Origin: a virus
Lineage: Duplodnaviria; Heunggongvirae; Uroviricota; Caudoviricetes
DNA: 64,000 bases
Direction: 5' to 3' (one strand)
Virus record (IMG/VR): IMGVR_UViG_3300050120_000279
Shown here piece after piece: positions 1 through 64,000 of this stretch (position 1 is the first letter of the stretch; the number at the start of each line of letters is the position of its first letter). The notes under the pieces were generated by a model, which saw only the letters and a list, made by a program, of their open reading frames with translations, searched no databases and was not told the DNA's origin. The translations under genes were made by a program, and so were the position numbers.

Positions 1-659
1 TGCAGACGGTCAAATGGACCAAGAGCACCGATGAAGGTAAGGCTGTCGATGAGAGCATCACATTCACGACCAGCGACTCGGCTGTTGTGAACTGCGACGT
101 GGCTTCCAGCATCCAGCTGAACTACGACAAGGCTCCTGCCTTCTACGTGAAGTTTCGCGCTGATGACATCAGCAGCTTTGTCGATGGATTCTATCGCAAC
201 GTCGTTCGCAACCAGCTGAATGATGTTGGCGGTCAATACACCGTCGAACAGATCATGGGCAATAATGGTCCAATGATCGCGGCCGTAGAGGTCGCCGTTG
301 AGAAGCAGATGGCGCCGATCGGCATCAATGTCTCCAATCTGGGGTTCATCGGGGCATGTCGTCCTCCTCAGGTCGTGACCGACTCGATCAATGCCAAGCT
401 CGCGCAACAGCAGCGTTCCCTGCAGACAACGCAGGAGATCGCCCAGACTGAGGCACAAGCCAAGAAGCGTGTTGCAGAAGCTCAAGGTGAGGCAGATGCA
501 AACGTCATCTCAGCCACAGCTGAAGCCAAGGCCAATACCCTCCGCGCGCAGTCTTTGACGCCAGCGCTGATCGAGAACAATCGGATCAATCGTTGGGATG
601 GTCACCTGTCGCAGTACCAGGGCGGCGCGGGCGGCATAATCCTCAACCCGAACAAGTAA
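1..659 (+). CDS. SPFH/band-7 (HflK/HflC-prohibitin-like) domain protein, 5' end truncated by the window edge (frame stays open to position 3)
   Basis: C-terminal Ala/Glu/Gln-rich coiled region (QTTQEIAQTEAQAKKRVAEAQGEADANV...) typical of the SPFH C-terminus; no in-frame stop upstream of the annotated GTG. Confidence 0.5.
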   Translation, partial: QTVKWTKSTDEGKAVDESITFTTSDSAVVNCDVASSIQLNYDKAPAFYVKFRADDISSFVDGFYRNVVRNQLNDVGGQYTVEQIMGNNGPMIAAVEVAVEKQMAPIGINVSNLGFIGACRPPQVVTDSINAKLAQQQRSLQTTQEIAQTEAQAKKRVAEAQGEADANVISATAEAKANTLRAQSLTPALIENNRINRWDGHLSQYQGGAGGIILNPNK

Positions 660-723
660 TCGACTTTCCCTATTGGGATAGGGCCAGCCGGGAGCCTCTA
701 ATCTCGGCACACTTTAGGAGTAC

Positions 724-909
724 ATGATGAACAAGAAATCACTCGTTACCGGCATTGTTCTTTTCCTGATCTCGGGGACCTCGGCCGTTGTATGCGCAGA
801 ATCACATGATGCAACCAGTGTGTTCTTCGGATTCTTCGGGATCGTCACATTCATCATGGCAGTTGTCAAAACGATCCTTGGAACATTTCATAACGAGTTG
901 ACGACCTAA
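724..909 (+). CDS. small membrane protein (single hydrophobic helix)
   Basis: 61 aa ORF with a hydrophobic core, tightly packed between neighbouring genes. Confidence 0.35.
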   Translation: MMNKKSLVTGIVLFLISGTSAVVCAESHDATSVFFGFFGIVTFIMAVVKTILGTFHNELTT

Positions 910-1412
910 TGGCCATCGAAGTAAAAGCACCTGGCGACTTCAGCTATCACGCGAAGGAAGCCCGTTCGATTATCTTCCTGGGCGGGGTCATTGATATGGG
1001 GATTGCGCCCGATTGGCAGAAAGCCATCGTGGAAGCGCTCAAACCCTACCATGACGTGCTCATCCTGAATCCGCGGCGTACTTCGTGGGATTCCTCATGG
1101 GAACAGAGCATTGATAACGGTCTCTTCAAGGAACAGGTCCTTTGGGAGCTGGACGGACAAGAAGCTGCATCAATCAACATTTATGTCTTTGCTCCGGATG
1201 AGACGTCGGCCCTTTCCTCAAAGGCGCCAATCACTTTGATGGAACTTGGCTTATTCGTCGATTCGGCTGATACCTACATTGTTTGCCCTCCTGGTTACTA
1301 TCGCAAGGGAAATGTCGATATCGTCGCTGAGCGTTACCATGTGCCGGTCTACAACAACCTCGATGAACTGATCTGTGTGCTTCATGATCGACTTCTTGAG
1401 GAAGCTTGCTGA
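909..1412 (+). CDS. nucleoside 2-deoxyribosyltransferase-like protein (Nuc_deoxyri_tr2-type)
   Basis: IFLGG...MELG pattern and overall size typical of the phage Ndt-like family; overlapping ATG/TAA with upstream gene. Confidence 0.5.
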   Translation: MAIEVKAPGDFSYHAKEARSIIFLGGVIDMGIAPDWQKAIVEALKPYHDVLILNPRRTSWDSSWEQSIDNGLFKEQVLWELDGQEAASINIYVFAPDETSALSSKAPITLMELGLFVDSADTYIVCPPGYYRKGNVDIVAERYHVPVYNNLDELICVLHDRLLEEAC

Positions 1413-1603
1413 TGGATCCTCTCAAGCCGTCAACTGCTCTTTTGGTCAAATTGGGCTCACTGGCAGTTCATGCAGATGAGTACCTCTCGGACCAATCACA
1501 CGATTTCGACAAATATGCGATTCTGAGTCTTTTGGCCGATCAAGAGGTAAAGCACTTTCTGGCTGAAATGAGCAAGATGGGCTTTCTGCCTGTGAAGCGC
1601 TAA
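1406..1603 (+). CDS. hypothetical protein
   Basis: 65 aa ORF overlapping the stop of the upstream gene by 7 nt. Confidence 0.3.
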   Translation: MLMDPLKPSTALLVKLGSLAVHADEYLSDQSHDFDKYAILSLLADQEVKHFLAEMSKMGFLPVKR

Positions 1604-1716
1604 TAGGTAAAATCGCACACGCGCGACCCTGAAATTGGTTTACAAATTCCGGCGTTTCTTGCGAGCCGATCAGATTTGGGTTTGGCCAAGGAAACACGAC
1701 ATTTCGATTTACCCAT

Positions 1717-1804
1717 CGCCCGGTGGTGGAATTTGGCAGACACACCAGCTTGAGGTGCTGGCGCCCGTAAGGGCATGAGAGTTCGAGTCTCTTCTGGGCG
1801 ACCA
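1717..1804 (+). tRNA. tRNA-Leu (anticodon GAG), type II with long variable arm
   Basis: 7-bp acceptor stem CGCCCGG/CTGGGCG (one GU), anticodon stem CCAGC/GCTGG with loop TTGAGGT, variable arm GCCC-GTAA-GGGC, T-arm GAGAG-TTCGAGT-CTCTT, discriminator A and encoded CCA. Confidence 0.7.
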
Positions 1805-1818
1805 ATATAAGGAGCATC

Positions 1819-2142
1819 ATGGCTGAGAGCACTGACAAGGGTCCCAACTACAATTCGAATGGCTACCTCAGTCAAGAGGGGCGTGTGGCCGATGAGATGT
1901 CTCGGTCACGAACAGCTCTGCATGCTTCACACAAGCGCCTGCAGGACTTCGATAAGACTATCGCTACGGCCAAGAAGGTTATAGCAGACGGTGAGATCGA
2001 ACGGCCCGAACTAGTCCTCAAGTTTCAGAGAGCACAGAAGGAACACCAAGCGGCCCTCGATCATTACACCAACAACATCTGGATGGATATTCAGGTCAAG
2101 CCGAAGTTGCCACCAGCACCACCGGAGCCTTTGATCTCATGA
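1819..2142 (+). CDS. hypothetical protein
   Basis: ORF with AAGGAG RBS 8 nt upstream of the ATG. Confidence 0.45.
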   Translation: MAESTDKGPNYNSNGYLSQEGRVADEMSRSRTALHASHKRLQDFDKTIATAKKVIADGEIERPELVLKFQRAQKEHQAALDHYTNNIWMDIQVKPKLPPAPPEPLIS

Positions 2143-2687
2143 AAGTAGTCAATCTCTTTGCAGGACCTGGTGTGGGTAAATCCGTCATGGCCGCAGACAT
2201 CTTCTCGGTCATCAAGAAGAACGGCGGCAGCGCTGAGCTGGCTGGCGAATACGCCAAGGACATGGTCTACGAGAGTCGCATGAACATCCTGACGGATCAG
2301 GTGTACGTGCTGGCCAAGCAGAACCGTCGCCTTCATCGTCTTCGTGACAAGGTGGACTGGGTCATCTCTGACAGCCCTTTGCTGCTCTCCCCAGTGTACG
2401 CGCCGGCAGACTATTACCCGTCGTTCGTGGATCTGGCATTCGATGTTTTCGATAGCTATGAGAACATAAACCTGTTCTTGCAGCGGCCGGCCGATCGCAT
2501 CTATCAGGACGTAGGCAGGACTCAGAAGGCTGCTGAAGCCATTGAGTTCGACGATAAGATCAAGAACTTCCTCGATCAGCACAGGGTGCCGTACAAGGTT
2601 GTTCATCCTGGTAGAGACATCGTCGACTTCAACTTCCTCCGCATCTACTTGCTGTCGATGCTGGATTCCAATCTCGTCGCAGCATAA
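2139..2687 (+). CDS. P-loop NTPase (possible nucleotide/dNMP kinase-like)
   Basis: N-terminal Walker A GPGVGKS; ATGA overlap with upstream gene. Confidence 0.55.
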   Translation: MKVVNLFAGPGVGKSVMAADIFSVIKKNGGSAELAGEYAKDMVYESRMNILTDQVYVLAKQNRRLHRLRDKVDWVISDSPLLLSPVYAPADYYPSFVDLAFDVFDSYENINLFLQRPADRIYQDVGRTQKAAEAIEFDDKIKNFLDQHRVPYKVVHPGRDIVDFNFLRIYLLSMLDSNLVAA

Positions 2688-2764
2688 GCCTCTATAGCTC
2701 AGTGGACTAGAGCACGGAGCTTCTACCTCCGGTGTCGGGAGTTCGAATCTCTCTAGGGGCACCA
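2688..2764 (+). tRNA. tRNA-Arg (anticodon TCT)
   Basis: Acceptor GCCTCTA/TAGGGGC, D-arm TAGCTCAGTGGACTAGAGCA, anticodon stem CGGAG/CTCCG with loop CTTCTAC, T-loop GTTCGAATC, CCA encoded; starts immediately after the stop of the upstream gene. Confidence 0.8.
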
Positions 2765-2783
2765 TAACCGTCAAGGAGAAATC

Positions 2784-3020
2784 ATGTCAGAACTAACGTA
2801 TGAAGAGTTGCAAGCAAAGGTAGCCGCGCTCGAAGCAGAGAAGGCAGCCAAGGGCACCATCAGTTTCAAGGTCAGTGAAAAGGGAGCTGTCAGCGCGTAT
2901 GGGCTTGGTCGCTTTCCTGTCACCCTGTACGCGGAACAGTGGAAGAAGCTTCTTGAGAAGAAGGACGCCATTCTCGGCTTCATTGCTGACAACAGCGAGA
3001 AGTTGAAGACCAAAGAGTAA
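2784..3020 (+). CDS. hypothetical protein
   Basis: 78 aa ORF with AGGAG RBS. Confidence 0.4.
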   Translation: MSELTYEELQAKVAALEAEKAAKGTISFKVSEKGAVSAYGLGRFPVTLYAEQWKKLLEKKDAILGFIADNSEKLKTKE

Positions 3021-3034
3021 AGAAACGAGTCGAT

Positions 3035-3358
3035 ATGGCGCCGGTGAAGAAGCCTAAGCAGAAAGGTATTTGGATCCAGCGGGATGGAACACCGATCGCT
3101 GTCGTGGATATGAAGGAAACTCATATCCAATACACGATTGCCATGCTCCGGCGTCGTGTGGCCAAGGAAGAGATCGAGCTCAAGAAGGCTATGGTCGGCT
3201 TTGAGCCGGTCACCAACACGATCCCCCGTTTCATGGCTTCGATCAATATGCTCCTGGCTGAGCTGGGACGCCGCGGATTCGAAGAACGCCAGATGAATGA
3301 CTGGACTGCCTTCATCGAGTTGGAGCTGAGGGGGCCGGGCTATGAGAGGATCGCATGA
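3035..3358 (+). CDS. hypothetical protein
   Basis: 107 aa ORF. Confidence 0.4.
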   Translation: MAPVKKPKQKGIWIQRDGTPIAVVDMKETHIQYTIAMLRRRVAKEEIELKKAMVGFEPVTNTIPRFMASINMLLAELGRRGFEERQMNDWTAFIELELRGPGYERIA

Positions 3359-3561
3359 TGATTAGCTCGTTCCATCGTCTTCATCTCCCCTCTGGAAGTG
3401 AAACGATTGGCCACTTCACATTGGTTCATCATGAGATGGGAGCTAATCCCCAGGTTATCTCAGCCGAAGGTTCTGACAACCATGTACAGGTTGAACTGCA
3501 CTTAGCTTTAGAGTGTGTAAACCGTTGGAATCATGGCAAGGACTGGAAATACTGGATCTAG
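3355..3561 (+). CDS. hypothetical protein
   Basis: 68 aa ORF, ATGA overlap with upstream gene. Confidence 0.35.
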   Translation: MMISSFHRLHLPSGSETIGHFTLVHHEMGANPQVISAEGSDNHVQVELHLALECVNRWNHGKDWKYWI

Positions 3562-3995
3562 GCAGCTTTGATCCAGCCAAACTGAATTGCGGTTCGTCTC
3601 CGATGACACTTGCAGCACCTGACATCGCACTTGGCAATCTCTTTCTTGATAGTGCTCCATGACATAACACTATTGACCATGTTCGAGATTGCTTTGGTCT
3701 TCTCAGATGGTTTGCGATGATCAAAGTCCAGGCAGATTGGATCTGTTTCGCCGCAGTCAATGCACGGATGTTCTTTCAGATATTCGAGAAGTTTAGTCCG
3801 ATTCTCTGTCTTATAGCGCTTGTTGTTTATCTGAACTTGAGCATTGTGTTTGATCTTGTTATCTTGATGCCACTGACTACTGTATTCAGCTTGGCATACT
3901 AGGCACTGTGAATAGTACCAGCCCTTTGCTTTGTTCTTGAATCGGAAGTTGCTAAGAGGCTGAGGTCCACATTTCGTACAGGTTCTATTAGTCAT
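3558..3995 (-). mobile_element. HNH homing endonuclease (His-Me finger) in an AT-rich island
   Basis: CIDCGETDPICLDFDHRKP and CDVRCCKCHRRRT zinc/HNH motifs; only minus-strand gene in a 56-kb plus-strand block; local AT content clearly above surroundings. Confidence 0.7.
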
Positions 3996-4005
3996 GGGCC
4001 TGTCT

Positions 4006-4038
4006 AGTATAGGGAACTCTAACAGTTTTACAAGTTAG
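4006..4038 (-). promoter_or_regulatory. sigma70-like promoter for the HNH gene (-35 TTGTAA, 16-nt spacer, -10 TATACT on minus strand)
   Basis: Reverse complement of 3996..4052 reads TTGTAA-n16-TATACT-n9-ATG. Confidence 0.3.
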
Positions 4039-4050
4039 AGTCCTCATCAA

Positions 4051-4127
4051 GCGCGATTAGTTCAGTGGTTAGAACGGGAGACTCTAAATCTCTGTCGTCG
4101 GGGGTTCGAATCCCTCATCGCGCACCA
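4051..4127 (+). tRNA. suppressor tRNA, anticodon CTA (reads UAG amber)
   Basis: Acceptor GCGCGAT/ATCGCGC, D-arm GTTC-AGTGGTTA-GAAC, anticodon stem GGAGA/TCTCT with loop CTCTAAA (U33, CUA, A37), T-arm GGGGG-TTCGAAT-CCCTC, discriminator A, CCA encoded. Confidence 0.6.
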
Positions 4128-4146
4128 CAACTAAAGAAGGAGATAT

Positions 4147-4437
4147 ATGGCACAGCCAATATCGAGTCAGTTTTGTTATATACATGTCCGTGGGCACAAA
4201 CCAGGGGATCGAATCGGAATTGTACAGTATCTCGATACAGGGTACTTCCCAACACAACTCGACAACCCTAATCAGAAAGAAGCTGACGAGGTAGATGAGA
4301 CCATCGATTCTTTGAATGGTCGACTTGATATTTCCGTCGATGTCCGTTACGCAATGGAAGCAGGTTCGATGTTCGGCTGGCGTGTGCCGGCAGCTAGGGC
4401 AGCCCTGGAACACTTTGGTTCCCCCGAACTAACCTAA
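4147..4437 (+). CDS. hypothetical protein
   Basis: 96 aa ORF with GAAGGAG RBS. Confidence 0.45.
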   Translation: MAQPISSQFCYIHVRGHKPGDRIGIVQYLDTGYFPTQLDNPNQKEADEVDETIDSLNGRLDISVDVRYAMEAGSMFGWRVPAARAALEHFGSPELT

Positions 4438-4448
4438 CAGGAGTAGGT

Positions 4449-4703
4449 ATGCCAGGTTTCATTGATTTCGATACGAAGACTATCACGTTCGAGACAGGTC
4501 CTTTCCTCGAAGTCGACTGTCTTTGTTGCTATGACAATCATCCTGACAAGACCCCTTTCAACAGGCCATTCATTGTCTGTCGTACATGTGGCAACAAGCG
4601 CTGCCCGAAGGCAACGAACCATAACCTGGCATGTTCCGGAAGCAATGAGCCTGGCCAGCAGGGAAGTGAATGGGGCGAACACGAGCCCTGTGCCAAGGAG
4701 TAA
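4449..4703 (+). CDS. small Cys-rich (probable zinc-binding) protein
   Basis: 84 aa with CxC...CxxC...C clusters; AGGAG RBS. Confidence 0.4.
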   Translation: MPGFIDFDTKTITFETGPFLEVDCLCCYDNHPDKTPFNRPFIVCRTCGNKRCPKATNHNLACSGSNEPGQQGSEWGEHEPCAKE

Positions 4704-4705
4704 TC

Positions 4706-4948
4706 ATGTCAGTGAACATCGATCTAAAGAACATGGATTGGGGCCTCCTCCGCCGGCAGAAACGGCATTTGGTGACCATGGCAAACGACTACTCCAAGAA
4801 TGCCTTGAAGTGTCTCAAGCCAGAAGAAGCCAAAGTGCTCGACGGCATCATCAGTTTGATCGATGCGATCCAGGACAATGCTGTAGAGTCCGGCCAGCTC
4901 ACAGAGCAAGAAGTATTCAAAGCAAAGATGCCGCGGAGAGTCAAATGA
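4706..4948 (+). CDS. hypothetical protein
   Basis: Internal ATG of ORF 4670..4948 placed just after the stop of the upstream gene. Confidence 0.35.
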   Translation: MSVNIDLKNMDWGLLRRQKRHLVTMANDYSKNALKCLKPEEAKVLDGIISLIDAIQDNAVESGQLTEQEVFKAKMPRRVK

Positions 4949-5169
4949 TTGCTGATCTACATGAGAACGCTGAAGCCATTGATGCTTGTACAGACCCAAT
5001 CTGGGGTGTGAACGTCGCGTTCAATGTACAGGCAAAGACTCAGGATGAAGCATGGAACAAACTCTCCCGCTACCTGGGCAAGACTTTCAATGGCCATTAC
5101 GAGTCACTGGAATCGCCAGTCCTCCAGCCACACATTACTGCTGATGATTGCGAAACGCTCATCACATAA
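4945..5169 (+). CDS. hypothetical protein
   Basis: In-frame ATG within the longer Arg/Ser-rich ORF 4462..5169; ATGA overlap with upstream gene. Confidence 0.3.
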   Translation: MIADLHENAEAIDACTDPIWGVNVAFNVQAKTQDEAWNKLSRYLGKTFNGHYESLESPVLQPHITADDCETLIT

Positions 5170-5663
5170 TGCAAGTACTCTACTGTAGTGACGGCAGAGA
5201 AGTTCTAGTGGATGATGAAGACTATCCATTGTTGAAGCGGCATACTTGGACATCTGTTCCAGGACGCAATACCTGGTATGCGCTGACGACATTAGGGGCG
5301 AAGACAGTGATGATGCATTCCCTGATCAGTCCAATGCCGTCTCCGTTTCATACAGATCACTGGGACGGCAATGGTCTAAACAACCAGAAGCTAAACCTTC
5401 GCCGAGCGACCATCTCTGAGAATGCAATGAACAGGGGACCAGAAGCTGGCAAGTTGTACAAAGGAACTCATGCCTATAAAGGCAAGTTCCGCGCAAAGAT
5501 TCAATACGAAGGTAAGCAGGTCAATCTCGGTACATTTGTCACCGAGGAGGAAGCTGCAAAGAGGTACGACGAAGCTGCGCTGGAATTCCACGGCAAGTTT
5601 GCTTATCTCAATTTCCCTTTGTGTTTACCAGTCTCGGGAGCCTCGGCTCCTCAACACACGTAA
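5169..5663 (+). mobile_element. HNH homing endonuclease with C-terminal AP2 DNA-binding domain
   Basis: HTDHWDGNGLNNQKLNLR (HNH_3-type) followed by the AP2-like YKGKFRAKIQYEGKQVNLGTFVTEEEAAKRYDEAALEFHGKFAYLNF. Confidence 0.7.
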
Positions 5664-5689
5664 GAGAAACAGACTATTTGTTCTGTACA

Positions 5690-5723
5690 CAAGACCTCGG
5701 TTCGATTCCGAGCGGGTCCACCA
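5690..5723 (+). other. tRNA-like 3' fragment (T-arm CTCGG-TTCGATT-CCGAG, acceptor 3' strand CGGGTCC, A, CCA) with no matching 5' half
   Basis: Canonical GGTTCGATTCC T-loop and encoded CCA; no complementary 5' acceptor strand within 120 nt upstream. Confidence 0.3.
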
Positions 5724-5814
5724 TAGAGCCTACCGGCTGCACGTTTGTCGGGATGGACAACATCTTCGGATGTCCCGAATTCATTCTGCCGACACAGTGT
5801 CCGGGTGTGAGTGA

Positions 5815-6033
5815 TTGCATTCGGTAAGTTCTATTGTGGGCCCGTCATGGTTTCGATTGGGTATTGGGTGGATAGCTGACGTGTCGGATCGGAAGCCCAC
5901 GTTACGGGAAGCCAAGACTACAACTGCCAAAAGCAATGTTGTTGCCGGTATCAAAGCCAAGGTGCTGTCTTTCGGCGCGCGCGTAAGCGCTGCGACCGCG
6001 ATGCCCACCATGGGTTTTGCCGCTGCTGCCTAA
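5815..6033 (+). CDS. hypothetical small protein (hydrophobic segment, Ala-rich C-terminus)
   Basis: 72 aa ORF in a 450-bp gap; followed by hairpin GCCCCG-n7-CGGGGC at about 6080..6098. Confidence 0.25.
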   Translation: MHSVSSIVGPSWFRLGIGWIADVSDRKPTLREAKTTTAKSNVVAGIKAKVLSFGARVSAATAMPTMGFAAAA

Positions 6034-6116
6034 GAAACAGCAACAGAGTTAGAGCCACTCTGTCCCTCAGAGCTCTCAAGCCCCGTGTAAAGCGGGGCAC
6101 TTCTATTGGAGGCAGC

Positions 6117-6395
6117 ATGACAGATCAGCTGTATATAGTTCTGCATACTCATCGATTTGGCAGCAGCACCTATGTTGTCAAGAGCGATCGTATGCCAACG
6201 GAACTTCAAGTAATCCGTTGTTTGGAACTCGACTATGAAGGGACTCGGGATGAGTCTATTGCCATCAATCTCTTGGAATCAAATGAGCCAGCGATTCTGG
6301 ATTACATTCCTGGATTAGATGATGCTGACTTCCGTTCCGAGGTGGACTACAACGGGACGGCTCTTCGTGATCATGAGGACGACGTCGATGGCTAA
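6117..6395 (+). CDS. hypothetical protein
   Basis: 92 aa ORF, GGAGG RBS. Confidence 0.4.
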   Translation: MTDQLYIVLHTHRFGSSTYVVKSDRMPTELQVIRCLELDYEGTRDESIAINLLESNEPAILDYIPGLDDADFRSEVDYNGTALRDHEDDVDG

Positions 6396-6687
6396 ACTGA
6401 TCCGGTTCGATGGTACGGAAGAGGAAGTCTTTCCGGCCGACAAGAAGAGTGGGTTCAGTCTGGGCGAGATGTATGCATTGCTTGGATGCGAGATGATCGA
6501 AGTGGTCTATCTCGCCAATGAGAAAGAGATCCTAATCATCGATGAAGAAGGCAAGCTCCGTCAGGATTGGCTTGAACGACTCAACGAGAAGGCTACTCAG
6601 TTGTTCTTCGAAGGGCGAGTTCCGAACGGTGACATCATCACCGGTAATGCTCTCCTGATAGTGGATGATGGTACAGAGTTTCAGTAA
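6388..6687 (+). CDS. hypothetical protein
   Basis: ATG overlapping the stop of the upstream gene; 99 aa. Confidence 0.4.
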   Translation: MAKLIRFDGTEEEVFPADKKSGFSLGEMYALLGCEMIEVVYLANEKEILIIDEEGKLRQDWLERLNEKATQLFFEGRVPNGDIITGNALLIVDDGTEFQ

Positions 6688-6693
6688 CAACTA

Positions 6694-6723
6694 AGCCCCG
6701 GTCAATTGATCGGGGCTTTTGCT
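6694..6723 (+). terminator. rho-independent terminator (AGCCCCG-loop-CGGGGCTTTTGCTTTG)
   Basis: GC-rich 6-7 bp stem followed by a T-rich tract directly after the stop at 6687. Confidence 0.55.
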
Positions 6724-6746
6724 TTGCCCACTCCAGTATTCCCCTG

Positions 6747-7013
6747 ATGGGAGGATCTCTAATGCCAGATGAAACTGAAGCTATCCGCCGCGGCCTACTG
6801 GCTGCGATCAATGACGAGCCCCAGGATCGTACAGCCCTCGAGCAGTTCTACGGCAAAGTGTGGACGTTAGCCGAATTGGGCGAAGAGTTTGTCATCAAGC
6901 AGTTTGCAGCTCCCCTCATCGTAGTCAAGCGTTTATCAGACGGCGTGCTCGGAACGATGTACTTCCAGCACAGCCCACGTTTCTACTTCAACTTCAAGGA
7001 AGACACGAAGTAA
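6747..7013 (+). CDS. hypothetical protein
   Basis: 88 aa ORF after terminator; GGGAGG RBS. Confidence 0.4.
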   Translation: MGGSLMPDETEAIRRGLLAAINDEPQDRTALEQFYGKVWTLAELGEEFVIKQFAAPLIVVKRLSDGVLGTMYFQHSPRFYFNFKEDTK

Positions 7014-8281
7014 TGGCAATCATTTACTACGATGGCTGCGACGCATGCGCACAGCGAAAATGGCTGAACGATGATCGAACAGATCTGGAAGCAGCTAATC
7101 CTTCTGTGATCAAACATACCTGCATTCTAGGGCAGGAAAGAAAGGCTTCAACAAGTATGGAAACGCACCCAATTCTGTTTCACATGGGAGCCAATGGTCT
7201 CCAACAATGGCGTGTTTGGACAGTCGGCGCTACCATCTTCTCCGAACACGGTCTCGTCGACGGGGCCAAGGTCAGTCACGAGAAGGTTTGTGAGTCCAAG
7301 AACGTCGGTCGTTCCAATGAGACGACACCTGAAGCTCAAGCAGTAGCGGAAGCTGCCGCTCTGTGGGTTCACAAGCGTGAGCGCAAGTACACGGAAGACC
7401 CTGCCGGAACCAAGACGGACATCTTCTTGCCCATGCTGGCGCCGAATGACAAGTGGCCAGAGACGAAGAAGCACATCAAGTATCCTGCGTTTCTTCAGCC
7501 CAAGTTGGACGGTAATCGCTCCGTCGGCCGGCTTGATGGCGATGAGGCTGTGCTGACCTCCCGTGAGGGCAAGCCCCAGGACTTCCTACCGCATATCAAT
7601 GCGGAGCTAAAGGCCCTGGGTCTCAGCGAGGACTATTTCCTCGATGGCGAGCTCTACTGTCATGGACAGAGCCTGCAGACGATCAACAGCTGGATCAAGA
7701 AGGCTCGGCCGGAGTCGATGCAGATCAAGTACCACATCTATGATCTCCCCGTCGTCAATGGCAAGACGGACCTTTCCCTAGCCGATCGCCTGGCGAATCT
7801 GGACCAGCTCTTTCTTGACACCTTCGATGGCAAGTGCCAGTTCCTTGAACTCGTACCAACCGAGATCGTCAATAACGAAGAGGAAGTGATGACCTGGTTC
7901 AAGCACTACCGCGACCTTGGCTACGAGGGAGTGATGGTCAAGAACACGGCCGGAAAGTACAAACAGAAGAGTCGCTCGAAGGACGTCGCCAAGGTCAAGC
8001 CGTTCGAAGACGCCGAATTCAAGGTGGTTGGTTTCACGGGCATGGAAGTCTACAAGGACGAAGTGCTCTGGATCTGCGAGACCAAGGAAGGCAGGACCTT
8101 CAAGGTCACGCCGAATGGTTCACGGGAACAGCGCAAGGAATGGTTTGCCACGGCTGACCAGTACATCGGTCGGATCCTGACGGTGACGTTCATGGGTTAT
8201 ACCGAGGACGGTATCCCGAACATCGCCAAGGGCAAAGCTTTCCGCCTGGAGAGTGATCTTCCTAAAGAGAGCGCGGCGTGA
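7013..8281 (+). CDS. ATP-dependent DNA ligase
   Basis: Adenylation motif I KLDGNR, motif III FLDGELY, motif IV YEGVMVK, motif V AKVKPFED; TAATG overlap with upstream gene. Confidence 0.85.
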   Translation: MAIIYYDGCDACAQRKWLNDDRTDLEAANPSVIKHTCILGQERKASTSMETHPILFHMGANGLQQWRVWTVGATIFSEHGLVDGAKVSHEKVCESKNVGRSNETTPEAQAVAEAAALWVHKRERKYTEDPAGTKTDIFLPMLAPNDKWPETKKHIKYPAFLQPKLDGNRSVGRLDGDEAVLTSREGKPQDFLPHINAELKALGLSEDYFLDGELYCHGQSLQTINSWIKKARPESMQIKYHIYDLPVVNGKTDLSLADRLANLDQLFLDTFDGKCQFLELVPTEIVNNEEEVMTWFKHYRDLGYEGVMVKNTAGKYKQKSRSKDVAKVKPFEDAEFKVVGFTGMEVYKDEVLWICETKEGRTFKVTPNGSREQRKEWFATADQYIGRILTVTFMGYTEDGIPNIAKGKAFRLESDLPKESAA

Positions 8282-8487
8282 TCCAGCTTTGGCTGCGACG
8301 GATCGTTTCTCTACCCTTCCTGCTCATTACCCTGGCGGTATGGATCATCGGTGACTTGCTCCGGTTCTGCAGCTACTTGCTTATCGGAACTATCGAGTGG
8401 ATCGAAGACGGCGATTGGCCTGGATTCAGCTGGCGCAAAGCTACCCAGATGTCACGGATAGCTTTTCTCTGGTGGCCTAAATACTAA
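8278..8487 (+). CDS. small membrane protein (two predicted TM helices)
   Basis: 69 aa hydrophobic ORF; ATGA overlap with the ligase stop; contains the AGCTTTGGCTG motif at codons 3-6. Confidence 0.4.
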   Translation: MIQLWLRRIVSLPFLLITLAVWIIGDLLRFCSYLLIGTIEWIEDGDWPGFSWRKATQMSRIAFLWWPKY

Positions 8488-8495
8488 GGAGAACT

Positions 8496-8897
8496 ATGTC
8501 ACAAAGTGCTGGCGCTGCTGGCGTCTACGGCATCCTGCTGAATGATCTCGACTCCGCGGAAGTAGAGTTGATCGTCAAGAAGCTGGATGCCGCCCAGCTC
8601 GATTACACAATGGAAAACGAGTGGGATGAACTTGAGAATGGTCCTGAAGATGTCGAGGCAATCAAGCTGCTTCGAGCAGAACTGGATGCCTACTTCATCG
8701 GTAAGGGTGTTGTGATTCCGGAGAAGGCCAAGATTCATTGGACTGCCTTTGATGACGAGCGCCCTGCGTCTTGTGCCACCGATGGTGAGCAGTGGGTTCT
8801 TGGCTTTGGTCTTTTCACACTACCCAGTGAGTACCCGCAGCTGGATAAGACATTCACTGATTTATCTGCCTGGTACACCTGGGCTTGGATGGGATAG
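8496..8897 (+). CDS. hypothetical protein
   Basis: 133 aa ORF with GGAGAA RBS; ends with TAG. Confidence 0.4.
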   Translation: MSQSAGAAGVYGILLNDLDSAEVELIVKKLDAAQLDYTMENEWDELENGPEDVEAIKLLRAELDAYFIGKGVVIPEKAKIHWTAFDDERPASCATDGEQWVLGFGLFTLPSEYPQLDKTFTDLSAWYTWAWMG

Positions 8898-8903
8898 GGC
8901 ACC

Positions 8904-9551
8904 ATGGGAATCATCGAACGGATCCTCTTGAAGCTACTTCGTCATGAGGACATCACAGATAAGGCGGGGGTTCTTTACCTCCGCCGATTCTTCCTCATCA
9001 ACAGAGACAAGAAAGTCACCTGCCATGACGGTACAGTGCAGGAAAAGCGTTCCTGGCATGTCTACCTCCACAAGTTCTATCGCGGCGACACAGACAGGCA
9101 TCTCCATGACCATCCCTGGCCCTTCAAGAGCCTGATGCTGGCCGGAGGATACTGGGAGCACCGCGCGAACCCTGATCACGCCCGTTGGACTGCTCTGCAG
9201 GCTGAGGGTGGCATCGGTGACATGTGCCGGCTGATCGAGATCGATCTCATGGGTGGTACGGCTGGCCTTTATGACCCGCTGCTGTCCGAAGTCAACGAGA
9301 TCTACTGGCGTGCAGGTCAGCGCAAGAAGCCTGAACCTCCGCTGACGATCCGCAAGTGGTATCGACCTGGGTCATTCATCGGCCGCGGCGCCCGCTGGAC
9401 GCATCGCGTCGAGCTTCCTCAGTGCAAGTTTGCCTGGACCCTGGTCTTCACTGGAGTCAAGGAACGTGACTGGGGCTTCCACACGGAAAACGGCTGGTGC
9501 TTCTGGAAGAACTACTCCGAAGGCGTCTGCGCTGTAGGTACTGAGCAATAG
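8904..9551 (+). CDS. hypothetical protein (contains HLHDHPW His-rich motif)
   Basis: 215 aa ORF. Confidence 0.4.
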   Translation: MGIIERILLKLLRHEDITDKAGVLYLRRFFLINRDKKVTCHDGTVQEKRSWHVYLHKFYRGDTDRHLHDHPWPFKSLMLAGGYWEHRANPDHARWTALQAEGGIGDMCRLIEIDLMGGTAGLYDPLLSEVNEIYWRAGQRKKPEPPLTIRKWYRPGSFIGRGARWTHRVELPQCKFAWTLVFTGVKERDWGFHTENGWCFWKNYSEGVCAVGTEQ

Positions 9552-9563
9552 AAAGGCACGACG

Positions 9564-10808
9564 ATGTTCAATGATCCGGAATCAGACGCCCACATGGCGA
9601 TCATTACCCTGGAGAACGCAGGCTTCAAAGCTCATGCCATTGGAGGCTGTGTCCGGGATTTGATCCTGGGGCGGAAACCCAAGGATTATGACCTCGTCAC
9701 GAATGCTACGCCGGAAGAGATCATCAAACTGTTCCCTAAGACGGTCAATGTCGGCGCTGCTTTCGGTGTCATTGTAGCCGTTCTGGAGCATTCTCAGGTT
9801 GAGATCGCCACCTACCGTGCAGACGGAGTCTACTCGGATGGCCGTCGTCCGGACACCGTGATCTATGCCAAGACCCTCGAAGAAGATGTCAGACGCAGGG
9901 ACTTCACCATGAATGGCATTGCGGCCAGCGCCCTTGGCAATGGCGTCCACATGGACTCATGGACTAAGGACTATGTCCATGGGTACAAGGACATCGAAGC
10001 GAAGATCATTCGAACGATTGGCGATCCGGTTGAACGGTTCACCGAGGATCCTCTCCGCATGCTGCGTGCCATCAGGTTCTCGGCCCAGCTGGGGTTCACC
10101 ATCGAGAAGAAGACTTTTGCCGCTATCCAGAAGTGTGCCAAGCTCATCCAGAAGGTTAGTGCTGAACGGGTTCGGACAGAACTGATCAGCCTTCTCACCT
10201 CAGATGAACCAGGTATAGGTATCGCCAATCTTCTGCGGTCGGGGTTGCTGAACTATCGTATGCAGTGGCTCCTGGACCTCAAGTTCCCGCGTCTAATCAC
10301 ACTGCTGGAGCTTGTCAAGCACTCCGAACAGGATAGATATCCCTCAGGTTTCATGCTCGGAGTGTTTCTGGAGTCATTGAAGCCGGCAATGCTCGGTGTG
10401 GCCATCAAGGATCTGAAACTGTCCTATGGCGAAGAGGCTTGCATCAAGAAGATGTGGGACTGGCCCATGTTGCAGGATCTTCGATACGCTGCGGCACCGT
10501 GGCGTCCTCGTGTGAAACGTGCCATGCGCGAGCCGTACTTTGCTCAGGCGATGCGACTCTTTGAGTTGGATCAACTGAGTGGTATCGGACTCAATCCAGA
10601 ACCATTCCAAGAGGTCAATGACCTGGTGACGATTTGCAAACAGGAAGGTATTTATCCTGCAGCTTTCGTGGACGGTGATGACCTGATGGAGTATGGATAC
10701 GAGGGCAAAGCCATCGGCGACGCACTCTACCTGCTCGAATCCGCCCAGCTGGATGGCGCCATCGACAGTAAAGACCAAGCACTACGGTACATCGGAGCAA
10801 TCAAATGA
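9564..10808 (+). CDS. cca: tRNA nucleotidyltransferase (CCA-adding enzyme / poly(A) polymerase head-domain family)
   Basis: GGCVRDLILGRKPKDYDLVTNATPEE matches the class II nucleotidyltransferase head motif; RDF..NG region conserved. Confidence 0.8.
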   Translation: MFNDPESDAHMAIITLENAGFKAHAIGGCVRDLILGRKPKDYDLVTNATPEEIIKLFPKTVNVGAAFGVIVAVLEHSQVEIATYRADGVYSDGRRPDTVIYAKTLEEDVRRRDFTMNGIAASALGNGVHMDSWTKDYVHGYKDIEAKIIRTIGDPVERFTEDPLRMLRAIRFSAQLGFTIEKKTFAAIQKCAKLIQKVSAERVRTELISLLTSDEPGIGIANLLRSGLLNYRMQWLLDLKFPRLITLLELVKHSEQDRYPSGFMLGVFLESLKPAMLGVAIKDLKLSYGEEACIKKMWDWPMLQDLRYAAAPWRPRVKRAMREPYFAQAMRLFELDQLSGIGLNPEPFQEVNDLVTICKQEGIYPAAFVDGDDLMEYGYEGKAIGDALYLLESAQLDGAIDSKDQALRYIGAIK

Positions 10809-11308
10809 GCGCACCACGAACCATTGAGTACTTCGAAGGCAGGTTCTTCTTCCTGTCGAACTTCTTCCCCATCCTGCTTGAATACGATGGCGCGGTCTAC
10901 CCGACCAATGAGCATGCGTTTCAGGCAGCGAAGACAATCGATCCGTTGGAGCGTATTGTGTTCCAGGATCCAAAGTCCTCGCCTTCGGATGTGAAGAAGC
11001 TCGGCCGAGCCATCACCCTCCGGCATGATTGGGAACAGGTCAAGAACTCCATCATGAAGGAGCAGCTGTTGGAGAAGTTCTCCGACAGGCACCCCATCTA
11101 TCTGAAGGGATTGCTCAACACCGAGGACCGCACTCTTGTTGAGGGTAACCTCTGGCATGACAACATTTGGGGCAACTGCCATTGCATGGACAATCTCACT
11201 GTCCGCGTTCCATTCGGATCAAAGGCATTCTGTGTTAGTCCTGGACAGAACCGACTGGGTCTGGCTCTGATGGAAGTCAGAGCAGAACGTCTCGCATGCC
11301 AGTCCTAG
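10805..11308 (+). CDS. NADAR (YbiA-like) domain protein
   Basis: EYFEGRFFFLSNFFP...YPTNEHAFQAAK matches the NADAR/DUF1768 signature; ATGA overlap with cca. Confidence 0.75.
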   Translation: MSAPRTIEYFEGRFFFLSNFFPILLEYDGAVYPTNEHAFQAAKTIDPLERIVFQDPKSSPSDVKKLGRAITLRHDWEQVKNSIMKEQLLEKFSDRHPIYLKGLLNTEDRTLVEGNLWHDNIWGNCHCMDNLTVRVPFGSKAFCVSPGQNRLGLALMEVRAERLACQS

Positions 11309-11796
11309 CAGTCATCGGGTCGCGATCATTCAACTACCAGGACCGAGTCTGGGAATATCTGGACAAGGTCCTGGAGAAGACCGAGAACCTAAGTCTGGTC
11401 TCGGGCGCCTGCCCTCAAGGCGCTGATGCCCTCGCAGAATCCTGGGCAAAGAGGAGGGGTGTTCCTATCCTGTTGTATCCGGCCGACTGGTCGAAGGGTA
11501 AGGGCGCCGGCTTTGCACGTAACCAGAAGATCGTCAAGGCAGCTGATGTCGTGGTGTGTTTCTGGGATGGCACGAGCAAGGGAACTGTGGATTCAATCGA
11601 ACGTGCATGGAGATTGGGGATTAAGGTCATGGTTTCGACCCCTCAAAACCCAAAGATGGTGCTCGTCAAAGACTTCATGGAACTTGCGCAGCGTGCTTGT
11701 TTGCACCCCGGAATGAGGGACTGGTCTACAGGAACTTCGACCTTCTGTCCGGACTGTAATCACGTGTTCAACGTACAAGACAACCCAACTCAGTAG
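11296..11796 (+). CDS. DUF2493 (YspA-like SLOG family) Rossmann-fold protein
   Basis: VIGSRSF...SGACPQGADALAESWAKRRGV...YPADWSKGKGAGFARNQKIV matches the DUF2493 consensus. Confidence 0.65.
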   Translation: MPVLAVIGSRSFNYQDRVWEYLDKVLEKTENLSLVSGACPQGADALAESWAKRRGVPILLYPADWSKGKGAGFARNQKIVKAADVVVCFWDGTSKGTVDSIERAWRLGIKVMVSTPQNPKMVLVKDFMELAQRACLHPGMRDWSTGTSTFCPDCNHVFNVQDNPTQ

Positions 11797-11806
11797 GGAG
11801 CAGCAT

Positions 11807-12250
11807 TTGTTGAACGACAACACTTTAGAAGAAGTTACACCGAGTTCTTTCGCTATGGCGGAAGAGCGGTTCTATGTAATTGTTCCCGAGACTGTCCAAT
11901 CTGACATGACAAGTCACGATATGGAGTCCGGAAGACTCATGGCTCAGTCGTTTCATATAGGCAGAGTCGTTGAGTATCGAAGAGCCATGGCTGGAGCCCA
12001 GTCACAGGACATCACAACGATCGTTCTCGCGGTACGCAATACCCTGGAACTGAACAAAGTGATGACTGAGCTGGTAGGACAGCAGTTAGTTGATGACGGT
12101 AAAGGGAAGCCTCACTTCGCCGTCTCGCTATATCGTGACCACAACCCCCAGGTCTACCAGACGGACAGCCGTGTACTGACTGCTCTCTGTGTAGGTCCGG
12201 TTATCCGTTCCGCCGTCGAACACATCCTGGGACACCTGGAGACGTACTAG
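11807..12250 (+). CDS. peptidyl-tRNA hydrolase, PTH2 family
   Basis: MAQSFH..., ITTIVLAV, VSLYRDHNPQVYQTDSRVLTALCVGPV and C-terminal LGHLETY align to the PTH2 core (VAAQCSHA...[23 protein letters not shown]...TGHLKLY). Confidence 0.7.
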   Translation: MLNDNTLEEVTPSSFAMAEERFYVIVPETVQSDMTSHDMESGRLMAQSFHIGRVVEYRRAMAGAQSQDITTIVLAVRNTLELNKVMTELVGQQLVDDGKGKPHFAVSLYRDHNPQVYQTDSRVLTALCVGPVIRSAVEHILGHLETY

Positions 12251-12287
12251 CTTTGGCTGGACTTCCCCTGCACTGGATCCTAAAGAG

Positions 12288-12713
12288 ATGAAACGACACA
12301 CCTGTTTTGCCCTGCTGTTCTTGTCTCTCTCAGGGTTTGCCGCCATCCCCTCTCAAGGGGTTGTTGGTATGGCCACTTGGTATGGAAAACAACACCATGG
12401 GAGAAAGACCAGCAGTGGTCGCCGATTCAACGAACATGAGCTCACTGCCGCGTCTCCTACGTTGCCCTTCGGAACCCGCGTTCACGTCACCTTCCTGAAG
12501 ACTGGAAGGTCCGTTGACGTCGAGATTACCGATCGAGGTCCCTTCGGTAAGCACCGAATCCTCGATCTTTCTGAGGAAGCAGCGGATGAGATCGGACTCA
12601 AGCCCTACGGCGTAGGACGGATCAAATTAGAGGTCATCAATGAGCGCCAGCTTTCAGCAAATCACTCTTACCCTCGTCGTGAAGGAAGAGGACGTCGAAG
12701 CAGTGAAACGTGA
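12288..12713 (+). CDS. secreted RlpA-like double-psi beta-barrel protein with signal peptide
   Basis: N-terminal signal peptide; ATWYG..GRKTSSGRRFNEHELTAASPTLPFGTRVHVT..GRSVDVEITDRGP matches the RlpA/DPBB motif. Confidence 0.65.
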   Translation: MKRHTCFALLFLSLSGFAAIPSQGVVGMATWYGKQHHGRKTSSGRRFNEHELTAASPTLPFGTRVHVTFLKTGRSVDVEITDRGPFGKHRILDLSEEAADEIGLKPYGVGRIKLEVINERQLSANHSYPRREGRGRRSSET

Positions 12714-12834
12714 ACTGAACCAGTCCCTCGATTGTATCGGGGAAGAGTATCAGGTCCACAACGACAAGATCGAGGAAGAGGACTGCGATAGCCCTGAGTC
12801 CGAAGATCTGTACGAGTTCGAAGACGCGGCGTAA
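12640..12834 (+). CDS. small acidic protein
   Basis: 64 aa, Glu/Asp-rich C-terminal half; starts inside the 3' end of the RlpA-like gene. Confidence 0.3.
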   Translation: MSASFQQITLTLVVKEEDVEAVKRELNQSLDCIGEEYQVHNDKIEEEDCDSPESEDLYEFEDAA

Positions 12835-12886
12835 CAACCGCAAGCCGTAACAATCAACCGGACAAGTTCCGCTAGGAGAAAGAATC

Positions 12887-13375
12887 ATGGCATCAGTCGC
12901 AAGCATCACCCTGTTGGGCAACCTCGGAAAAGACCCAGTCCTCACCAAGGGTTCCGATGTATCGAAGTCATACTGCGATCTGTCGATTGCAGTTGAGATC
13001 TATGACGGCAAAGACGCCGCCGGCAAAGGCCAGTACAAGACCAACTGGTGGAACCCGCGTGTCTTCGGCCAGCAGGCGGAGTACATTGCCGGTGCAGCCA
13101 AGAAGGGCAACGCTGTTCTCGTGCTCGGCGATCTCGTCATCAATGAGAAGGACGGCAAGCAGTACAACAACGTCCGCGCCACCACTGTCCGCCTCGCTAC
13201 TCGCAACGAGAAGGGTTCTGGGGATCAAGCACAGCCCCAGGGCGAACAGACTCAGCAGACCAGCTCGGCGCCTGTGGCGCAGCAGGCAAGCGCTCCTGCC
13301 ACGGCCGCAGCTCTCCCGCCGGCTACTGTCCATGCCACCACGATGGAAGCAGTCGACGAAGACCTGCCGTTCTAA
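12887..13375 (+). CDS. ssb: single-stranded DNA-binding protein (SSB)
   Basis: OB-fold N-terminus (ITLLGNLGKDP), Gln/Pro-rich linker and acidic C-terminal tail ...DEDLPF. Confidence 0.8.
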   Translation: MASVASITLLGNLGKDPVLTKGSDVSKSYCDLSIAVEIYDGKDAAGKGQYKTNWWNPRVFGQQAEYIAGAAKKGNAVLVLGDLVINEKDGKQYNNVRATTVRLATRNEKGSGDQAQPQGEQTQQTSSAPVAQQASAPATAAALPPATVHATTMEAVDEDLPF

Positions 13376-13387
13376 CCACCAACCGTT

Positions 13388-13407
13388 GGGGAGGGGAAAC
13401 CCTCCCC
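13388..13407 (+). terminator. stable hairpin GGGGAGGG-GAAA-CCCTCCCC after ssb (terminator or RNA stability element; no clear U-tract)
   Basis: Perfect 8-bp GC stem with GNRA tetraloop 13 nt after the ssb stop. Confidence 0.35.
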
Positions 13408-13420
13408 GATATGAGGTCTC

Positions 13421-13747
13421 ATGTCCCTGAATAAAGCAATCAATTCGGTTGTTGCCCTCATCGAGGGACGAACTGATATCGCCAAAGAGATCTTCCGGGA
13501 TCCAACATCAGATGTTTCGAACATTCCTGATGTCATGGCACGCCTCGATGCCGCCGTTGAGAAAGCAGCCGCTAAGGCTATCCGTAATGGACTCATCCGC
13601 GCACTCGCCATAAGACCTGACGTAAAGATCTCCCCTAATGTCCTATCCCCCGAGAGGGCTTTCTACGACGGGGTCAACGCTATGGAGAAGCTCTTCGGCG
13701 ATATTGCCTTCACCTTGGAGCGTCATGCATCTGACGATCAATACTGA
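13421..13747 (+). CDS. hypothetical protein
   Basis: 108 aa ORF. Confidence 0.35.
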   Translation: MSLNKAINSVVALIEGRTDIAKEIFRDPTSDVSNIPDVMARLDAAVEKAAAKAIRNGLIRALAIRPDVKISPNVLSPERAFYDGVNAMEKLFGDIAFTLERHASDDQY

Positions 13748-14282
13748 CGGTGGCGGTCAAGCGAGTTCCGACGTCGGCGGTGACGCTGCGGCAGCATATG
13801 TCGTCCAGACTATCGAAGGGACTTATCTGGGAAGCTCCTCGTGTCAACTGGTGGGAACTAACAATGATGCCGAGTACCTTGGGGTCCTCATGGCCGTTAG
13901 GGACCTACGCGATCAACTCATTGCTCCCCACGAGGATATCGAAAGCGTCACTTTCATCGCTGATTCGCAGCTCATCGTCTACCACCTCACCGGCGACTGG
14001 AAGTGTAAGAGTTCTAAACTCCGAGTAACTCGGGACGAGATCCGAGCAATCGTAAAAGCTCTTCCTTTCCCAGTGTCCTTCACTTGGATGCGACGTGAAC
14101 ACAACAAGAACGCTGACACCCTTTGTGCCGATGCCATGGTGAACGGGCCGAAGCTCGACTTTACTGCGCCGATCCCACGTGATCCGCGTGTCAAGAAAGA
14201 TGGTACCCGTGCCAGAATCAGCAGAATCAAAGACTTCGCTTTCGCTATTGAACCTTTTGAGACTAGCGAGTACCGGCTATGA
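13725..14282 (+). CDS. rnh: ribonuclease H (RNase HI-like)
   Basis: INTDGG...GTNNDAEYLGVLMAV...DSQLIVYHLTGDW...WMRREHNKNADTLCADA matches the RNase H catalytic DEDD layout. Confidence 0.7.
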   Translation: MHLTINTDGGGQASSDVGGDAAAAYVVQTIEGTYLGSSSCQLVGTNNDAEYLGVLMAVRDLRDQLIAPHEDIESVTFIADSQLIVYHLTGDWKCKSSKLRVTRDEIRAIVKALPFPVSFTWMRREHNKNADTLCADAMVNGPKLDFTAPIPRDPRVKKDGTRARISRIKDFAFAIEPFETSEYRL

Positions 14283-14298
14283 AGATGGCTGGCTCGAC

Positions 14299-14547
14299 AT
14301 GTACTTCAAGAAGAAGACTGGTGAGCCCAAACGGCATGTAACTCGCGGCGGGGATACATTGGCACGCTTCATCGTCATAGAGCTGGCCGAAACCTTTGAC
14401 GAAGATATGAGTCAGGATGAACAGATCGAAGAAGCACAGCGTGCCCTTCAATCGGCGATCGTTGATCTCGAAGATGTGATCACTGCCCTTGGTTCCCCTG
14501 CAATGTTAGCTCAAGTCTTAGCGTGTAAGAAGGATAAGAAGTCATGA
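14299..14547 (+). CDS. hypothetical protein
   Basis: Internal ATG of ORF 14179..14547 downstream of the RNase H stop. Confidence 0.3.
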   Translation: MYFKKKTGEPKRHVTRGGDTLARFIVIELAETFDEDMSQDEQIEEAQRALQSAIVDLEDVITALGSPAMLAQVLACKKDKKS

Positions 14548-14741
14548 AGACATTCTCCGTAACCTTTACTTTTCGTGAGCTTCCCAGTCCCCATATGTAC
14601 CAGTCGACGACAGTCGACGCCAGCAGTATTGGCACTGCGGTGCGCCGCGCGGAGGAGATTATCCGTGCTAGGCCACATGTCAAAGGACGACGTATCACGC
14701 AGTGCGAGATTGATGTGAGCGAGTCTGGTGCTAGTACGTAG
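14544..14741 (+). CDS. hypothetical protein
   Basis: 65 aa, ATGA overlap with upstream gene; TAG stop. Confidence 0.35.
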   Translation: MKTFSVTFTFRELPSPHMYQSTTVDASSIGTAVRRAEEIIRARPHVKGRRITQCEIDVSESGAST

Positions 14742-14980
14742 TGCCTAACATCGCCGATAACTATCCGGCTGGTGCCTTTGACGGAGATAGCTGCTTCAGC
14801 ATTGGCCATATGGGTGGTTGCGGAGAAGACTGCAAAGTCCTCCACCGCGGCGAATGCGATATCGAAGAAGAGATGTTCGTTCAAATAGGCATCTGGCCCA
14901 ACAAGTTCCATGGTCCGGACTGGCCCCCAATCTGTGAAGAACCCCTGTATATGAAAAGGCTGGCTGATGACACCTATTGA
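14741..14980 (+). CDS. hypothetical Cys-rich protein
   Basis: 79 aa ORF starting with GTG directly at the upstream stop. Confidence 0.3.
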   Translation: MPNIADNYPAGAFDGDSCFSIGHMGGCGEDCKVLHRGECDIEEEMFVQIGIWPNKFHGPDWPPICEEPLYMKRLADDTY

Positions 14981-15524
14981 AGAGTTGAAGATGTACTGCA
15001 GCCAGTTTCGTATCGGGCAGGTTGTACGTACATCGCAAGGCTACGGCGTTGTCGAAGCAATCGATGCCGGGTTTCCTGGAGCATTTATCCGTGTACAGAT
15101 CGATGGTGCCGGCTCACCGGAGTTCAGCGCTCACAACGTGTATCAGCTTTCAGATCTGGACCGTACAGCTCGCCAAGCTATAGCTGAAGCTTGGGGTATC
15201 AACGCTTTCGGCAAACTGGAAGTTCATAATGTAGCCCAGCGAACGATTCGACTCAATGAAGAGTCTGTTGAAGCCTGTCAGGTAGCCAACGTGGACCCTG
15301 ATCTTCTTCACGAACAGATCGACGAAGTCTATAGCCGGCCTGTTGGCGAGCTCAACCAGGAGATTGGCGGGATTGGTCTCTGTGTTTTGCTGCTCGCTGC
15401 TTCTGCTGGACTTGATGCTGATCAAGAAGAGAACCGGGAAGTGAAACGGGTTCTCAACAAGCCGGTCAAGTACTTTACAGCGCGTAATGCTGACAAGAAC
15501 GCGCGTGGTTTCAGCGCAGTCTAG
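14967..15524 (+). CDS. hypothetical protein
   Basis: 185 aa ORF. Confidence 0.4.
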   Translation: MTPIEELKMYCSQFRIGQVVRTSQGYGVVEAIDAGFPGAFIRVQIDGAGSPEFSAHNVYQLSDLDRTARQAIAEAWGINAFGKLEVHNVAQRTIRLNEESVEACQVANVDPDLLHEQIDEVYSRPVGELNQEIGGIGLCVLLLAASAGLDADQEENREVKRVLNKPVKYFTARNADKNARGFSAV

Positions 15525-15532
15525 GAGACACC

Positions 15533-15784
15533 ATGCAGCAGTATTCATATCAAGTTCCCTCCCATCCAAAGGGAGGCATCGCATTCATGTTTGACGTCAT
15601 TGCTGAAGACCCATTCGATTCATTGGTCAAGGCTCGGGCACTGCTGGAAGAGCAGTCCGATGATGAGGGCAATCTGCATATCGATCTCACCTTTGGCTTG
15701 ACAGCAGGGAAGCTGAAGATCTTTGCAGGCGCCATCGACAACGACTCGTTGATCGACGTCAAGGAAATACCGGACCTGATGTAA
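15533..15784 (+). CDS. hypothetical protein
   Basis: 83 aa ORF with GGAGAC RBS. Confidence 0.35.
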   Translation: MQQYSYQVPSHPKGGIAFMFDVIAEDPFDSLVKARALLEEQSDDEGNLHIDLTFGLTAGKLKIFAGAIDNDSLIDVKEIPDLM

Positions 15785-15845
15785 GCAATTGCCCTGTAGT
15801 AGATCGGCACCTTTCGAATCACACTCAGACATAAGTTAGGAAACA

Positions 15846-18086
15846 ATGGAATCTATTCGCGGTACCATCACGAAGTTCGTTTATAAGCACCCGACCTCCG
15901 GATGGAAGGTCGCCAAGTTCAAGCCGTCGGACGGCACCCCTGAGTTCGATATCAAGGGTGAAATCGCCGAGTCCAATCTCGACTTCGAACTGACGATCAA
16001 GGGCGACTGGGTAGAGAACGGCACCTATGGTCGTGGCTTTCAGGTCAATAACTGTATCCGCATCCCGCCGACTACGAGCGAAGCCCTACAGCAATGGCTC
16101 GTCTCCAACATCAAGGGTATCGGCGCTGGCATGGCGAAGAAGATCTTCGAGAAGTTCGGCACAGAGCTTCGGAATGTTATCGAGACCGACCCCGCGCAGC
16201 TGGCTGAAATCAAAGGCTTGACGAAGGCTACGGCTCTCAACATCAACATGACCTGGATCGCGGATGCTCTTGACCGTGAGGTGCAGCTCATTCTGTCTCA
16301 GGGGAACATCTCTGACAAGCTGTCCAAGAAGGTCATCAAAGAGTATGGCACTGACTCTGTTCAGGTTATTCAGGACAACCCCTACAAGCTCACCAAGGTC
16401 TCCGGCATCGGCTTCAAAACCGCTGACAAGATGGCATTGGGTATGGGCTGGTCGGAACAGCGCCCTGAACGTCTCGATGCGGCCATCAGCTTCCTTCTCT
16501 TCGAAGCCTATGACAATGGGCATTCTTTCCTGCACAAGAGCGAGTTGATCGAGAAGATCTGCCGGCTCGCTGAGCTGGAAGGACCGAATGGCACAGAGTT
16601 GCTGCCCGAGGCCAATGCCATCGCGGCCATCGATCGCGTTATCGAGATGGAAGACGTCGTGCTCGAGGTTCTCAAGACCGGAACTGTCACCCACTACCTG
16701 TGCTATCTCCCGTTTGTTCACAAGCTGGAAGTAGAAGCGGCGACACGCATCGCTGAGCTGCAGACCACACCTCACCCTACGGTCAAGAACATCGACAAGA
16801 TCCTGGCCAAGGTGGAGGTCGAACTAGGGCTTCAGCTGTCAGATCGGCAGCAGGATGGAGTTGTCTCCGTACTCAGCAACAACTGCTCGATCATCACAGG
16901 TCTGCCTGGCACCGGAAAGACCTCGACCGTCAAGGCCTTGGTTCACACGGCGCGTGCCCTTGGTCTGGCTGTGCAGCTGGCCGCCCCAACAGGCCGTGCG
17001 GCGAAGCGCCTGAGCGAAGTGACTGGTATGCAGGCTCTGACGATTCACCGTCTGCTTCGGTTCGACTATGAAACCGGGGACTTTCACTATAACGCGAAGA
17101 ACAAACTCCCAGTGGGCATGCTCATCCTTGATGAAGCATCCATGATTGATCTTTCGTTGATGGTCTCCGTGCTTCGCGCGGTGCCAGATGACTGCTCGAT
17201 TGCATTCATTGGGGATATCAATCAGCTTCCAAGTGTGGGCGCCGGCGTTGTCCTAAAGGATCTGATCAATTCGAGGCAGGTTCATACGACTGTACTCGAC
17301 AAGATCTTCCGCCAGGCTGAGGGCTCTCTGATCATTCAGAATGCTCACCGCATTCACAAAGGGGAGATGCCTCAGTTCCCACCCAAGGGAGCTGATGGGG
17401 ATAGCTTCTGGATTCCTGTACCTCGCGTCAAGAACGACGACACCGGTAAAACTACCGATGATGTGGAGTTCGTCAAATCGAAACTGGTTGACATCTACAA
17501 GCGACTTGAAGCGAAAGGCTTTGATCCGGTTCAGGATATCCAGGTGTTGACGCCCATGCGGGTTGGTCCCGCCGGCTACAACGTCTTCAACCAGGTGATC
17601 CAGCAGATCGTAAACCCGGAAGGTGAGCGCGTCGAGATCAACGGGAACCTGTTCCGTGTCGGCGATCGCATCATGCAGACGAAGAATGACTATACGTTGG
17701 AAGTATTCAACGGAGACGTCGGCTTCGTTCGTGAGGTGAAGATGGATGAGAAAGGATTACTCATCGAGTGGTCCGATCGTCAGCAACTCTATCCCTTTGA
17801 CATGGTGGAGAATCTCGCGTTGTCCTATGCGGTGTCTGTTCACAAAGCCCAAGGGTCCGAATTTCCGGTTACGATTATCCTCTTGCTGAACCATCACTAC
17901 GTTCTTCTTGATCGGAACATGATCTACACCGCAGGGACCCGAGCGAAGAAGATGTGCATCTATCTGGCCTCTCAAGGCGCGATGGAGCTCGCAGTGAAGA
18001 CGCAACATGTTCTGAAGCGCAACAGCCTGCTGGCTCAACGCATCAAGCACGCTGTCAAGAGTGAACAGAAACTGCTAGCGGCGTAA
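15846..18086 (+). CDS. RecD-like (RecD2) ATP-dependent DNA helicase
   Basis: Walker A ITGLPGTGKTST, Walker B LILDEASM, C-terminal SYAVSVHKAQGSEFPVTII; N-terminal HhH-containing region. Confidence 0.8.
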   Translation: MESIRGTITKFVYKHPTSGWKVAKFKPSDGTPEFDIKGEIAESNLDFELTIKGDWVENGTYGRGFQVNNCIRIPPTTSEALQQWLVSNIKGIGAGMAKKIFEKFGTELRNVIETDPAQLAEIKGLTKATALNINMTWIADALDREVQLILSQGNISDKLSKKVIKEYGTDSVQVIQDNPYKLTKVSGIGFKTADKMALGMGWSEQRPERLDAAISFLLFEAYDNGHSFLHKSELIEKICRLAELEGPNGTELLPEANAIAAIDRVIEMEDVVLEVLKTGTVTHYLCYLPFVHKLEVEAATRIAELQTTPHPTVKNIDKILAKVEVELGLQLSDRQQDGVVSVLSNNCSIITGLPGTGKTSTVKALVHTARALGLAVQLAAPTGRAAKRLSEVTGMQALTIHRLLRFDYETGDFHYNAKNKLPVGMLILDEASMIDLSLMVSVLRAVPDDCSIAFIGDINQLPSVGAGVVLKDLINSRQVHTTVLDKIFRQAEGSLIIQNAHRIHKGEMPQFPPKGADGDSFWIPVPRVKNDDTGKTTDDVEFVKSKLVDIYKRLEAKGFDPVQDIQVLTPMRVGPAGYNVFNQVIQQIVNPEGERVEINGNLFRVGDRIMQTKNDYTLEVFNGDVGFVREVKMDEKGLLIEWSDRQQLYPFDMVENLALSYAVSVHKAQGSEFPVTIILLLNHHYVLLDRNMIYTAGTRAKKMCIYLASQGAMELAVKTQHVLKRNSLLAQRIKHAVKSEQKLLAA

Positions 18087-18095
18087 AGGAAACCC

Positions 18096-18467
18096 ATGAA
18101 CAAGATGTTGTCCCTGGTCACTCACGCAATAGTGAGTGTACCGACTCAGAAGGATGCCAAGGCTAGTAACACCTATGCAATGGTGACTCTGTGCTTTGGA
18201 CCTGGTGACGACACAGCTCTGTCTGGTTTCAGATACACCCGCAACGAAGAAGGCAAGCCCATGTGGCAGGTTCCGATGTTCGATTCCTATCGAGACGAAC
18301 GCCATGTGAGCTTGCCGGTTTTCAAGGGGGCTCTGTTCCTGGACTGCACGCGGATCGCATCTGCCTCAGTCGCAGCCATTACGAAACAGCTCGGCAAATC
18401 CAGCTGGGGCAAACAGTATCACGTATTCAAAGACCGGGTTGAGGAAATCGACCTACCGAAAGAGTGA
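18096..18467 (+). CDS. hypothetical protein
   Basis: 123 aa ORF. Confidence 0.4.
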   Translation: MNKMLSLVTHAIVSVPTQKDAKASNTYAMVTLCFGPGDDTALSGFRYTRNEEGKPMWQVPMFDSYRDERHVSLPVFKGALFLDCTRIASASVAAITKQLGKSSWGKQYHVFKDRVEEIDLPKE

Positions 18468-18471
18468 AGAC

Positions 18472-19332
18472 ATGGCAAAGAAAGCAGTTGTAGAAATCTC
18501 CCCGAGCTCCAATGAGTTCACACGCTATCCGTACCTGGATTCCGAAGGTCGTCTGACAGAGCGCGCTCTCTTTCAGCTCAACAAGCCGTTCGATCCTATG
18601 GACCTGAAGTGGCTACCGACGGACGTCAAGCGTGAAGGAAATGACGAGACGGCTTTGGCGCTCGTCTACACCGACCCCCGCACCTATCACGAGCGTCTGG
18701 ATCTGGTGTTCGGACCCGGCAATTGGGGCAGTTCGATCTCCTTCACGACGGCCTCGTACTTCAAGGCGATCCCGAAGAAGATGGGCTACGGCGCCAACAA
18801 GGACACCGTCCTATCTGAGGCTCGGGATGTCACTGGTTTCAAGATCTTTGCCATCGTGAACCTTCAGATCGCCGGCCTTGGGACCAAGTCCTCGACCGGG
18901 GAAGAGGATACCAGCGACGGCAATGCGGCTACTTCGGCTGAGGCTCAGGCCTTCAAGCGCGCCTGCTCGCAGATCGGAATCGGAAGGTATTTCTACTCAT
19001 TCCCCCGGGAGCGCATGCCCTACGGCTATGGCAAGTTCAAGGAGTTCCCGAAGCTCCCTCCCTTCGCCATCCCCCAGGCTGAGTGCGCTCAGGAGGGCTT
19101 GCCGCTTCCAGAGAGCTTCACCTTCGTCAACAACAAGGGTGTCGACGAGACGTGGAGCAAGGCCAAGGTCATCGAGACCTCCCAGAAGTACTTCGGGAAG
19201 ATCTACAGTGGCCCGGTCCTGATCGAGAAGATCCAGGAACTCCGTGTTGAGAAGGAACGCAAGGCTGCGCAGACCAAGCCTGCTGCTGTCGTTCCGGCAG
19301 CTGAGACACCAGTAGAGGAGAAAGCCGCTTGA
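18472..19332 (+). CDS. Rad52/Sak-like single-strand annealing protein (candidate)
   Basis: AEAQAFKRACSQIGIGRYFY resembles the Rad52-family C-terminal core motif; start set to the ATG after GAGTGA RBS. Confidence 0.5.
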   Translation: MAKKAVVEISPSSNEFTRYPYLDSEGRLTERALFQLNKPFDPMDLKWLPTDVKREGNDETALALVYTDPRTYHERLDLVFGPGNWGSSISFTTASYFKAIPKKMGYGANKDTVLSEARDVTGFKIFAIVNLQIAGLGTKSSTGEEDTSDGNAATSAEAQAFKRACSQIGIGRYFYSFPRERMPYGYGKFKEFPKLPPFAIPQAECAQEGLPLPESFTFVNNKGVDETWSKAKVIETSQKYFGKIYSGPVLIEKIQELRVEKERKAAQTKPAAVVPAAETPVEEKAA

Positions 19333-20546
19333 AGTTCAAGATGAAAGTCGGCGAGCTCGTAGAGAAGATTTCGCAGGCGGCGATCACCATCGACATCAAG
19401 TCGGTGGACCAGCCGAACAGCAAAGTCTTTCTACGGGCCGCCCAAGGTAAGGACGGCAACGGTGTCGTCTATTTCTACTCGACCACACAGAAGGCTCGGA
19501 CGTTTCTCAAGAATGAAGCTGAGATCATTGAAGCGGGCGAAGGCCTGATCGATGCAGCCAAGCTCTTGGGTGGGCTCCAGGGCCGGGACTCCGAACTGAT
19601 TGCTCAGGTAGATGTGCAGGATAAGAAGATCATTGTGTCCATTGGGCGCAATCGCTTCCAGCTTCCCGTCTCTGCCGGCAGTGAGAGGTTGTCCAAGGAA
19701 GTGGATCTCCTCCCGTTCAAGGTACCCGCTCTGGCAACGATTCAGGCTGGTCTTCTGCTCGAGTTCATCCGCCGGACGACCTTCTGTATATCTTCGGCCA
19801 GCAACAGCCAGCAGAAGTTCGCCATGGATGTCCTTCATCTCAAGAAGAACGGGGCCGTCTACCAGGGTCAGGCGACGGATGGCAACATCTTCTCGCTGCA
19901 TTATGGCCCAGCCGAGGGTGAGAACGAGCTGCCCAGCCTTCTGATTCCGCAGGATGTACTGGATCCGCTCCAGAAGATCCTCGGGAAGCATAGGGATGAG
20001 GAGATCGAACTGATCAGCGCCTCCTATCCGGACACCGTTCAGGAACTCTTCTTCCGTGGGAAGGGCGTTCTGTTCGGATGCTCACTCCGCAGCGGCCGAT
20101 TCCCCAACATCAGTCTCCTCGCTGAACAGCACAAGCCCGCTTTCGAGTTCACTACGAATCGTGAAGAGCTGAAGGGTGCCCTGGTACGCGCGAGTAACTT
20201 CGTCGTCGAGGGGGTCCGGAACGTGCAGTTCCTCTTCGAGAACAAGGGCATCGTCAAGATCAAAGCGAACAATGACTACTCCGATATCAAGGAGGAGTTG
20301 GAGTTCGAGGTGATCTCTGGTGAGTTTGTGCCCATGCAGGTCACGCTTGCACTGGACTACATCGCCAATGTAGTGGGAACTCTGAAGGGTGACTCGATCA
20401 TCCTCGGCGTCCACCCGGAGAAGCTGAAGGCGTTGGTAGCACGCAGAGAGGATCGTACGGATGAAGAAGAGTCCAAGCTCATCGTCGGTTCCACTTACGC
20501 CATTAGCCCAGTCAAACCTACAGCACCAGGAACCAAGCATGGATGA
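19329..20546 (+). CDS. DNA polymerase sliding clamp (DnaN-like beta clamp)
   Basis: N-terminal MKFKM...ELVEKISQ...GRNRFQLPV pattern parallels DnaN (MKF..ERE.L...SGRSRFSL); about 400 aa, three-domain size. Confidence 0.6.
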   Translation: MKFKMKVGELVEKISQAAITIDIKSVDQPNSKVFLRAAQGKDGNGVVYFYSTTQKARTFLKNEAEIIEAGEGLIDAAKLLGGLQGRDSELIAQVDVQDKKIIVSIGRNRFQLPVSAGSERLSKEVDLLPFKVPALATIQAGLLLEFIRRTTFCISSASNSQQKFAMDVLHLKKNGAVYQGQATDGNIFSLHYGPAEGENELPSLLIPQDVLDPLQKILGKHRDEEIELISASYPDTVQELFFRGKGVLFGCSLRSGRFPNISLLAEQHKPAFEFTTNREELKGALVRASNFVVEGVRNVQFLFENKGIVKIKANNDYSDIKEELEFEVISGEFVPMQVTLALDYIANVVGTLKGDSIILGVHPEKLKALVARREDRTDEEESKLIVGSTYAISPVKPTAPGTKHG

Positions 20547-20721
20547 GCTCGTTCTCTTTCTGGCAGCCAGATTCCTCTCTAAGAGCTTCTGGCTGCTGGT
20601 ACTGAGCACGTTCTTCGGTGTGTTGCTCTTCGCTATGAGGTCCTACTACCGCAACGAAGTGTTTCAGGACGCGACCAAAGCGTCGTGGCGCATGGGGAGA
20701 GGCAATGCAAATCGGTTTTAG
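20539..20721 (+). CDS. small membrane protein
   Basis: Hydrophobic 60 aa ORF (internal ATG of 20461..20721). Confidence 0.3.
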   Translation: MDELVLFLAARFLSKSFWLLVLSTFFGVLLFAMRSYYRNEVFQDATKASWRMGRGNANRF

Positions 20722-21430
20722 GATACTGGAAGACTTTGAACAAGAGGACATCAACGAGGTGCTCAAGGAGCTCTCGGTGTTCTGTTCCTCCTGCAGGCTT
20801 TCCCAGAGCCATCCCTTCAACCGGGGGATGGTTACTCGGGGGAATCCGCTCGCCAAGATCGCGATCGTCGGCGCCCAACCCAACGACTCGGAAACTGAAA
20901 AGGGTGTGCCCCTCGTGGGCATGGCCGGCAAAGAGTTCGAGAAATGGATGAACCATATCGGTGTCGACACACAGCGCGACACCTTCGTTACCAATGTGAT
21001 CCAGTGCCAGCCTCCGAAGAAGAAGATCAACAATCGGATGCGCACCAGGGATCCTGAGAAAGATGAGATCAATGCCTGCTTCGGCCCACGTGCCCTTAGA
21101 GTGCTTCGCGCTATGCCTAACCTTGAGGTCGTTATTGTTCTGGGTTGGATTGCGGCGAAGGCCTTTCTGGGGACCTCGAACGACGAGAATGTCCCGAAAA
21201 CCAAGACGCATGAGGGGCAGTGGTTTGAGTCCTCGCTTCTCCCCGGCAAGGCGATCTTCTGCATTAGCAATCCGATAGACATTATCCACCTTGAGAGCCC
21301 TGAAAAGCGCATGGTCATCCAGAAGTTCCTCGACTACTTCAAGCGTGAAGTGTTCGAGCAGAAGAAGGTCCTTGGGCTAGCCAAGGTTGCCCAGGAGCGC
21401 CGTGAGGAGCTTGGGCTTGGAGTATTCTAA
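20705..21430 (+). CDS. uracil-DNA glycosylase superfamily protein (family 4-like)
   Basis: IVGAQPNDSETEKGVPLVGMAGKEF and NVIQCQPPKKKINNRMRTRDPEKDEINAC correspond to UDG family 4 motifs (GE.PG...PFVG.AG and N.V.CRPP.NR.P...E...C). Confidence 0.6.
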   Translation: MQIGFRILEDFEQEDINEVLKELSVFCSSCRLSQSHPFNRGMVTRGNPLAKIAIVGAQPNDSETEKGVPLVGMAGKEFEKWMNHIGVDTQRDTFVTNVIQCQPPKKKINNRMRTRDPEKDEINACFGPRALRVLRAMPNLEVVIVLGWIAAKAFLGTSNDENVPKTKTHEGQWFESSLLPGKAIFCISNPIDIIHLESPEKRMVIQKFLDYFKREVFEQKKVLGLAKVAQERREELGLGVF

Positions 21431-21747
21431 TGCCCCTACCCATGAGGGAACAGGAACTTGTTGACACTGGCGCCCCGAAGGTCTTCGCCTTCTGGAAGTA
21501 TGATCTGTTCCCCTTCATGCTCGGAGGTGAAGGCTACCTCGTTGAATGGGGCAAGGTTTACGTTCCGTCGTACCAGAACACGTTCAAACCGATCATCACT
21601 CTCAATAAGGCAGATGGTCAAAAGCTTCACGACGAACTGAAGATCCTTGAGCATGAACATTATGCAGCGAAGCAGCAACTCGCAGAAAGATTCCGCGGAC
21701 AACGCGATGGCATCTTGAAGCGTCACGGACAGGAGTATCCAAAGTGA
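21430..21747 (+). CDS. hypothetical protein
   Basis: 105 aa ORF. Confidence 0.35.
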   Translation: MPLPMREQELVDTGAPKVFAFWKYDLFPFMLGGEGYLVEWGKVYVPSYQNTFKPIITLNKADGQKLHDELKILEHEHYAAKQQLAERFRGQRDGILKRHGQEYPK

Positions 21748-22010
21748 AGAAGTATGTCATCGAGTTTCTGTATTGCGATAACAACCAGTTGTATCAGGAA
21801 GATGTCGAACTGACTCTTGATCAGCGAGCACGCCTGCTGATCTTCCTCTGTGGACTTGAGACTAATGGTGTCATCGAGAGTACAGAAGAGGCCAGTGAGT
21901 TCATTTATGAATACACCGAACCCAACTTCATCAAGTTTGATCGACTAAAGGCTCTATGGAGCCAAGGATCGCTGATAGATTCTGCCGATATGTATGGAGT
22001 AATTCTATGA
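21744..22010 (+). CDS. hypothetical protein
   Basis: 88 aa ORF. Confidence 0.35.
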   Translation: MKKYVIEFLYCDNNQLYQEDVELTLDQRARLLIFLCGLETNGVIESTEEASEFIYEYTEPNFIKFDRLKALWSQGSLIDSADMYGVIL

Positions 22011-23065
22011 CGACCAGAAGAAACCTGAGTGTTGAACTGCGGCCTCAGCGCCTATCCGAGTTGGTTGGCCAGGAGGGTGTCGTTGCCAGTCTTCGACGCA
22101 ATTTCGGTGCCGGCAGCGTGCCCATTGGTATCCTGCTGACCGGCTCCTTTGGTCAGGGTAAAACGACGATCGCTCGAATTCTGGGTATGGCTTTCAACTG
22201 CACTCACCAGGTCCAGTTTGGTGAGACCTGTGTCGATTGTCTCGACAATGCAGACATGTTCAACATCTTTGAGCTGAACTGTGCGGACTTGACGACCATC
22301 GACCAGATGAAAGAGTTCCTGCCCAAACTCTTACCGTACCCGAACTTTGGTAAGTATCGGATCATCATCCTCGATGAAGCACAGCAGATGTCGGACAAGG
22401 CTCAGCAGATCTTGCTGACCCCGCTCGAGGAGCTGGACTCCCATAACATCTTTATCTTCTGCACATCGAACCCGGCAAAGATCAATCAGGCTGTGAAGGA
22501 CAGGTGTAAGCCGTTCGCTATTCCTGATCTGAAACCGGCCGGCGTGACTGCTCTGGTCAACAGGACCGTGGAGCTGGCTGTCTCCCGCTATGGAATGCCT
22601 TCCATCCCGATGGATCCTCTCATCGAGATGCTGCATACCGCTCAGGTGTTCAGCTCGCGCAATGTAGTCATGGCTGTCGAGATGTTCCTTGAAGGGTCGA
22701 CGGCGGCCCAGGCGATCGTCATCAAGGACGCGGGCGAGGTAGACTACTTCTCCCTCAATGCCGCTGTAGGGCAGGGTAAGTGGGAACCAGCTCGTAAGAT
22801 TCTCCAGATGGCCAAGCCGGCGGATGGTGCCCAGGTGAAGATGCGTCTCTCAGCATTCTTCCGGTACAAGTTGCTGGAAACCCCTGCTGGGAGCCGGGCC
22901 GATCTTCTGTCACTCTTTATAAGGGAGTTGGGAGATGCGGCCGCTGTCGAGTCTGGTCTTGAATTATCCCTTGTCGTCAGTGCGGTCTACCGGATCTGCC
23001 AGACGATCGAGAACGTGAAGAGCAAGACTTCCACTAACAATCCAGTGTTGATCAAGGCGGCGTAA
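22007..23065 (+). CDS. clamp loader AAA+ ATPase subunit (DnaX/RFC-like)
   Basis: Walker A GILLTGSFGQGKTT, Walker B IIILDEAQQMS, sensor region; located just downstream of the clamp gene. Confidence 0.65.
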   Translation: MTTRRNLSVELRPQRLSELVGQEGVVASLRRNFGAGSVPIGILLTGSFGQGKTTIARILGMAFNCTHQVQFGETCVDCLDNADMFNIFELNCADLTTIDQMKEFLPKLLPYPNFGKYRIIILDEAQQMSDKAQQILLTPLEELDSHNIFIFCTSNPAKINQAVKDRCKPFAIPDLKPAGVTALVNRTVELAVSRYGMPSIPMDPLIEMLHTAQVFSSRNVVMAVEMFLEGSTAAQAIVIKDAGEVDYFSLNAAVGQGKWEPARKILQMAKPADGAQVKMRLSAFFRYKLLETPAGSRADLLSLFIRELGDAAAVESGLELSLVVSAVYRICQTIENVKSKTSTNNPVLIKAA

Positions 23066-23991
23066 TGAAAGTACTTACAGACGAGCAGCTGACTCTCATG
23101 CAACAGCACGCAGACCAGCCGATTCCGCCGTTTGCGCCCCATCCTGATCGGCACTACCGGGCGGTGGACACCTACCTGGAGAGCTGGCCGAATGATCTTC
23201 GGTCACTCTCGGTAGCTCAGATCGATATCCCACTGACCCTGGAGGAGTGCACGATCCTGGGTTCGCAGATCGCGGACTTCGGACAGTCGTTTGCACCCGA
23301 ACCCCTACCAGCACATGATCTGATTGCGAAGGTGCAAACAGCTTCCGAGAAGATGCCTGGTCCGTTCTTCGTCCGCCTGGGTTCACGAAGCCCCAAGGAT
23401 GCCCTTTACTGGTTCAAGGACGAGATGAAGGTCGACAATGGAGAGGAAGCTCTCCAACTGCTGACCGCTAGCTCCGAACGTGTCTGGGAAGATCTCCGGA
23501 TCGGCCTGCACTTCGGGTATGCCTCGCACATCTTCCTTCGCCAGTGGACGGAGATGCCTGAATGGTCCGAGTTCCGGTGCTTCATGAAGGGCCGGAAGCT
23601 CATTGCTGTCTCGCAGTACTACTATCGCCAGGCGCACCGTGAACTGATCGAGGACTACGACGGCATCAAGTGGGCCATCGAACAGTTCTTCACCCGTCAG
23701 TTCAAGCATCTTTCACATCTGGATGACGTGGTCTTTGATGTCTTCGTCAAGCAGAAGACCAATGCCGGCACGTTCAATAGCGGTGTCTGTGGCGTGCCTC
23801 CTTGGCGGGCCTGGGAGATCAAGCTCCTCGAGATCAACCCATACTGGAACCTGTGCGATCCTTGCCTCTTCAACTGGAGTGAGCTGGATGCACTAGCCGA
23901 AGGCGGAACTGAATACCAGTTCCGTTTCATCGAGCAGACTGAGCAGTTGATAGGCCACAAGTATTCGGTCGTCAAAGCTGACCAGCTCTAA
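23065..23991 (+). CDS. Cdc123/D123-like ATP-grasp family protein (candidate)
   Basis: FFVRLGSRSPKDA and SEFRCFMKGRKLIAVSQYYY match the two hallmark motifs of the Cdc123 ATP-grasp clade. Confidence 0.5.
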   Translation: MKVLTDEQLTLMQQHADQPIPPFAPHPDRHYRAVDTYLESWPNDLRSLSVAQIDIPLTLEECTILGSQIADFGQSFAPEPLPAHDLIAKVQTASEKMPGPFFVRLGSRSPKDALYWFKDEMKVDNGEEALQLLTASSERVWEDLRIGLHFGYASHIFLRQWTEMPEWSEFRCFMKGRKLIAVSQYYYRQAHRELIEDYDGIKWAIEQFFTRQFKHLSHLDDVVFDVFVKQKTNAGTFNSGVCGVPPWRAWEIKLLEINPYWNLCDPCLFNWSELDALAEGGTEYQFRFIEQTEQLIGHKYSVVKADQL

Positions 23992-24054
23992 GCCTATCCC
24001 TGTATTTGGCCCGGCAGGTCCGACCAATACAGTCGTGTTCTGAAAGGAATACCC

Positions 24055-26505
24055 GTGCAGAAGAAGTCAAGTAGCAAAGCTGTCGACGAGCCAGTGTCGT
24101 CACAGATGCAGATCAAGAAGCGCAATGGTTCTTTGGAGCCTGTCGACCTGAACAAGATTGTCCGTGCAATCGGACGTTGCTGTAATGGTTTACCCAATGT
24201 CGATCCGATTCGTGTGGCCTCAAAGACCATCAGCGGTATCTTCAATGGCGCAACCACCCAGCAGCTGGATGAACTGTCCATTCAGACGGCCGCGGCGCTT
24301 ATCTCAGAGGAGCCAGAGTACTCAAAGCTGGCAGCGAACCTCATGGCGGAGTACATCCGTAAGGAAGTAGCCAACCAGGAGATCCATTCGTTCTCCCATG
24401 CCATGACCGTGGGCCATGAGCAGGGGCTGATCAATGATCGTCTTCTGGAGTTCGTCAAGATCAATGCACGCAAGCTGAACAACGCGATCAAGGAAGAGCA
24501 CAGCGAGCTGTTCGAGTACTTCGGTATCCGGACTGTTTACGACCGCTATCTTCTTCGTCATCCTGTGAGCCGTAAGGTGATCGAGACACCTCAGTACTTT
24601 ATGATGCGTGTCGCTGCTGCCTTGGCTATGACCGTGGCCGATGCTCTTGAGACCTACCGTCTCATCAGCAACATGAACTACATCCCGTCGACCCCGACGT
24701 TGTTCAATGCGGGCACGACTCACGAGCAGATGTCCAGCTGCTACCTAATGGCTCCTCCCGAGGACTCCATCGAGGGCATCTACGAGATCTATGGTGAGAT
24801 CGCATTCAACTCCAAGTTCGCTGGTGGTATCGGCAGTCCCTGGGGTACGATTCGGTCGGCTGACTCGCTCATCAAAGGCACCAACGGCAAGTCCAATGGC
24901 ATTCTCCCCTGGCTCAAGACACTGGACTCGTCCGTGGCTGCAGTCAATCAGGGCGGACGCCGTAAGGGAGCCGCCGCGGTCTACCTACCAACTTGGCATG
25001 CTGACATCGAGGATTTCCTTGAGCTGCGCAACAATACCCTCGACGCGAACAAAGCGACACGCAATCTGAACCTGGCCCACTGGGTCCCGGATCTGTTCAT
25101 GGACGCGGTTGATCAGGACCGCGACTGGTATTTGTTCGATCCCAAGGATGTACCTGACTTCAACGAGAGCTTCGGTATCGATTTCGACAACGCCTATTCA
25201 GACGCTGTCACTGCCGGCAAGTTCAAGAAGAAGGTCAAGGCTCGTGACCTGTATGCCAAGATGATGCTTACCCTCGCAGAAACCGGCAACGGTTGGATGT
25301 GCTGGTCTGATCGGTCAAACGTCAAGTCGAACCAGACGGGTATGGGAGATGTCATTCATTCCTCGAACCTCTGCACAGAGATCCTCGAGGTGACCAAGCG
25401 CAAGGATTCAGACACCGAGACGGCTGTCTGCAACCTGGCTTCCGTGGTTCTTCCGTCGTACTGGGACCGTATCAAGGGCTCGTTCGATTACAAGACCATG
25501 GTGAAGGATATCAAACAGATCGTCCGTCAGCTGGATCGCGTGATCGACCTGAACTTCTACCCGATCGTATCGGCTGAGGTCTCGAACAAGAAGTGGCGTC
25601 CCATTGGTTTGGGTGTCATGGGCCTACAGGATGTGTTCTTCCTCGCCGGCCTGCCGTTCGATAGTCCTGAGGCCGTATCGCTCTCGACGAAGATCCAGGA
25701 AGAGATCTACTACGCGGCAATGTCTGCGTCATGTGATCTCGCGGAGAAAGAGGGTTCGTTTCCCAACTTCTCCAAGACCCGAACAGCTCTGGGCAAGTTG
25801 CAGTTCGATCTCTGGGACGTAGTTCCGGCAGACAAAGCACGCTGGGATGCTCTCAAGGATCGTATTGCCTCAACAGGCCTGCGAAACTCGTTGGTCATCG
25901 CCATCGCGCCGACGGCTACCATCGGATCTATCATCGGAGTCTACGAGTGCATCGAGCCGCAGGTTTCGAACCTGTTCAAGCGCGAGACACTGTCGGGCGA
26001 GTTCATCCAACTCAACCGGTACCTGGTAGCCGACCTCAAGAAGATCAATCTCTGGAACGAGGACATCCGTTCCAAGATCAAAATCGCTGATGGGTCGATT
26101 GCAGGCATCGAGGAGATCCCGGTGAACCTCCGACTGCTTTACCGCACGGTCTGGGAGCTGTCACAGAAAGACCTGATCGACATGGCGGCCGCCCGCGGCC
26201 CTTATATCGACCAGAGTCAGTCTCTGAATCTGTTCATCGAGAATCCTACGGTGGGCAAGCTGTCCTCGATGTACATGTATGCCTGGAAGAAGGGCTTGAA
26301 GACGACGTACTACCTGCGCTCGCGCGGTGCTTCGTCGATCGCCAAGACCACGGTAACCTCTGCTCCTACGACCAGTGCGTTTCCTCCAGCCATGCGTGAA
26401 GTGAAGACAGACCCGGCGCTGCAGCATCTTCTGGATGCAGCAGCGATGGGCGCGGCAATAGCGTGTTCTCTTGAGAACCCTGAATCGTGTGAGGCTTGTC
26501 AGTAA
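24055..26505 (+). CDS. nrdA: ribonucleotide reductase class Ia large subunit NrdA with N-terminal ATP-cone
   Basis: ATP-cone (QIKKRNGSLEPVDLNKIVRAI), catalytic NLCTEI, C-terminal redox Cys pair; GTG start with AAGGAA RBS (alternative ATG at 24106). Confidence 0.9.
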   Translation: MQKKSSSKAVDEPVSSQMQIKKRNGSLEPVDLNKIVRAIGRCCNGLPNVDPIRVASKTISGIFNGATTQQLDELSIQTAAALISEEPEYSKLAANLMAEYIRKEVANQEIHSFSHAMTVGHEQGLINDRLLEFVKINARKLNNAIKEEHSELFEYFGIRTVYDRYLLRHPVSRKVIETPQYFMMRVAAALAMTVADALETYRLISNMNYIPSTPTLFNAGTTHEQMSSCYLMAPPEDSIEGIYEIYGEIAFNSKFAGGIGSPWGTIRSADSLIKGTNGKSNGILPWLKTLDSSVAAVNQGGRRKGAAAVYLPTWHADIEDFLELRNNTLDANKATRNLNLAHWVPDLFMDAVDQDRDWYLFDPKDVPDFNESFGIDFDNAYSDAVTAGKFKKKVKARDLYAKMMLTLAETGNGWMCWSDRSNVKSNQTGMGDVIHSSNLCTEILEVTKRKDSDTETAVCNLASVVLPSYWDRIKGSFDYKTMVKDIKQIVRQLDRVIDLNFYPIVSAEVSNKKWRPIGLGVMGLQDVFFLAGLPFDSPEAVSLSTKIQEEIYYAAMSASCDLAEKEGSFPNFSKTRTALGKLQFDLWDVVPADKARWDALKDRIASTGLRNSLVIAIAPTATIGSIIGVYECIEPQVSNLFKRETLSGEFIQLNRYLVADLKKINLWNEDIRSKIKIADGSIAGIEEIPVNLRLLYRTVWELSQKDLIDMAAARGPYIDQSQSLNLFIENPTVGKLSSMYMYAWKKGLKTTYYLRSRGASSIAKTTVTSAPTTSAFPPAMREVKTDPALQHLLDAAAMGAAIACSLENPESCEACQ

Positions 26506-26757
26506 ATGGTCACTTATCACGTAGTTGTGAGCGATGACATGGACATTGTCTTTGTAGGTAATGTTGATGCCTCCAATGACAGCGGCCACGGCCGCCACCG
26601 GCTAAAGGCGGACATCGAGAAGATGTTCCTTGACTTCGGACCTACCTATCGCGTGGAGATCACTCTCGCGGCAGTAGCCTCCCGGCCAGAAGTACTCCTC
26701 CACGAACTCAAGACTGTTCTCACAGGGCTTGAAGGCAACGCAACCAAGGAGCTGTAA
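26506..26757 (+). CDS. hypothetical protein
   Basis: 83 aa ORF, TAAATG overlap with nrdA. Confidence 0.35.
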   Translation: MVTYHVVVSDDMDIVFVGNVDASNDSGHGRHRLKADIEKMFLDFGPTYRVEITLAAVASRPEVLLHELKTVLTGLEGNATKEL

Positions 26758-26891
26758 ATGTGCGCTGAAGATTACGAAGATGAAGACTTCGACGACGAAG
26801 AGGACGATGACGAAGATGATGACGACCTCGATGACGACTTCGATGATGAGGACGAGGACGATTGCGACGAAGACGATGAGGATGACTGTTG
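26758..26891 (+). CDS. 44-aa polyacidic micro-protein (about 90 percent Asp/Glu)
   Basis: ATG directly after the upstream TAA; MCAEDYEDEDFDDEEDDDEDDDDLDDDFDDEDEDDCDEDDEDDC; stop overlaps the next ATG (ATGA-type coupling). Confidence 0.35.
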
Positions 26892-27203
26892 ATCGTCATT
26901 CACTCTGACATGGAGTCTCCTGGCTCAACGGAATCTGCGCAGGCTGCGCGGGTGTTCAGGGCCGGGAGAGCTTTCTCCCATTTGTGTGCCGATACCGAAG
27001 ACGAACTTCGTGCCTATGCCAAAGCGATCGGTCTCAACATGAGATGGATCCAGAACCCTGGAAATCCACAGCGCGTTCACTTCGATGTGACCGGCGCCTG
27101 GCTTACCAGAATCCGCAACGACGACCGTGTAGTCAACATGACCATGCGTGAGTGGGTCGATTGGTATTCCGCACGGAATAAGCGATACGAGGTACTTGGA
27201 TGA
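26889..27203 (+). CDS. hypothetical protein (possibly DUF4031-like, VHFDVT motif)
   Basis: 104 aa ORF. Confidence 0.35.
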   Translation: MIVIHSDMESPGSTESAQAARVFRAGRAFSHLCADTEDELRAYAKAIGLNMRWIQNPGNPQRVHFDVTGAWLTRIRNDDRVVNMTMREWVDWYSARNKRYEVLG

Positions 27204-27349
27204 GGACTAATTCGTATCCTGGTTGGCGCACGATGACCTCTGTCCAACGACGTAACGCCAAGATGGACCGTATCTGGGAAGCCGCGAAGGATGCTCAGAC
27301 AAGGTTCAATGCATCGAGTCGTGAACCCGCTACAACCAAGTAACAAAGG

Positions 27350-28375
27350 ATGCTACACATGAGCAATACCAAAGATGATCTTCTGTCCCCCGGCTTCGAT
27401 CTCAATCTTCGACCTATGAAATACCCAGACTTCTATGAGATGGTGGGCCTGGCAGAGAAGAACACCTGGACTGTTGAAGAGGTGGACTTTTCCACCGATC
27501 TCGTCGATCTCCGAACTAAGGTGACGACCGCTGAGAAGCATATGATCCAGCGCCTGGTCGCGTTCTTTGCCACCGGGGATTCCATCGTCTCGAACAACCT
27601 GGTGTTGAATCTTTACACCCACCTGAACTCTCCGGAAGCTCGCCTGTATCTTTCACGCCAGCTCTGGGAGGAAGCCCTGCACGTCAAGTTCTATCTGACA
27701 TTGCTGGATAACTACATCCCGGAACCTTCGGAACGCAACGCAGCCTTCGCCGCGGTGGATAACATCCCATCGATCCAGAAGAAGGCTGAGTTCGCCACCA
27801 AGTGGATCGATTCGATCAACGATCTGCACCGTATCGAGTCCACTGAGGACAAGAAGCGCTTCCTTCTGTGTCTCATCTGCTTTGCTGCATGTATCGAAGG
27901 CATGTTCTTCTTCGCTGCGTTCGCCTATGTGTACTTCCTCCGCTCGAAGGGTCTGCTTCATGGCCTTGCGACTGGGACCAACTGGGTTTTCAGGGACGAA
28001 TCGGCTCACATGGCGTTTGCCTTTGCTGCGATCGACGTGATCCGGGTTCAGTCTCCGGAACTGTTCGACGAGGATCTCAACAACCGGATTATCGAGCTCA
28101 TCGAAGATGCGATTGATACCGAGGTTCAGTTCGCCGAAGATCTTCTGTCGGGTGGAGTCGTCGGGCTCAGCGCCAAGGACATGCGTCAGTACTTGGAGTA
28201 TGTTGCTGACCAGCGCTTCGCGCGCTTGGGCATCAACTACAGCTACGGGTCGACCAATCCCTTTCCGTTCATGGAACTCCAAGACGTGCAGGAGCTGACG
28301 AACTTCTTCGAGCGACGTGTCTCTGCATACCAGGCCAATGTCACGGGAACCGTCGGTTTCGACGAGACCTTTTAG
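27350..28375 (+). CDS. nrdB: ribonucleotide reductase class Ia small subunit NrdB
   Basis: Di-iron/tyrosyl radical motifs (EEALHVKFY, FAACIEGMFFFAAFAYVYFL, NWVFRDESAHMAF); alternative start at 27359 with better RBS spacing. Confidence 0.9.
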   Translation: MLHMSNTKDDLLSPGFDLNLRPMKYPDFYEMVGLAEKNTWTVEEVDFSTDLVDLRTKVTTAEKHMIQRLVAFFATGDSIVSNNLVLNLYTHLNSPEARLYLSRQLWEEALHVKFYLTLLDNYIPEPSERNAAFAAVDNIPSIQKKAEFATKWIDSINDLHRIESTEDKKRFLLCLICFAACIEGMFFFAAFAYVYFLRSKGLLHGLATGTNWVFRDESAHMAFAFAAIDVIRVQSPELFDEDLNNRIIELIEDAIDTEVQFAEDLLSGGVVGLSAKDMRQYLEYVADQRFARLGINYSYGSTNPFPFMELQDVQELTNFFERRVSAYQANVTGTVGFDETF

Positions 28376-28415
28376 GTAGCTTTGGCTGCGGCCACAGGGA
28401 GCATAGATCTAAGTC

Positions 28416-28667
28416 ATGAACGCAAAGACCATACGAGTAGAAGTCAGCGCAATAGATGTGCAGGGTAGTGTCGTGATCGATGATCTCAGTATTACGGCCG
28501 ACACTATCCTGCGGGATGGTCTGCGATTGGTTGGTGGGAGCACCTACGGATTCCTCGAACTCCGTCTCCTCATACCAAAAGATCGTCTTGATGATGTCAC
28601 CCGCGCTGTACGCCAAGGGAAGGTCGAACTTTTGATCGATAGCATCCCGGCCCGGGTAGCTGCGTGA
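28416..28667 (+). CDS. hypothetical protein
   Basis: 83 aa ORF. Confidence 0.35.
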   Translation: MNAKTIRVEVSAIDVQGSVVIDDLSITADTILRDGLRLVGGSTYGFLELRLLIPKDRLDDVTRAVRQGKVELLIDSIPARVAA

Positions 28668-29080
28668 ACAACAACGAAGTGAAGCAGGTCACGGAGTCTG
28701 TTGAGCGCACCTTCGCCAAGGCCGTCAAGGCTACGAAAGAAGATCCGGCTGGAGATATCTACAAGGTCACTCTGCCATTTCTGGATCGGAAGGGTGAACC
28801 CTTCTGTCTGTGGACGTTTCGCCAACCCAAGAGCAAGAAGATCATCCTCTCGGACAGCCGGCGGATCACGAACAGTTTGGGTGTTGCCGGTGCCACTAAC
28901 CTCAAAGCCGTCCAGCTCCTGGTGGGAACCTATGGTCTCACTCTCATGGAAGACAAGACGGTCATGGATATATCCAACCGGCCCCTCACGAAGAGGGTGT
29001 CATCGTTCCTGCAAGCCCTTGTTGCCGTTGATGGCACCCTGAGGATGTGGGACCAGATGAGGGAAGAAGTAAAAGCATGA
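28664..29080 (+). CDS. hypothetical protein
   Basis: 138 aa ORF, GTGA overlap. Confidence 0.35.
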   Translation: MNNNEVKQVTESVERTFAKAVKATKEDPAGDIYKVTLPFLDRKGEPFCLWTFRQPKSKKIILSDSRRITNSLGVAGATNLKAVQLLVGTYGLTLMEDKTVMDISNRPLTKRVSSFLQALVAVDGTLRMWDQMREEVKA

Positions 29081-29304
29081 CGTCTGCAGCACAGGATAAA
29101 GAGTTTATTGAGGCTACGATCTCCAGGACCCTTTTGGAGGATTCCATTGCCTGGCTTCGAAAGAATGTCGACATTGAGGAGCTCGTGGGTATCAGGGATC
29201 TTAAAGAGTACGTCCGCGGGTACACAGATCTCAACGACATCATTGAGTTCAAAGCTCTGAGAGAGTGGGCGCTCGCCAACGGATTCAAAGAAGTAGAGGA
29301 GTAA
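29047..29304 (+). CDS. hypothetical protein
   Basis: 85 aa ORF. Confidence 0.35.
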   Translation: MGPDEGRSKSMTSAAQDKEFIEATISRTLLEDSIAWLRKNVDIEELVGIRDLKEYVRGYTDLNDIIEFKALREWALANGFKEVEE

Positions 29305-29307
29305 GTA

Positions 29308-29787
29308 ATGGAATATCTAGCACGCGAAGATGAGTACCGCCCGCAAGAGGACGTAGCCGAGATGATGGTCATCTTCGGCCAGCAAGTCCGTACCTTGCCC
29401 GACATGATCATGGACCCTAAAGAGCGCTTGCTCACAGCGAACCTGGTCCTGGAAGAAGCCCTCGAGTTCTGTGTAGCTATGGGCTTCAACGCTGTCGAAC
29501 AGGAAGATGGTTCGATTGGCCTGGAACTCCATGGTCGAGACCCTGATCTGGTTGGAGCTTGTGATGCGATCGGCGATATGCTCGTCGTGGATTACGGAGC
29601 TGCTAACCGGCTGGGTGTCAAAGCGAAGGACCTCTTTCATGAGGTGGACCGCTCGAACAAGACCAAGTTCCACATTGATGGGGAAGGCAATCGCTACGTG
29701 AAGCGCCGCGAGTCTGATGGCAAGGTGATCAAGCCGGACCACTATTCGCCTGCCGATATCGAGGGTGTTCTCTGTCGCGCTAGGTAG
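29308..29787 (+). CDS. MazG-like nucleoside triphosphate pyrophosphohydrolase (candidate)
   Basis: All-alpha EExxE/LELHG..D..GD.L pattern and size typical of phage MazG. Confidence 0.5.
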   Translation: MEYLAREDEYRPQEDVAEMMVIFGQQVRTLPDMIMDPKERLLTANLVLEEALEFCVAMGFNAVEQEDGSIGLELHGRDPDLVGACDAIGDMLVVDYGAANRLGVKAKDLFHEVDRSNKTKFHIDGEGNRYVKRRESDGKVIKPDHYSPADIEGVLCRAR

Positions 29788-29848
29788 TTCCCCTGATTCA
29801 CGCCGGTCTTCGGGCCGGTTACCTTCTGAATATGAAACGAGAAGCACT

Positions 29849-30598
29849 ATGCACAGCGGATTCTTCATCACGATCGAGGGCATCGACGGAATAGGCAAGT
29901 CTACCCAGATCAAACTCCTCGTGGATGCCATCAAGTCGGCAGGCCAGGCGGTATATCTAACCAAGGAACCTGGTGACAAGTTCACTGGCTCCATCATTGG
30001 CGCACCTATCCGGCATATGCTGTTCACCGATCCCGGTACGCAAGCTTTGGGTCCTGGCATTGGAGATCTACTTTTCCTCGCCGATCACATGCAGAATGTC
30101 TACGAAATCAAGAAGTATCTGGAGACCGGAGTTACGGTCATCTCAGATCGCTATGCTGATTCCCAGTTCGCCTATGCGGCCAGTCCTACTAAGAAGGCTC
30201 CTGCCTGGGCCAACAAGCTATTCGCAGAGCACTACGGGGTGATTCCCGACCTTACCCTCCTGATGGTCGCTCGTGGACCGAGTGCGCTATCTGATCCGTT
30301 TGCAGCAGAGGATATCGGATGGGCTTTACAGCGTGCTAATGCGCGCCGCGGCGTCGAAGCCGGTAAGCAAGACGGCAAAGCGTGGAATGATATCGAGGCC
30401 CAGCGAACCATTCAGAATGCGTATCTAACAGGACTGACTGGCAAAGCTCGCACTGCGATCATCAACATCTGGGATAGCAGCTCTGCCGAGACCGTCCATG
30501 AATTGATCATGGCTGCTATTCTCCTGGCACAGTCCCGTCACGGCGAAGGCAAGCAGCCCAACCTTCCACTTGTGGAATTGGTAGCCGAAGCGGCATAG
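29849..30598 (+). CDS. tmk: thymidylate kinase
   Basis: FITIEGIDGIGKSTQ P-loop, DRY motif (ISDRYADS), lid region. Confidence 0.8.
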   Translation: MHSGFFITIEGIDGIGKSTQIKLLVDAIKSAGQAVYLTKEPGDKFTGSIIGAPIRHMLFTDPGTQALGPGIGDLLFLADHMQNVYEIKKYLETGVTVISDRYADSQFAYAASPTKKAPAWANKLFAEHYGVIPDLTLLMVARGPSALSDPFAAEDIGWALQRANARRGVEAGKQDGKAWNDIEAQRTIQNAYLTGLTGKARTAIINIWDSSSAETVHELIMAAILLAQSRHGEGKQPNLPLVELVAEAA

Positions 30599-31941
30599 TG
30601 GCTCGTAGAGGACAGGTCTTCGAGCCGGTAGCGACCGCGCTCGAAGATCACGTACCGGTGAACTATAAAGTGATCGGTACCGCGGACTGGTTTGCCTCAC
30701 GGTTTGAACCAGATGCGGTTGATGAAGCCGACAAGATCGTTATCAGCAATGGTAGCGACCTGGCTCCCCACAAAGAATGGATCAGCCGGCAGAAGGCCAT
30801 CGGTGCGGATACCGAGACCACCGGCAGGATCGTCAAGGGCAACAAAGGCTACTCGATGAACCCCGTAAATGAAGGGACTCGACTAGTGCTGCTGCAACTC
30901 GGCACTGAAGAACGCACTTACCTGATTGATCCTGATCTCGTGGAGGAGTTCCGTGAACCTTTGGAGTCCACCAAGATCCTGAAGATCCTACAGAACGCTC
31001 TGTATGACTTCAAGTGGTTGATGACCAAGAAGAACGTCCACATGACTAGGATCTACGACACCATGCTGGCTGAGCAGGTACGCACTGCCGGCTTGATGGG
31101 TGTCAAGGTAGGCCTGGCGGATATGGCTCGCAAGTATGACCCCTATTACCTGATCTCGAAGGCCGTTCGCGGTCTCTTCGTAGAGCTGAATGAGGGGAAG
31201 ATGAGCCGGCCAATGGTGTACTACGCGGCTCGCGATATCCCGTTGATGTTCCCCATATTTCGGGCACAGCTCAAGGATCTGAAGGCCAATGGCCTGGAGA
31301 GCACCGCGCAGCTGGAGTTCGACTGCATCCCCTGTACGGCTGAGATGGAACTGGGCGGGGTCTTCTTGAAGACTGCACCTTTGGACCTGCTCATTCAGTA
31401 TTGGCAGGACAAGCAGGAGGCTATGGGCAATCAGATCCTCGCCATGTACAGCGAGGAGTTGAAGAACAGAGGTATCGGCAGTTCCTCTTTGATTCCCGAC
31501 CTCGATGAAGCATTTGACCTTGGCTCTGCCGCACAGAAACTCGTAGCCCTCCGAGCACTGGGCTTCGAGCTCGATGATACGAAGCGCGAAACCTTGATGG
31601 AACTCGATCACCCCATAGCGAAACTGCTTGGTGAGTATTCGAACGTCACCAAGATGACGTCTACGTACGGCGACAACATGCGACAGAAGATCAACGAGTT
31701 CACAGGCATGTGGCACCCACGATTCGCGCAGATGGGCTCCGGTGAGATGGAAGCTGCTTCTGGACGCGACAACACGACTACGACGGCGACCGGCCGTTAC
31801 GTTTCAGACGCACAGCAGTTCCCGCGCAAGACGGAGCGGTATGCCAATGAGAAGGACCAGGTCCTCCTGGGCCTTGTGGCAGATCACTTCAAAGCGCAGA
31901 TCGCTGATGTCGAGAAACGGGATAAGGACATAGCAGCATGA
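30598..31941 (+). CDS. family A DNA polymerase, N-terminal part (3'-5' exonuclease plus thumb region)
   Basis: Exo I GADTETTG, Exo III YAARDIPLMFPIF; ends before polymerase motif A. Confidence 0.8.
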   Translation: MARRGQVFEPVATALEDHVPVNYKVIGTADWFASRFEPDAVDEADKIVISNGSDLAPHKEWISRQKAIGADTETTGRIVKGNKGYSMNPVNEGTRLVLLQLGTEERTYLIDPDLVEEFREPLESTKILKILQNALYDFKWLMTKKNVHMTRIYDTMLAEQVRTAGLMGVKVGLADMARKYDPYYLISKAVRGLFVELNEGKMSRPMVYYAARDIPLMFPIFRAQLKDLKANGLESTAQLEFDCIPCTAEMELGGVFLKTAPLDLLIQYWQDKQEAMGNQILAMYSEELKNRGIGSSSLIPDLDEAFDLGSAAQKLVALRALGFELDDTKRETLMELDHPIAKLLGEYSNVTKMTSTYGDNMRQKINEFTGMWHPRFAQMGSGEMEAASGRDNTTTTATGRYVSDAQQFPRKTERYANEKDQVLLGLVADHFKAQIADVEKRDKDIAA

Positions 31942-32372
31942 GCAAGCAAGTTCAGCACGAAACAGTGAAGTTCAAGCTGTCTGATGTAGACGATGAGGAA
32001 CTCCGGACCAAACTCGAGCACAAGTTTCTCGTGTACGAGAACCTCAAGCGCGAGCAGGTCAAGGCAATCCGTGAGGCGCAGCGTGCTGCAGCCCGTGGAA
32101 CTATGGCATTGGCCGAGGTTCAGTTGTCGGAATCGGAGCTTCTGATCGAGGCTTCTGAAGCCTTCGATTTGATCTCTACCGAGCCGGCCTGGATCATCCG
32201 TCGTTCTCCCAATGGCGCGGTCATCTTCGAATGCATGCTCACTCAGACGGACATCCAGAACGTCCAGCGAGGGCAGATCAAGCAGATGAAGGAACAGATC
32301 AAGCCCACGGTGGATGACGACGACGATGAAGACGACTCTGCCTCGGATGAAGGTATGTTTCGCAAGGAATAA
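31938..32372 (+). CDS. hypothetical protein inserted between the two polymerase genes (acidic C-terminus)
   Basis: 144 aa ORF, ATGA overlap with upstream gene; ends DDDDDEDDSASDEGMFRKE. Confidence 0.4.
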   Translation: MSKQVQHETVKFKLSDVDDEELRTKLEHKFLVYENLKREQVKAIREAQRAAARGTMALAEVQLSESELLIEASEAFDLISTEPAWIIRRSPNGAVIFECMLTQTDIQNVQRGQIKQMKEQIKPTVDDDDDEDDSASDEGMFRKE

Positions 32373-32375
32373 CAC

Positions 32376-33329
32376 ATGGACGTTGGAGATCTCGTAAAGC
32401 TTGATGTACGAGACGGCGTCGATATCATGGGCTCCTTCCTCGGGATCTTCCAGGACCGTGAATGGTACTGGAGTCTCGAGGACAAGGTAACACTCTGGCG
32501 GGTACCGGACATTAGAGAGTGCATTGCGGCCCAGCCGGGCCACAAGGTTCTCTCTGCCGACTACAGTCAGATCGAAGTAAAGCTGATGGCGCACCTGTCC
32601 AGGGATCCAGTCCTGATAGCGGCCATCAATTCGAAGAAGGATATCCATTGCTTTACTGCGACGGAAGTCTTCGGGAAGAAGCTGAACTTCACCTACGAAG
32701 ACATCTTCAATGCGACCCAGCATAAGGACGCAAAGAAGCATCCTCGGCACAAGGAACTCAAGCGACTTCGCTCGAACATCAAGGTAGTGACGTTCGGTGT
32801 CCCCTATGGCGCCGGTGCTAAACGCGTCGCCGCAATGACAGGAATGACGGACGTCGAAGCTCAGGCGTTCATCGATGAATACTTCCTGAAGTTCCAAGTA
32901 TTGAAGGCCTGGCTCGAAGCCCAGGGTAATTTGGCTCTCAAAGAAGGATACACAGCGACACCGAACGGCCGCCGCCGTTTCTACACGCTGCCTCCCAAGG
33001 GAGACCCAGATTACGACGGTCAGTTGGCGCAGATCAGGCGCTGGGCAGGTAACCACCCGATCCAGGCAGCTAATGCCGACATGCTCAAGCTCGCGATTCG
33101 CAAGATTTATCTAGCGATCCGTGGGGGAATAGCGACCGGCCCTAAGCTGTACGACGCAAGGTTGTCTCTGGTCGTGCATGACGAAATCGTAATGATCTGT
33201 GCGGATAAGGATGTTGATGCCGTATCCAAGATCATCGACCGGGCAATGACGGAAGCGTACGACGAGATCATTCCAGATATCTGGAACACGATCGTAGTTG
33301 TGGCTGACGACATCTGGGAGAAGGTCTAG
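32376..33329 (+). CDS. family A DNA polymerase, C-terminal part (palm/fingers with motifs A, B, C)
   Basis: Motif A LSADYSQIEVKLMAHLS, motif B RLRSNIKVVTFGVPYGAGAKRV, motif C LVVHDEIVMIC. Confidence 0.8.
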   Translation: MDVGDLVKLDVRDGVDIMGSFLGIFQDREWYWSLEDKVTLWRVPDIRECIAAQPGHKVLSADYSQIEVKLMAHLSRDPVLIAAINSKKDIHCFTATEVFGKKLNFTYEDIFNATQHKDAKKHPRHKELKRLRSNIKVVTFGVPYGAGAKRVAAMTGMTDVEAQAFIDEYFLKFQVLKAWLEAQGNLALKEGYTATPNGRRRFYTLPPKGDPDYDGQLAQIRRWAGNHPIQAANADMLKLAIRKIYLAIRGGIATGPKLYDARLSLVVHDEIVMICADKDVDAVSKIIDRAMTEAYDEIIPDIWNTIVVVADDIWEKV

Positions 33330-33345
33330 CACACGAAGGAACTCT

Positions 33346-33594
33346 ATGAACCGCGCCGATCTGGTGGATGCAGTTGCCAAAACCGGACTCACCATTCGGG
33401 AGGCGCGGGGTGTAGTGAGTGTTGTCTTTGGCTCGATACAGGGTGCTCTCGAAGATGGAGAAACGGTAAAGCTACCGTTTGGAACCTTCGAAGTCGTCGA
33501 GCAGTCCCGCCGTCCGAAACGAGGCTGGCTGCTGGGTCGAGTCCGAGTGACATACAAGCAGCGGAAGTACATCAGATTCACCTTTGGAGAATAG
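33346..33594 (+). CDS. HU/IHF-family DNA-binding protein
   Basis: MNRADLVDAVAKTGLTIREARGVVSVVFGSI...GETVKLPFGTFEV follows the HU fold signature. Confidence 0.6.
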   Translation: MNRADLVDAVAKTGLTIREARGVVSVVFGSIQGALEDGETVKLPFGTFEVVEQSRRPKRGWLLGRVRVTYKQRKYIRFTFGE

Positions 33595-33596
33595 CA

Positions 33597-34337
33597 ATGC
33601 CCAGCGGCGGTATGGATGCAAACCCATTTGGCGGCAACGCCAGACTAGACCGGATCGACTTTCTCGACTATGCCAGTGGCACGGACTCACCGTGGAAGCT
33701 GTTGTATTTGAAGGTCATTTCGGATGCCGTGAGTGATTACCTTTACTTCGGCCTGGGGAAGAATGGAACCGTAGCGGATGACTTCTTCTATGCGACTGAA
33801 TACTTCTTCAAGTGTCGGAGTTTTCTGCCTGAGACCTGGAAGCACGCGAACTCGATGCGACACGCCTATGTCGATGAAGTATCGGGCAAACGGGTATCGT
33901 CCCACCTGACCCTCACTGACGAGGAACTACGTCAGGCATGCTTCGATCGTCACTATGAGATCGCGGAGCTTCATAATCTCATGCCTTTCGATCAGTTTAT
34001 CGAGTGGCTCAAGGTTCGACGGTCAGAGATCCTCGAAGAGAACAAAGCGCAGGTCAACGCTTACATCGATCTTCTCCAGCGCACGGCGCTGCGTGAAGTT
34101 ATCGGTGGTCAGCAGATCCCGTTCAAGCTGGATTCAGCAGACCGAATGCAAGTGCTGACACGGCCGACAAGCCCGGAACAAGTAGCGGAGCTGGTGTTCT
34201 ACGCTCCTCGCTACCGTAGGCAGAATCGACCCCATCGTCAGGTGACCCGCCGAGAGATCAGGATTGCCAGTCCCCATGTTTACCGCCACGTAGCGGTGCC
34301 CAGTGGACAGACGCAATTCGCTCTGGAAGCGGCATAA
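33597..34337 (+). CDS. hypothetical protein
   Basis: 246 aa ORF. Confidence 0.4.
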   Translation: MPSGGMDANPFGGNARLDRIDFLDYASGTDSPWKLLYLKVISDAVSDYLYFGLGKNGTVADDFFYATEYFFKCRSFLPETWKHANSMRHAYVDEVSGKRVSSHLTLTDEELRQACFDRHYEIAELHNLMPFDQFIEWLKVRRSEILEENKAQVNAYIDLLQRTALREVIGGQQIPFKLDSADRMQVLTRPTSPEQVAELVFYAPRYRRQNRPHRQVTRREIRIASPHVYRHVAVPSGQTQFALEAA

Positions 34338-34353
34338 CAATCAAAGGAAGTGC

Positions 34354-34506
34354 ATGGCTACCCTAAAGAGCTTGGCGGTAGTATTCGCCGTCGTTCTAGC
34401 CGCTGTCATTATTGACAGCGGTTTTCTTTATCACCAGGCGTCGACAGGGAGGAAGCTCCCGTTCAAGTTGAGCCTCATTCCCAAGCTTGGTGGAGAGTTA
34501 TCGTGA
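34354..34506 (+). CDS. small membrane protein
   Basis: 50 aa hydrophobic ORF with AAAGGAAG RBS. Confidence 0.25.
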   Translation: MATLKSLAVVFAVVLAAVIIDSGFLYHQASTGRKLPFKLSLIPKLGGELS

Positions 34507-37328
34507 TCAAACGACCCCGCCCCCAGCTGGGGCAGATGCCTTTCGAGTTGCCCGAGATCCGGGACTTCTCAAAGCCAGCCGTTCTGCTGCACAAGAACGC
34601 GCGGTACGTGTTATTCAAGCCCCAGGACCCTCTGGCTGCTGCCATTCTCGCTGACGTAACCGACCGTATGGACAAGGTCTGGGCCATGCGTCAAGGGAAA
34701 TACTGGCACATCAATGAAGCCGGCAAGAAGGTTTTCGTCGATGATTGGGCCAAGATTCAGATCTGGAGACACCTCGGCGGCGATGTCGGTCAACATCCTC
34801 TATGCGAAGTCCTTCGGGCACGTGGCATTGAGATCGGCGTTGTACCCACCCTTGCAAACTATATCAAGAAGGAGATGCGCCAGGTCGAGCTGGAGAACAC
34901 TGGGTACCCCGTGCCGGTCGCGGCGGGCGCCTCTATGCTCTTCGAGCGCTGCAGTGTAGGTACCAACCTCCTTTGCACCCAGGAGTACCGCGATCCGGGC
35001 ACTGGCGACGTCATCTTCAAGAAGGACAGCCACTATATGGTGGTCAAGGCCGGCAGCGAAGGCGTTGACACCATCAAGATCAGCAAGAACCCTCTGCTCA
35101 ACAATGCCGCGGTCAAGGATAACGACGATGCATTCGAGTGGTCGGAGTTCAACGCTCCGATGGAAGAGTACTTCGATGACACCGAGGACATGGATCTTGG
35201 GCTCACCGTAGCCGAAGCCTATCCTGAGCGTGTCGCTGCCATGCGCAAGAAGATCGACGCCCTTGGCTGGGAGTTGTTCGAGCATGTCAAGGTCGATGCC
35301 GCAATGGAGGTCCTCAAGAGATCCAGCATCAACGGCAAGCTCATGCGAATGGGCAAGACGTCGGAAGCTCTGGTTATCTCCCAGCTGTGGGGCACCAAGA
35401 AGATCGGTGTCTTCGGCTCGAAGAATGTATGTCTCACCTGGATGAAGGAGTGCAAGCGGTTGGGGATTACGGACTATGTCCTGGTCGACACCCTTTCAGA
35501 TCTTGATAAGCCGGGCCGGCTGTATCTCATGAGATATGGTTGGGCGCGCCAGCAGCGTGACCCCACGGAGGAACAGCGTAACGACAAGACGAACTACCTC
35601 CGCGGTGGCGAGCGATCGCACCAGGTAAAGGTTGCTGGTAGTAGCAAGACAGTTTTGGCGCGGTATTCGGTCCTGGGGCATCACCCTTGCCCGCACTGCA
35701 AGGTTTCGATGGTCCGCCCTGTCCACAAGACGGATGGCACAGGCAAGATCTATCGAACAGACTGGACTCCGCTTTACGGGTTCATGTGTGTCAACAAGGA
35801 TTGCACCTGGACTACCGACAACCGGAAGAAGAAGGGCTCCGCCTGGCAGTCGAAGCAGATTGTCATACACAAACCGGGGACGTACGTGGACTGGGGCCTT
35901 GCGGCTCACAGCCAGTGCTCTCATGAAAATGTGCCTGGCCGGCAGTGTCTGGAATGCAAGGAGACAGATGGAGTCTGGATCCCCCAGATCACCAAGCGCT
36001 TGAAGCGACGTTTCGGAGGGATTATTCCCGACGAAGTCCACAACATGAAGGACCCCACCAGCCAGACCTACCGTGCGATCTCGCGCATGCGGGCAAGGCG
36101 GAAGTATGCAGCTACCGGAACCCTGGTGTCAAACGGCCCCATGGATCCGTATTGGATCTTCCAGTGGATGTTCCGTGGACCGAACGCCATCTTCAACTAT
36201 TCCTACGGGAAGGGTGCGAAGGAGTACGAGGCCAGGTTCTGCGATCACGCGATTCTGGAGAAGCCCGCCGGTCTCGATGAAGAGACAGGTGAGGTGCTCA
36301 AGAAGATCGTCAAGAAGCGTCTGCCGTTCCTCAAGAACCCCACGGACTGGTGGAAGTTCATCTGCTCGAAGTTCCTTCGCCGGAACTACTCGGATCCGCT
36401 ATACGAGCAGTCGCTGCTCGAAGCCGGCATGTTCAAGCCGGAGATCAATATCCAGAAGCTCATCTGCCCGATGACTCCGCCTCAGATCAAACTGATGCTG
36501 TCAGCGCTCAAGGACTTCAAGGATATCTACGAGAAGCACAAGCTCGAGGCCGAGAGCAAGAACAAGGAAGTCAACAAGGCGTTTGTCATCAGTCAGATGA
36601 GCAACATGTGTACCATCGCCACCGCACCTGAAGCGATCAACGACAAGCTGGGAATCACAGCTTATGAAGGTCCCAATGGCGGCGGCAAGGTATACCCCAT
36701 CACGATGCTCGTACGCAATCGCGTGGCATCCGGTGGGAAAGTACTCATCCTGTCTGACTACGTTCACATGCAGAAGGCAATCGAGGCTGAGCTGATGGCT
36801 CTTGGCATCGGAGTGCTCCGGTTCAAGACCAGCTGGTCGACTGAAGAGCGCCTGGAAGCACAGGATAGGTTCGCTGATGATCCAACTATCGGTGCCATGG
36901 TCGCGGGAACGCGCGCTGTGTCTGAGAGTCTGGACTTCTCGGTAGCCGACACAGCGATCTGCTGTGACGTGCTCTGGTCTCCTGCCTTCCAACAGCAGGC
37001 ATGGAGCCGTATTCTGCAGGCAACAAAGCGTATGCGTATCTGTGACATCTTCCTGGCTCTCTCAGAGAACTCGATCGATGAGCACAAGTACGACACCTTC
37101 TACGCCAAGACCGTAGCGAGTGAGCAGTCCCAGGACCGTCGTGTTGTCAGCCGTCGTTCACAGACGGTAGACATCAAGTGGTTCGCTGATCGCGTCATTG
37201 AAGAGGCAGCTAACCTGTCGATTCAGATGCGTGATCTTGGACTGGACTTCGAGGGCAGCGGCGATAGCGAAAGCACCTTCATGGTTCCTGTCATGGGCAT
37301 GGGCCTGATGGAAGAACGCGCAATCTAA
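34503..37328 (+). CDS. SNF2-family (DExH) helicase with zinc-ribbon insertions
   Basis: DEVHNMKD (motif II), ATGTLVSNGPMD (motif III), C-terminal QAWSRILQ (motif VI); several CxxC pairs. Confidence 0.65.
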   Translation: MIKRPRPQLGQMPFELPEIRDFSKPAVLLHKNARYVLFKPQDPLAAAILADVTDRMDKVWAMRQGKYWHINEAGKKVFVDDWAKIQIWRHLGGDVGQHPLCEVLRARGIEIGVVPTLANYIKKEMRQVELENTGYPVPVAAGASMLFERCSVGTNLLCTQEYRDPGTGDVIFKKDSHYMVVKAGSEGVDTIKISKNPLLNNAAVKDNDDAFEWSEFNAPMEEYFDDTEDMDLGLTVAEAYPERVAAMRKKIDALGWELFEHVKVDAAMEVLKRSSINGKLMRMGKTSEALVISQLWGTKKIGVFGSKNVCLTWMKECKRLGITDYVLVDTLSDLDKPGRLYLMRYGWARQQRDPTEEQRNDKTNYLRGGERSHQVKVAGSSKTVLARYSVLGHHPCPHCKVSMVRPVHKTDGTGKIYRTDWTPLYGFMCVNKDCTWTTDNRKKKGSAWQSKQIVIHKPGTYVDWGLAAHSQCSHENVPGRQCLECKETDGVWIPQITKRLKRRFGGIIPDEVHNMKDPTSQTYRAISRMRARRKYAATGTLVSNGPMDPYWIFQWMFRGPNAIFNYSYGKGAKEYEARFCDHAILEKPAGLDEETGEVLKKIVKKRLPFLKNPTDWWKFICSKFLRRNYSDPLYEQSLLEAGMFKPEINIQKLICPMTPPQIKLMLSALKDFKDIYEKHKLEAESKNKEVNKAFVISQMSNMCTIATAPEAINDKLGITAYEGPNGGGKVYPITMLVRNRVASGGKVLILSDYVHMQKAIEAELMALGIGVLRFKTSWSTEERLEAQDRFADDPTIGAMVAGTRAVSESLDFSVADTAICCDVLWSPAFQQQAWSRILQATKRMRICDIFLALSENSIDEHKYDTFYAKTVASEQSQDRRVVSRRSQTVDIKWFADRVIEEAANLSIQMRDLGLDFEGSGDSESTFMVPVMGMGLMEERAI

Positions 37329-37340
37329 TCACCTCAATAG

Positions 37341-37374
37341 AAACAGGGAGACGTCCTCAGGGCTCTCCCTGTTT
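37341..37374 (+). terminator. strong hairpin terminator AAACAGGGAGA-n12-TCTCCCTGTTT
   Basis: 11-bp perfect stem 13 nt after the stop of the SNF2 helicase gene. Confidence 0.55.
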
Positions 37375-37406
37375 CGCTGAGACTTCACAGTTCATAGGAT
37401 AAGCAC

Positions 37407-38123
37407 ATGATTCAGCTGGTCGATCGCGGACCTGACAAGAGTCTGATCCGGTTCACACCGCGGCACAGGTTTCGCAGTACTGCACCGACATTGGAATGCG
37501 AACTGATCTCTGGTCACTTCTGTCCATGGTGCGCCAACATCATTCAGGCCTTCTACACAACGACTAAGCCAGTGGACCTCAGTTTGTACGAGGAGACGCG
37601 GGTGATTAGTCAGGGTGAGAAGAACGAAGGTGAACTTCTCAAGATCGTTCCCGGCGAGGAAGGGAAGACCGCCTACAAAGACGAGTTCTTCAAGACTCCG
37701 AAGGGTAACTCGCAGCGTATCACCCTGAAGAACCACGTCGTCAACTGGAAGGGTACAGGCAACCGTGATGACTACTTCGAGCCCGGAGAACGGTGCTGTA
37801 TCTACACCTCAGTCATCAGTATGCAGGGCCGTGACATGGCTCATGACCTCGCAATCGTTGCGGGGTACAACCTCGATTCAGCGGAACGGTATATCAAGAC
37901 CAATCCTACTGCCGAATTCATTGTGAAGTGGCTGAAGACGGAAGTCTCCTGGTCAACTCTGGAGATGAAGTCAGTGATGCCCGTTGGAGTAGCCCCGCCG
38001 GCTCTTCTGATCAAACGATCGACCATGAAGTCCCAGTTCATAAACCTGGTAACCCTTCTGTATTCCAAGTGGGATGCGCATGTCGCAACGCTTGCTGTAC
38101 CTGTGGAAGCCACAACCGTATAA
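37407..38123 (+). CDS. hypothetical protein
   Basis: 238 aa ORF. Confidence 0.4.
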   Translation: MIQLVDRGPDKSLIRFTPRHRFRSTAPTLECELISGHFCPWCANIIQAFYTTTKPVDLSLYEETRVISQGEKNEGELLKIVPGEEGKTAYKDEFFKTPKGNSQRITLKNHVVNWKGTGNRDDYFEPGERCCIYTSVISMQGRDMAHDLAIVAGYNLDSAERYIKTNPTAEFIVKWLKTEVSWSTLEMKSVMPVGVAPPALLIKRSTMKSQFINLVTLLYSKWDAHVATLAVPVEATTV

Positions 38124-38131
38124 GGAGACGT

Positions 38132-38536
38132 ATGTCTGCATTTCGTCAGATGAACACTGTCATGAATGACAGCGCCGCGTTGGTCAAGTCGCTCAAGAAG
38201 CGCTTCAAGGAAGTGGAGAAGCATGTCTCTCCGCAGAGCTTGTATGGCCACCACAACGATATCCGCCCGGAGAAAGCCGAGATCTGTATTCGTCGCAAGC
38301 ATGTCGGTAGCGCGTCGAACGATATCGGATTCGCTAAGAACGAGAAGGGCAACTACACCGCCATCATCTCGGCTTACGACCAGGGCAAGTACAACGAGAA
38401 GTGGTTGGACGCCCTGACTACCGACTACCAGGTTGAGAAGGCCATGTCCGTCATGGGCGAATTCAACACCGAGCTCGAAGAACAGACCACCCTTCCCGAT
38501 GGCAGCGTGCAGATGCGCTTCCTCGTTCACGCCTAA
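38132..38536 (+). CDS. hypothetical protein
   Basis: ATG with AAGGAG RBS inside ORF 37928..38536. Confidence 0.4.
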   Translation: MSAFRQMNTVMNDSAALVKSLKKRFKEVEKHVSPQSLYGHHNDIRPEKAEICIRRKHVGSASNDIGFAKNEKGNYTAIISAYDQGKYNEKWLDALTTDYQVEKAMSVMGEFNTELEEQTTLPDGSVQMRFLVHA

Positions 38537-38548
38537 GAATAGGACACC

Positions 38549-38749
38549 ATGTCAGAGCCGAGATATGCAGTTGTAACCATCGCTCCCAAGGGGAAGACGA
38601 TGACAGTAGACCTGGAAGAGTTCCATGGTCAAGGGTGTGGCGCCATCATGGAGGCTTTCGATTCCATGGGTACGGTGACACACGAGATCCACAAGCCCGA
38701 GTACGCCGAGAACAACCACAACGGTGCTGGTTTGACTACGGGCAACTAG
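38549..38749 (+). CDS. hypothetical protein
   Basis: 66 aa ORF. Confidence 0.3.
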   Translation: MSEPRYAVVTIAPKGKTMTVDLEEFHGQGCGAIMEAFDSMGTVTHEIHKPEYAENNHNGAGLTTGN

Positions 38750-38759
38750 GTAAAGACAC

Positions 38760-39380
38760 ATGGCTAAATTCAACGATCTTACGGGTAGGACCTTCGGACT
38801 ATTGACGGTCCTGCCTGGGCCATCTCGCAAAGTGGGGACGGATAAACGTGTTCGTACGTTTTGGCGTGTCAAATGTGCCTGTGGCAATGAAGATGAAGGC
38901 CAAAGCAATGTACTAACTAGCGGTCATAAGCTAAGTTGCGGTTGTCGTATTGGCAGTTCTCTACCCGAAGGGGTAGCTGAATCAAGACGTCGCTACGGAA
39001 GCTATAAAGCAGGGGCCAAAGCACGCGGCTTCGAATGGCATTTGTCTCTCGAAGAGTTCGTAAAGATTGGATCTCAAGCGTGTGTTTACTGTGAGATTGA
39101 ACCCACTGAAAAGAAGCTCCGACCAGATCTCAACGGTGGCCTCATATTCAATGGAGTTGATCGTGTTGATAGTAGCAAATCTTATACCGAAGACAACTGC
39201 GTGGCGTGCTGTTCGGTGTGTAACCGCATGAAAGGAATACTAAGCGCAGATGAATTCATCGAACAATGCCGACAGGTCGCACAGAAAGCCGGCCAATGTA
39301 CATCCATAATCTCATTGAATCCACTTCTAGTAATGGACCAGGTCGGAGAGCTGGAGTCTGGTTTGCAGGATGTAGCTTAA
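38760..39380 (+). mobile_element. HNH-type homing endonuclease in an AT-rich island
   Basis: N-terminal W.VKCACGNE...SCGC zinc cluster and C-terminal GVDRVDSSKSYTEDNCVACCSVCNRMKG (IDRID...N...CN..K-type HNH); GC content drops locally; 3' end overlaps the nrdG start. Confidence 0.55.
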
Positions 39381-39922
39381 AATGCCACGGCTGCTGGAAT
39401 GCAGAGACACACCGACATGGTGGTGGCAAATACGTAACAGTCGAGGATCTTGCACAGCAGATCCTTTCTATTGATGGCATTGAAGGTGTCACTTTCTCAG
39501 GTGGCGAACCGATACAGCAAGCCCCGAGTCTAGCCCGGCTCGTCGAGCGTCTGAAGACGGCGCGTCCCGATTTCTCCATCGGCATGTACACCGGCTACAC
39601 AGAGAAGGAACTGGATGAAGGATCCTTCGAGTGGCATGTCAGCCCCATGGTCTTTCCTGGCTCACCTATCCTCTGGAAGATCATCAAACGTCACCTCGAC
39701 TTCGCAGTGATGGGACGGTACAACCAGCTCCAACGTACGAGTGAGCTGTCGCTTCGTGGGTCTGCCAATCAGAAGGTTGTCTTCTTCTCCGATCGGTACA
39801 ACGAAGCTTCACTGAAACCTCAATACGTCGAGATCACCATTGCTCCCGGTGGTGTGACAAAACTCACTGGCTTTCCCATCGGAATCCAGGACCAGGTAAC
39901 GAAAGGTCTATCAGGCCAATGA
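39296..39922 (+). CDS. nrdG: anaerobic ribonucleotide reductase activating protein NrdG (radical SAM)
   Basis: NGPGRRAGVWFAGCSLKCHGCWNAETH (CxxxCxxC), SGGEP, TGYTEKEL, RGSANQKV all parallel E. coli NrdG; no nrdD in the window. Confidence 0.7.
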   Translation: MYIHNLIESTSSNGPGRRAGVWFAGCSLKCHGCWNAETHRHGGGKYVTVEDLAQQILSIDGIEGVTFSGGEPIQQAPSLARLVERLKTARPDFSIGMYTGYTEKELDEGSFEWHVSPMVFPGSPILWKIIKRHLDFAVMGRYNQLQRTSELSLRGSANQKVVFFSDRYNEASLKPQYVEITIAPGGVTKLTGFPIGIQDQVTKGLSGQ

Positions 39923-40320
39923 CATCAAAGGAGCCACACCGCGTGACAGATACCACATTTGTGCAGCAAGAGGTCATCGATGCATCAACCCTGAATCCGA
40001 GTGAGCTTCGCTGCCCACAGTGCAAAGGGGACACCTTAGTGCTCTCTGGCCAGGCTCAACTGGAGCAGCGAGAGATCATGGAGCACGGTATCGTCACGGA
40101 TCGCCAGCCCAATCCCAAGGATGCTGGCTCATTCGATGTCACGCGCATCGATTGTGTCCCCTGTGCCAAGACCTTCCATCTCCGGAGCCCGAAGCTGTTC
40201 GCTCTGGAGCGTGAGAACTCCGACTTGAAGTTCAAGGTGGGAGAGCTGATGCGGCAGGTCGGCGAAGTACCGGATGGTGGTCCTGGCAGCCTCGGCGCCG
40301 AGTACGGATTCCGGAACTAG
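39919..40320 (+). CDS. zinc-ribbon protein, hypothetical
   Basis: CPQCKG...CVPCAK; 133 aa; TAG stop. Confidence 0.4.
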   Translation: MTSKEPHRVTDTTFVQQEVIDASTLNPSELRCPQCKGDTLVLSGQAQLEQREIMEHGIVTDRQPNPKDAGSFDVTRIDCVPCAKTFHLRSPKLFALERENSDLKFKVGELMRQVGEVPDGGPGSLGAEYGFRN

Positions 40321-40329
40321 AGGGAACAC

Positions 40330-40602
40330 ATGCGTTCAGCAGATGACCTTATTACCGTTAAGGCAACGATCACCCGACGACTGACCCTGGACCGTGAACG
40401 CCTTGAAAGCGATCCGGTCTGGAGTCAAGTCTCGCAGCAACTTGGCTATGTGACTGGCGATCCTCTCACCGAGGAGCTCGTGAGCACCTACCTCAATCAT
40501 TACATCGTGCGTGATCAGTTCCCGCACCAGACACCGACCACTAATGGGCCGGGTGACATTGATGCAGTACAGCTGGAGGTAACATGGCCGGAATCGCAGT
40601 AG
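40330..40602 (+). CDS. hypothetical protein
   Basis: 90 aa ORF. Confidence 0.35.
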   Translation: MRSADDLITVKATITRRLTLDRERLESDPVWSQVSQQLGYVTGDPLTEELVSTYLNHYIVRDQFPHQTPTTNGPGDIDAVQLEVTWPESQ

Positions 40603-42563
40603 TAGAGAGCAAACAGCCGGACTTTGTCCGAGCGATCTCGCAAGATTACAAGTCACAGATCTCACACGTTTTCATTCTTCATGGGAATGTGTATGACTTC
40701 TGCGACAACAGCGGCAAAGATCTGACGGTCCAGCAGGCGTTCAACACTGCATATGACGACGCGTTCCAGAAAGATATCTCCGAATACGCAGCTAAAGACA
40801 AGGTTGACATCGGGATCAGCGATGACACCGGTAAAACTGCCGCGAAGATCACACGCATTATGGCGACGTACAACATCAGCCGAGGCCTGGAGTTTCCACA
40901 TCCGGCCAGTCTCAAAGCTATTCAGTCACTGATGGCTGAGAAGCTTGGTGAACTTGTAAACGATAAGTTCATGCGTCCCGTCAGCGTTGGTAAGCTCATC
41001 GAGTTCATGAACCTGTGGTTCAACATCTCGAAGGCTCGGACAAAGGAGAACTTCAAGAACAAGGAAGAAGGCAAGACAGTTTTGCCTGAGCTCCTTGTTA
41101 CATGGATCATTCAGGATGCTGATTCGGTCTTCCCGAATGGAGACATAGCCAACCTGGGTCCCGATCGTACTCCTATCGTTTCGATCAGGCAGTGGGCGCA
41201 GGATGAGTGGCTTGGTTTCCGCAACCGCATCGTCTTGATGACGCGGCACGCGTCCGATTTGCACTCTTCCATTCGCAGTGAAATCTCCTCGATCCATATG
41301 GTTCGCAAGCCCAACCTGGCTGACCGCCTGGCGTACATCACTGACTTCGACAACACCGTCAAGATGCGTGCGAAGAACTCGAAGACCGGCAAGGTGAAGG
41401 TGTCGGACAACACCTCGGTCACTGGGATCAACTGGGCAGAAGGTTTCGACGGCGAGCAGTGCGCCATTCAGTCTGCCGGCATGAATCGGAAGCAGCTGAA
41501 GGACGTGTTCCTCCAGTCCTGGATCAATCAGCAGCCTGTTGATTACTCCGGAATCACTCAACGCAAGCAGCGCGCATTGCTCGACGAGTATCAGGGCATG
41601 CTGGACTTCAAAGAGCCGACGTTCGGCTTCGAGGAGATCGGCGGGCACGAACACTTCAAGAACTATTGCCGTCAGCGGATCATCACTCCTCTCAAGGAGC
41701 GGGATACGAAGACCTGTTCGCGGGGCGCGCTCATGACTGGGCCGCCGGGTACCGGTAAGTCCATGCTTGCCCTGGCTCTGGCTAAGGAAGCGCAGCTGAA
41801 CTTTATGCAAGTCGATCTCGGCAAGGTCTTTGCTGGCCTGGTCGGTGAGACCGAGAAGAACATGCGCAAGCTGATAGAGGCCATCGAGGCCGCGGCTCCC
41901 TGCATCGTGTTCATCGATGAAGTGGACTCCGTTCTGTCCGCTGGTCGCTCAAGTGGTGGAGATTCAGGTACTTCGGGACGAGTATTCAACTCCTTCATGA
42001 CGTTCCTTTCGGATCCTGGCCGCGTCGGTCGTGTCGTTGTCCTCATGGCATCGAACCGTCCTGACATGCTCGACACAGCACTCATTCGTGATGGACGTAT
42101 GGACGCCAAGATTCCGATCCTTCCTCCGTCAAAGGACGATGCGGTCGGGCGCAAGGCAATCATCAAAGCGCTGCTCACCAAGCACAACATTGCGTTCAGC
42201 CCAGACCTGGCTGGCACGATGACCGATGCAGACAACGGTCTCGGTCGTCTTCTGTTGGATGAGGAACGCACCTGGACCGGAGCTGAGATTGAATCTCTTC
42301 TTCGGAAGTCGATGTCGTCCGCTGCTTTCGCTGGTCGTAAGACCAAGGATGGCAAGAAGGACTACACGATTCAGGCTGCCGACTGGAACCACGCGATGGA
42401 TGTCATCATCCCGAACACTGGTGAAGTCGACATCCAGATTGGTCTGGCATTGCGCTTCGTGAACGACCTTGACTACTGCCCGAAGGCCTATTGGCCGAAC
42501 GTCAAGGCTGAGCAGGAACGCTATCGCCAGCAGCTGGTCGATCAGGAACGTCAGGCCGCTTAG
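40584..42563 (+). CDS. AAA+ ATPase (classical AAA clade) with a long N-terminal domain
   Basis: Walker A GPPGTGKSMLA, Walker B VFIDEVDS, second region of homology; 659 aa. Confidence 0.75.
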   Translation: MAGIAVVESKQPDFVRAISQDYKSQISHVFILHGNVYDFCDNSGKDLTVQQAFNTAYDDAFQKDISEYAAKDKVDIGISDDTGKTAAKITRIMATYNISRGLEFPHPASLKAIQSLMAEKLGELVNDKFMRPVSVGKLIEFMNLWFNISKARTKENFKNKEEGKTVLPELLVTWIIQDADSVFPNGDIANLGPDRTPIVSIRQWAQDEWLGFRNRIVLMTRHASDLHSSIRSEISSIHMVRKPNLADRLAYITDFDNTVKMRAKNSKTGKVKVSDNTSVTGINWAEGFDGEQCAIQSAGMNRKQLKDVFLQSWINQQPVDYSGITQRKQRALLDEYQGMLDFKEPTFGFEEIGGHEHFKNYCRQRIITPLKERDTKTCSRGALMTGPPGTGKSMLALALAKEAQLNFMQVDLGKVFAGLVGETEKNMRKLIEAIEAAAPCIVFIDEVDSVLSAGRSSGGDSGTSGRVFNSFMTFLSDPGRVGRVVVLMASNRPDMLDTALIRDGRMDAKIPILPPSKDDAVGRKAIIKALLTKHNIAFSPDLAGTMTDADNGLGRLLLDEERTWTGAEIESLLRKSMSSAAFAGRKTKDGKKDYTIQAADWNHAMDVIIPNTGEVDIQIGLALRFVNDLDYCPKAYWPNVKAEQERYRQQLVDQERQAA

Positions 42564-42593
42564 TACCCGTCCAGTCGCAGCTTTGCACCTAGT

Positions 42594-42615
42594 GGGGAGT
42601 CACCTTTGGCTCCCC
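42594..42615 (+). terminator. hairpin GGGGAG-n10-CTCCCC downstream of the AAA+ gene
   Basis: 6-bp GC stem in the 80-nt gap. Confidence 0.3.
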
Positions 42616-42642
42616 GCTCTAGCCCCGTACGGTGAAAACAGC

Positions 42643-43965
42643 ATGAATAGCTTCTCTCTTTTTGACTATCTCGACCCCACCATTATCAATGCAGAATCCT
42701 CGGAAAGCCGGGCTTCCAAGTCGCCGGCGGCATGGCCGTCTGAGGCATCTGCGTACCGTTCCGACCGCTCGTTCTTCCCGATCTACGGCGCCTGTATGCG
42801 TAAGGCGTTCTATCGGATGATCGCCTGGCCCAAACTCGAAGAGACCACCGCGGACAGCCCCTGGAAGTGGGTCATCGGCCGCGCCGTGGAAGACAAGCTC
42901 ACTGACTTGTGTGCTCTCGCCTCGGCGCAGTTCGAAGACAAACCTGTCGAGCCTGTTGTTCCCGGTACTCCTCCTAAGATTCGCTACGAGTCTCTGTATG
43001 TCGCCAACGGTGTAAAGCACTACATCAAGAGCGCATATCTCTCGATCGAAATGGACGTTGTCGTTCGTGACCCGAAGACCAACAAGGGTTGGATCGTCGA
43101 GTGCAAGAGCTATGACGGCTACTTTGCAGAAAAGCAGATTGAGAACGAGCTGAAGCCCAAAGAAGAGAACTTGATGCAAATCTGTCTCTATCTTTGGGAG
43201 GCTAAAAACGGGAAGCTTCTGAAGCACATGATTCTTGAGTCAATGAATGACCGCAAGAAGCTTGATGCCATTGGGGCCACTCATCGCAACCGCTGCGAAG
43301 CGAACGAAGAGAACCTCATGAAGATGAACGACGGAGAGATCGGCGCCAAGCTGGTTTACATCTCGCGCGGTGAATGCAACCGTACTGAATTCGACATCAG
43401 CATCATGCAGGCAGTGGATGGTTTCCACTACCCCGTGGTCAATGGCATTCCGTACAAGATCTTCAGCATCGAGTCGATCTACGATCGTTTCACCACGCTG
43501 CAGACCTACTGGTTCCGTGCCCGCACCGCGGCGCATGACAGCCTCGAGGAACGTGGCATTCTTCCGCCGCCGTCGGTCAACCTCTTGCTCAATCGCGGTG
43601 AGGTTCCGGACGATAACACGATCAAACGTGAGCTGACCAAAGACGAATGGGCTGCCGAGAAGGCTTACTTCGTCAAGCTGGAGAACGAAGTTCGGGCATT
43701 GCCTGAAAGCTTCTTCCCCAAGCCGGAGTACGAGTATGCCTATACCCCGGAGCGCATTCGTGAGCTGGGAGACGGTAAGCAGATCGGCAAGACCAAGTAT
43801 GACGACTGGAAGAAGGGCAAGATCACTCGCCTTGGCGATTGGCAATGCTCGTACTGCCCGTTCGCATCAACTGGATGCGTTGCAAAACAGCGCCCAGACC
43901 TGGCCTATCAGCTCTACGACATCGCCAACCTACCTGACGAACTTGAAGTCAGTTTCGGAGCCTAA
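42643..43965 (+). CDS. PD-(D/E)XK superfamily nuclease (candidate)
   Basis: IEMDVVVRD...GWIVECKSYDG fits the D-x(n)-E-x-K core; QICLYLWEAK resembles the YqaJ/lambda-exo Q motif. Confidence 0.5.
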   Translation: MNSFSLFDYLDPTIINAESSESRASKSPAAWPSEASAYRSDRSFFPIYGACMRKAFYRMIAWPKLEETTADSPWKWVIGRAVEDKLTDLCALASAQFEDKPVEPVVPGTPPKIRYESLYVANGVKHYIKSAYLSIEMDVVVRDPKTNKGWIVECKSYDGYFAEKQIENELKPKEENLMQICLYLWEAKNGKLLKHMILESMNDRKKLDAIGATHRNRCEANEENLMKMNDGEIGAKLVYISRGECNRTEFDISIMQAVDGFHYPVVNGIPYKIFSIESIYDRFTTLQTYWFRARTAAHDSLEERGILPPPSVNLLLNRGEVPDDNTIKRELTKDEWAAEKAYFVKLENEVRALPESFFPKPEYEYAYTPERIRELGDGKQIGKTKYDDWKKGKITRLGDWQCSYCPFASTGCVAKQRPDLAYQLYDIANLPDELEVSFGA

Positions 43966-43967
43966 AC

Positions 43968-44411
43968 ATGCCTGTCAGTTCCATCAGAGACATCATCAAG
44001 ATCACCTCGGAAGCTACACTCATGGAAGAGCTGGCCGTCTTCGAGAAGACTCTTGAGACCCGGATACTTCCCATTGAGAACCTTCTTCGTGTGGACGTCC
44101 GCGCTCAGTCCGACAATGAGCAGTCTGTAGAAGATCACATGACTGCCATTGAATCGAAGCGTCAGGACGCCGTTCGCTACCATGCGTTGGCAGCCTGCTT
44201 CTTGGAGCACTCAAAGAGCTCCTATTTCGCACTGAAGAAGGCCCCCGGTGTCACCGGCGAAGACAAGCGTGCCAAGGAGAAAATGCTCATGGCTCCGTTT
44301 GAAGGCCTCAGTGTGCGTACCGATGGACTCATTCGTTCGATCGACTCACGAGTCAACCTCTGCAAAGTACTACTGCGCTTGATGGATGAGCGCTTCACGA
44401 ACCAGCGGTAA
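43968..44411 (+). CDS. hypothetical helical protein (possible recombination mediator)
   Basis: 147 aa, immediately upstream of the RecA-like gene. Confidence 0.3.
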   Translation: MPVSSIRDIIKITSEATLMEELAVFEKTLETRILPIENLLRVDVRAQSDNEQSVEDHMTAIESKRQDAVRYHALAACFLEHSKSSYFALKKAPGVTGEDKRAKEKMLMAPFEGLSVRTDGLIRSIDSRVNLCKVLLRLMDERFTNQR

Positions 44412-44419
44412 GGAGCATC

Positions 44420-45640
44420 ATGACAACAAAGAAGGCAGCAAAGAAAGTCGCAAAGAAGAAGGAACCAGCAGAAGTTCTCACGATGGAAGAGATCTTCGAG
44501 AAGCAGCTCGCTGGGTTCGGTCTGGCCGGAGCTATGCGCCTGGCAGATGCCTACGATAACAACTACGAGGTCATCTCCTCGGGTTGGCCTGGAGTGGATC
44601 GTCTGATTAGTGACGATGCTGCGCTGCAGGGTATTCCCAAGCAGGTTCACATCGAGGTTTTCTCGGAGGTCGAGCATGCCGGCAAGACATCATTCACCCT
44701 GGCTATTGGAGTCAAGTGGCAGTATCTCGGTCTCAAGGTCGGCGTTGTAGACATTGAGCCGTCGATCACACTGGCCTACCTGAAACAGCTCGGGTTCATC
44801 ACGACCAAGGCTGAAGCTGAAGCCAAGAGTAAAGAGCTTGGGCGGACGATCTACGCTGTACGTTTGCTGCAGCCTCAGATCAAAGCCGATGCCTGCGAAA
44901 CCGAGATGGTCTATGTCGACAAGGTCCTGGATGTAGTCTCGATCGCTTCGAACCTGTTCGATCTTCTGATCATTGACTCTGTCGATGCACTCGTCTCAGA
45001 AGCGGACTCGATCAAAACAACGACCGAAGCCGACATGATGGGTGGCGTGTCCAAGCAGATCAAGTCTTTCATGCGGAAGAACACAAAGAACCGCGCGACG
45101 ATTCTGTACGTAAATCACATGAGCCAAGGCCTCGGCCAGTACGCGAAGGCGTACACCACCGGCGGCAAGGCGATCCCGCGGTACAGTACTCTGCGCTTCA
45201 AGATCGACCGTGTCGAGATGATTGTTCCTGTAAAGGGACAGGATCCGATCGGTTTCGTGAGTAAGATCACGATGATCAAGAACCGGCTCGGCCCTATCGG
45301 TCGATCGACTCTCCTGTACTACATCTTTGGTGAGGGCTTCTCGGTCAACTACGACTACTTCCTGACGGCGCTGAAGCTGGGTGTCATCACGAAGAAGGGT
45401 GGATGGCATTACTTCGGTCCGGATGCAGATAACTCGCTGCTTACGGTCAATGGCGAGCACAACATGTACCTGGCGTTGCGTGATGACCATCCGGAGCTCA
45501 TGGCAGATGTAAAGGCAATCATTGATGGTGTTGACGCTGAACCTGCAATCGAAGAAGAAGTCTCTGAAGAGGATCTGCTTGCCGGTATGGACGCAGTCGA
45601 TGAAGAGGAAGATGTTGAACCAGCAGCAGCTGCAGCTTAG
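44420..45640 (+). CDS. RecA/UvsX-like recombinase
   Basis: ISSGWPGVDRL...VHIEVFSEVEHAGKTSFTLAIG mirrors RecA (iSTGs..LD..LG.GG.P.GRi.EiyGpESSGKTTLaL); acidic C-terminal tail. Confidence 0.7.
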   Translation: MTTKKAAKKVAKKKEPAEVLTMEEIFEKQLAGFGLAGAMRLADAYDNNYEVISSGWPGVDRLISDDAALQGIPKQVHIEVFSEVEHAGKTSFTLAIGVKWQYLGLKVGVVDIEPSITLAYLKQLGFITTKAEAEAKSKELGRTIYAVRLLQPQIKADACETEMVYVDKVLDVVSIASNLFDLLIIDSVDALVSEADSIKTTTEADMMGGVSKQIKSFMRKNTKNRATILYVNHMSQGLGQYAKAYTTGGKAIPRYSTLRFKIDRVEMIVPVKGQDPIGFVSKITMIKNRLGPIGRSTLLYYIFGEGFSVNYDYFLTALKLGVITKKGGWHYFGPDADNSLLTVNGEHNMYLALRDDHPELMADVKAIIDGVDAEPAIEEEVSEEDLLAGMDAVDEEEDVEPAAAAA

Positions 45641-45655
45641 AGAAAGGGACGTGTA

Positions 45656-46222
45656 GTGGACATTCTGACGGTCATGCCCTGCGATGTTGGATCTGAGTGT
45701 AAGAACTCAACTCAACGCGCAGGGCTCCTGTCGGGCAAGTGCGGCCTATGCCGTTTCTCCCCGACGGGTCCAGCCTCCGGCATGAAGTATTGGAGGCCTG
45801 ACTCTCCATCAAAGCACCCTCTTGAGCTTGCTGAGAAGAAGCAGGCTGTGGTCGACAGGGTCAAAGCTCTGAAGGAACGCAAACTTACTGTCAGCAAGCC
45901 GAAGCAGAAGCTGCTACAGCAAGCGGCGCGCGCTGAGAAGGTAACTGAGAGGAATTTCATCCACTCAACCCGGAACTCTGGCCGTGTGAACCGAGACGGT
46001 GACCATGTAGTTGCCGGCGACATCACCCTGGATACAAAGCTGCAGACCAAGCGCACCAACCCCGTCGTGCTGATGCATGAGCTGGTGAAGGTGGGCAACG
46101 ATGCACGCGGAGCAGGGAAGCGGATGGGCGCATTGTGCCTACGGAACATGAACGGTATCGGCGTTGTCGCCATGACGGAAGCCGACTTTGCGTGGCTTAT
46201 ACAAGGACTAGCGAATGGGTGA
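45656..46222 (+). CDS. hypothetical protein
   Basis: 188 aa ORF. Confidence 0.4.
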   Translation: MDILTVMPCDVGSECKNSTQRAGLLSGKCGLCRFSPTGPASGMKYWRPDSPSKHPLELAEKKQAVVDRVKALKERKLTVSKPKQKLLQQAARAEKVTERNFIHSTRNSGRVNRDGDHVVAGDITLDTKLQTKRTNPVVLMHELVKVGNDARGAGKRMGALCLRNMNGIGVVAMTEADFAWLIQGLANG

Positions 46223-46445
46223 TACATCAGTTCCATTTCCATCGAAGATTCAGCCGACGACACCCTGGCCGAGACCTGACTCCAGCACTTTGAAGCCATG
46301 CCCCTTCTGCACTGCTGTCGGTCCTGATGAAAAGCGATCTGGCTGGGGCATGTTCTGGATTGAATGCCGTGAGTGCGACGCTCAAGGACCACACGAGAAT
46401 ACGGAACGCAAAGCAATCCACTCCTGGAACCACAGGTGTGAGTAA
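46215..46445 (+). CDS. Lar-family restriction alleviation protein (candidate anti-restriction)
   Basis: LKPCPFCTAVGP...WIECRECDAQGP...AIHSWNHR matches the Lar zinc-ribbon signature (KPCPFCG...C..C.A.GP...A...WN.R). Confidence 0.6.
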   Translation: MGDTSVPFPSKIQPTTPWPRPDSSTLKPCPFCTAVGPDEKRSGWGMFWIECRECDAQGPHENTERKAIHSWNHRCE

Positions 46446-46452
46446 AGGGACC

Positions 46453-49050
46453 ATGGGCACACTGAAGAAGTTCGACGAGATTCGTGATGAGATCAAGGGT
46501 TTTCTACCCCAGTACCTGGCGAAATTCGGTATCGACGCATCGGGGAAGAAGAGATTTCATTGCATTATGCCTGCGCACCAGGATGCCCACCCTAGTTCTG
46601 GTGTCATTCCGGGTACGGACCTGTTCCATTGCTTCTCCTGTGGCATGACTGGTGACATCTTCGACGCAGCTAATGCCAAGGAGAATAAGCCACTCACTGG
46701 CCGTGGGTTTATCACTGACAATCTCATGTACCTGGCCAAGACCTTCGGGATCTCGATGCCGGATCTGGACATCAGTGATGAGGAGATGTTCGAGATCGAT
46801 ATGCGCCGGGCTTACTCCCACGCATCGCGCATCCTCCTACAGTCCAAGAAGACGGAGCTCGTACTCAACAAGTTGATCAGCTATATGTGGCCGGCGGACA
46901 TGATCGCTGACCGTGCTATTGGCTCAGTCGAGAGCTATGACGACTACTTCCAGAAGATGACGAAGGTCCATGGTCATTCTTTGGACTTCCTCAAGCTGGC
47001 TGGACTTGCTGATGGCGCCGCCCGTGGCATCTTCAATGAGAACTGCTTGATCTATACCATCCGGGACGAGCATGGTTCTCCGATCGCTTTCTCTGCGCGC
47101 AATCTACGCTTTGAAGCGGAGAACATAGTTTATAAGGAGAAGCTTGCTGCCATCCTGGCCTCTGATGTGACTGAGTCTGCCAAGAATGAGCAGAAGCAGG
47201 CGCTTTGGAAGCCTCGCAAGTACATCAACAGCGCAGATTCGGTCCTGTTCAACAAGAGCAAGGTCCTGATGAACTTCGACCAGGCCAAGAAAGGTTCTCA
47301 CCATCAACTCCTGGTCTTCGAAGGTAACGCAGACTGCATGACGATGTACGCCGGCGGCGTAAAGACTGCGGTAGCTACATGTGGCACAGCGTTCACTAAC
47401 GATCACCTGGATATGGCGATCGCCAATGGCATCACGAAGATCACACTGGTCTATGACCCAGATAAAGCTGGCAAGGAAGCTACTGAGCGCTTCGTTGCTA
47501 TGCTCGAGCAATTCGGGGGACGGCCGGGGCTCGACGTCGAGATGATCCTGATGCCAGGGACGAGTGATCCGGACGCTTATGTGCGTTCCTTCGGGGATCT
47601 CAAGACCGGTGTATCGGAGTTCCGCAAGCTTCCCCGGACTGACTTGTTCAGTTGGCAGCTCAAGAAGAGCATTGATGAAGGAGCTGATCCCTACAAGATC
47701 GCTTCCGATTCGATCCCTCTGATCGTCAACATCGAGAACAACATCCTGCGTCTCCAGAAGGCTGACAAGCTGGCTGAGGGGACAGGGTTGCCTCGTGAGT
47801 TCATCCACCGCGAGCTGCTCCGTCTCCTGGACAGCAATGAGATGGAGGCTGAGGAAGAACGTATCGCCATCGCGCAGCAGACCATCAAGGCGCTGCAGCA
47901 GAACCCCAAGGCTATGGATTCCATCCTGGCCACTGCCATGACGCGCTACGACCAAGTGGCGGAGTCTCGGATGGGATACGATGCACAGTCGAACCTGAAG
48001 GCTTATCGCAATACCATCGACAAGATGGAAGCGTCGACCGACATGTTCGAGCTGGTGACTGGCTATACGACCTTCGACATGCTGATGGGTGGTATTCCGA
48101 AGGAAGGGGTCATGATCTCTTCTCCCGGCAAGCCTCACCACGGCAAATCGATTTGGTATGACAACCTGATTGTCGCCACCCTCCGTCTGAACCCTGGCCT
48201 GCAGATCCTACTGCACCATGTCGATGACCCTGCGCTGCTTCGGATCCCACGGCTGTTGGGGATTATGAGTGGCTTGTCCAGTCGTTCGATCGCCAAGGCA
48301 GGCGCCTCGCTCAGCAACTCCTTTGGGAGTGAGTTCGAGGAGCGTTATCGCAAGGCCGAGAACGAGCTGACCGGTTGGATCAAGGACGAACGTCTGATCC
48401 TGGCTGACCAGTCGATGCTTTCGAATAGCCTGACCGCGCATGAGCGTTGGATCAAGGAGATTCGCCGGCGAAACTCGAAGGGCTCATTCATCTCGATCGG
48501 AGATAACTTCCACCTCTTTGACATGCCTGGCATGGATCCTGGGGAAGGGAAGGTCCGTGAGATGTCACGGTTCATCTCGAACCTCCCGACCAAGCACGGC
48601 ATCACGACCATGTTCACCATGGAGCTACCGAAGGAAGCACTCCGCGCCGGCGTCCGGCCGAAGTACACCGACTCGAAGAACTCGGGTGGTATCTCCTTTG
48701 ACTCCAAGGTGAATATGAATGTCTATCAGGAGCTTCAGGACCTGGAAGATGGGTCCGTGATGACCTGGAGGTCCTCTGACCATATGGAAGAGGTCATTGG
48801 TCCTGATGGGCGACCCAGTATGGTCGAACGGGTCATGCCTATTGTTGAGATCAACGTGGACAAGAACAAGGTGACTGGTGAGAAGAAGACTATCTTCTTC
48901 CGCTTGGAGCCTATGAGCGGACAGATGCAGGAATGTACGCCGGCGGAACAGGCAACCCTGCAGATCACACTCGATCAAGCGAAACAGGAGCGCAAGAAGG
49001 ACAAGGGCGGTGTACCCGCCAATTCGCGCGCTAACTCCAGAGCATTCTAA
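46453..49050 (+). CDS. bifunctional DNA primase-helicase (T7 gp4-like)
   Basis: N-terminal CHC2 zinc finger (FHCIMPAHQDAHPSS...FHCFSCGMTGDIFD), TOPRIM-like middle, C-terminal RecA-fold ATPase with GKPHHGKS. Confidence 0.75.
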   Translation: MGTLKKFDEIRDEIKGFLPQYLAKFGIDASGKKRFHCIMPAHQDAHPSSGVIPGTDLFHCFSCGMTGDIFDAANAKENKPLTGRGFITDNLMYLAKTFGISMPDLDISDEEMFEIDMRRAYSHASRILLQSKKTELVLNKLISYMWPADMIADRAIGSVESYDDYFQKMTKVHGHSLDFLKLAGLADGAARGIFNENCLIYTIRDEHGSPIAFSARNLRFEAENIVYKEKLAAILASDVTESAKNEQKQALWKPRKYINSADSVLFNKSKVLMNFDQAKKGSHHQLLVFEGNADCMTMYAGGVKTAVATCGTAFTNDHLDMAIANGITKITLVYDPDKAGKEATERFVAMLEQFGGRPGLDVEMILMPGTSDPDAYVRSFGDLKTGVSEFRKLPRTDLFSWQLKKSIDEGADPYKIASDSIPLIVNIENNILRLQKADKLAEGTGLPREFIHRELLRLLDSNEMEAEEERIAIAQQTIKALQQNPKAMDSILATAMTRYDQVAESRMGYDAQSNLKAYRNTIDKMEASTDMFELVTGYTTFDMLMGGIPKEGVMISSPGKPHHGKSIWYDNLIVATLRLNPGLQILLHHVDDPALLRIPRLLGIMSGLSSRSIAKAGASLSNSFGSEFEERYRKAENELTGWIKDERLILADQSMLSNSLTAHERWIKEIRRRNSKGSFISIGDNFHLFDMPGMDPGEGKVREMSRFISNLPTKHGITTMFTMELPKEALRAGVRPKYTDSKNSGGISFDSKVNMNVYQELQDLEDGSVMTWRSSDHMEEVIGPDGRPSMVERVMPIVEINVDKNKVTGEKKTIFFRLEPMSGQMQECTPAEQATLQITLDQAKQERKKDKGGVPANSRANSRAF

Positions 49051-49070
49051 CCGGGGGCCGTAAGGCCTCC
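49051..49070 (+). terminator. hairpin GGGGGCC-GTAA-GGCCTCC after the primase-helicase gene
   Basis: 7-bp stem (one GU) in a 43-nt gap. Confidence 0.3.
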
Positions 49071-49093
49071 GCGCACCAAAGGAACCCACACTG

Positions 49094-49660
49094 ATGATTC
49101 AGTACCTCGTTTATCTATCCGGCCCAATCACGGGCCTCAATTACCAAGGTTCTACTGACTGGCGTGAGTACGTCACTCGTTCCTTTCCGCCGCACATTCA
49201 AGGGGTTTCCCCGATGCGTGGCAAGCGTTACTTGAACGATGGTAAGGTCATCGAGAACGGACGCTTCACGTTCCCTCTTTCGACTGACAGCGCCATCAAC
49301 TCCCGGGATCGATTCGACACCCTCAGGTCAACGGCCATCCTGGTCAACCTGCTCGGCGCCACCATGGGATCCCTCGGGACTGCCATGGAGATCGCCTGGG
49401 CACACGACCATGGCATTCCGATCATCGCTGCGATGGAGCCTGAGGGAAATCCTCACGACCATCCGATGATTCGGAGCTGCATCAATGTGCTCGTGACGAG
49501 TTTGGATGAAGCCATCGAGGCAGTTGTCTCCCTGGTCAGTCCCTCTGAGTCCCTGGCATGGACCAAGATTGAGCAGAACCAGATGCTGAGGGAAGAAGGT
49601 CGCTTCGATCTCAGAGCTGAGCCCCTCAAAGAAGTGAGCCATGCCACTCGCGCTAACTGA
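49094..49660 (+). CDS. nucleoside 2-deoxyribosyltransferase family protein (classical Nuc_deoxyrib_tr type)
   Basis: VYLSGPITG motif near the N-terminus, conserved MEIAWAHDHGIPIIA region. Confidence 0.6.
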   Translation: MIQYLVYLSGPITGLNYQGSTDWREYVTRSFPPHIQGVSPMRGKRYLNDGKVIENGRFTFPLSTDSAINSRDRFDTLRSTAILVNLLGATMGSLGTAMEIAWAHDHGIPIIAAMEPEGNPHDHPMIRSCINVLVTSLDEAIEAVVSLVSPSESLAWTKIEQNQMLREEGRFDLRAEPLKEVSHATRAN

Positions 49661-50342
49661 GGCAGTCCTGCATAGGCGCAGCCTGTGCAGCATGTATCAG
49701 AGCAATGTGGAAGATCACCTGACAGGGCCGGCGGAGCGTACCTTCCGCTGGGCCTTGAAGGAGCGATTCATCGGGAAGCTCCATAAGCCGGCGGATCTAC
49801 GGGAACATTTCGTGAGCGGCTGGTCCAAAGCCTGGAATCTTCCTGAAAAGGATGCCCGGTACTGGGAAGGCCCTAACAAGTCCCGAGCATTCGGCCGGCA
49901 TGTCTACGAGTTCCTGCTCAAGTATGAGATCGTCCAGCCCTACGAGCCCTATTCCTTGGAGCTGCCGGCCGGTACGGTCACTGGCGAGAACGCTATCGCC
50001 ATCTGGAAGTCACGACACAAGGGAGAGATTCCTCAGGTTGTGAGCATGCGGATCCGGCGCCCTCGAGATCTGCGCGTTCCGTTTTACCCGGCACTTGCCC
50101 AGTGGGTGGCCTCCCGGGAGGCCGCGGAGACCGTAGACCTGGGTCTTCTGACGGTTCCTGTTCTCGGCGATCGCTATGCGTCTACAGGGTTGAACGAAGC
50201 TTTGGCTCGCACCTGGCTGAATGCCATTGTGAAAGAAGCTGCAGACAACACGCTGTTTCCTCGTTATGGAACGCAGTGTGTGACCTGCTCTCACCCCTGT
50301 AAGGAGGTTCTTCGTGGACCGGATGACGATAGTTGGAACTGA
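49641..50342 (+). CDS. hypothetical protein
   Basis: 233 aa ORF. Confidence 0.4.
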   Translation: MPLALTEAVLHRRSLCSMYQSNVEDHLTGPAERTFRWALKERFIGKLHKPADLREHFVSGWSKAWNLPEKDARYWEGPNKSRAFGRHVYEFLLKYEIVQPYEPYSLELPAGTVTGENAIAIWKSRHKGEIPQVVSMRIRRPRDLRVPFYPALAQWVASREAAETVDLGLLTVPVLGDRYASTGLNEALARTWLNAIVKEAADNTLFPRYGTQCVTCSHPCKEVLRGPDDDSWN

Positions 50343-50545
50343 TGGGAAAGATAAGTACATCACCGAAGGGGTAGACGTTCAAGATGTTATGCCCGAAGGG
50401 GAGATCGAACATGATTCCTGTCTGCCGGGACACCATGAATTCCTCAATGTAACGGATGAAGATTACTCAGCTTGCACATTGTGTGGCTGGACTTTACAAG
50501 CACTACGAACCAAAGGAGAACGAGTTGTCCACTAACCAAGCACCC

Positions 50546-51118
50546 ATGGGTCGCGCGACCAACCTGCATGAACGCATTCACCAGACCGTGACCAAGGCCA
50601 ATGCGCCGATGAGCTGCGGAGCCTGCGGCGGTACACATTTCAACCTCGTTCGTGCTGAAGAGTTTACCGACAACGGTTATAACTCTGCCACCTTCCGCTC
50701 GATCTCCACCAATACCGATCCGGCGTATGTCTGCCTCTGTGGCCAGCCTTACCCTATGAAGGATTCGGCAGTCGGCAAGGGCTCAAGTGAGGGCAGCCGT
50801 GCGCGCTACCTCAAGTCGCTCAGCCTGGCCATCGACTATCGCAAGAAGCAGGGTCTCTCGGCCATTGCCGATGGTACTGTGTCGATCGCGGAGCACCAGC
50901 AGGTGGTTGAGCAGGTCAATGGCCTGATCGAGACAGTCGCCTGGCTGGAGGAGACTGTGAACCTGCTGGCTCACCCTGAGGAAGCGGCAGAGACCGAAGA
51001 GGGAACCGCTGAAGGCAAACCGGCCGTCGAAGCAACTCCCGAAACTCCCGCCAAAGCCGCCCCGGTCCCTGTTCAGAAGACCGGTGCCAAGCAAGCCAGC
51101 CGGCAGGGTCGAAACTAA
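50546..51118 (+). CDS. hypothetical protein with Ala/Pro/Glu-rich C-terminus
   Basis: Internal ATG of ORF 50456..51118; CGACGG..CLCG zinc-like cluster. Confidence 0.35.
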   Translation: MGRATNLHERIHQTVTKANAPMSCGACGGTHFNLVRAEEFTDNGYNSATFRSISTNTDPAYVCLCGQPYPMKDSAVGKGSSEGSRARYLKSLSLAIDYRKKQGLSAIADGTVSIAEHQQVVEQVNGLIETVAWLEETVNLLAHPEEAAETEEGTAEGKPAVEATPETPAKAAPVPVQKTGAKQASRQGRN

Positions 51119-51120
51119 AC

Positions 51121-51612
51121 ATGGCAACTCAGACGTTTAGAGATCCAGTTCGCAACCTGAACCCTGAGGTCCTCGGCAACCTGGAGTTGGTAGACACTCG
51201 CGTCTACCCGCTCCAAGGTGGCACGGGCCGCCGCTGGACGAACGAGATTGATCCTCGTCACGTCCACCTCATCAAGACTGGGACTACACCCGTCGGCGAT
51301 GATGTCACTTTCTATGAGCACATTGCTTCCATCAGGGACAAGCGCAGCCAGACATTCTATGTTGCGTTCCGTGAGACAGCTGATGCCCAGTATGCGCGCG
51401 AGAAGGACCTGAAGAAGTTTCCCAAGTGGGTTATGGATCTGGATCAGAAACAGGCTGAACGCCTGGTTCACATCTACATGGTAATGAAACACCCGAGCCA
51501 GGTGGCAGTCATGCGCAGCCACGAGGATTGGCTTGCTCCTATCGGCGACCCTGCGGTCTTCGATGCGTGCTGGCACTTCCTCGCTAAGCACAACGTTGTC
51601 AAAATGGCCTAA
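51121..51612 (+). CDS. hypothetical protein
   Basis: 163 aa, TAAACATG coupling. Confidence 0.4.
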   Translation: MATQTFRDPVRNLNPEVLGNLELVDTRVYPLQGGTGRRWTNEIDPRHVHLIKTGTTPVGDDVTFYEHIASIRDKRSQTFYVAFRETADAQYAREKDLKKFPKWVMDLDQKQAERLVHIYMVMKHPSQVAVMRSHEDWLAPIGDPAVFDACWHFLAKHNVVKMA

Positions 51613-51621
51613 GGAGATGAT

Positions 51622-52005
51622 GTGGTCTTTGTTGATCAGAATGGACCGCTGAGTCTTGGGGCTCACGAGCTACTGCAGAAGATAATGGGCTCGATCATGT
51701 CACAGATCGGGCCCAACATTATTGTGGTGAACTTCACGCCGAAGTGGATTCTTGGAGGTGCCGCCTGGGTAGGCCGTTTCGACTACATCGTAGGTACGTC
51801 TTATGGGGCCGTCCAGTCAGTAATGATCGAAGGTGATCTGAACTATGACTCTCTCATCATTCAGCGTATTGCTGCACAGCCTGCTCAGTTGTCACACCCC
51901 TCCAATCGTCGCCTATCAGCCGAAGAGAATGCTGCCATCTGGCGTTCGAGTCGCTCCCTCTTGCAGATCGAACTAGACGGCCCTGGCCTGGAACGGATTG
52001 GATAA
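51622..52005 (+). CDS. hypothetical protein
   Basis: 127 aa ORF. Confidence 0.35.
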   Translation: MVFVDQNGPLSLGAHELLQKIMGSIMSQIGPNIIVVNFTPKWILGGAAWVGRFDYIVGTSYGAVQSVMIEGDLNYDSLIIQRIAAQPAQLSHPSNRRLSAEENAAIWRSSRSLLQIELDGPGLERIG

Positions 52006-52529
52006 TGTCTGAGGCAGTATTCACGCAAAATGAACTGACAATGATGATGGATATTACTGTCCTCCAGGTCAAGCTGAAACAGGCCACGGAAGATATGGTC
52101 ATGACTAAAAACGAGCTATGGAAGCTAAACGAAAAGCTGTCTGAGCTTGGCCTTGCATTCGCTGCAATCAAACCCATCATGGGGTTTGCTGTAGGAACAC
52201 TGAGTGAATCTGGAGAGCCTATCACTGTCGTGAATGACGGAGTTTTCCTCACTGGAACTGATGCTCCGCCGCCGACATTTGCAATGGGTCAACAGCCCTA
52301 CACCCAGGGCGATTTGATTCTCGATCTCGGTAACGGCACCAAGGGTAAACTCACTGACTTCGATCCCATTACGGGCGTTGGAACAATCACAATTGTGATG
52401 GACAATCCGGTGGAATACATATCGGTTGGCCTCACAGTTGATGGAGTACCGATACCCACGGGCGCCGATGTTGCAATGATCGATGAGCTCATGTCGCAAC
52501 CCGATAATTTGATGGCGAGGGACTTCTAA
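52005..52529 (+). CDS. hypothetical protein
   Basis: 174 aa, TAATG overlap. Confidence 0.4.
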   Translation: MSEAVFTQNELTMMMDITVLQVKLKQATEDMVMTKNELWKLNEKLSELGLAFAAIKPIMGFAVGTLSESGEPITVVNDGVFLTGTDAPPPTFAMGQQPYTQGDLILDLGNGTKGKLTDFDPITGVGTITIVMDNPVEYISVGLTVDGVPIPTGADVAMIDELMSQPDNLMARDF

Positions 52530-53503
52530 TGGCAGCTCTGCTCTTCGTCAACAAGATCGAAGTCGATACGATCACGGATGCAGAGATGCGTTCGGCGAAC
52601 ACTCCATGGGCGATGGCAACCGGAACCAACATGCGACTGTGGATTCAGGTAGCCAATAATCCTGCCTTCTATCAGGTTCCTCCAGATGCTGACCTGGTAG
52701 GAGACCCGGCCACCGGTGGGCTAGTCGAGATCACTATCCTGCTTGATATCGATAAGGCTTCCAAGTATGTACAGGAAGGTCTTCTTCCTTTGTCCGTCAT
52801 GCGAGCCTGGGGTATGGATCCAACGGATTCTTTCTCCTATAAGGAACCAAAGAAAGCTCTGACCGAAGAAGAGATTGATGCACTCTCTATTGAGTCGACC
52901 TATGGCTTCGGCATTCTTACTGAAGCTCAGTCGATCGAGGTAGCCAAGAACATCAAGATCCCACAAGGATTTGAGTTGCCTCTGAGTGGTGTCGCCTGGG
53001 AAGCAAAGAAGCGCGTCCTGGAAGTAAAGAAGTTTACCAACCAGATCATCAGTTCCATTTCTAAGGAACAGCTTCAGATTGGATTCAATACAGCAAAGTC
53101 TGCCTCTGAAGGCATCACGATGACGGTTATTGGTCTGCCTCTGCGTGCAAACCCGATGCAGACTCTACAGGAGCTCTACTTGGAAACGCCTTCAGGTGGT
53201 CAGATCACCCTTCAAATGCTCATGGATGCGTATACGGCTGCTACGGTAAAGCCCGACCAGGCCGTTGCCCCTTACATCGATGAGATGACTGGGCTTGAAG
53301 TCGGCAAGATGGTCAAAGGCCCCAAGATGGGCGCATCGACCAAACCTGGCCCTGTTGCCCAGGCCGGGATAGACCTGGCTGCAGTTGATATGGCTAAACG
53401 TCTGAAGAACTTTGCTGATGAAGAAGCTGGTCGACAGGCAGCAGCTTTGGCTCAGGCACTTATGGATGTCAGGCTGGATCCATTCGCAGCACGAGAGGTC
53501 TAA
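52529..53503 (+). CDS. hypothetical protein
   Basis: 324 aa, TAATG overlap. Confidence 0.4.
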   Translation: MAALLFVNKIEVDTITDAEMRSANTPWAMATGTNMRLWIQVANNPAFYQVPPDADLVGDPATGGLVEITILLDIDKASKYVQEGLLPLSVMRAWGMDPTDSFSYKEPKKALTEEEIDALSIESTYGFGILTEAQSIEVAKNIKIPQGFELPLSGVAWEAKKRVLEVKKFTNQIISSISKEQLQIGFNTAKSASEGITMTVIGLPLRANPMQTLQELYLETPSGGQITLQMLMDAYTAATVKPDQAVAPYIDEMTGLEVGKMVKGPKMGASTKPGPVAQAGIDLAAVDMAKRLKNFADEEAGRQAAALAQALMDVRLDPFAAREV

Positions 53504-53703
53504 TGAACATTCAAGATGGCAAGAAGAAGCGTATGCCTGGCTCGCCGATCCTGGCGCCGAAGGGTAATGTCAAGGGCATTGGTCCCATGGGCATTTACAC
53601 TGGTGGCCTCGATCCCACCGTGGTCAAGCCTACACCTGGCATCGGTCCTCGGCGTATGGCGCCTGTGATCCTGCGCGGCGCGCCGGGCGGGCGGCTCAAG
53701 TAA
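53503..53703 (+). CDS. small Gly/Pro-rich protein
   Basis: 66 aa, TAATG overlap. Confidence 0.3.
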   Translation: MNIQDGKKKRMPGSPILAPKGNVKGIGPMGIYTGGLDPTVVKPTPGIGPRRMAPVILRGAPGGRLK

Positions 53704-54140
53704 TGGCGCAAGATCCCACCTGGTACGTCCCCGTTTGCGATCGCCTCTTGCAGAAGATTCAGCACTGGTACCAGGTCTATGACCGCGGTGTTGAGTCTGC
53801 TTCGCGCAAGTGGATCACCATGAACGCCCGGATCGTTGATCGGGTAACCATGTACGCCCACAACCTGAAGTTCAAGACTCAGGAGATCGATCATTTGGTC
53901 CGGCTTCTTGATGCACTGTCACCCCACCCGGAGCTGACCGCTGATTTCAAACTGGTTCGAGCTGCTATGCAGCGCGGCCGGCTCTACCCCGGTGGCGAGT
54001 ACGAGGTCACACTCAACTTCTACAAGCAGGATGTCGTGGACATTCTCAACGTGCTCATTCGCGCCAAGACCGGTCAACTCAAGACCGTTGAACAGCTTGC
54101 GAAGGAACAGGCAGCATCTGGAAAGGGCATGTTCGAATAA
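53703..54140 (+). CDS. hypothetical protein
   Basis: 145 aa, TAATG overlap. Confidence 0.4.
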   Translation: MAQDPTWYVPVCDRLLQKIQHWYQVYDRGVESASRKWITMNARIVDRVTMYAHNLKFKTQEIDHLVRLLDALSPHPELTADFKLVRAAMQRGRLYPGGEYEVTLNFYKQDVVDILNVLIRAKTGQLKTVEQLAKEQAASGKGMFE

Positions 54141-54709
54141 TGGCAAAGACAGCCAAGAAGAAGGCAGCATTCCTGGGAGTCGAGGCCGATCTTGTGGTCG
54201 GTCTCGACCTCAGCCTGGAGTCCCCAGGCTGGGCCCTCTGGAACAAGTTGACTGGTCTGTATGACAGTGGGTTCATCGACGTCAAGAAGCTGAAGATCGA
54301 TGGTATGCCACGGCTCCGGTTGATCCGGACCTACCTCATCGAGATCCTGGCCAAGGTGAACAAGCCCGACGATAAGATCGTGGTGTTCATTGAGGGCTAT
54401 GCCTTCGCTGCCAAGGGCAGGGGAGTCATCTCCCTGGGCGAACTCGGAGGAGTCATTCGTCTGCACATCACGGACAATGGTGGCAAGTTCTTCGAGATCC
54501 CTCCGTCGAGCCTGAAGAAGTTCATCATGGGCAAGGGCACTGGCGACAAGGCGGTCATGCTCAAGGATCTCTACAAGCGCTACGGCCATGACATCAACCA
54601 GAATGACGAGGGTGATGCGGTCTGTCTAGTCGAGCTGGGCCGAGCTTGTCTAGGCATTCCATCTAAGCCTTTGGTTCAGTTCCAGCAAGAGGTATTGTCA
54701 GCACTATGA
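54140..54709 (+). CDS. RuvC-like Holliday junction resolvase
   Basis: VVGLDLSLESPGWAL (first catalytic Asp), FIEGYAF (Glu), NDEGDAVCL (Asp pair) in RuvC order. Confidence 0.6.
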   Translation: MAKTAKKKAAFLGVEADLVVGLDLSLESPGWALWNKLTGLYDSGFIDVKKLKIDGMPRLRLIRTYLIEILAKVNKPDDKIVVFIEGYAFAAKGRGVISLGELGGVIRLHITDNGGKFFEIPPSSLKKFIMGKGTGDKAVMLKDLYKRYGHDINQNDEGDAVCLVELGRACLGIPSKPLVQFQQEVLSAL

Positions 54710-54900
54710 GTACACCAGTCGTCGAAGCAGAAGTCGAACGCATCTCTCATCTGCCGATGACCGTTGAAGTCATCAAGGCTCTTATCTCTGCTGACCCAGA
54801 AGTCAAGAAAGCTATGGCCTACAAGCTGGCCCTGGCTATCCCTCAACTTGAGGACTATCTGGGAACCTTGAAAGCAGCGTTCCAGATCGCTAACTCCTAA
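54706..54900 (+). CDS. hypothetical protein
   Basis: 64 aa ORF. Confidence 0.3.
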   Translation: MSTPVVEAEVERISHLPMTVEVIKALISADPEVKKAMAYKLALAIPQLEDYLGTLKAAFQIANS

Positions 54901-54917
54901 CCTTTCCGATCAACAAG

Positions 54918-56090
54918 ATGCAGCCGCCGTGTGGGGACACGAGGCCATCCCAGTTGCTCCGAAACTACTACCTATCGTCGTCCCATTACGCTTCAAAGTG
55001 GAAAGTGCGCGAAGTATCTGATCGCCACGACCGCGAGCTCATCAATGAGAAGGCCTACGAGTTCGCTACGACGAAGAACCCTGTGCTGCGTGAAGCTCTG
55101 CAGCTGGAAGTCCTCGAAGCATTCCACGCCTATCTCATCAAGTACTTCAACCTGATCGTCTTCGGCGATGTGCCGGCGCTCACCGGGCCGCAAGGCAAGG
55201 ATGCCCAGGCATTCCTGAAGCTGCTCATGCCCAAGGGAACGAAGAAGCCCACGCTTGCTGACCTTCAGAAGTCAGCGAAGCATCTGCACTTGGCCTTCAA
55301 GAACTGCATCACCTCGGATGAAGTCTACGACACCCTGGTTGCTGTGTTCCTGGACGTCGCTGCGCACTACGATCCGCACTACACGAAGAAGACGGAGGAG
55401 GTCTGCAATTTCATTGAGAAGCAACCGTCAGACGCCGTCATCAAGATCGATGAGTTCGGATCAGCTGTGGATTTCGATCCTCTTGGTTGCATCCGCGTTC
55501 TCGTCCGTCATAACTATCTTCAGTCCGTTTCGGGAGCGCGTAAAAAGGTTCTCGGTTATCAACGGGGGGAGAATTGGCCGCCCGCAAAGTCCTTCTTCGA
55601 AGCGGGACCGGTGGGTTTTACATACTTCCTCACGAAGTGGTTCCGTTATTACCTCCAGGCACACATTCAGACCCAGATGGGGCAGATTGAGTCGAAGGAG
55701 CACGTTATGCAGCTTGATCACATCGAGTCCAGTAACGTCGATGATGACGGGTGGAACATTGGCGGGCTCCCTCACGCGGATGGCAACTGGGTCGACCAGC
55801 GGGGTGTGCGTTGGGCGGCTGATCTATCGATGCTTGAGCATTGGAAGACGCTTGACGTCTCGCTGATCAATGATGCCTGGGTCAAGTCGACTGATGACCA
55901 CCTATTCAAGACCCTCACCCGTGAGGAGCGCTACCTGCTCCAGCTCGTATTCGTGAAGGAGCTCAACTGGACAGAGATTGCTGTCATCTTCGATAAGCGA
56001 TCGGAAACTGTCCGGGCCAAATTCGACGAGGTCATGGAATTCCTCGTTGTCCGCGGCAAGGAACGCCCCTGGCTAGCGACTGCCGCCTAA
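54918..56090 (+). CDS. sigma-70-family-like transcription factor (candidate phage sigma factor)
   Basis: C-terminal LTREERYLLQLVFVKELNWTEIAVIFDKRSETVRAKFDEVMEFL resembles sigma region 4 HTH. Confidence 0.45.
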   Translation: MQPPCGDTRPSQLLRNYYLSSSHYASKWKVREVSDRHDRELINEKAYEFATTKNPVLREALQLEVLEAFHAYLIKYFNLIVFGDVPALTGPQGKDAQAFLKLLMPKGTKKPTLADLQKSAKHLHLAFKNCITSDEVYDTLVAVFLDVAAHYDPHYTKKTEEVCNFIEKQPSDAVIKIDEFGSAVDFDPLGCIRVLVRHNYLQSVSGARKKVLGYQRGENWPPAKSFFEAGPVGFTYFLTKWFRYYLQAHIQTQMGQIESKEHVMQLDHIESSNVDDDGWNIGGLPHADGNWVDQRGVRWAADLSMLEHWKTLDVSLINDAWVKSTDDHLFKTLTREERYLLQLVFVKELNWTEIAVIFDKRSETVRAKFDEVMEFLVVRGKERPWLATAA

Positions 56091-56114
56091 ATCACCTACT
56101 GTGCAAGTAACAAA

Positions 56115-56141
56115 GCCCTGGGCCTCGTATAGGTCCGGGGC
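56115..56141 (+). terminator. hairpin terminator GCCCTGGGCCT-CGTAT-AGGTCCGGGGC followed by TTCGTCTGTATT
   Basis: 11-bp stem (two GU) 25 nt after the stop at 56090; marks the end of the plus-strand phage block. Confidence 0.4.
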
Positions 56142-56377
56142 TTCGTCTGTATTGAGAGCCGACTGCTCTGCTCTGAGTATCCCCTCTCTGTCTATTTCTC
56201 TTTCTTTCTCCCTATCTCCCTGATCTCAACTAGACAGTTTAGTTCTCTATACAGTTCACTATCCTTTCTCAGGACGTCCGGTCTTCAACGGAAAAGACTG
56301 AACATCAATGGATGAGTTTATAAACTTGCACTTGCCTTTGGTAAACAGGTGTGGCACTATACAGACCGAGGTGATCT

Positions 56378-56818
56378 GTGAGTCCACTAACAGGAATGAG
56401 AGCCGCTCTCCAGGAAGAGCTAAAGGGAATCGATAACACTTTGGAGCATATGGCCGCCAAGAGAACAGCGATCCTGAACCTGCTTGAGCTGTACGGCGTG
56501 CAAGATGAGAAGGTCCGAGCGACTGGAGCAAAGGCGACAGCGGCGCGGATCAAAAGTGTAGGGCCGGGTTCTCTGGATATGGCGCGCGTCGTCATTCGCA
56601 ACGCCGGCCGGCCGCTTAAGACGCTCGGTATTCGGGAGGCCATCGTAAAAACGTATGGCGTGGAACCCGCGAAGACACTAGAGAATATGCTCTGGAGGCA
56701 CTGCCGTAAAGAGGGTGGCCTGTTCTTCAAAGAAGAAGACGGAAGTATCGGAGTACGAGAAATGCAAGCTAAAGTGGTGACTGTAAGGGGTTTAGGTAAC
56801 CAGTCACAAGTTGCATAG
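56378..56818 (+). CDS. hypothetical protein
   Basis: 146 aa ORF (GTG; alternative ATG at 56396) preceded by a TTGCCT-n17-CACTAT promoter-like sequence. Confidence 0.35.
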   Translation: MSPLTGMRAALQEELKGIDNTLEHMAAKRTAILNLLELYGVQDEKVRATGAKATAARIKSVGPGSLDMARVVIRNAGRPLKTLGIREAIVKTYGVEPAKTLENMLWRHCRKEGGLFFKEEDGSIGVREMQAKVVTVRGLGNQSQVA

Positions 56819-57055
56819 TACCCAAAAGCGAAGATTATACGAACACGATACAAAGCGATCCACAGGGTAGAAATTACTCACCTGTGGGTCGTTTGTTCTT
56901 TGATCTATTTGTTTGCAATGACTTACCGATTTAGTCTAAGGGAAATACTTTCCCAATCTGTGTAATCACCCACTTGCATTTGGGTGGTTACTAAGCGTAG
57001 TGTTCGATGAGTAACACCCAAGGACAGCTTTTACCCCGAGAAAAGACCCCCGCAC

Positions 57056-57700
57056 ATGTATGCAATTCTGGCCGACGACGAACTGATGCTCCGTGAACTA
57101 CTCTCTGCTTCTCTAACGCATGCCTTCAAATTCGACATGCTCACGACCAATAATGCCGGCGACGCTGTCGAGCTGACCCGTAAGTACAATCCCGTTCTCG
57201 TGATCATGGACATGATGATGTCAGGCATGGGAACCTTCGATGCGATCGCCGAGATTCGACGCATGGCGCCGTACACCAAGGTCATGATTCTGAGTGGCCG
57301 AGCAGATGTTGACCTGTTGATTCGATCCCGGGCAGTCAAAGCGCACGGGTACTGCCTGAAGGGGGATCTGCCCGACGAGATCCACTACGCTGTCAAGACG
57401 GTGATGCGCGGTGGCATCTATATGCCGCCCTCGCTCTCCACCCACCTCCTCGATCCAGCCAGGGAAGGGCGCTCCGCTATTGACGCGCTCACTCCGAAAG
57501 AGCGATCGGCGCTAGGGCTTCTGGCCCAGGGCAAGACGATGAAGGAAGTGGCCTTCGTCATGCGGATCTCGGTCAAGACGGCTGAAACTCACCGAAACAA
57601 TCTGGGCCGCAAGCTCAATCACCCCACCAAGGCGCAGCTCATCTCGTTCGCAATCCAACACAAGCTGATCAGCCATTCCGATCTGGCAATCAGCGCCTGA
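57056..57700 (+). CDS. response regulator, REC domain plus LuxR/NarL-type HTH
   Basis: Receiver residues DD (LADDE), D (VIMDMM), S (ILSG), K (CLKGD); C-terminal LTPKERSALGLLAQGKTMKEVAFVMRISVKTAETHRNNLGRKL. Confidence 0.8.
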   Translation: MYAILADDELMLRELLSASLTHAFKFDMLTTNNAGDAVELTRKYNPVLVIMDMMMSGMGTFDAIAEIRRMAPYTKVMILSGRADVDLLIRSRAVKAHGYCLKGDLPDEIHYAVKTVMRGGIYMPPSLSTHLLDPAREGRSAIDALTPKERSALGLLAQGKTMKEVAFVMRISVKTAETHRNNLGRKLNHPTKAQLISFAIQHKLISHSDLAISA

Positions 57701-57741
57701 TATAGTTTCATCTGCTCCACTTTCCCAGGTCTACCAGTACC

Positions 57742-57778
57742 GTCATGCGGAGATTACCTCCCCTAATCTCCGCATGAC
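57742..57778. promoter_or_regulatory. perfect 14-bp inverted repeat GTCATGCGGAGATT-n9-AATCTCCGCATGAC
   Basis: Read directly; lies between the response regulator stop and the recombinase-like fragment. Confidence 0.45.
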
Positions 57779-57793
57779 CAACAAGGAGTAAGC

Positions 57794-57985
57794 ATGGCAC
57801 CCAAGGAAGAATGGACACCGGAATCCGTTGCTCGAATTCTCATGAACCCACGCTACTGCTTGAGCAATCCACCGGTCGTTCCCGAGGACGTCTGGATCAA
57901 GGCCAATGCCCGCACCATCGAGGACATCGGGGCAGAGGCATATCTCACCAGGCTCCTCAGCATTCTCAGGCCTGACTATACATAA
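57794..57985 (+). pseudogene. short ORF resembling the recombinase domain of large serine recombinases (possible remnant)
   Basis: WTPESVARILMNPRYC resembles the W..S.V..IL.NP.Y.G motif of the serine-recombinase Recombinase domain; only 63 aa. Confidence 0.25.
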
Positions 57986-58197
57986 TCACCGTTATCAGAC
58001 GTTCAGTAAGTCGCATATCATGAATGAGTTAGTCTCAAAGTCTTATGTGATACGTCAAGTTTATCTGCAAGAAAACGTGACCTATTCTTCTTGCTGAGCT
58101 TAAGAAGAAACCTCCTACTTTATCTTAAGAGGATGGGCTCCTGCGCCGCCGGCGGGATTGAGAAATACTACCTCACTTTATCTAAATGTAATGGGTC

Positions 58198-58235
58198 ATA
58201 TCCTGCACACAAGTAGCTGATATTGTGCAGGATAT
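58198..58235. repeat. 12-bp perfect inverted repeat ATATCCTGCACA-n14-TGTGCAGGATAT within a 500-bp AT-rich non-coding region
   Basis: Read directly; region 57986..58480 has no convincing ORF. Confidence 0.45.
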
Positions 58236-58367
58236 TTCTCGTTACTACCGGTCCTGCAAGGATGGCATTACACTGGGACCAGGCGTACACAACTGCTGCT
58301 GAGATCCGGGGGTTGCAAGTGGGCTCGCAGACGGAGTTCCAACCGAGGTTGCCCTGAAAAGCAACAA

Positions 58368-58389
58368 GGCCCTGGGTAGCACCAGGGCC
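58368..58389 (-). terminator. hairpin GGCCCTGG-n6-CCAGGGCC; on the minus strand it is followed by TTGTTGCTTTTCAG (terminator for the RHH gene transcript)
   Basis: 8-bp GC stem, U-rich tract on minus-strand reading. Confidence 0.4.
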
Positions 58390-58576
58390 TCTATCTCAGT
58401 TGTGTAGGAGTAGAAAGAATGCTGAAGCTAAGCAGTAGCATTCGTGTCCACCTTGTGATCCAGACTCGTCTGCGCTGGATTGCCGCCTTGGTTTACTGGT
58501 TCCTTCACCAGTAGGCCAGCTGCAACCCACCTGGCTGTTAGCAGCAGCCGGGTGGTTCTTCTACAGAATACGCCCC

Positions 58577-58900
58577 CTACTCCTCCAGATCAACTTCTTT
58601 CGCGGCCGCTGTCAGCTCCGGCGGAGACAGAAGGACCGGCAGCACCCGGGCCAGCGCTTCGTTCGCGATCGATGCCATCGTCACTCCATGTTTCTTGGCA
58701 GCCTTCTTGAGCTGGCGATGCAGGCTCACGGGCAGCCGCATGGGCCAGGAGACGAGGATGGGCCTCTTCCGGGTGATTTCCCTGTCCCGGATCTGCAAGG
58801 TCGCCAGGAGCTCCACAGCGAAGCTGGCGTTCACCTGGTCCGAATCGGTCGACGTGAGTTTGAAGTTAGCGCTTTCCATGCCATGCAGCATACCAGACAT
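58577..58900 (-). CDS. ribbon-helix-helix (CopG/Arc/ParG-like) DNA-binding protein
   Basis: C-terminal RLPVSLHRQLKKAAKKHGVTMASIANEALARVL has the beta-strand plus two-helix RHH layout. Confidence 0.5.
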   Translation of the reverse strand: MSGMLHGMESANFKLTSTDSDQVNASFAVELLATLQIRDREITRKRPILVSWPMRLPVSLHRQLKKAAKKHGVTMASIANEALARVLPVLLSPPELTAAAKEVDLEE

Positions 58901-58910
58901 TTGGCTAAAG

Positions 58911-59017
58911 TTATAGCGGAGAGTTATAGCGCCAAGGCTCCATTATAGGACGTTCTGGTTTCGAAACGCACGTCCTTCCTATGAGAGGGACCTGGCGCTA
59001 TAACGCGCAGCTATAAC
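58911..59017. promoter_or_regulatory. symmetric operator array: two direct TTATAGCG boxes (58911, 58924), a central imperfect palindrome ATAGGACGT...ACGTCCT..CTAT, and two inverted CGCTATAA/GCTATAAC boxes (58996, 59010)
   Basis: Read directly; positioned immediately upstream of the minus-strand RHH gene start at 58900. Confidence 0.45.
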
Positions 59018-59167
59018 TTTGTGTGTGGTAACTGCCCTGTTATCAACATTCAGGGCGCAGCCGATACTAGTCTCTCGATAAAGACAATACGAGAAGAACT
59101 AAAAGCAAAGACAACTACTAGAGGTCGTGTAAGCAACCTGAATGCAACAGGTTAGAAGCTTTTTGGC

Positions 59168-59270
59168 TTGCCAGTATGCGTGCAAGGGTTTGCCAGTATG
59201 CGTGGACCGGCTTGCTGGTATGCGTGCCAATCGCAAATCACCAATGAATTGAGGCTTGCTGGTATGCGTG
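59168..59270. repeat. iteron array: four copies of 15-bp TTGC[CT][AG]GTATGCGTG at 59168, 59190, 59212, 59256 (22-bp phasing)
   Basis: Read directly; directly downstream of (minus-strand) repA, typical plasmid oriV iteron arrangement. Confidence 0.6.
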
Positions 59271-59274
59271 GAGC

Positions 59275-60207
59275 TCAGGCCTCAAGACGAAACTCACGAG
59301 GCTTGGAGAGCACGGAGGGTCGCGTCAGTCGAAACTCGACGCTCTTCCCTACTTCTGTGAACTCCACAGCGGGGTATGCCTTCTGGACCTGGCGGAGAGC
59401 CTGGAGGAAATTGGTCCGGAAGTTCTTCATGAGGCCGACGTCCGGGCCGAACTGCAGCTTCAGTCCGATCCAAGTGATCCGGAGAATGCTCCGACCTTCC
59501 TTCTTCAGAATGAAAGCTTTGTATGTCAGCCAGACATAGATATCAACCGGAAGGCATGCCGGCCACAGAGACGCGATCGCGCGCAGATCGATCGGCACGG
59601 AGTGCTTCAGCAAGTCGTTGTAGAAGACCTCACCTAAAGTGATGGTTGAAGGTACGAGCAGAGTGTCAGTTGGGGTCGAGAACCGGGTTGGCCAAAGCAC
59701 GGCGCCGGAGGTGGCGATCTCAACCGATTGGAAGTTCATCACTTCCCCGCTCGGCACCTTATCGTTTGTCCAGTAGAGAATCCTGCTACCCAGAAGGCTG
59801 AACAAGGAGCGCTTGAACGGGGCGATGTTGCCCTTCTTGCCGCCGGAGTAGCTCTTGGCGCCGGAGATCTTCTGCATGAATTCGAACATGGAGCTACCCA
59901 GCGTGAGGGTACGGGATGCGTCCGGACTATTCTTCTTTCGTTGGACCTCGGCCGCGATCCAGGCAAGAATCCCACGAGGGTAAATACCATAGGGGACTCC
60001 GAGCATCGACGGGGTCTGAATGCTGAGATGGAATGGACCGCTATGCCGAACGTACTCATTCCCTTTGAATTGGTCGCGGGGCAGCGCGATCTGACACATG
60101 ATCTGGGGATAAAAGCCCATCGCCTTGGCAGCCAGGGTCTCTTCGTCCTCGATCTCCTTCAACGCCAGAGCCTGGCGGATGAGCCGTTGTTCTACATCCT
60201 TCCGCAT
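59275..60207 (-). CDS. plasmid replication initiator RepA-like protein (candidate, RPA-type)
   Basis: 310 aa ORF flanked by the iteron array and followed by partition genes; no catalytic motif identified by eye. Confidence 0.5.
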   Translation of the reverse strand: MRKDVEQRLIRQALALKEIEDEETLAAKAMGFYPQIMCQIALPRDQFKGNEYVRHSGPFHLSIQTPSMLGVPYGIYPRGILAWIAAEVQRKKNSPDASRTLTLGSSMFEFMQKISGAKSYSGGKKGNIAPFKRSLFSLLGSRILYWTNDKVPSGEVMNFQSVEIATSGAVLWPTRFSTPTDTLLVPSTITLGEVFYNDLLKHSVPIDLRAIASLWPACLPVDIYVWLTYKAFILKKEGRSILRITWIGLKLQFGPDVGLMKNFRTNFLQALRQVQKAYPAVEFTEVGKSVEFRLTRPSVLSKPREFRLEA

Positions 60208-60254
60208 CGTGACACTTTACCATGCAAGCGGTTGAGGCATACCATAAGTGAGTC

Positions 60255-60860
60255 ATGCCACCGCCTCGTACTTGGCTTCCGCGCATCGACGAGATTCTGA
60301 GTACCCTACGGGCCTCCACAGTCGAATTCTATGACCGCACGGGAGTTGAACGTCTATTTGAGGTTCAGAGACGTACCGCTATCCTGCTCATGAACGCAGC
60401 CGGCCCTCAGAAAACAGGGACCGGGTCAATGGTCCTGACTTCTAAGCTCATTATCTTCGTCGAAGATATCCAGGCTAACCATAGCCAAGATGTATCGCGT
60501 CGCGAGATAACTCTCAAGCATTTGGATGTCGCTTCGACTCACTGGAAGGGCGTGCGGGCTCAGGTCACCGACGCTTCCCTGCCCTCAACCTTTCCCGTTA
60601 CCGATGAGATCCGCAGCACGGTCTTCAGTGGATTGTCGAAGGACATCGAAATCAGAAGAGGTCGCATCACGATCCGCTTCGAACCAGACGATCCGCTAGA
60701 TGCCTGTACCAAGCTCTATGCGTTGAGTATGGCTTTGACGAATGACTTTGGTGGCTTCATCCATGCGCTCAAAGAAAAGGCAGCCTCCAAAGAGGCCACC
60801 ATAAACAATCTCCTCGAATCTCTGGAGAGTCAACGCAGTACACACTTACCTGAGGATTAG
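60255..60860 (+). CDS. hypothetical protein divergently transcribed from repA
   Basis: 201 aa ORF 48 bp from the repA start. Confidence 0.4.
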   Translation: MPPPRTWLPRIDEILSTLRASTVEFYDRTGVERLFEVQRRTAILLMNAAGPQKTGTGSMVLTSKLIIFVEDIQANHSQDVSRREITLKHLDVASTHWKGVRAQVTDASLPSTFPVTDEIRSTVFSGLSKDIEIRRGRITIRFEPDDPLDACTKLYALSMALTNDFGGFIHALKEKAASKEATINNLLESLESQRSTHLPED

Positions 60861-61255
60861 CGTACTCCGAAGTAGTGAACCAGGGCATCCTCGATAACCG
60901 CATCGCGAGTGATCTTCTTGTAACCTTTTGACTTCATCTCATAAACCTTGTCATTGATGAGCTTGTTGAGAGTCTGACGAATCGATTGTGAGATTCGTTC
61001 TTTCGGTTCATCTGGTGAGAATCTATTCTGCGCCAGAGCTTCGACGCTTGTGCCGTCATGCTCGACCTGGGTGTAAAGAACGGTGGTCTCTTCATGGACT
61101 GCCAGTTCAGTTGGGACCGGCGGGGACGAGCGCTGCACTTCCCTGCCCTGCGCAACCAGTTCAGGAGCTGGTCTGGTGACCATAGGTTCCTTGGGGATCA
61201 CGATCTCATCTTCCTCGACCGCGCCTAAGCTGAAACGGGAGTTGCCTTTAGACAT
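60857..61255 (-). CDS. ParG-like centromere-binding protein (C-terminal RHH) partner of ParA
   Basis: Immediately downstream of parA; C-terminal KITRDAVIEDALVHYFG RHH-like segment; N-terminal part disordered (alternative start at 61183). Confidence 0.4.
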   Translation of the reverse strand: MSKGNSRFSLGAVEEDEIVIPKEPMVTRPAPELVAQGREVQRSSPPVPTELAVHEETTVLYTQVEHDGTSVEALAQNRFSPDEPKERISQSIRQTLNKLINDKVYEMKSKGYKKITRDAVIEDALVHYFGVR

Positions 61256-61905
61256 TCCACTACCTCCTTGGTGAGTTTCTTGTAGAGACGAGCGGCCGCT
61301 GACTTGGGGGCATACTCGAAGATGCTCTGCCCTGTTCCACCGAACTCGGCGATCGCCGCGGCGTCAGGGATCTCAGTGGTCAGGATCGATGTGTTGTGGT
61401 GGCTACTGAACAGACGCAGTAGGTTGGCACGTGCATCTTTATCTATCGATCGGGAGACATGCTTGGCATTGACGAACAGGAGAAATCTGGTCGATGCATG
61501 CCGGCTCTGTACTCCCTTCACGAATTTGGCCAGGGCCTTAGTTGCCTCGAAGTCAAATGCGGTTGCACGCACCGGACACAGAACAGCATCACTCGACTCG
61601 ACTGCGGTCTGTGTAATGTCGAGAATGTTGCCTGGGCAGTCGACCAGGACGACGTCTAGCGAGGAGTTGGCCCGCTGACGCTGTAGCTCGTCTTCCAACA
61701 TGCCTTGGGGGATGGATGTGACACTGAATGCAGGGAGGTCTGTCTTGTCGCGGATCAGGCTCCACTTACGGAAGGTGGCCTGTGGGTCGGTGTCGATGAC
61801 TGCCACCTTGTACCCAGACCCAAGCAGGGCCGCCGCCACGTTGATGGCTGTGGTGGTTTTCCCCGGTCCGCCCTTCTGGTTAGCTACGCTTATGATTGTG
61901 GCCAT
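61225..61905 (-). CDS. parA: ParA partition ATPase
   Basis: Deviant Walker A VANQKGGPGKTTTAIN, IDTDPQ, VVLVDCPG motifs. Confidence 0.85.
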   Translation of the reverse strand: MATIISVANQKGGPGKTTTAINVAAALLGSGYKVAVIDTDPQATFRKWSLIRDKTDLPAFSVTSIPQGMLEDELQRQRANSSLDVVLVDCPGNILDITQTAVESSDAVLCPVRATAFDFEATKALAKFVKGVQSRHASTRFLLFVNAKHVSRSIDKDARANLLRLFSSHHNTSILTTEIPDAAAIAEFGGTGQSIFEYAPKSAAARLYKKLTKEVVECLKATPVSA

Positions 61906-61970
61906 ACACAGGACTATATCCAGCCTCGGAGCTGCTGGGGAGTGCAAGGGAAGGTACACGGTCGTACTCA

Positions 61971-62061
61971 TGTGTCCAGACACACAGACACACGGACGCA
62001 TAGACACATGGATATCTGCGCGCTCCCTCTCCTACCCAAGGCGTTGGGTGTGGAGAGGGGC
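61971..62061. repeat. candidate parC-like centromere/operator region: palindrome TGTGTC-CA-GACACA, three direct AGACACA repeats (61978, 61986, 62002) and nested palindrome CCCTCTCC-ACCCAA-GGCG-TTGGGT-GGAGAGGG
   Basis: Read directly; upstream of the minus-strand parA start. Confidence 0.35.
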
Positions 62062-62455
62062 CAGCAGTGAAGCGCCGGGGAGCGCTACCTCACGAGGAAC
62101 AGTCCGTGTCGGTTGATGTTGGGCCGCGAGCGCAGCATCCGGTCAATCAACACACGACGGTAGCTCAACCTGTTGAAGTCTGAGTTGATACGTGCAAGCT
62201 CCGCCTGCAACATAGTGACGACGGAAGCTGTACTCGATATCTCTTTCATGAATCCAAGGTAAAAGGGAATTCGTAACCGCAGTATCAACAAACCTGAGGA
62301 GCTAGGACCAGAGAATCCCTTAGTGTGCTAATGTAAGGCTGTGCAGTAACCGTGCAACTTCCCCTACAGCGCTGCGTCCTACCCTAGTTGTTTATAAGTC
62401 CTTACAGGACAATGATTTACTGCATTTCCTATTCTGCTTTATTCGAGACCACTCA

Positions 62456-63085
62456 ATGGCCTATTTAGCTAGCACTCAACGTATTGTCGTGGCCGCAGCG
62501 GCACTCTTCGCAAAGAAGGGTTTCCGCGATACCGCGACGCGCGAGATCGCCAAGTATGCTGGAGTTAATCAGACGACCATCTTCCGACAGTTCAAAGGAA
62601 AGCACGAATTGAGTCTGGCAGCTATCGACCACCTGGCGACGGAAGCAAACTTTCACGCCCGGCTGGAGAAGGCGATCAATCAGTGCCGGCCAGAGAGTCC
62701 GGCTTCGGCTATGGCCATTGTCGAATTCTTCATAGATATTTATCAGAAGAACAACGACTTCGTAATGATCGTATGGAACGCCATCGTCGAGCGACAAGAT
62801 CCCTCTGCTGACAAAGATCTTCGTGGAGACGTTCGAATGAAGTACACGATCCCACTTCGACAGTTTCTTCAGAAGTTCTGTCAATCCAGTACAGATGCCG
62901 GTTACCTTGTGGGTGATCCTGACCTGAATTCAGAAGTACTTTACGGTCTCGTCATTTATATGCTGCAGAACAATCTTGTTCGACAATACAATTCCGATGG
63001 ACCAACGAGAATGGGCCAGGGAATAAAGACCCTGGCCCAGCAGATTGTGTATCAGTGGTTGAATGGTTGTGGAGTTCGGTCTTAG
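62456..63085 (+). CDS. TetR-family transcriptional regulator
   Basis: N-terminal HTH AAALFAKKGFRDTATREIAKYAGVNQTTIFRQFKGKHEL. Confidence 0.8.
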   Translation: MAYLASTQRIVVAAAALFAKKGFRDTATREIAKYAGVNQTTIFRQFKGKHELSLAAIDHLATEANFHARLEKAINQCRPESPASAMAIVEFFIDIYQKNNDFVMIVWNAIVERQDPSADKDLRGDVRMKYTIPLRQFLQKFCQSSTDAGYLVGDPDLNSEVLYGLVIYMLQNNLVRQYNSDGPTRMGQGIKTLAQQIVYQWLNGCGVRS

Positions 63086-63372
63086 GAACCTGAAGGTGGA
63101 ATGACGGTCTGAGATACATCGGCGCCGGGAGGGCTAAAGCCGAGGTACGTGGAAAGCGCTGTCCACAGACTCGTTACCGAAGCGGTGACTTTTGCCAGGA
63201 GACCTTCCAGGGTCAACACACTTTGCGTGAGATCTACTTTGAGACCATTGATTCGGGCATTGGTCTGAGTGGTGAAGCCGACAGCGGGAGCGATGAGACC
63301 TTGGCCATCAAGCATAGAAACACGGACAGCGAGGTTATTGAGCTGAGTCTGGAGATCAGGAGTCTGGGACAT
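63082..63372 (-). CDS. hypothetical protein
   Basis: 96 aa ORF downstream of the Gly-rich gene on the minus strand. Confidence 0.35.
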   Translation of the reverse strand: MSQTPDLQTQLNNLAVRVSMLDGQGLIAPAVGFTTQTNARINGLKVDLTQSVLTLEGLLAKVTASVTSLWTALSTYLGFSPPGADVSQTVIPPSGS

Positions 63373-63382
63373 GGGTTCCTTC

Positions 63383-63952
63383 TTACTGGTGCATTAGTTG
63401 CGCTTCACGACCCAAATATCGGCGTGCGTTGAGCAGGGAACCGGAGAGTTCCTGCTCAGCCTTTTGACGCATGTTGTAGGCAGGGAGAGTATCGGTGTAG
63501 CCGCCGAATCGGATGGACTGACTACCTGTTGCTTTAATCTTATTGATGAGTCTGGTTGTGCCCGTTCGAGCCAATACGTCGCCCGCCATTGACCCAATAC
63601 CATCGCCTATGACACCACCAACGAAGGTGCCGACACCCGGGGCAATGAAGGTCCCGATGGTCTCGCCGACGGTTGCGCCCACAGCATACCCGCCCATGCC
63701 GACTGCTTGAGCAGCCACTGCGCTAGCGCCTGCAGTGAACATGTTTCCACGCGCCGCCATGCCGCTGGAGATGCCAACGTCTGTTAGCCCCAGAGAGAAT
63801 GTGGCCCAGTTGAGGGGGTTCTTTCCTCCACCGGCTCCGCGGCTCAGGACTTCGATCGCAGTATCGAAGAGATCAAACTTCTGGCCAGTGGTGGTATTCG
63901 CCAGAAGCCCATCGTCTTTCGGATCCTTATGTTTGTTCCGACGCCACAGCAT
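63383..63952 (-). CDS. glycine-zipper (GxxxG-repeat) membrane-active protein, bacteriocin/microcin-like candidate
   Basis: Central segment of repeated G/A-x3-G motifs (GTFIAPGVGTFVGGVIGDGIGSMAG); charged N-terminus ending in GAGGG; no signal peptide. Confidence 0.35.
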   Translation of the reverse strand: MLWRRNKHKDPKDDGLLANTTTGQKFDLFDTAIEVLSRGAGGGKNPLNWATFSLGLTDVGISSGMAARGNMFTAGASAVAAQAVGMGGYAVGATVGETIGTFIAPGVGTFVGGVIGDGIGSMAGDVLARTGTTRLINKIKATGSQSIRFGGYTDTLPAYNMRQKAEQELSGSLLNARRYLGREAQLMHQ

Positions 63953-64000
63953 GCTATTATCCTTTTGCCATGAAGAACCGAAGACAATCTATTCAGCAGG

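Follow-up and report, generated by a model that had tools for sequence, protein, structure and literature searches.

A plasmid-type replication and partition module carried by a large uncultured phage, a candidate phage-plasmid of Acidobacteriota

Gene content of the insert and its edges

We analyzed a 64,000-nucleotide stretch of DNA (hereafter, the window) in which a plasmid replication and partition module of approximately 7 kb occupies positions 56.1 to 63.1 kb, between a phage replication block and a tail block that converge on it. The left block encodes a ligase, a CCA-adding enzyme, RecD2, a clamp-like protein, RNR, a PolA exonuclease, a helicase, an AAA protein, DnaG primase, tRNAs, and tmRNA. 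An earlier reading of the letters made without database searches (the sequence-only reading) had described a phage-type replication block left of position 56,090, and its ligase, clamp-like protein, primase, helicase, RNR, and tRNAs were confirmed. After a 390-aa gene with weak matches to sigma-70 region 4 (54918 to 56090, plus strand), this plus-strand replication/early block ends at a terminator-like hairpin (56113 to 56143, plus strand; 13-bp stem with 8 GC pairs). Both the hairpin and a pyrimidine-rich tract, which we read directly at approximately 56170 to 56230, had been noted from the letters.

The first gene of the insert (56378 to 56818, plus strand) encodes a protein of 146 aa that matches HARE-HTH weakly (Pfam, E = 8e-5, short of the cut-off) and is kept, by tblastn synteny, in L005 and L006, which are contigs of related phages from two other samples. 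It is followed by a response regulator of the NarL/LuxR type (57056 to 57700, plus strand), with Response_reg and GerE matches in Pfam, a NarL-like match in NCBIfam, and the receiver residues DD7-8, D52, S80, and K102 in its translation. The sequence-only reading had called this regulator an orphan, and indeed no kinase gene was found in its neighborhood. The protein is 40% identical to the one at the same position in L005 and L006 and is a candidate sensor input for the module. At the right edge, a TetR-family regulator (62456 to 63085, plus strand; Pfam TetR_N, E = 8e-14) likewise agrees with the earlier assignment; it is absent from L005 and L006. Between the TetR gene and the par promoter, the assembly gene table lists a 68-aa open reading frame (ORF; 62085 to 62291, minus strand) that has no family match and is possibly not a gene.

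One small ORF of 63 aa (57794 to 57985, plus strand) had been taken for a recombinase remnant. Its match to the Pfam Recombinase domain is weak (E = 0.0036), and it is homologous to the C-terminus of gp142 (55% identity over 31 aa, E = 7e-9) of Tunturiibacter phage Tunturi 5, a cultured jumbo myovirus of Acidobacteriota (PP885688.1, 308,711 bp). Given this homologue, the ORF is probably a real small gene. Further downstream, a 276-nt non-coding stretch (58285 to 58560), which has terminator-like hairpins on both strands at its flanks, folds with unusual stability (MFE z-scores of -4.3 for the plus and -5.2 for the minus strand). It has no match in Rfam, and no conservation was found in the other loci where we looked for it.

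The presumed origin, its regulator, and the partition cassette

In the center of the insert, the sequence-only reading had placed an RHH regulator with an operator array, four 22-bp-phased iterons beside a RepA-like gene, ParA with a ParG-like protein, and an AGACACA repeat cluster. These elements were found, the ParG-like protein as a putative ParA partner. The RHH repressor-like protein (107 aa; 58577 to 58900, minus strand) has weak matches to the CopG, FitA, HicB, Arc, and RHH_5 families over residues 53 to 96, an Arc-like match in PHROG, and a homologue in gp154 of Tunturi 5 (E = 3e-8). Its gene is transcribed away from the origin. Between its start codon and the origin lies a predicted operator (58907 to 59020) of four (T)TATAGCG boxes, TTATAGCG, arranged as two direct pairs within a 44-nt inverted repeat.

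The replication initiator (310 aa; 59275 to 60207, minus strand) belongs to the RepA_C family (PF04796; 70.8 bits against a cut-off of 26, E = 2e-19). When compared with plasmid and phage collections, it matched 1039 plasmid records, 931 of them near full length, and these relatives are annotated as RepA. Among 50,697 phage records, only one 3.9-kb fragment matched, and RepA_C was present in 3 of the 2.9 million contigs of IMG/VR. Directly 3' of the repA stop codon are the four iterons of the presumed oriV (59165 to 59274; spacing 22/22/44 bp), which in repA orientation read CACGCATAC(T/C)(G/A)GCAAGC. Allowing up to three mismatches, this motif has 5 matches in the window compared to 0.44 expected, and the four iterons carry zero or one mismatch. 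RepA_C plasmids and other RepA_C contigs (L005 to L011, L013, and L014) have the same CACGCAT core in the same position and phasing. Three to four phased copies in the same orientation lie immediately 3' of repA in the window, in the Polaromonas plasmids pW9NP1 and pA31BJ1, in a circular Sideroxydans contig, in a contig of a Terracidiphilus MAG, and in L005 and L006. An accessory region (59040 to 59125) includes a DnaA-box-like site, TTATCAACA, with one mismatch at 59040 to 59048 (one of six such boxes in the whole 64 kb) and a stretch of up to 70% A+T at 59060 to 59125.

Divergent from repA is a 201-aa protein (60255 to 60860, plus strand) whose family lies immediately upstream of parA in acidobacterial plasmids and Tunturi 5. 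We found homologues only in Acidisarcina and Granulicella plasmids (Acidobacteriaceae) and in Tunturi 5, and, judged by this context, the protein is a component of the partition cassette. The small ParA ATPase (226 aa; 61225 to 61905, minus strand; PHROG ParA-like, 2e-45; NCBIfam ParA_partition, 2e-42) has the deviant Walker A motif KGGPGKTT and lacks an N-terminal DNA-binding domain. Its start is probably at 61905, in agreement with the assembly gene call, and not at 62007. It is 52.7% identical to gp158 of Tunturi 5 and approximately 35% identical to the best plasmid ParAs. The gene for a putative partner of 132 aa (60857 to 61255, minus strand) shares 31 nt with the 3' end of parA. Its product has no match in Pfam or the PDB, including no RHH or ParG profile match, and its C-terminus weakly matches gp159 of Tunturi 5 (pairwise E = 2e-4). 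In a single-sequence AlphaFold2 model, a disordered N-terminal half precedes a C-terminal helix-turn-helix pair, a predicted fold that would fit an RHH centromere-binding protein. Four heptads with an 8-bp period (61978 to 62008; AGACACA twice, GGACGCA, AGACACA) lie 70 to 100 nt upstream of the parA start and form a candidate centromere or par operator. Three of the eight exact AGACACA copies in the window fall within these 31 bp.

Phage backbone and related genomes

The sequence-only reading had treated the plasmid backbone as joined to the end of the phage genes, with a bacteriocin-like gene at its far side. Neither part of that layout stands: the module is an internal insert with phage late genes beyond it. 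The 96-aa and 189-aa glycine-rich genes (63082 to 63952, minus strand) are the last genes of the late (tail) block, and their homologues in L005 and L006 occupy the same position after a Vsr-like gene. The 189-aa gene is a conserved late-module member in IMG/VR phage contigs of 142 to 215 kb and is neither a bacteriocin nor plasmid backbone.

An independently assembled Logan contig is 100% identical to the window over 49,275 to 64,000, across the junction, and runs 52.6 kb beyond it, bringing the known phage sequence to at least 116.6 kb. Its continuation encodes a DUF2793 tail-fibre-like protein, a beta-helix protein, a Gp53-like_C fibre protein, and a 672-aa protein; for the AlphaFold2 model of the latter, the best structural match was a baseplate chain of phi812 (E = 9e-8, prob 0.99). 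Approximately 15 late genes are syntenic with the IMG/VR contigs of 142 to 215 kb, and relatives encode Baseplate_J and a PHROG baseplate wedge protein. Tail-fibre and baseplate genes are present; no capsid, portal, or terminase gene was seen in the sequence read, which comprised the window and the Logan contig except for approximately 33 kb of that contig, with nothing to the left of the window. At 56 to 58 kb, the coding strand switches and the composition dips (GC skew -0.038), which had raised concern over an artefactual join.

Relatives of the phage reach 204 to 215 kb. Between the same flanks as in the window, L005 and L006 carry the response regulator, RepA with iterons, the 201-aa protein, and ParA. 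Homologues of both flanks occur in a 215-kb IMG/VR relative (L106), among them the 390-aa gene (40% identity) and the primase (38%), but there the flanking blocks converge with approximately 1.1 kb between them, containing one 300-aa ORF and no module. Because this relative has both flanks without the module, the phage backbone gained the plasmid module and not the reverse; of the two alternatives that the sequence-only reading had left standing, a phage that acquired plasmid genes is favored over a plasmid that captured a phage replisome. In tetranucleotide usage, the insert agrees with the backbone (r = 0.875, compared to 0.07 to 0.66 for plasmid controls). Between the window and L005 and L006, identity is 45% for RepA and 29% for ParA compared to 53 to 66% for flanking phage genes, and ParA is inverted. 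Given this greater divergence and the inversion, it is conceivable that modules were captured independently at a hotspot.

Possible function and comparison with known systems

Plasmid-type replication and partition genes linked on one molecule to a phage replisome block had been proposed as the mark of a phage-plasmid candidate, and all tests run agree with that proposal. We consider it somewhat probable that the block is a plasmid maintenance module inside the genome of a large uncultured myovirus-like phage, and hold with about the same confidence that the phage belongs to a phage-plasmid lineage of Acidobacteriota. By its sequence relationships, the module type is native to plasmids of soil Acidobacteria, and the host is most likely a member of Acidobacteriota (Terriglobia). 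Because genuine plasmid rep and par genes sit amid phage genes, the phage can probably persist as a low-copy plasmid in its host. After infection, the phage would lysogenize the cell and its genome would be kept as a plasmid prophage. As a theta-type iteron replicon, the origin would be bound by RepA at the four phased iterons 3' of its own gene, with the A/T-rich stretch for unwinding and the DnaA-box-like site beside them, and would fire once per cell cycle with host DnaA and the host replisome. The RHH repressor would act at the four-box operator abutting the origin, and the orphan response regulator, TetR, and HTH proteins could contribute to control of the switch. ParA would segregate the genome copies, together with the 201-aa protein and the overlapping partner of approximately 130 aa as on acidobacterial plasmids, and the short-repeat array upstream of parA would be the likely centromere or operator. 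Lytic replication would be served by the phage polymerase, primase, clamp, ligase, and RNR block.

A less likely but still credible explanation is that RepA and the iterons are the phage's origin for productive infection and that ParA positions replicating genomes, with no plasmid prophage state. Iteron initiators are not unusual in phages, and the O protein of lambda with the ori-lambda iterons is an analogue. In addition, Tunturi 5, which has a collinear module, is reported with lytic infection cycles in the laboratory (PMC11924767). Against this, transcription of the module is separate from that of the replisome operon block of approximately 56 kb and runs partly in the opposite direction, and the module's closest relatives are plasmid genes, including the partition cassette of acidobacterial plasmids. 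Since the 215-kb relative shares the backbone and lacks the module at this site, the module is not an essential backbone function there. Plaque formation is also compatible with a plasmid prophage, given that P1 forms plaques too.

We regard as improbable that the insert is an integrated small acidobacterial plasmid or other hitchhiker, now carried along as selfish or decaying cargo that contributes nothing to the phage life cycle. It does resemble, in size and content, plasmids of 7 to 10 kb that combine RepA, iterons, ParA, and a small protein; it includes the small ORF with a recombinase-like motif, a serine recombinase lies 1.8 kb from repA on the RepA_C contig L003, and the site is variable among relatives. 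However, the insert has a complete iteron array and only intact ORFs, the module and its flanks are kept in phages whose backbone proteins are only 53 to 66% identical, the insert's composition matches the phage, and a homologous module persists in Tunturi 5, an unrelated cultured phage of 309 kb. Finally, we found no evidence for an artefactual join; whether as an assembly chimera at approximately 56.1 kb or as an integrated prophage bordered by host chromosome, such a join is most implausible, refuted by the identical second assembly, the same junction architecture in contigs from two other samples, and the phage late genes beyond the module.

Among known systems, a close counterpart is in Tunturi 5, where the module had so far gone unrecognized. 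Collinear with the window are the 63-aa ORF, the RHH gene with its TATAGCG-box operator (box GTATAGCGC beside gp154, the same box in the same position), iterons directly 3' of rep, the 201-aa family protein, ParA, and an overlapping partner of approximately 131 aa. Its initiator, gp155, annotated as a replication helicase, is only distantly RepA_C-like (hhalign prob 93%, E = 3e-7), its five iterons differ in sequence, and parA with its partner is inverted between the two phages. In Tunturi 5, tblastn gave no match for either the 819-aa or the 390-aa backbone protein, and on this comparison its backbone is unrelated to that of the window phage; homologues of the response regulator and TetR were not found in the 18.7 kb around its module. 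Related partition regions, at a low identity of 27 to 29%, lie on plasmids of Acidobacteriaceae (Granulicella tundricola pACIX901; Acidisarcina polymorpha pACPOL1-3), which are true plasmids without phage genes. In pACIX901 the order is the 201-aa family member, ParA, an overlapping 126-aa protein, and then an initiator of another family (replication initiator protein A, 520 aa); in the window, parA and its partner are flipped as a pair with respect to the 201-aa gene.

Among RepA_C replicons, pW9NP1, pA31BJ1, and the SGI1 rep/oriV share with the window the Pfam family and iterons directly 3' of rep with 22/33-bp phasing, and the Polaromonas-type plasmids also share the CACGCAT core. In SGI1, replication requires Rep, and the oriV, which directly follows rep, consists of four 17-bp iterons together with a DnaA box and A/T-rich regions (PMC7433901), an anatomy that the window origin matches. 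As in the window, a ParA with a small partner adjoins RepA_C iteron replicons. The window differs in that its RepA is only 33 to 35% identical, its replicon is inside a phage, and its partition cassette is of the acidobacterial three-gene type.

P1, with its RepA/iteron replicon and ParA/ParB, also combines an iteron initiator and ParA-type partition on a tailed-phage genome and, as we propose for the window, has a plasmid replicon separate from its lytic replication machinery. There is no sequence relationship to P1. Unlike P1-type phage-plasmids, the window has a RepA_C initiator (PF04796), which is rare in phage records, and the phage encodes a full replisome, RNR, tRNAs, and tmRNA. The window and its relatives fit the phage-plasmid pattern of variable plasmid genes on a conserved phage backbone (PMC7969092), although the relatives, at 204 to 215 kb, exceed the median of 68 kb in that survey, and Acidobacteriota are absent from its listed host phyla. 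For a large phage, pBtic235, a circular jumbo prophage-plasmid of Bacillus thuringiensis (Firmicutes) with an unrelated backbone, offers a precedent of approximately 235 kb kept as a plasmid (PMC9700832).

Junction and phage flanks of the module

The sequence-only reading raised the concern that the join near 56.1 kb, where the phage replisome block gives way to the plasmid-type module, could be an assembly chimera. An independent assembly from Logan (SRR35930614; 88,212 bp) matches window positions 49,275-64,000 at 100% identity, junction included, and two diverged relatives from other samples (L005 and L006) carry an insert at the same place. An assembly artefact or artefactual join is effectively excluded. 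The Logan contig extends 52.6 kb past the right end of the window, giving a combined span of 116.6 kb, and the genes to the right of the module are phage tail-fibre and baseplate genes instead of the host chromosome that the same reading had considered as a possible flank.

The block to the left contains the expected phage replisome and nucleotide-metabolism genes, including ligase, CCA-adding enzyme, RecD2, a clamp-like protein, RNR, a PolA exonuclease, a helicase, an AAA protein, and DnaG primase, together with tRNAs and a permuted tmRNA. The tmRNA (two-piece type, window 5656-6033) matches Rfam RF04321 with 76 bits, and ARAGORN predicts the tag peptide AATAMPTMGFAAAA. An amber-suppressor-like tRNA with anticodon CUA (4051-4127) suggested stop-codon recoding, which we rejected because TAG terminates 11 of the 49 genes in the plus-strand block. 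In the family-A DNA polymerase ORF (30598-31941, 447 aa), the 3'-5' exonuclease domain is present, whereas the polymerase-domain match is short and below the cut-off (profile positions 59-132 of 381); the polymerase could be split or interrupted. The block ends with a 390-aa gene (54918-56090, plus strand), which gives only weak matches to sigma-70 region 4-like domains (E 0.001-0.009) and may encode a phage sigma-like factor. It is 40-53% conserved in relatives and invariably occupies the position converging on the late block. A terminator-like hairpin (56113-56143) ends the plus-strand block, as had been noted.

All genes to the right of the module are oriented towards it. Those past the module include a Vsr-like endonuclease, a beta-helix protein, a DUF2793 tail-fibre-like protein, a Gp53-like_C fibre protein, and a run of proteins of 400-900 aa. 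For the 672-aa member of this run, the top match of the AlphaFold2 model (pLDDT 79) is a phi812 baseplate chain (E 9e-8, prob 0.99), with low TM-scores as expected because the protein is multi-domain. Baseplate_J is found just upstream in a relative with 61% identity, and a PHROG baseplate wedge protein occurs in a relative with 35% identity. About 15 of the late genes keep their order in IMG/VR viral contigs of 142-215 kb. Most tail-block proteins have no PHROG or Pfam match, the 672-aa protein has none among JGI metagenome contigs, and megablast of window 45-64 kb found no match in phages. The P0012 sequence stopped within long fibre genes, short of any module. The late block also contains a 96-aa gene and the glycine-rich 189-aa gene previously called bacteriocin-like, an identity ruled out by the position of the latter in the late block of IMG/VR relatives. 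Of the tailed-phage virion genes (capsid, portal, terminase, and tail) and lysis functions that define a phage-plasmid, those identified in the stretch read are for the tail fibre and baseplate. The Vsr-like/PD-(D/E)xK endonuclease (152 aa; 18408-18866 of L089, a locus extending past the right end of the window by which the gene lies approximately 0.3-0.8 kb beyond that end) contains the motif ELNGCYWHG, matches PHROG 'endonuclease', and matches Pfam MTES_1575 in a relative. It is the third-from-last late-block gene in all relatives, up to the 215-kb contigs, an odd place for a nuclease.

We compared the window with a 215,291-bp relative (IMG/VR UViG_3300029908_000004) that has homologues of both flanks. 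On one side it carries the late block as far as the glycine-rich gene, and on the opposite, converging side it carries the 390-aa gene (40% identity), several small genes, and the primase (38%). A single 300-aa ORF separates the two blocks; therefore, the window has an insert of approximately 7 kb at the convergence point. L005 and L006, whose flanking phage genes are 53-66% identical to those of the window, have an insert of approximately 11 kb at the same site. It contains a homologue of the 146-aa protein that begins the module, the response regulator (40%), RepA (45%) with iterons, the 201-aa protein (42%), and ParA (29%), the last inverted. Tetranucleotide usage of the insert correlates with that of the backbone at r 0.875, compared to 0.85-0.95 for backbone chunks and 0.07-0.66 for plasmid controls, and megablast of the module against plasmids found no match. 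The sequence-only reading had offered two alternatives, a phage that persists as a plasmid or a plasmid that captured a phage replisome. The second is rejected given the 215-kb relative, which has both flanks without the module; the evidence favours a phage backbone that acquired a plasmid module.

Replicon, partition cassette, and regulators

The RepA-like gene beside 22-bp-phased iterons was borne out by profile searches. The repA gene (59275-60207, minus strand) matches PF04796 (RepA_C) with 70.8 bits against a gathering score of 26, over profile positions 1-179 of 181. Four iterons (59165-59274, spacing 22, 22, and 44 bp) abut its stop codon at 59275, and the motif has five matches at ≤3 mismatches where 0.44 are expected. 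Near-full-length relatives annotated as RepA occur in 931 plasmids. Among 50,697 phage records there was one match, a 3.9-kb fragment, and with the patterns used there were 3 among the 2.9 million IMG/VR contigs. RepA has no solved relatives, and its nearest named relative (46%) is on a Terracidiphilus MAG contig. The iteron core CACGCAT also occurs in three to four phased copies of the same orientation directly 3' of repA in other RepA_C replicons (Polaromonas plasmids pW9NP1 and pA31BJ1, a circular Sideroxydans contig, the Terracidiphilus MAG contig, and L005/L006). More distant RepA proteins are accompanied by other repeats, as expected if Rep and iterons co-evolve. A DnaA-box-like sequence, TTATCAACA, with one mismatch lies between the RHH operator and the iterons, and A+T content reaches 70% in the stretch 59060-59125. 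This anatomy of iterons, DnaA-like box, and A/T-rich region 3' of rep is like that of SGI1, in which a Rep with a RepA_C domain is required for replication and the oriV directly after rep combines four 17-bp iterons with a DnaA box and A/T-rich regions (PMC7433901). The window carries a plasmid replication initiator of a bona fide plasmid type together with its predicted origin.

The idea that the close RepA clade is phage-specific was rejected, as P0007 sits in a plasmid-like or chromosomal context. Two other RepA_C-bearing contigs were examined. L003 (IMGVR_UViG_3300038457_000126, 30,485 bp) encodes at 6861-11097 a RepA_C protein with 34% identity and four CACGCAT-type iterons, with a serine recombinase/invertase (PHROG integrase, 1e-66) 1.8 kb upstream and a single virion-like match; this contig could be either a plasmid wrongly filed among viruses or a further phage-plasmid. 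L004 (JGI Ga0642625_00125, 157,183 bp; positions 1-20939) has an operon of ParA, a 101-aa protein, and RepA_C (49% identity to the RepA of the window), flanked by two tRNA arrays with 23 tRNA genes in total. There are no CACGCAT iterons after its repA and no other homologues of window genes, and L004 probably represents a further large phage bearing a related replicon.

The ParA half of the proposed ParA/ParG-like pair is sound. The parA gene (61225-61905, probable start 61905, 226 aa) has Pfam, PHROG, and NCBIfam matches, the last to the full length of NF041546 (ParA_partition). Its product has the deviant Walker A motif KGGPGKTT at residues 11-18 and lacks an N-terminal DNA-binding domain, features that would place it with the small Walker-type ATPases of type Ib, such as ParFG of TP228. 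Within the phage collection, its top match (52.7% identity, E 2e-69) is gp158 of Tunturi 5, a cultured 308,711-bp myovirus of Acidobacteriota (PMC11924767), and the best plasmid ParAs have approximately 35% identity. The ParG-like label is only tentative for the 132-aa partner, whose gene overlaps parA: it has no ParG or RHH Pfam match at E up to 10, no PDB sequence match, and no Foldseek match with a single-sequence model, whereas the ParA partners of the Polaromonas plasmids do match RHH_10 and ParG. Its AlphaFold2 model has a disordered N-terminal half and two C-terminal helices. The AGACACA repeat cluster is present as four heptads with an 8-bp period, located 70-100 nt upstream of parA, and is a candidate centromere or operator.

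The third gene of the cassette, divergent from repA, encodes a 201-aa protein. Its homologues are limited to Tunturi 5 (gp157) and plasmids of two Acidobacteriaceae, Acidisarcina polymorpha and Granulicella tundricola. This family has no solved relatives and was absent from the IMG/VR search; kinship with the gene upstream of ParA in L004 was ruled out, the two being unrelated. The G. tundricola plasmid pACIX901 has the order 201-aa family member, ParA, overlapping 126-aa protein, and replication initiator. The 235-bp spacer between its 201-aa family gene and parA (5080-5313 of L126, the pACIX901 locus) is dense in short CTACA/TAGCA-type repeats of both orientations and is a likely centromere; its position is analogous to that of the AGACACA array. 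The genes of the window encode a partition system with a three-gene cassette as in acidobacterial plasmids, with a putative centromere and centromere-binding protein. One tail-protein homologue is on a Candidatus Acidiferrales MAG. Given the plasmid and phage homologues in Acidobacteriaceae, the Terracidiphilus RepA, and the Acidiferrales tail protein, homology suggests that the host is very probably a member of Terriglobia.

Several regulators reported previously were also found. The 146-aa gene right after the hairpin has a weak HARE-HTH match and is followed by an orphan response regulator of NarL/LuxR type (57056-57700). The next ORF (63 aa), earlier called a recombinase remnant, is a conserved small ORF with a homologue in Tunturi 5 (gp142); apart from its weak recombinase-like motif, we saw no integrase in the window. 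An RHH-like gene (58577-58900, minus strand, 107 aa) has an operator array directly upstream, consisting of four TTATAGCG boxes in a 44-nt inverted repeat, and a TetR regulator lies in the right part of the module. Between the RHH gene and the 63-aa ORF, a non-coding stretch of 276 nt (58285-58560) is predicted to form a closed multi-branch fold whose stability far exceeds that of shuffled controls (z -4.3 and -5.2), with terminator-like hairpins flanking it on both strands. Rfam has no match to it or to any other part of window 56-64 kb, and it is conserved in none of the loci compared.

Related module in Tunturi 5 and lifestyle of the element

Around parA, Tunturi 5 is collinear with the window. 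Its RHH homologue (gp154) has GTATAGCGC boxes upstream, and gp155, annotated 'replication helicase', is a distant RepA_C-like protein (hhalign prob 93%, E 3e-7, over the C-terminal part of the RepA profile) with five iterons (CATACGCAGAAGTGCACC) directly 3' of its gene. The order continues with gp157, ParA, and an overlapping 131-aa partner with weak similarity to the C-terminus of the 132-aa protein. Positions 6113-7373 of the Tunturi 5 locus (L123, from PP885688.1), with gp155, the iterons, and beyond them the RHH gene with its TATAGCG-box operator, resemble a plasmid-type origin that the annotation of this cultured jumbo phage does not record. The backbones of Tunturi 5 and the window are otherwise unrelated; thus, the module is common to unrelated large phages and plasmids of one phylum.

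The best-supported reading is that the element is probably a phage-plasmid. RepA and the iterons would drive copy-controlled theta replication by the host replisome; segregation of the copies would fall to ParA and its partners, control of the region to the RHH and other regulators, and lytic growth to the phage replisome. The module could instead be an origin and genome-positioning system of the productive cycle, in line with the lytic infection cycles reported for Tunturi 5 in the laboratory (PMC11924767). We consider this unlikely given that a backbone relative lacks the module at this site, the module is transcribed apart from the replisome block, and its affinities are to plasmids. It is quite improbable that the insert is a hitchhiking or decaying integrated plasmid, as its size and the recombinase-like motif would fit, but the module is conserved and its composition ameliorated.

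A plasmid-type maintenance island (rep, iterons, RHH gene and operator, 201-aa protein, ParA and partner) may circulate among unrelated large or jumbo Acidobacteriota phages and plasmids of the same hosts, a proposal that we regard as tentative and somewhat doubtful; the Tunturi 5 annotation records of it merely a 'replication helicase' and a ParA-like protein. Were it to circulate, persistence as low-copy plasmid prophages or carrier-state episomes would be routine for jumbo phages of slow-growing soil bacteria, and in this lineage the orphan response regulator could link that decision to signalling by host kinases. Because Tunturi 5 and its Tunturiibacter host are cultured and carry a homologous module, replication, stability, and lysogeny assays are feasible now, and the module could seed genetic tools such as shuttle vectors for Acidobacteriota.

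Comparison with known phage-plasmids

Phage-plasmids are an established class, and large and jumbo phages are mostly discussed as virulent. Acidobacteriota are abundant in soil, and to our knowledge very little is known of their phages and plasmids. In the text of a recent jumbo-phage review, neither 'temperate' nor 'lysogen' appears. A 2021 survey reported phage-plasmids with a median size of approximately 68 kb in Firmicutes, Actinobacteria, and Proteobacteria, with no mention of Acidobacteria (PMC7969092), and pBtic235 is a known jumbo example (PMC9700832). Here, a lineage with its own replisome, tRNAs, tmRNA, and relatives of >200 kb carries a replicon and partition cassette from the Acidobacteriota plasmid pool. 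The phage-plasmid category is known; the novelty lies in finding together a RepA_C replicon in a phage, a large/jumbo-class backbone that encodes a replisome, a probable Acidobacteriota host, and the same module unrecognised in a cultured phage.
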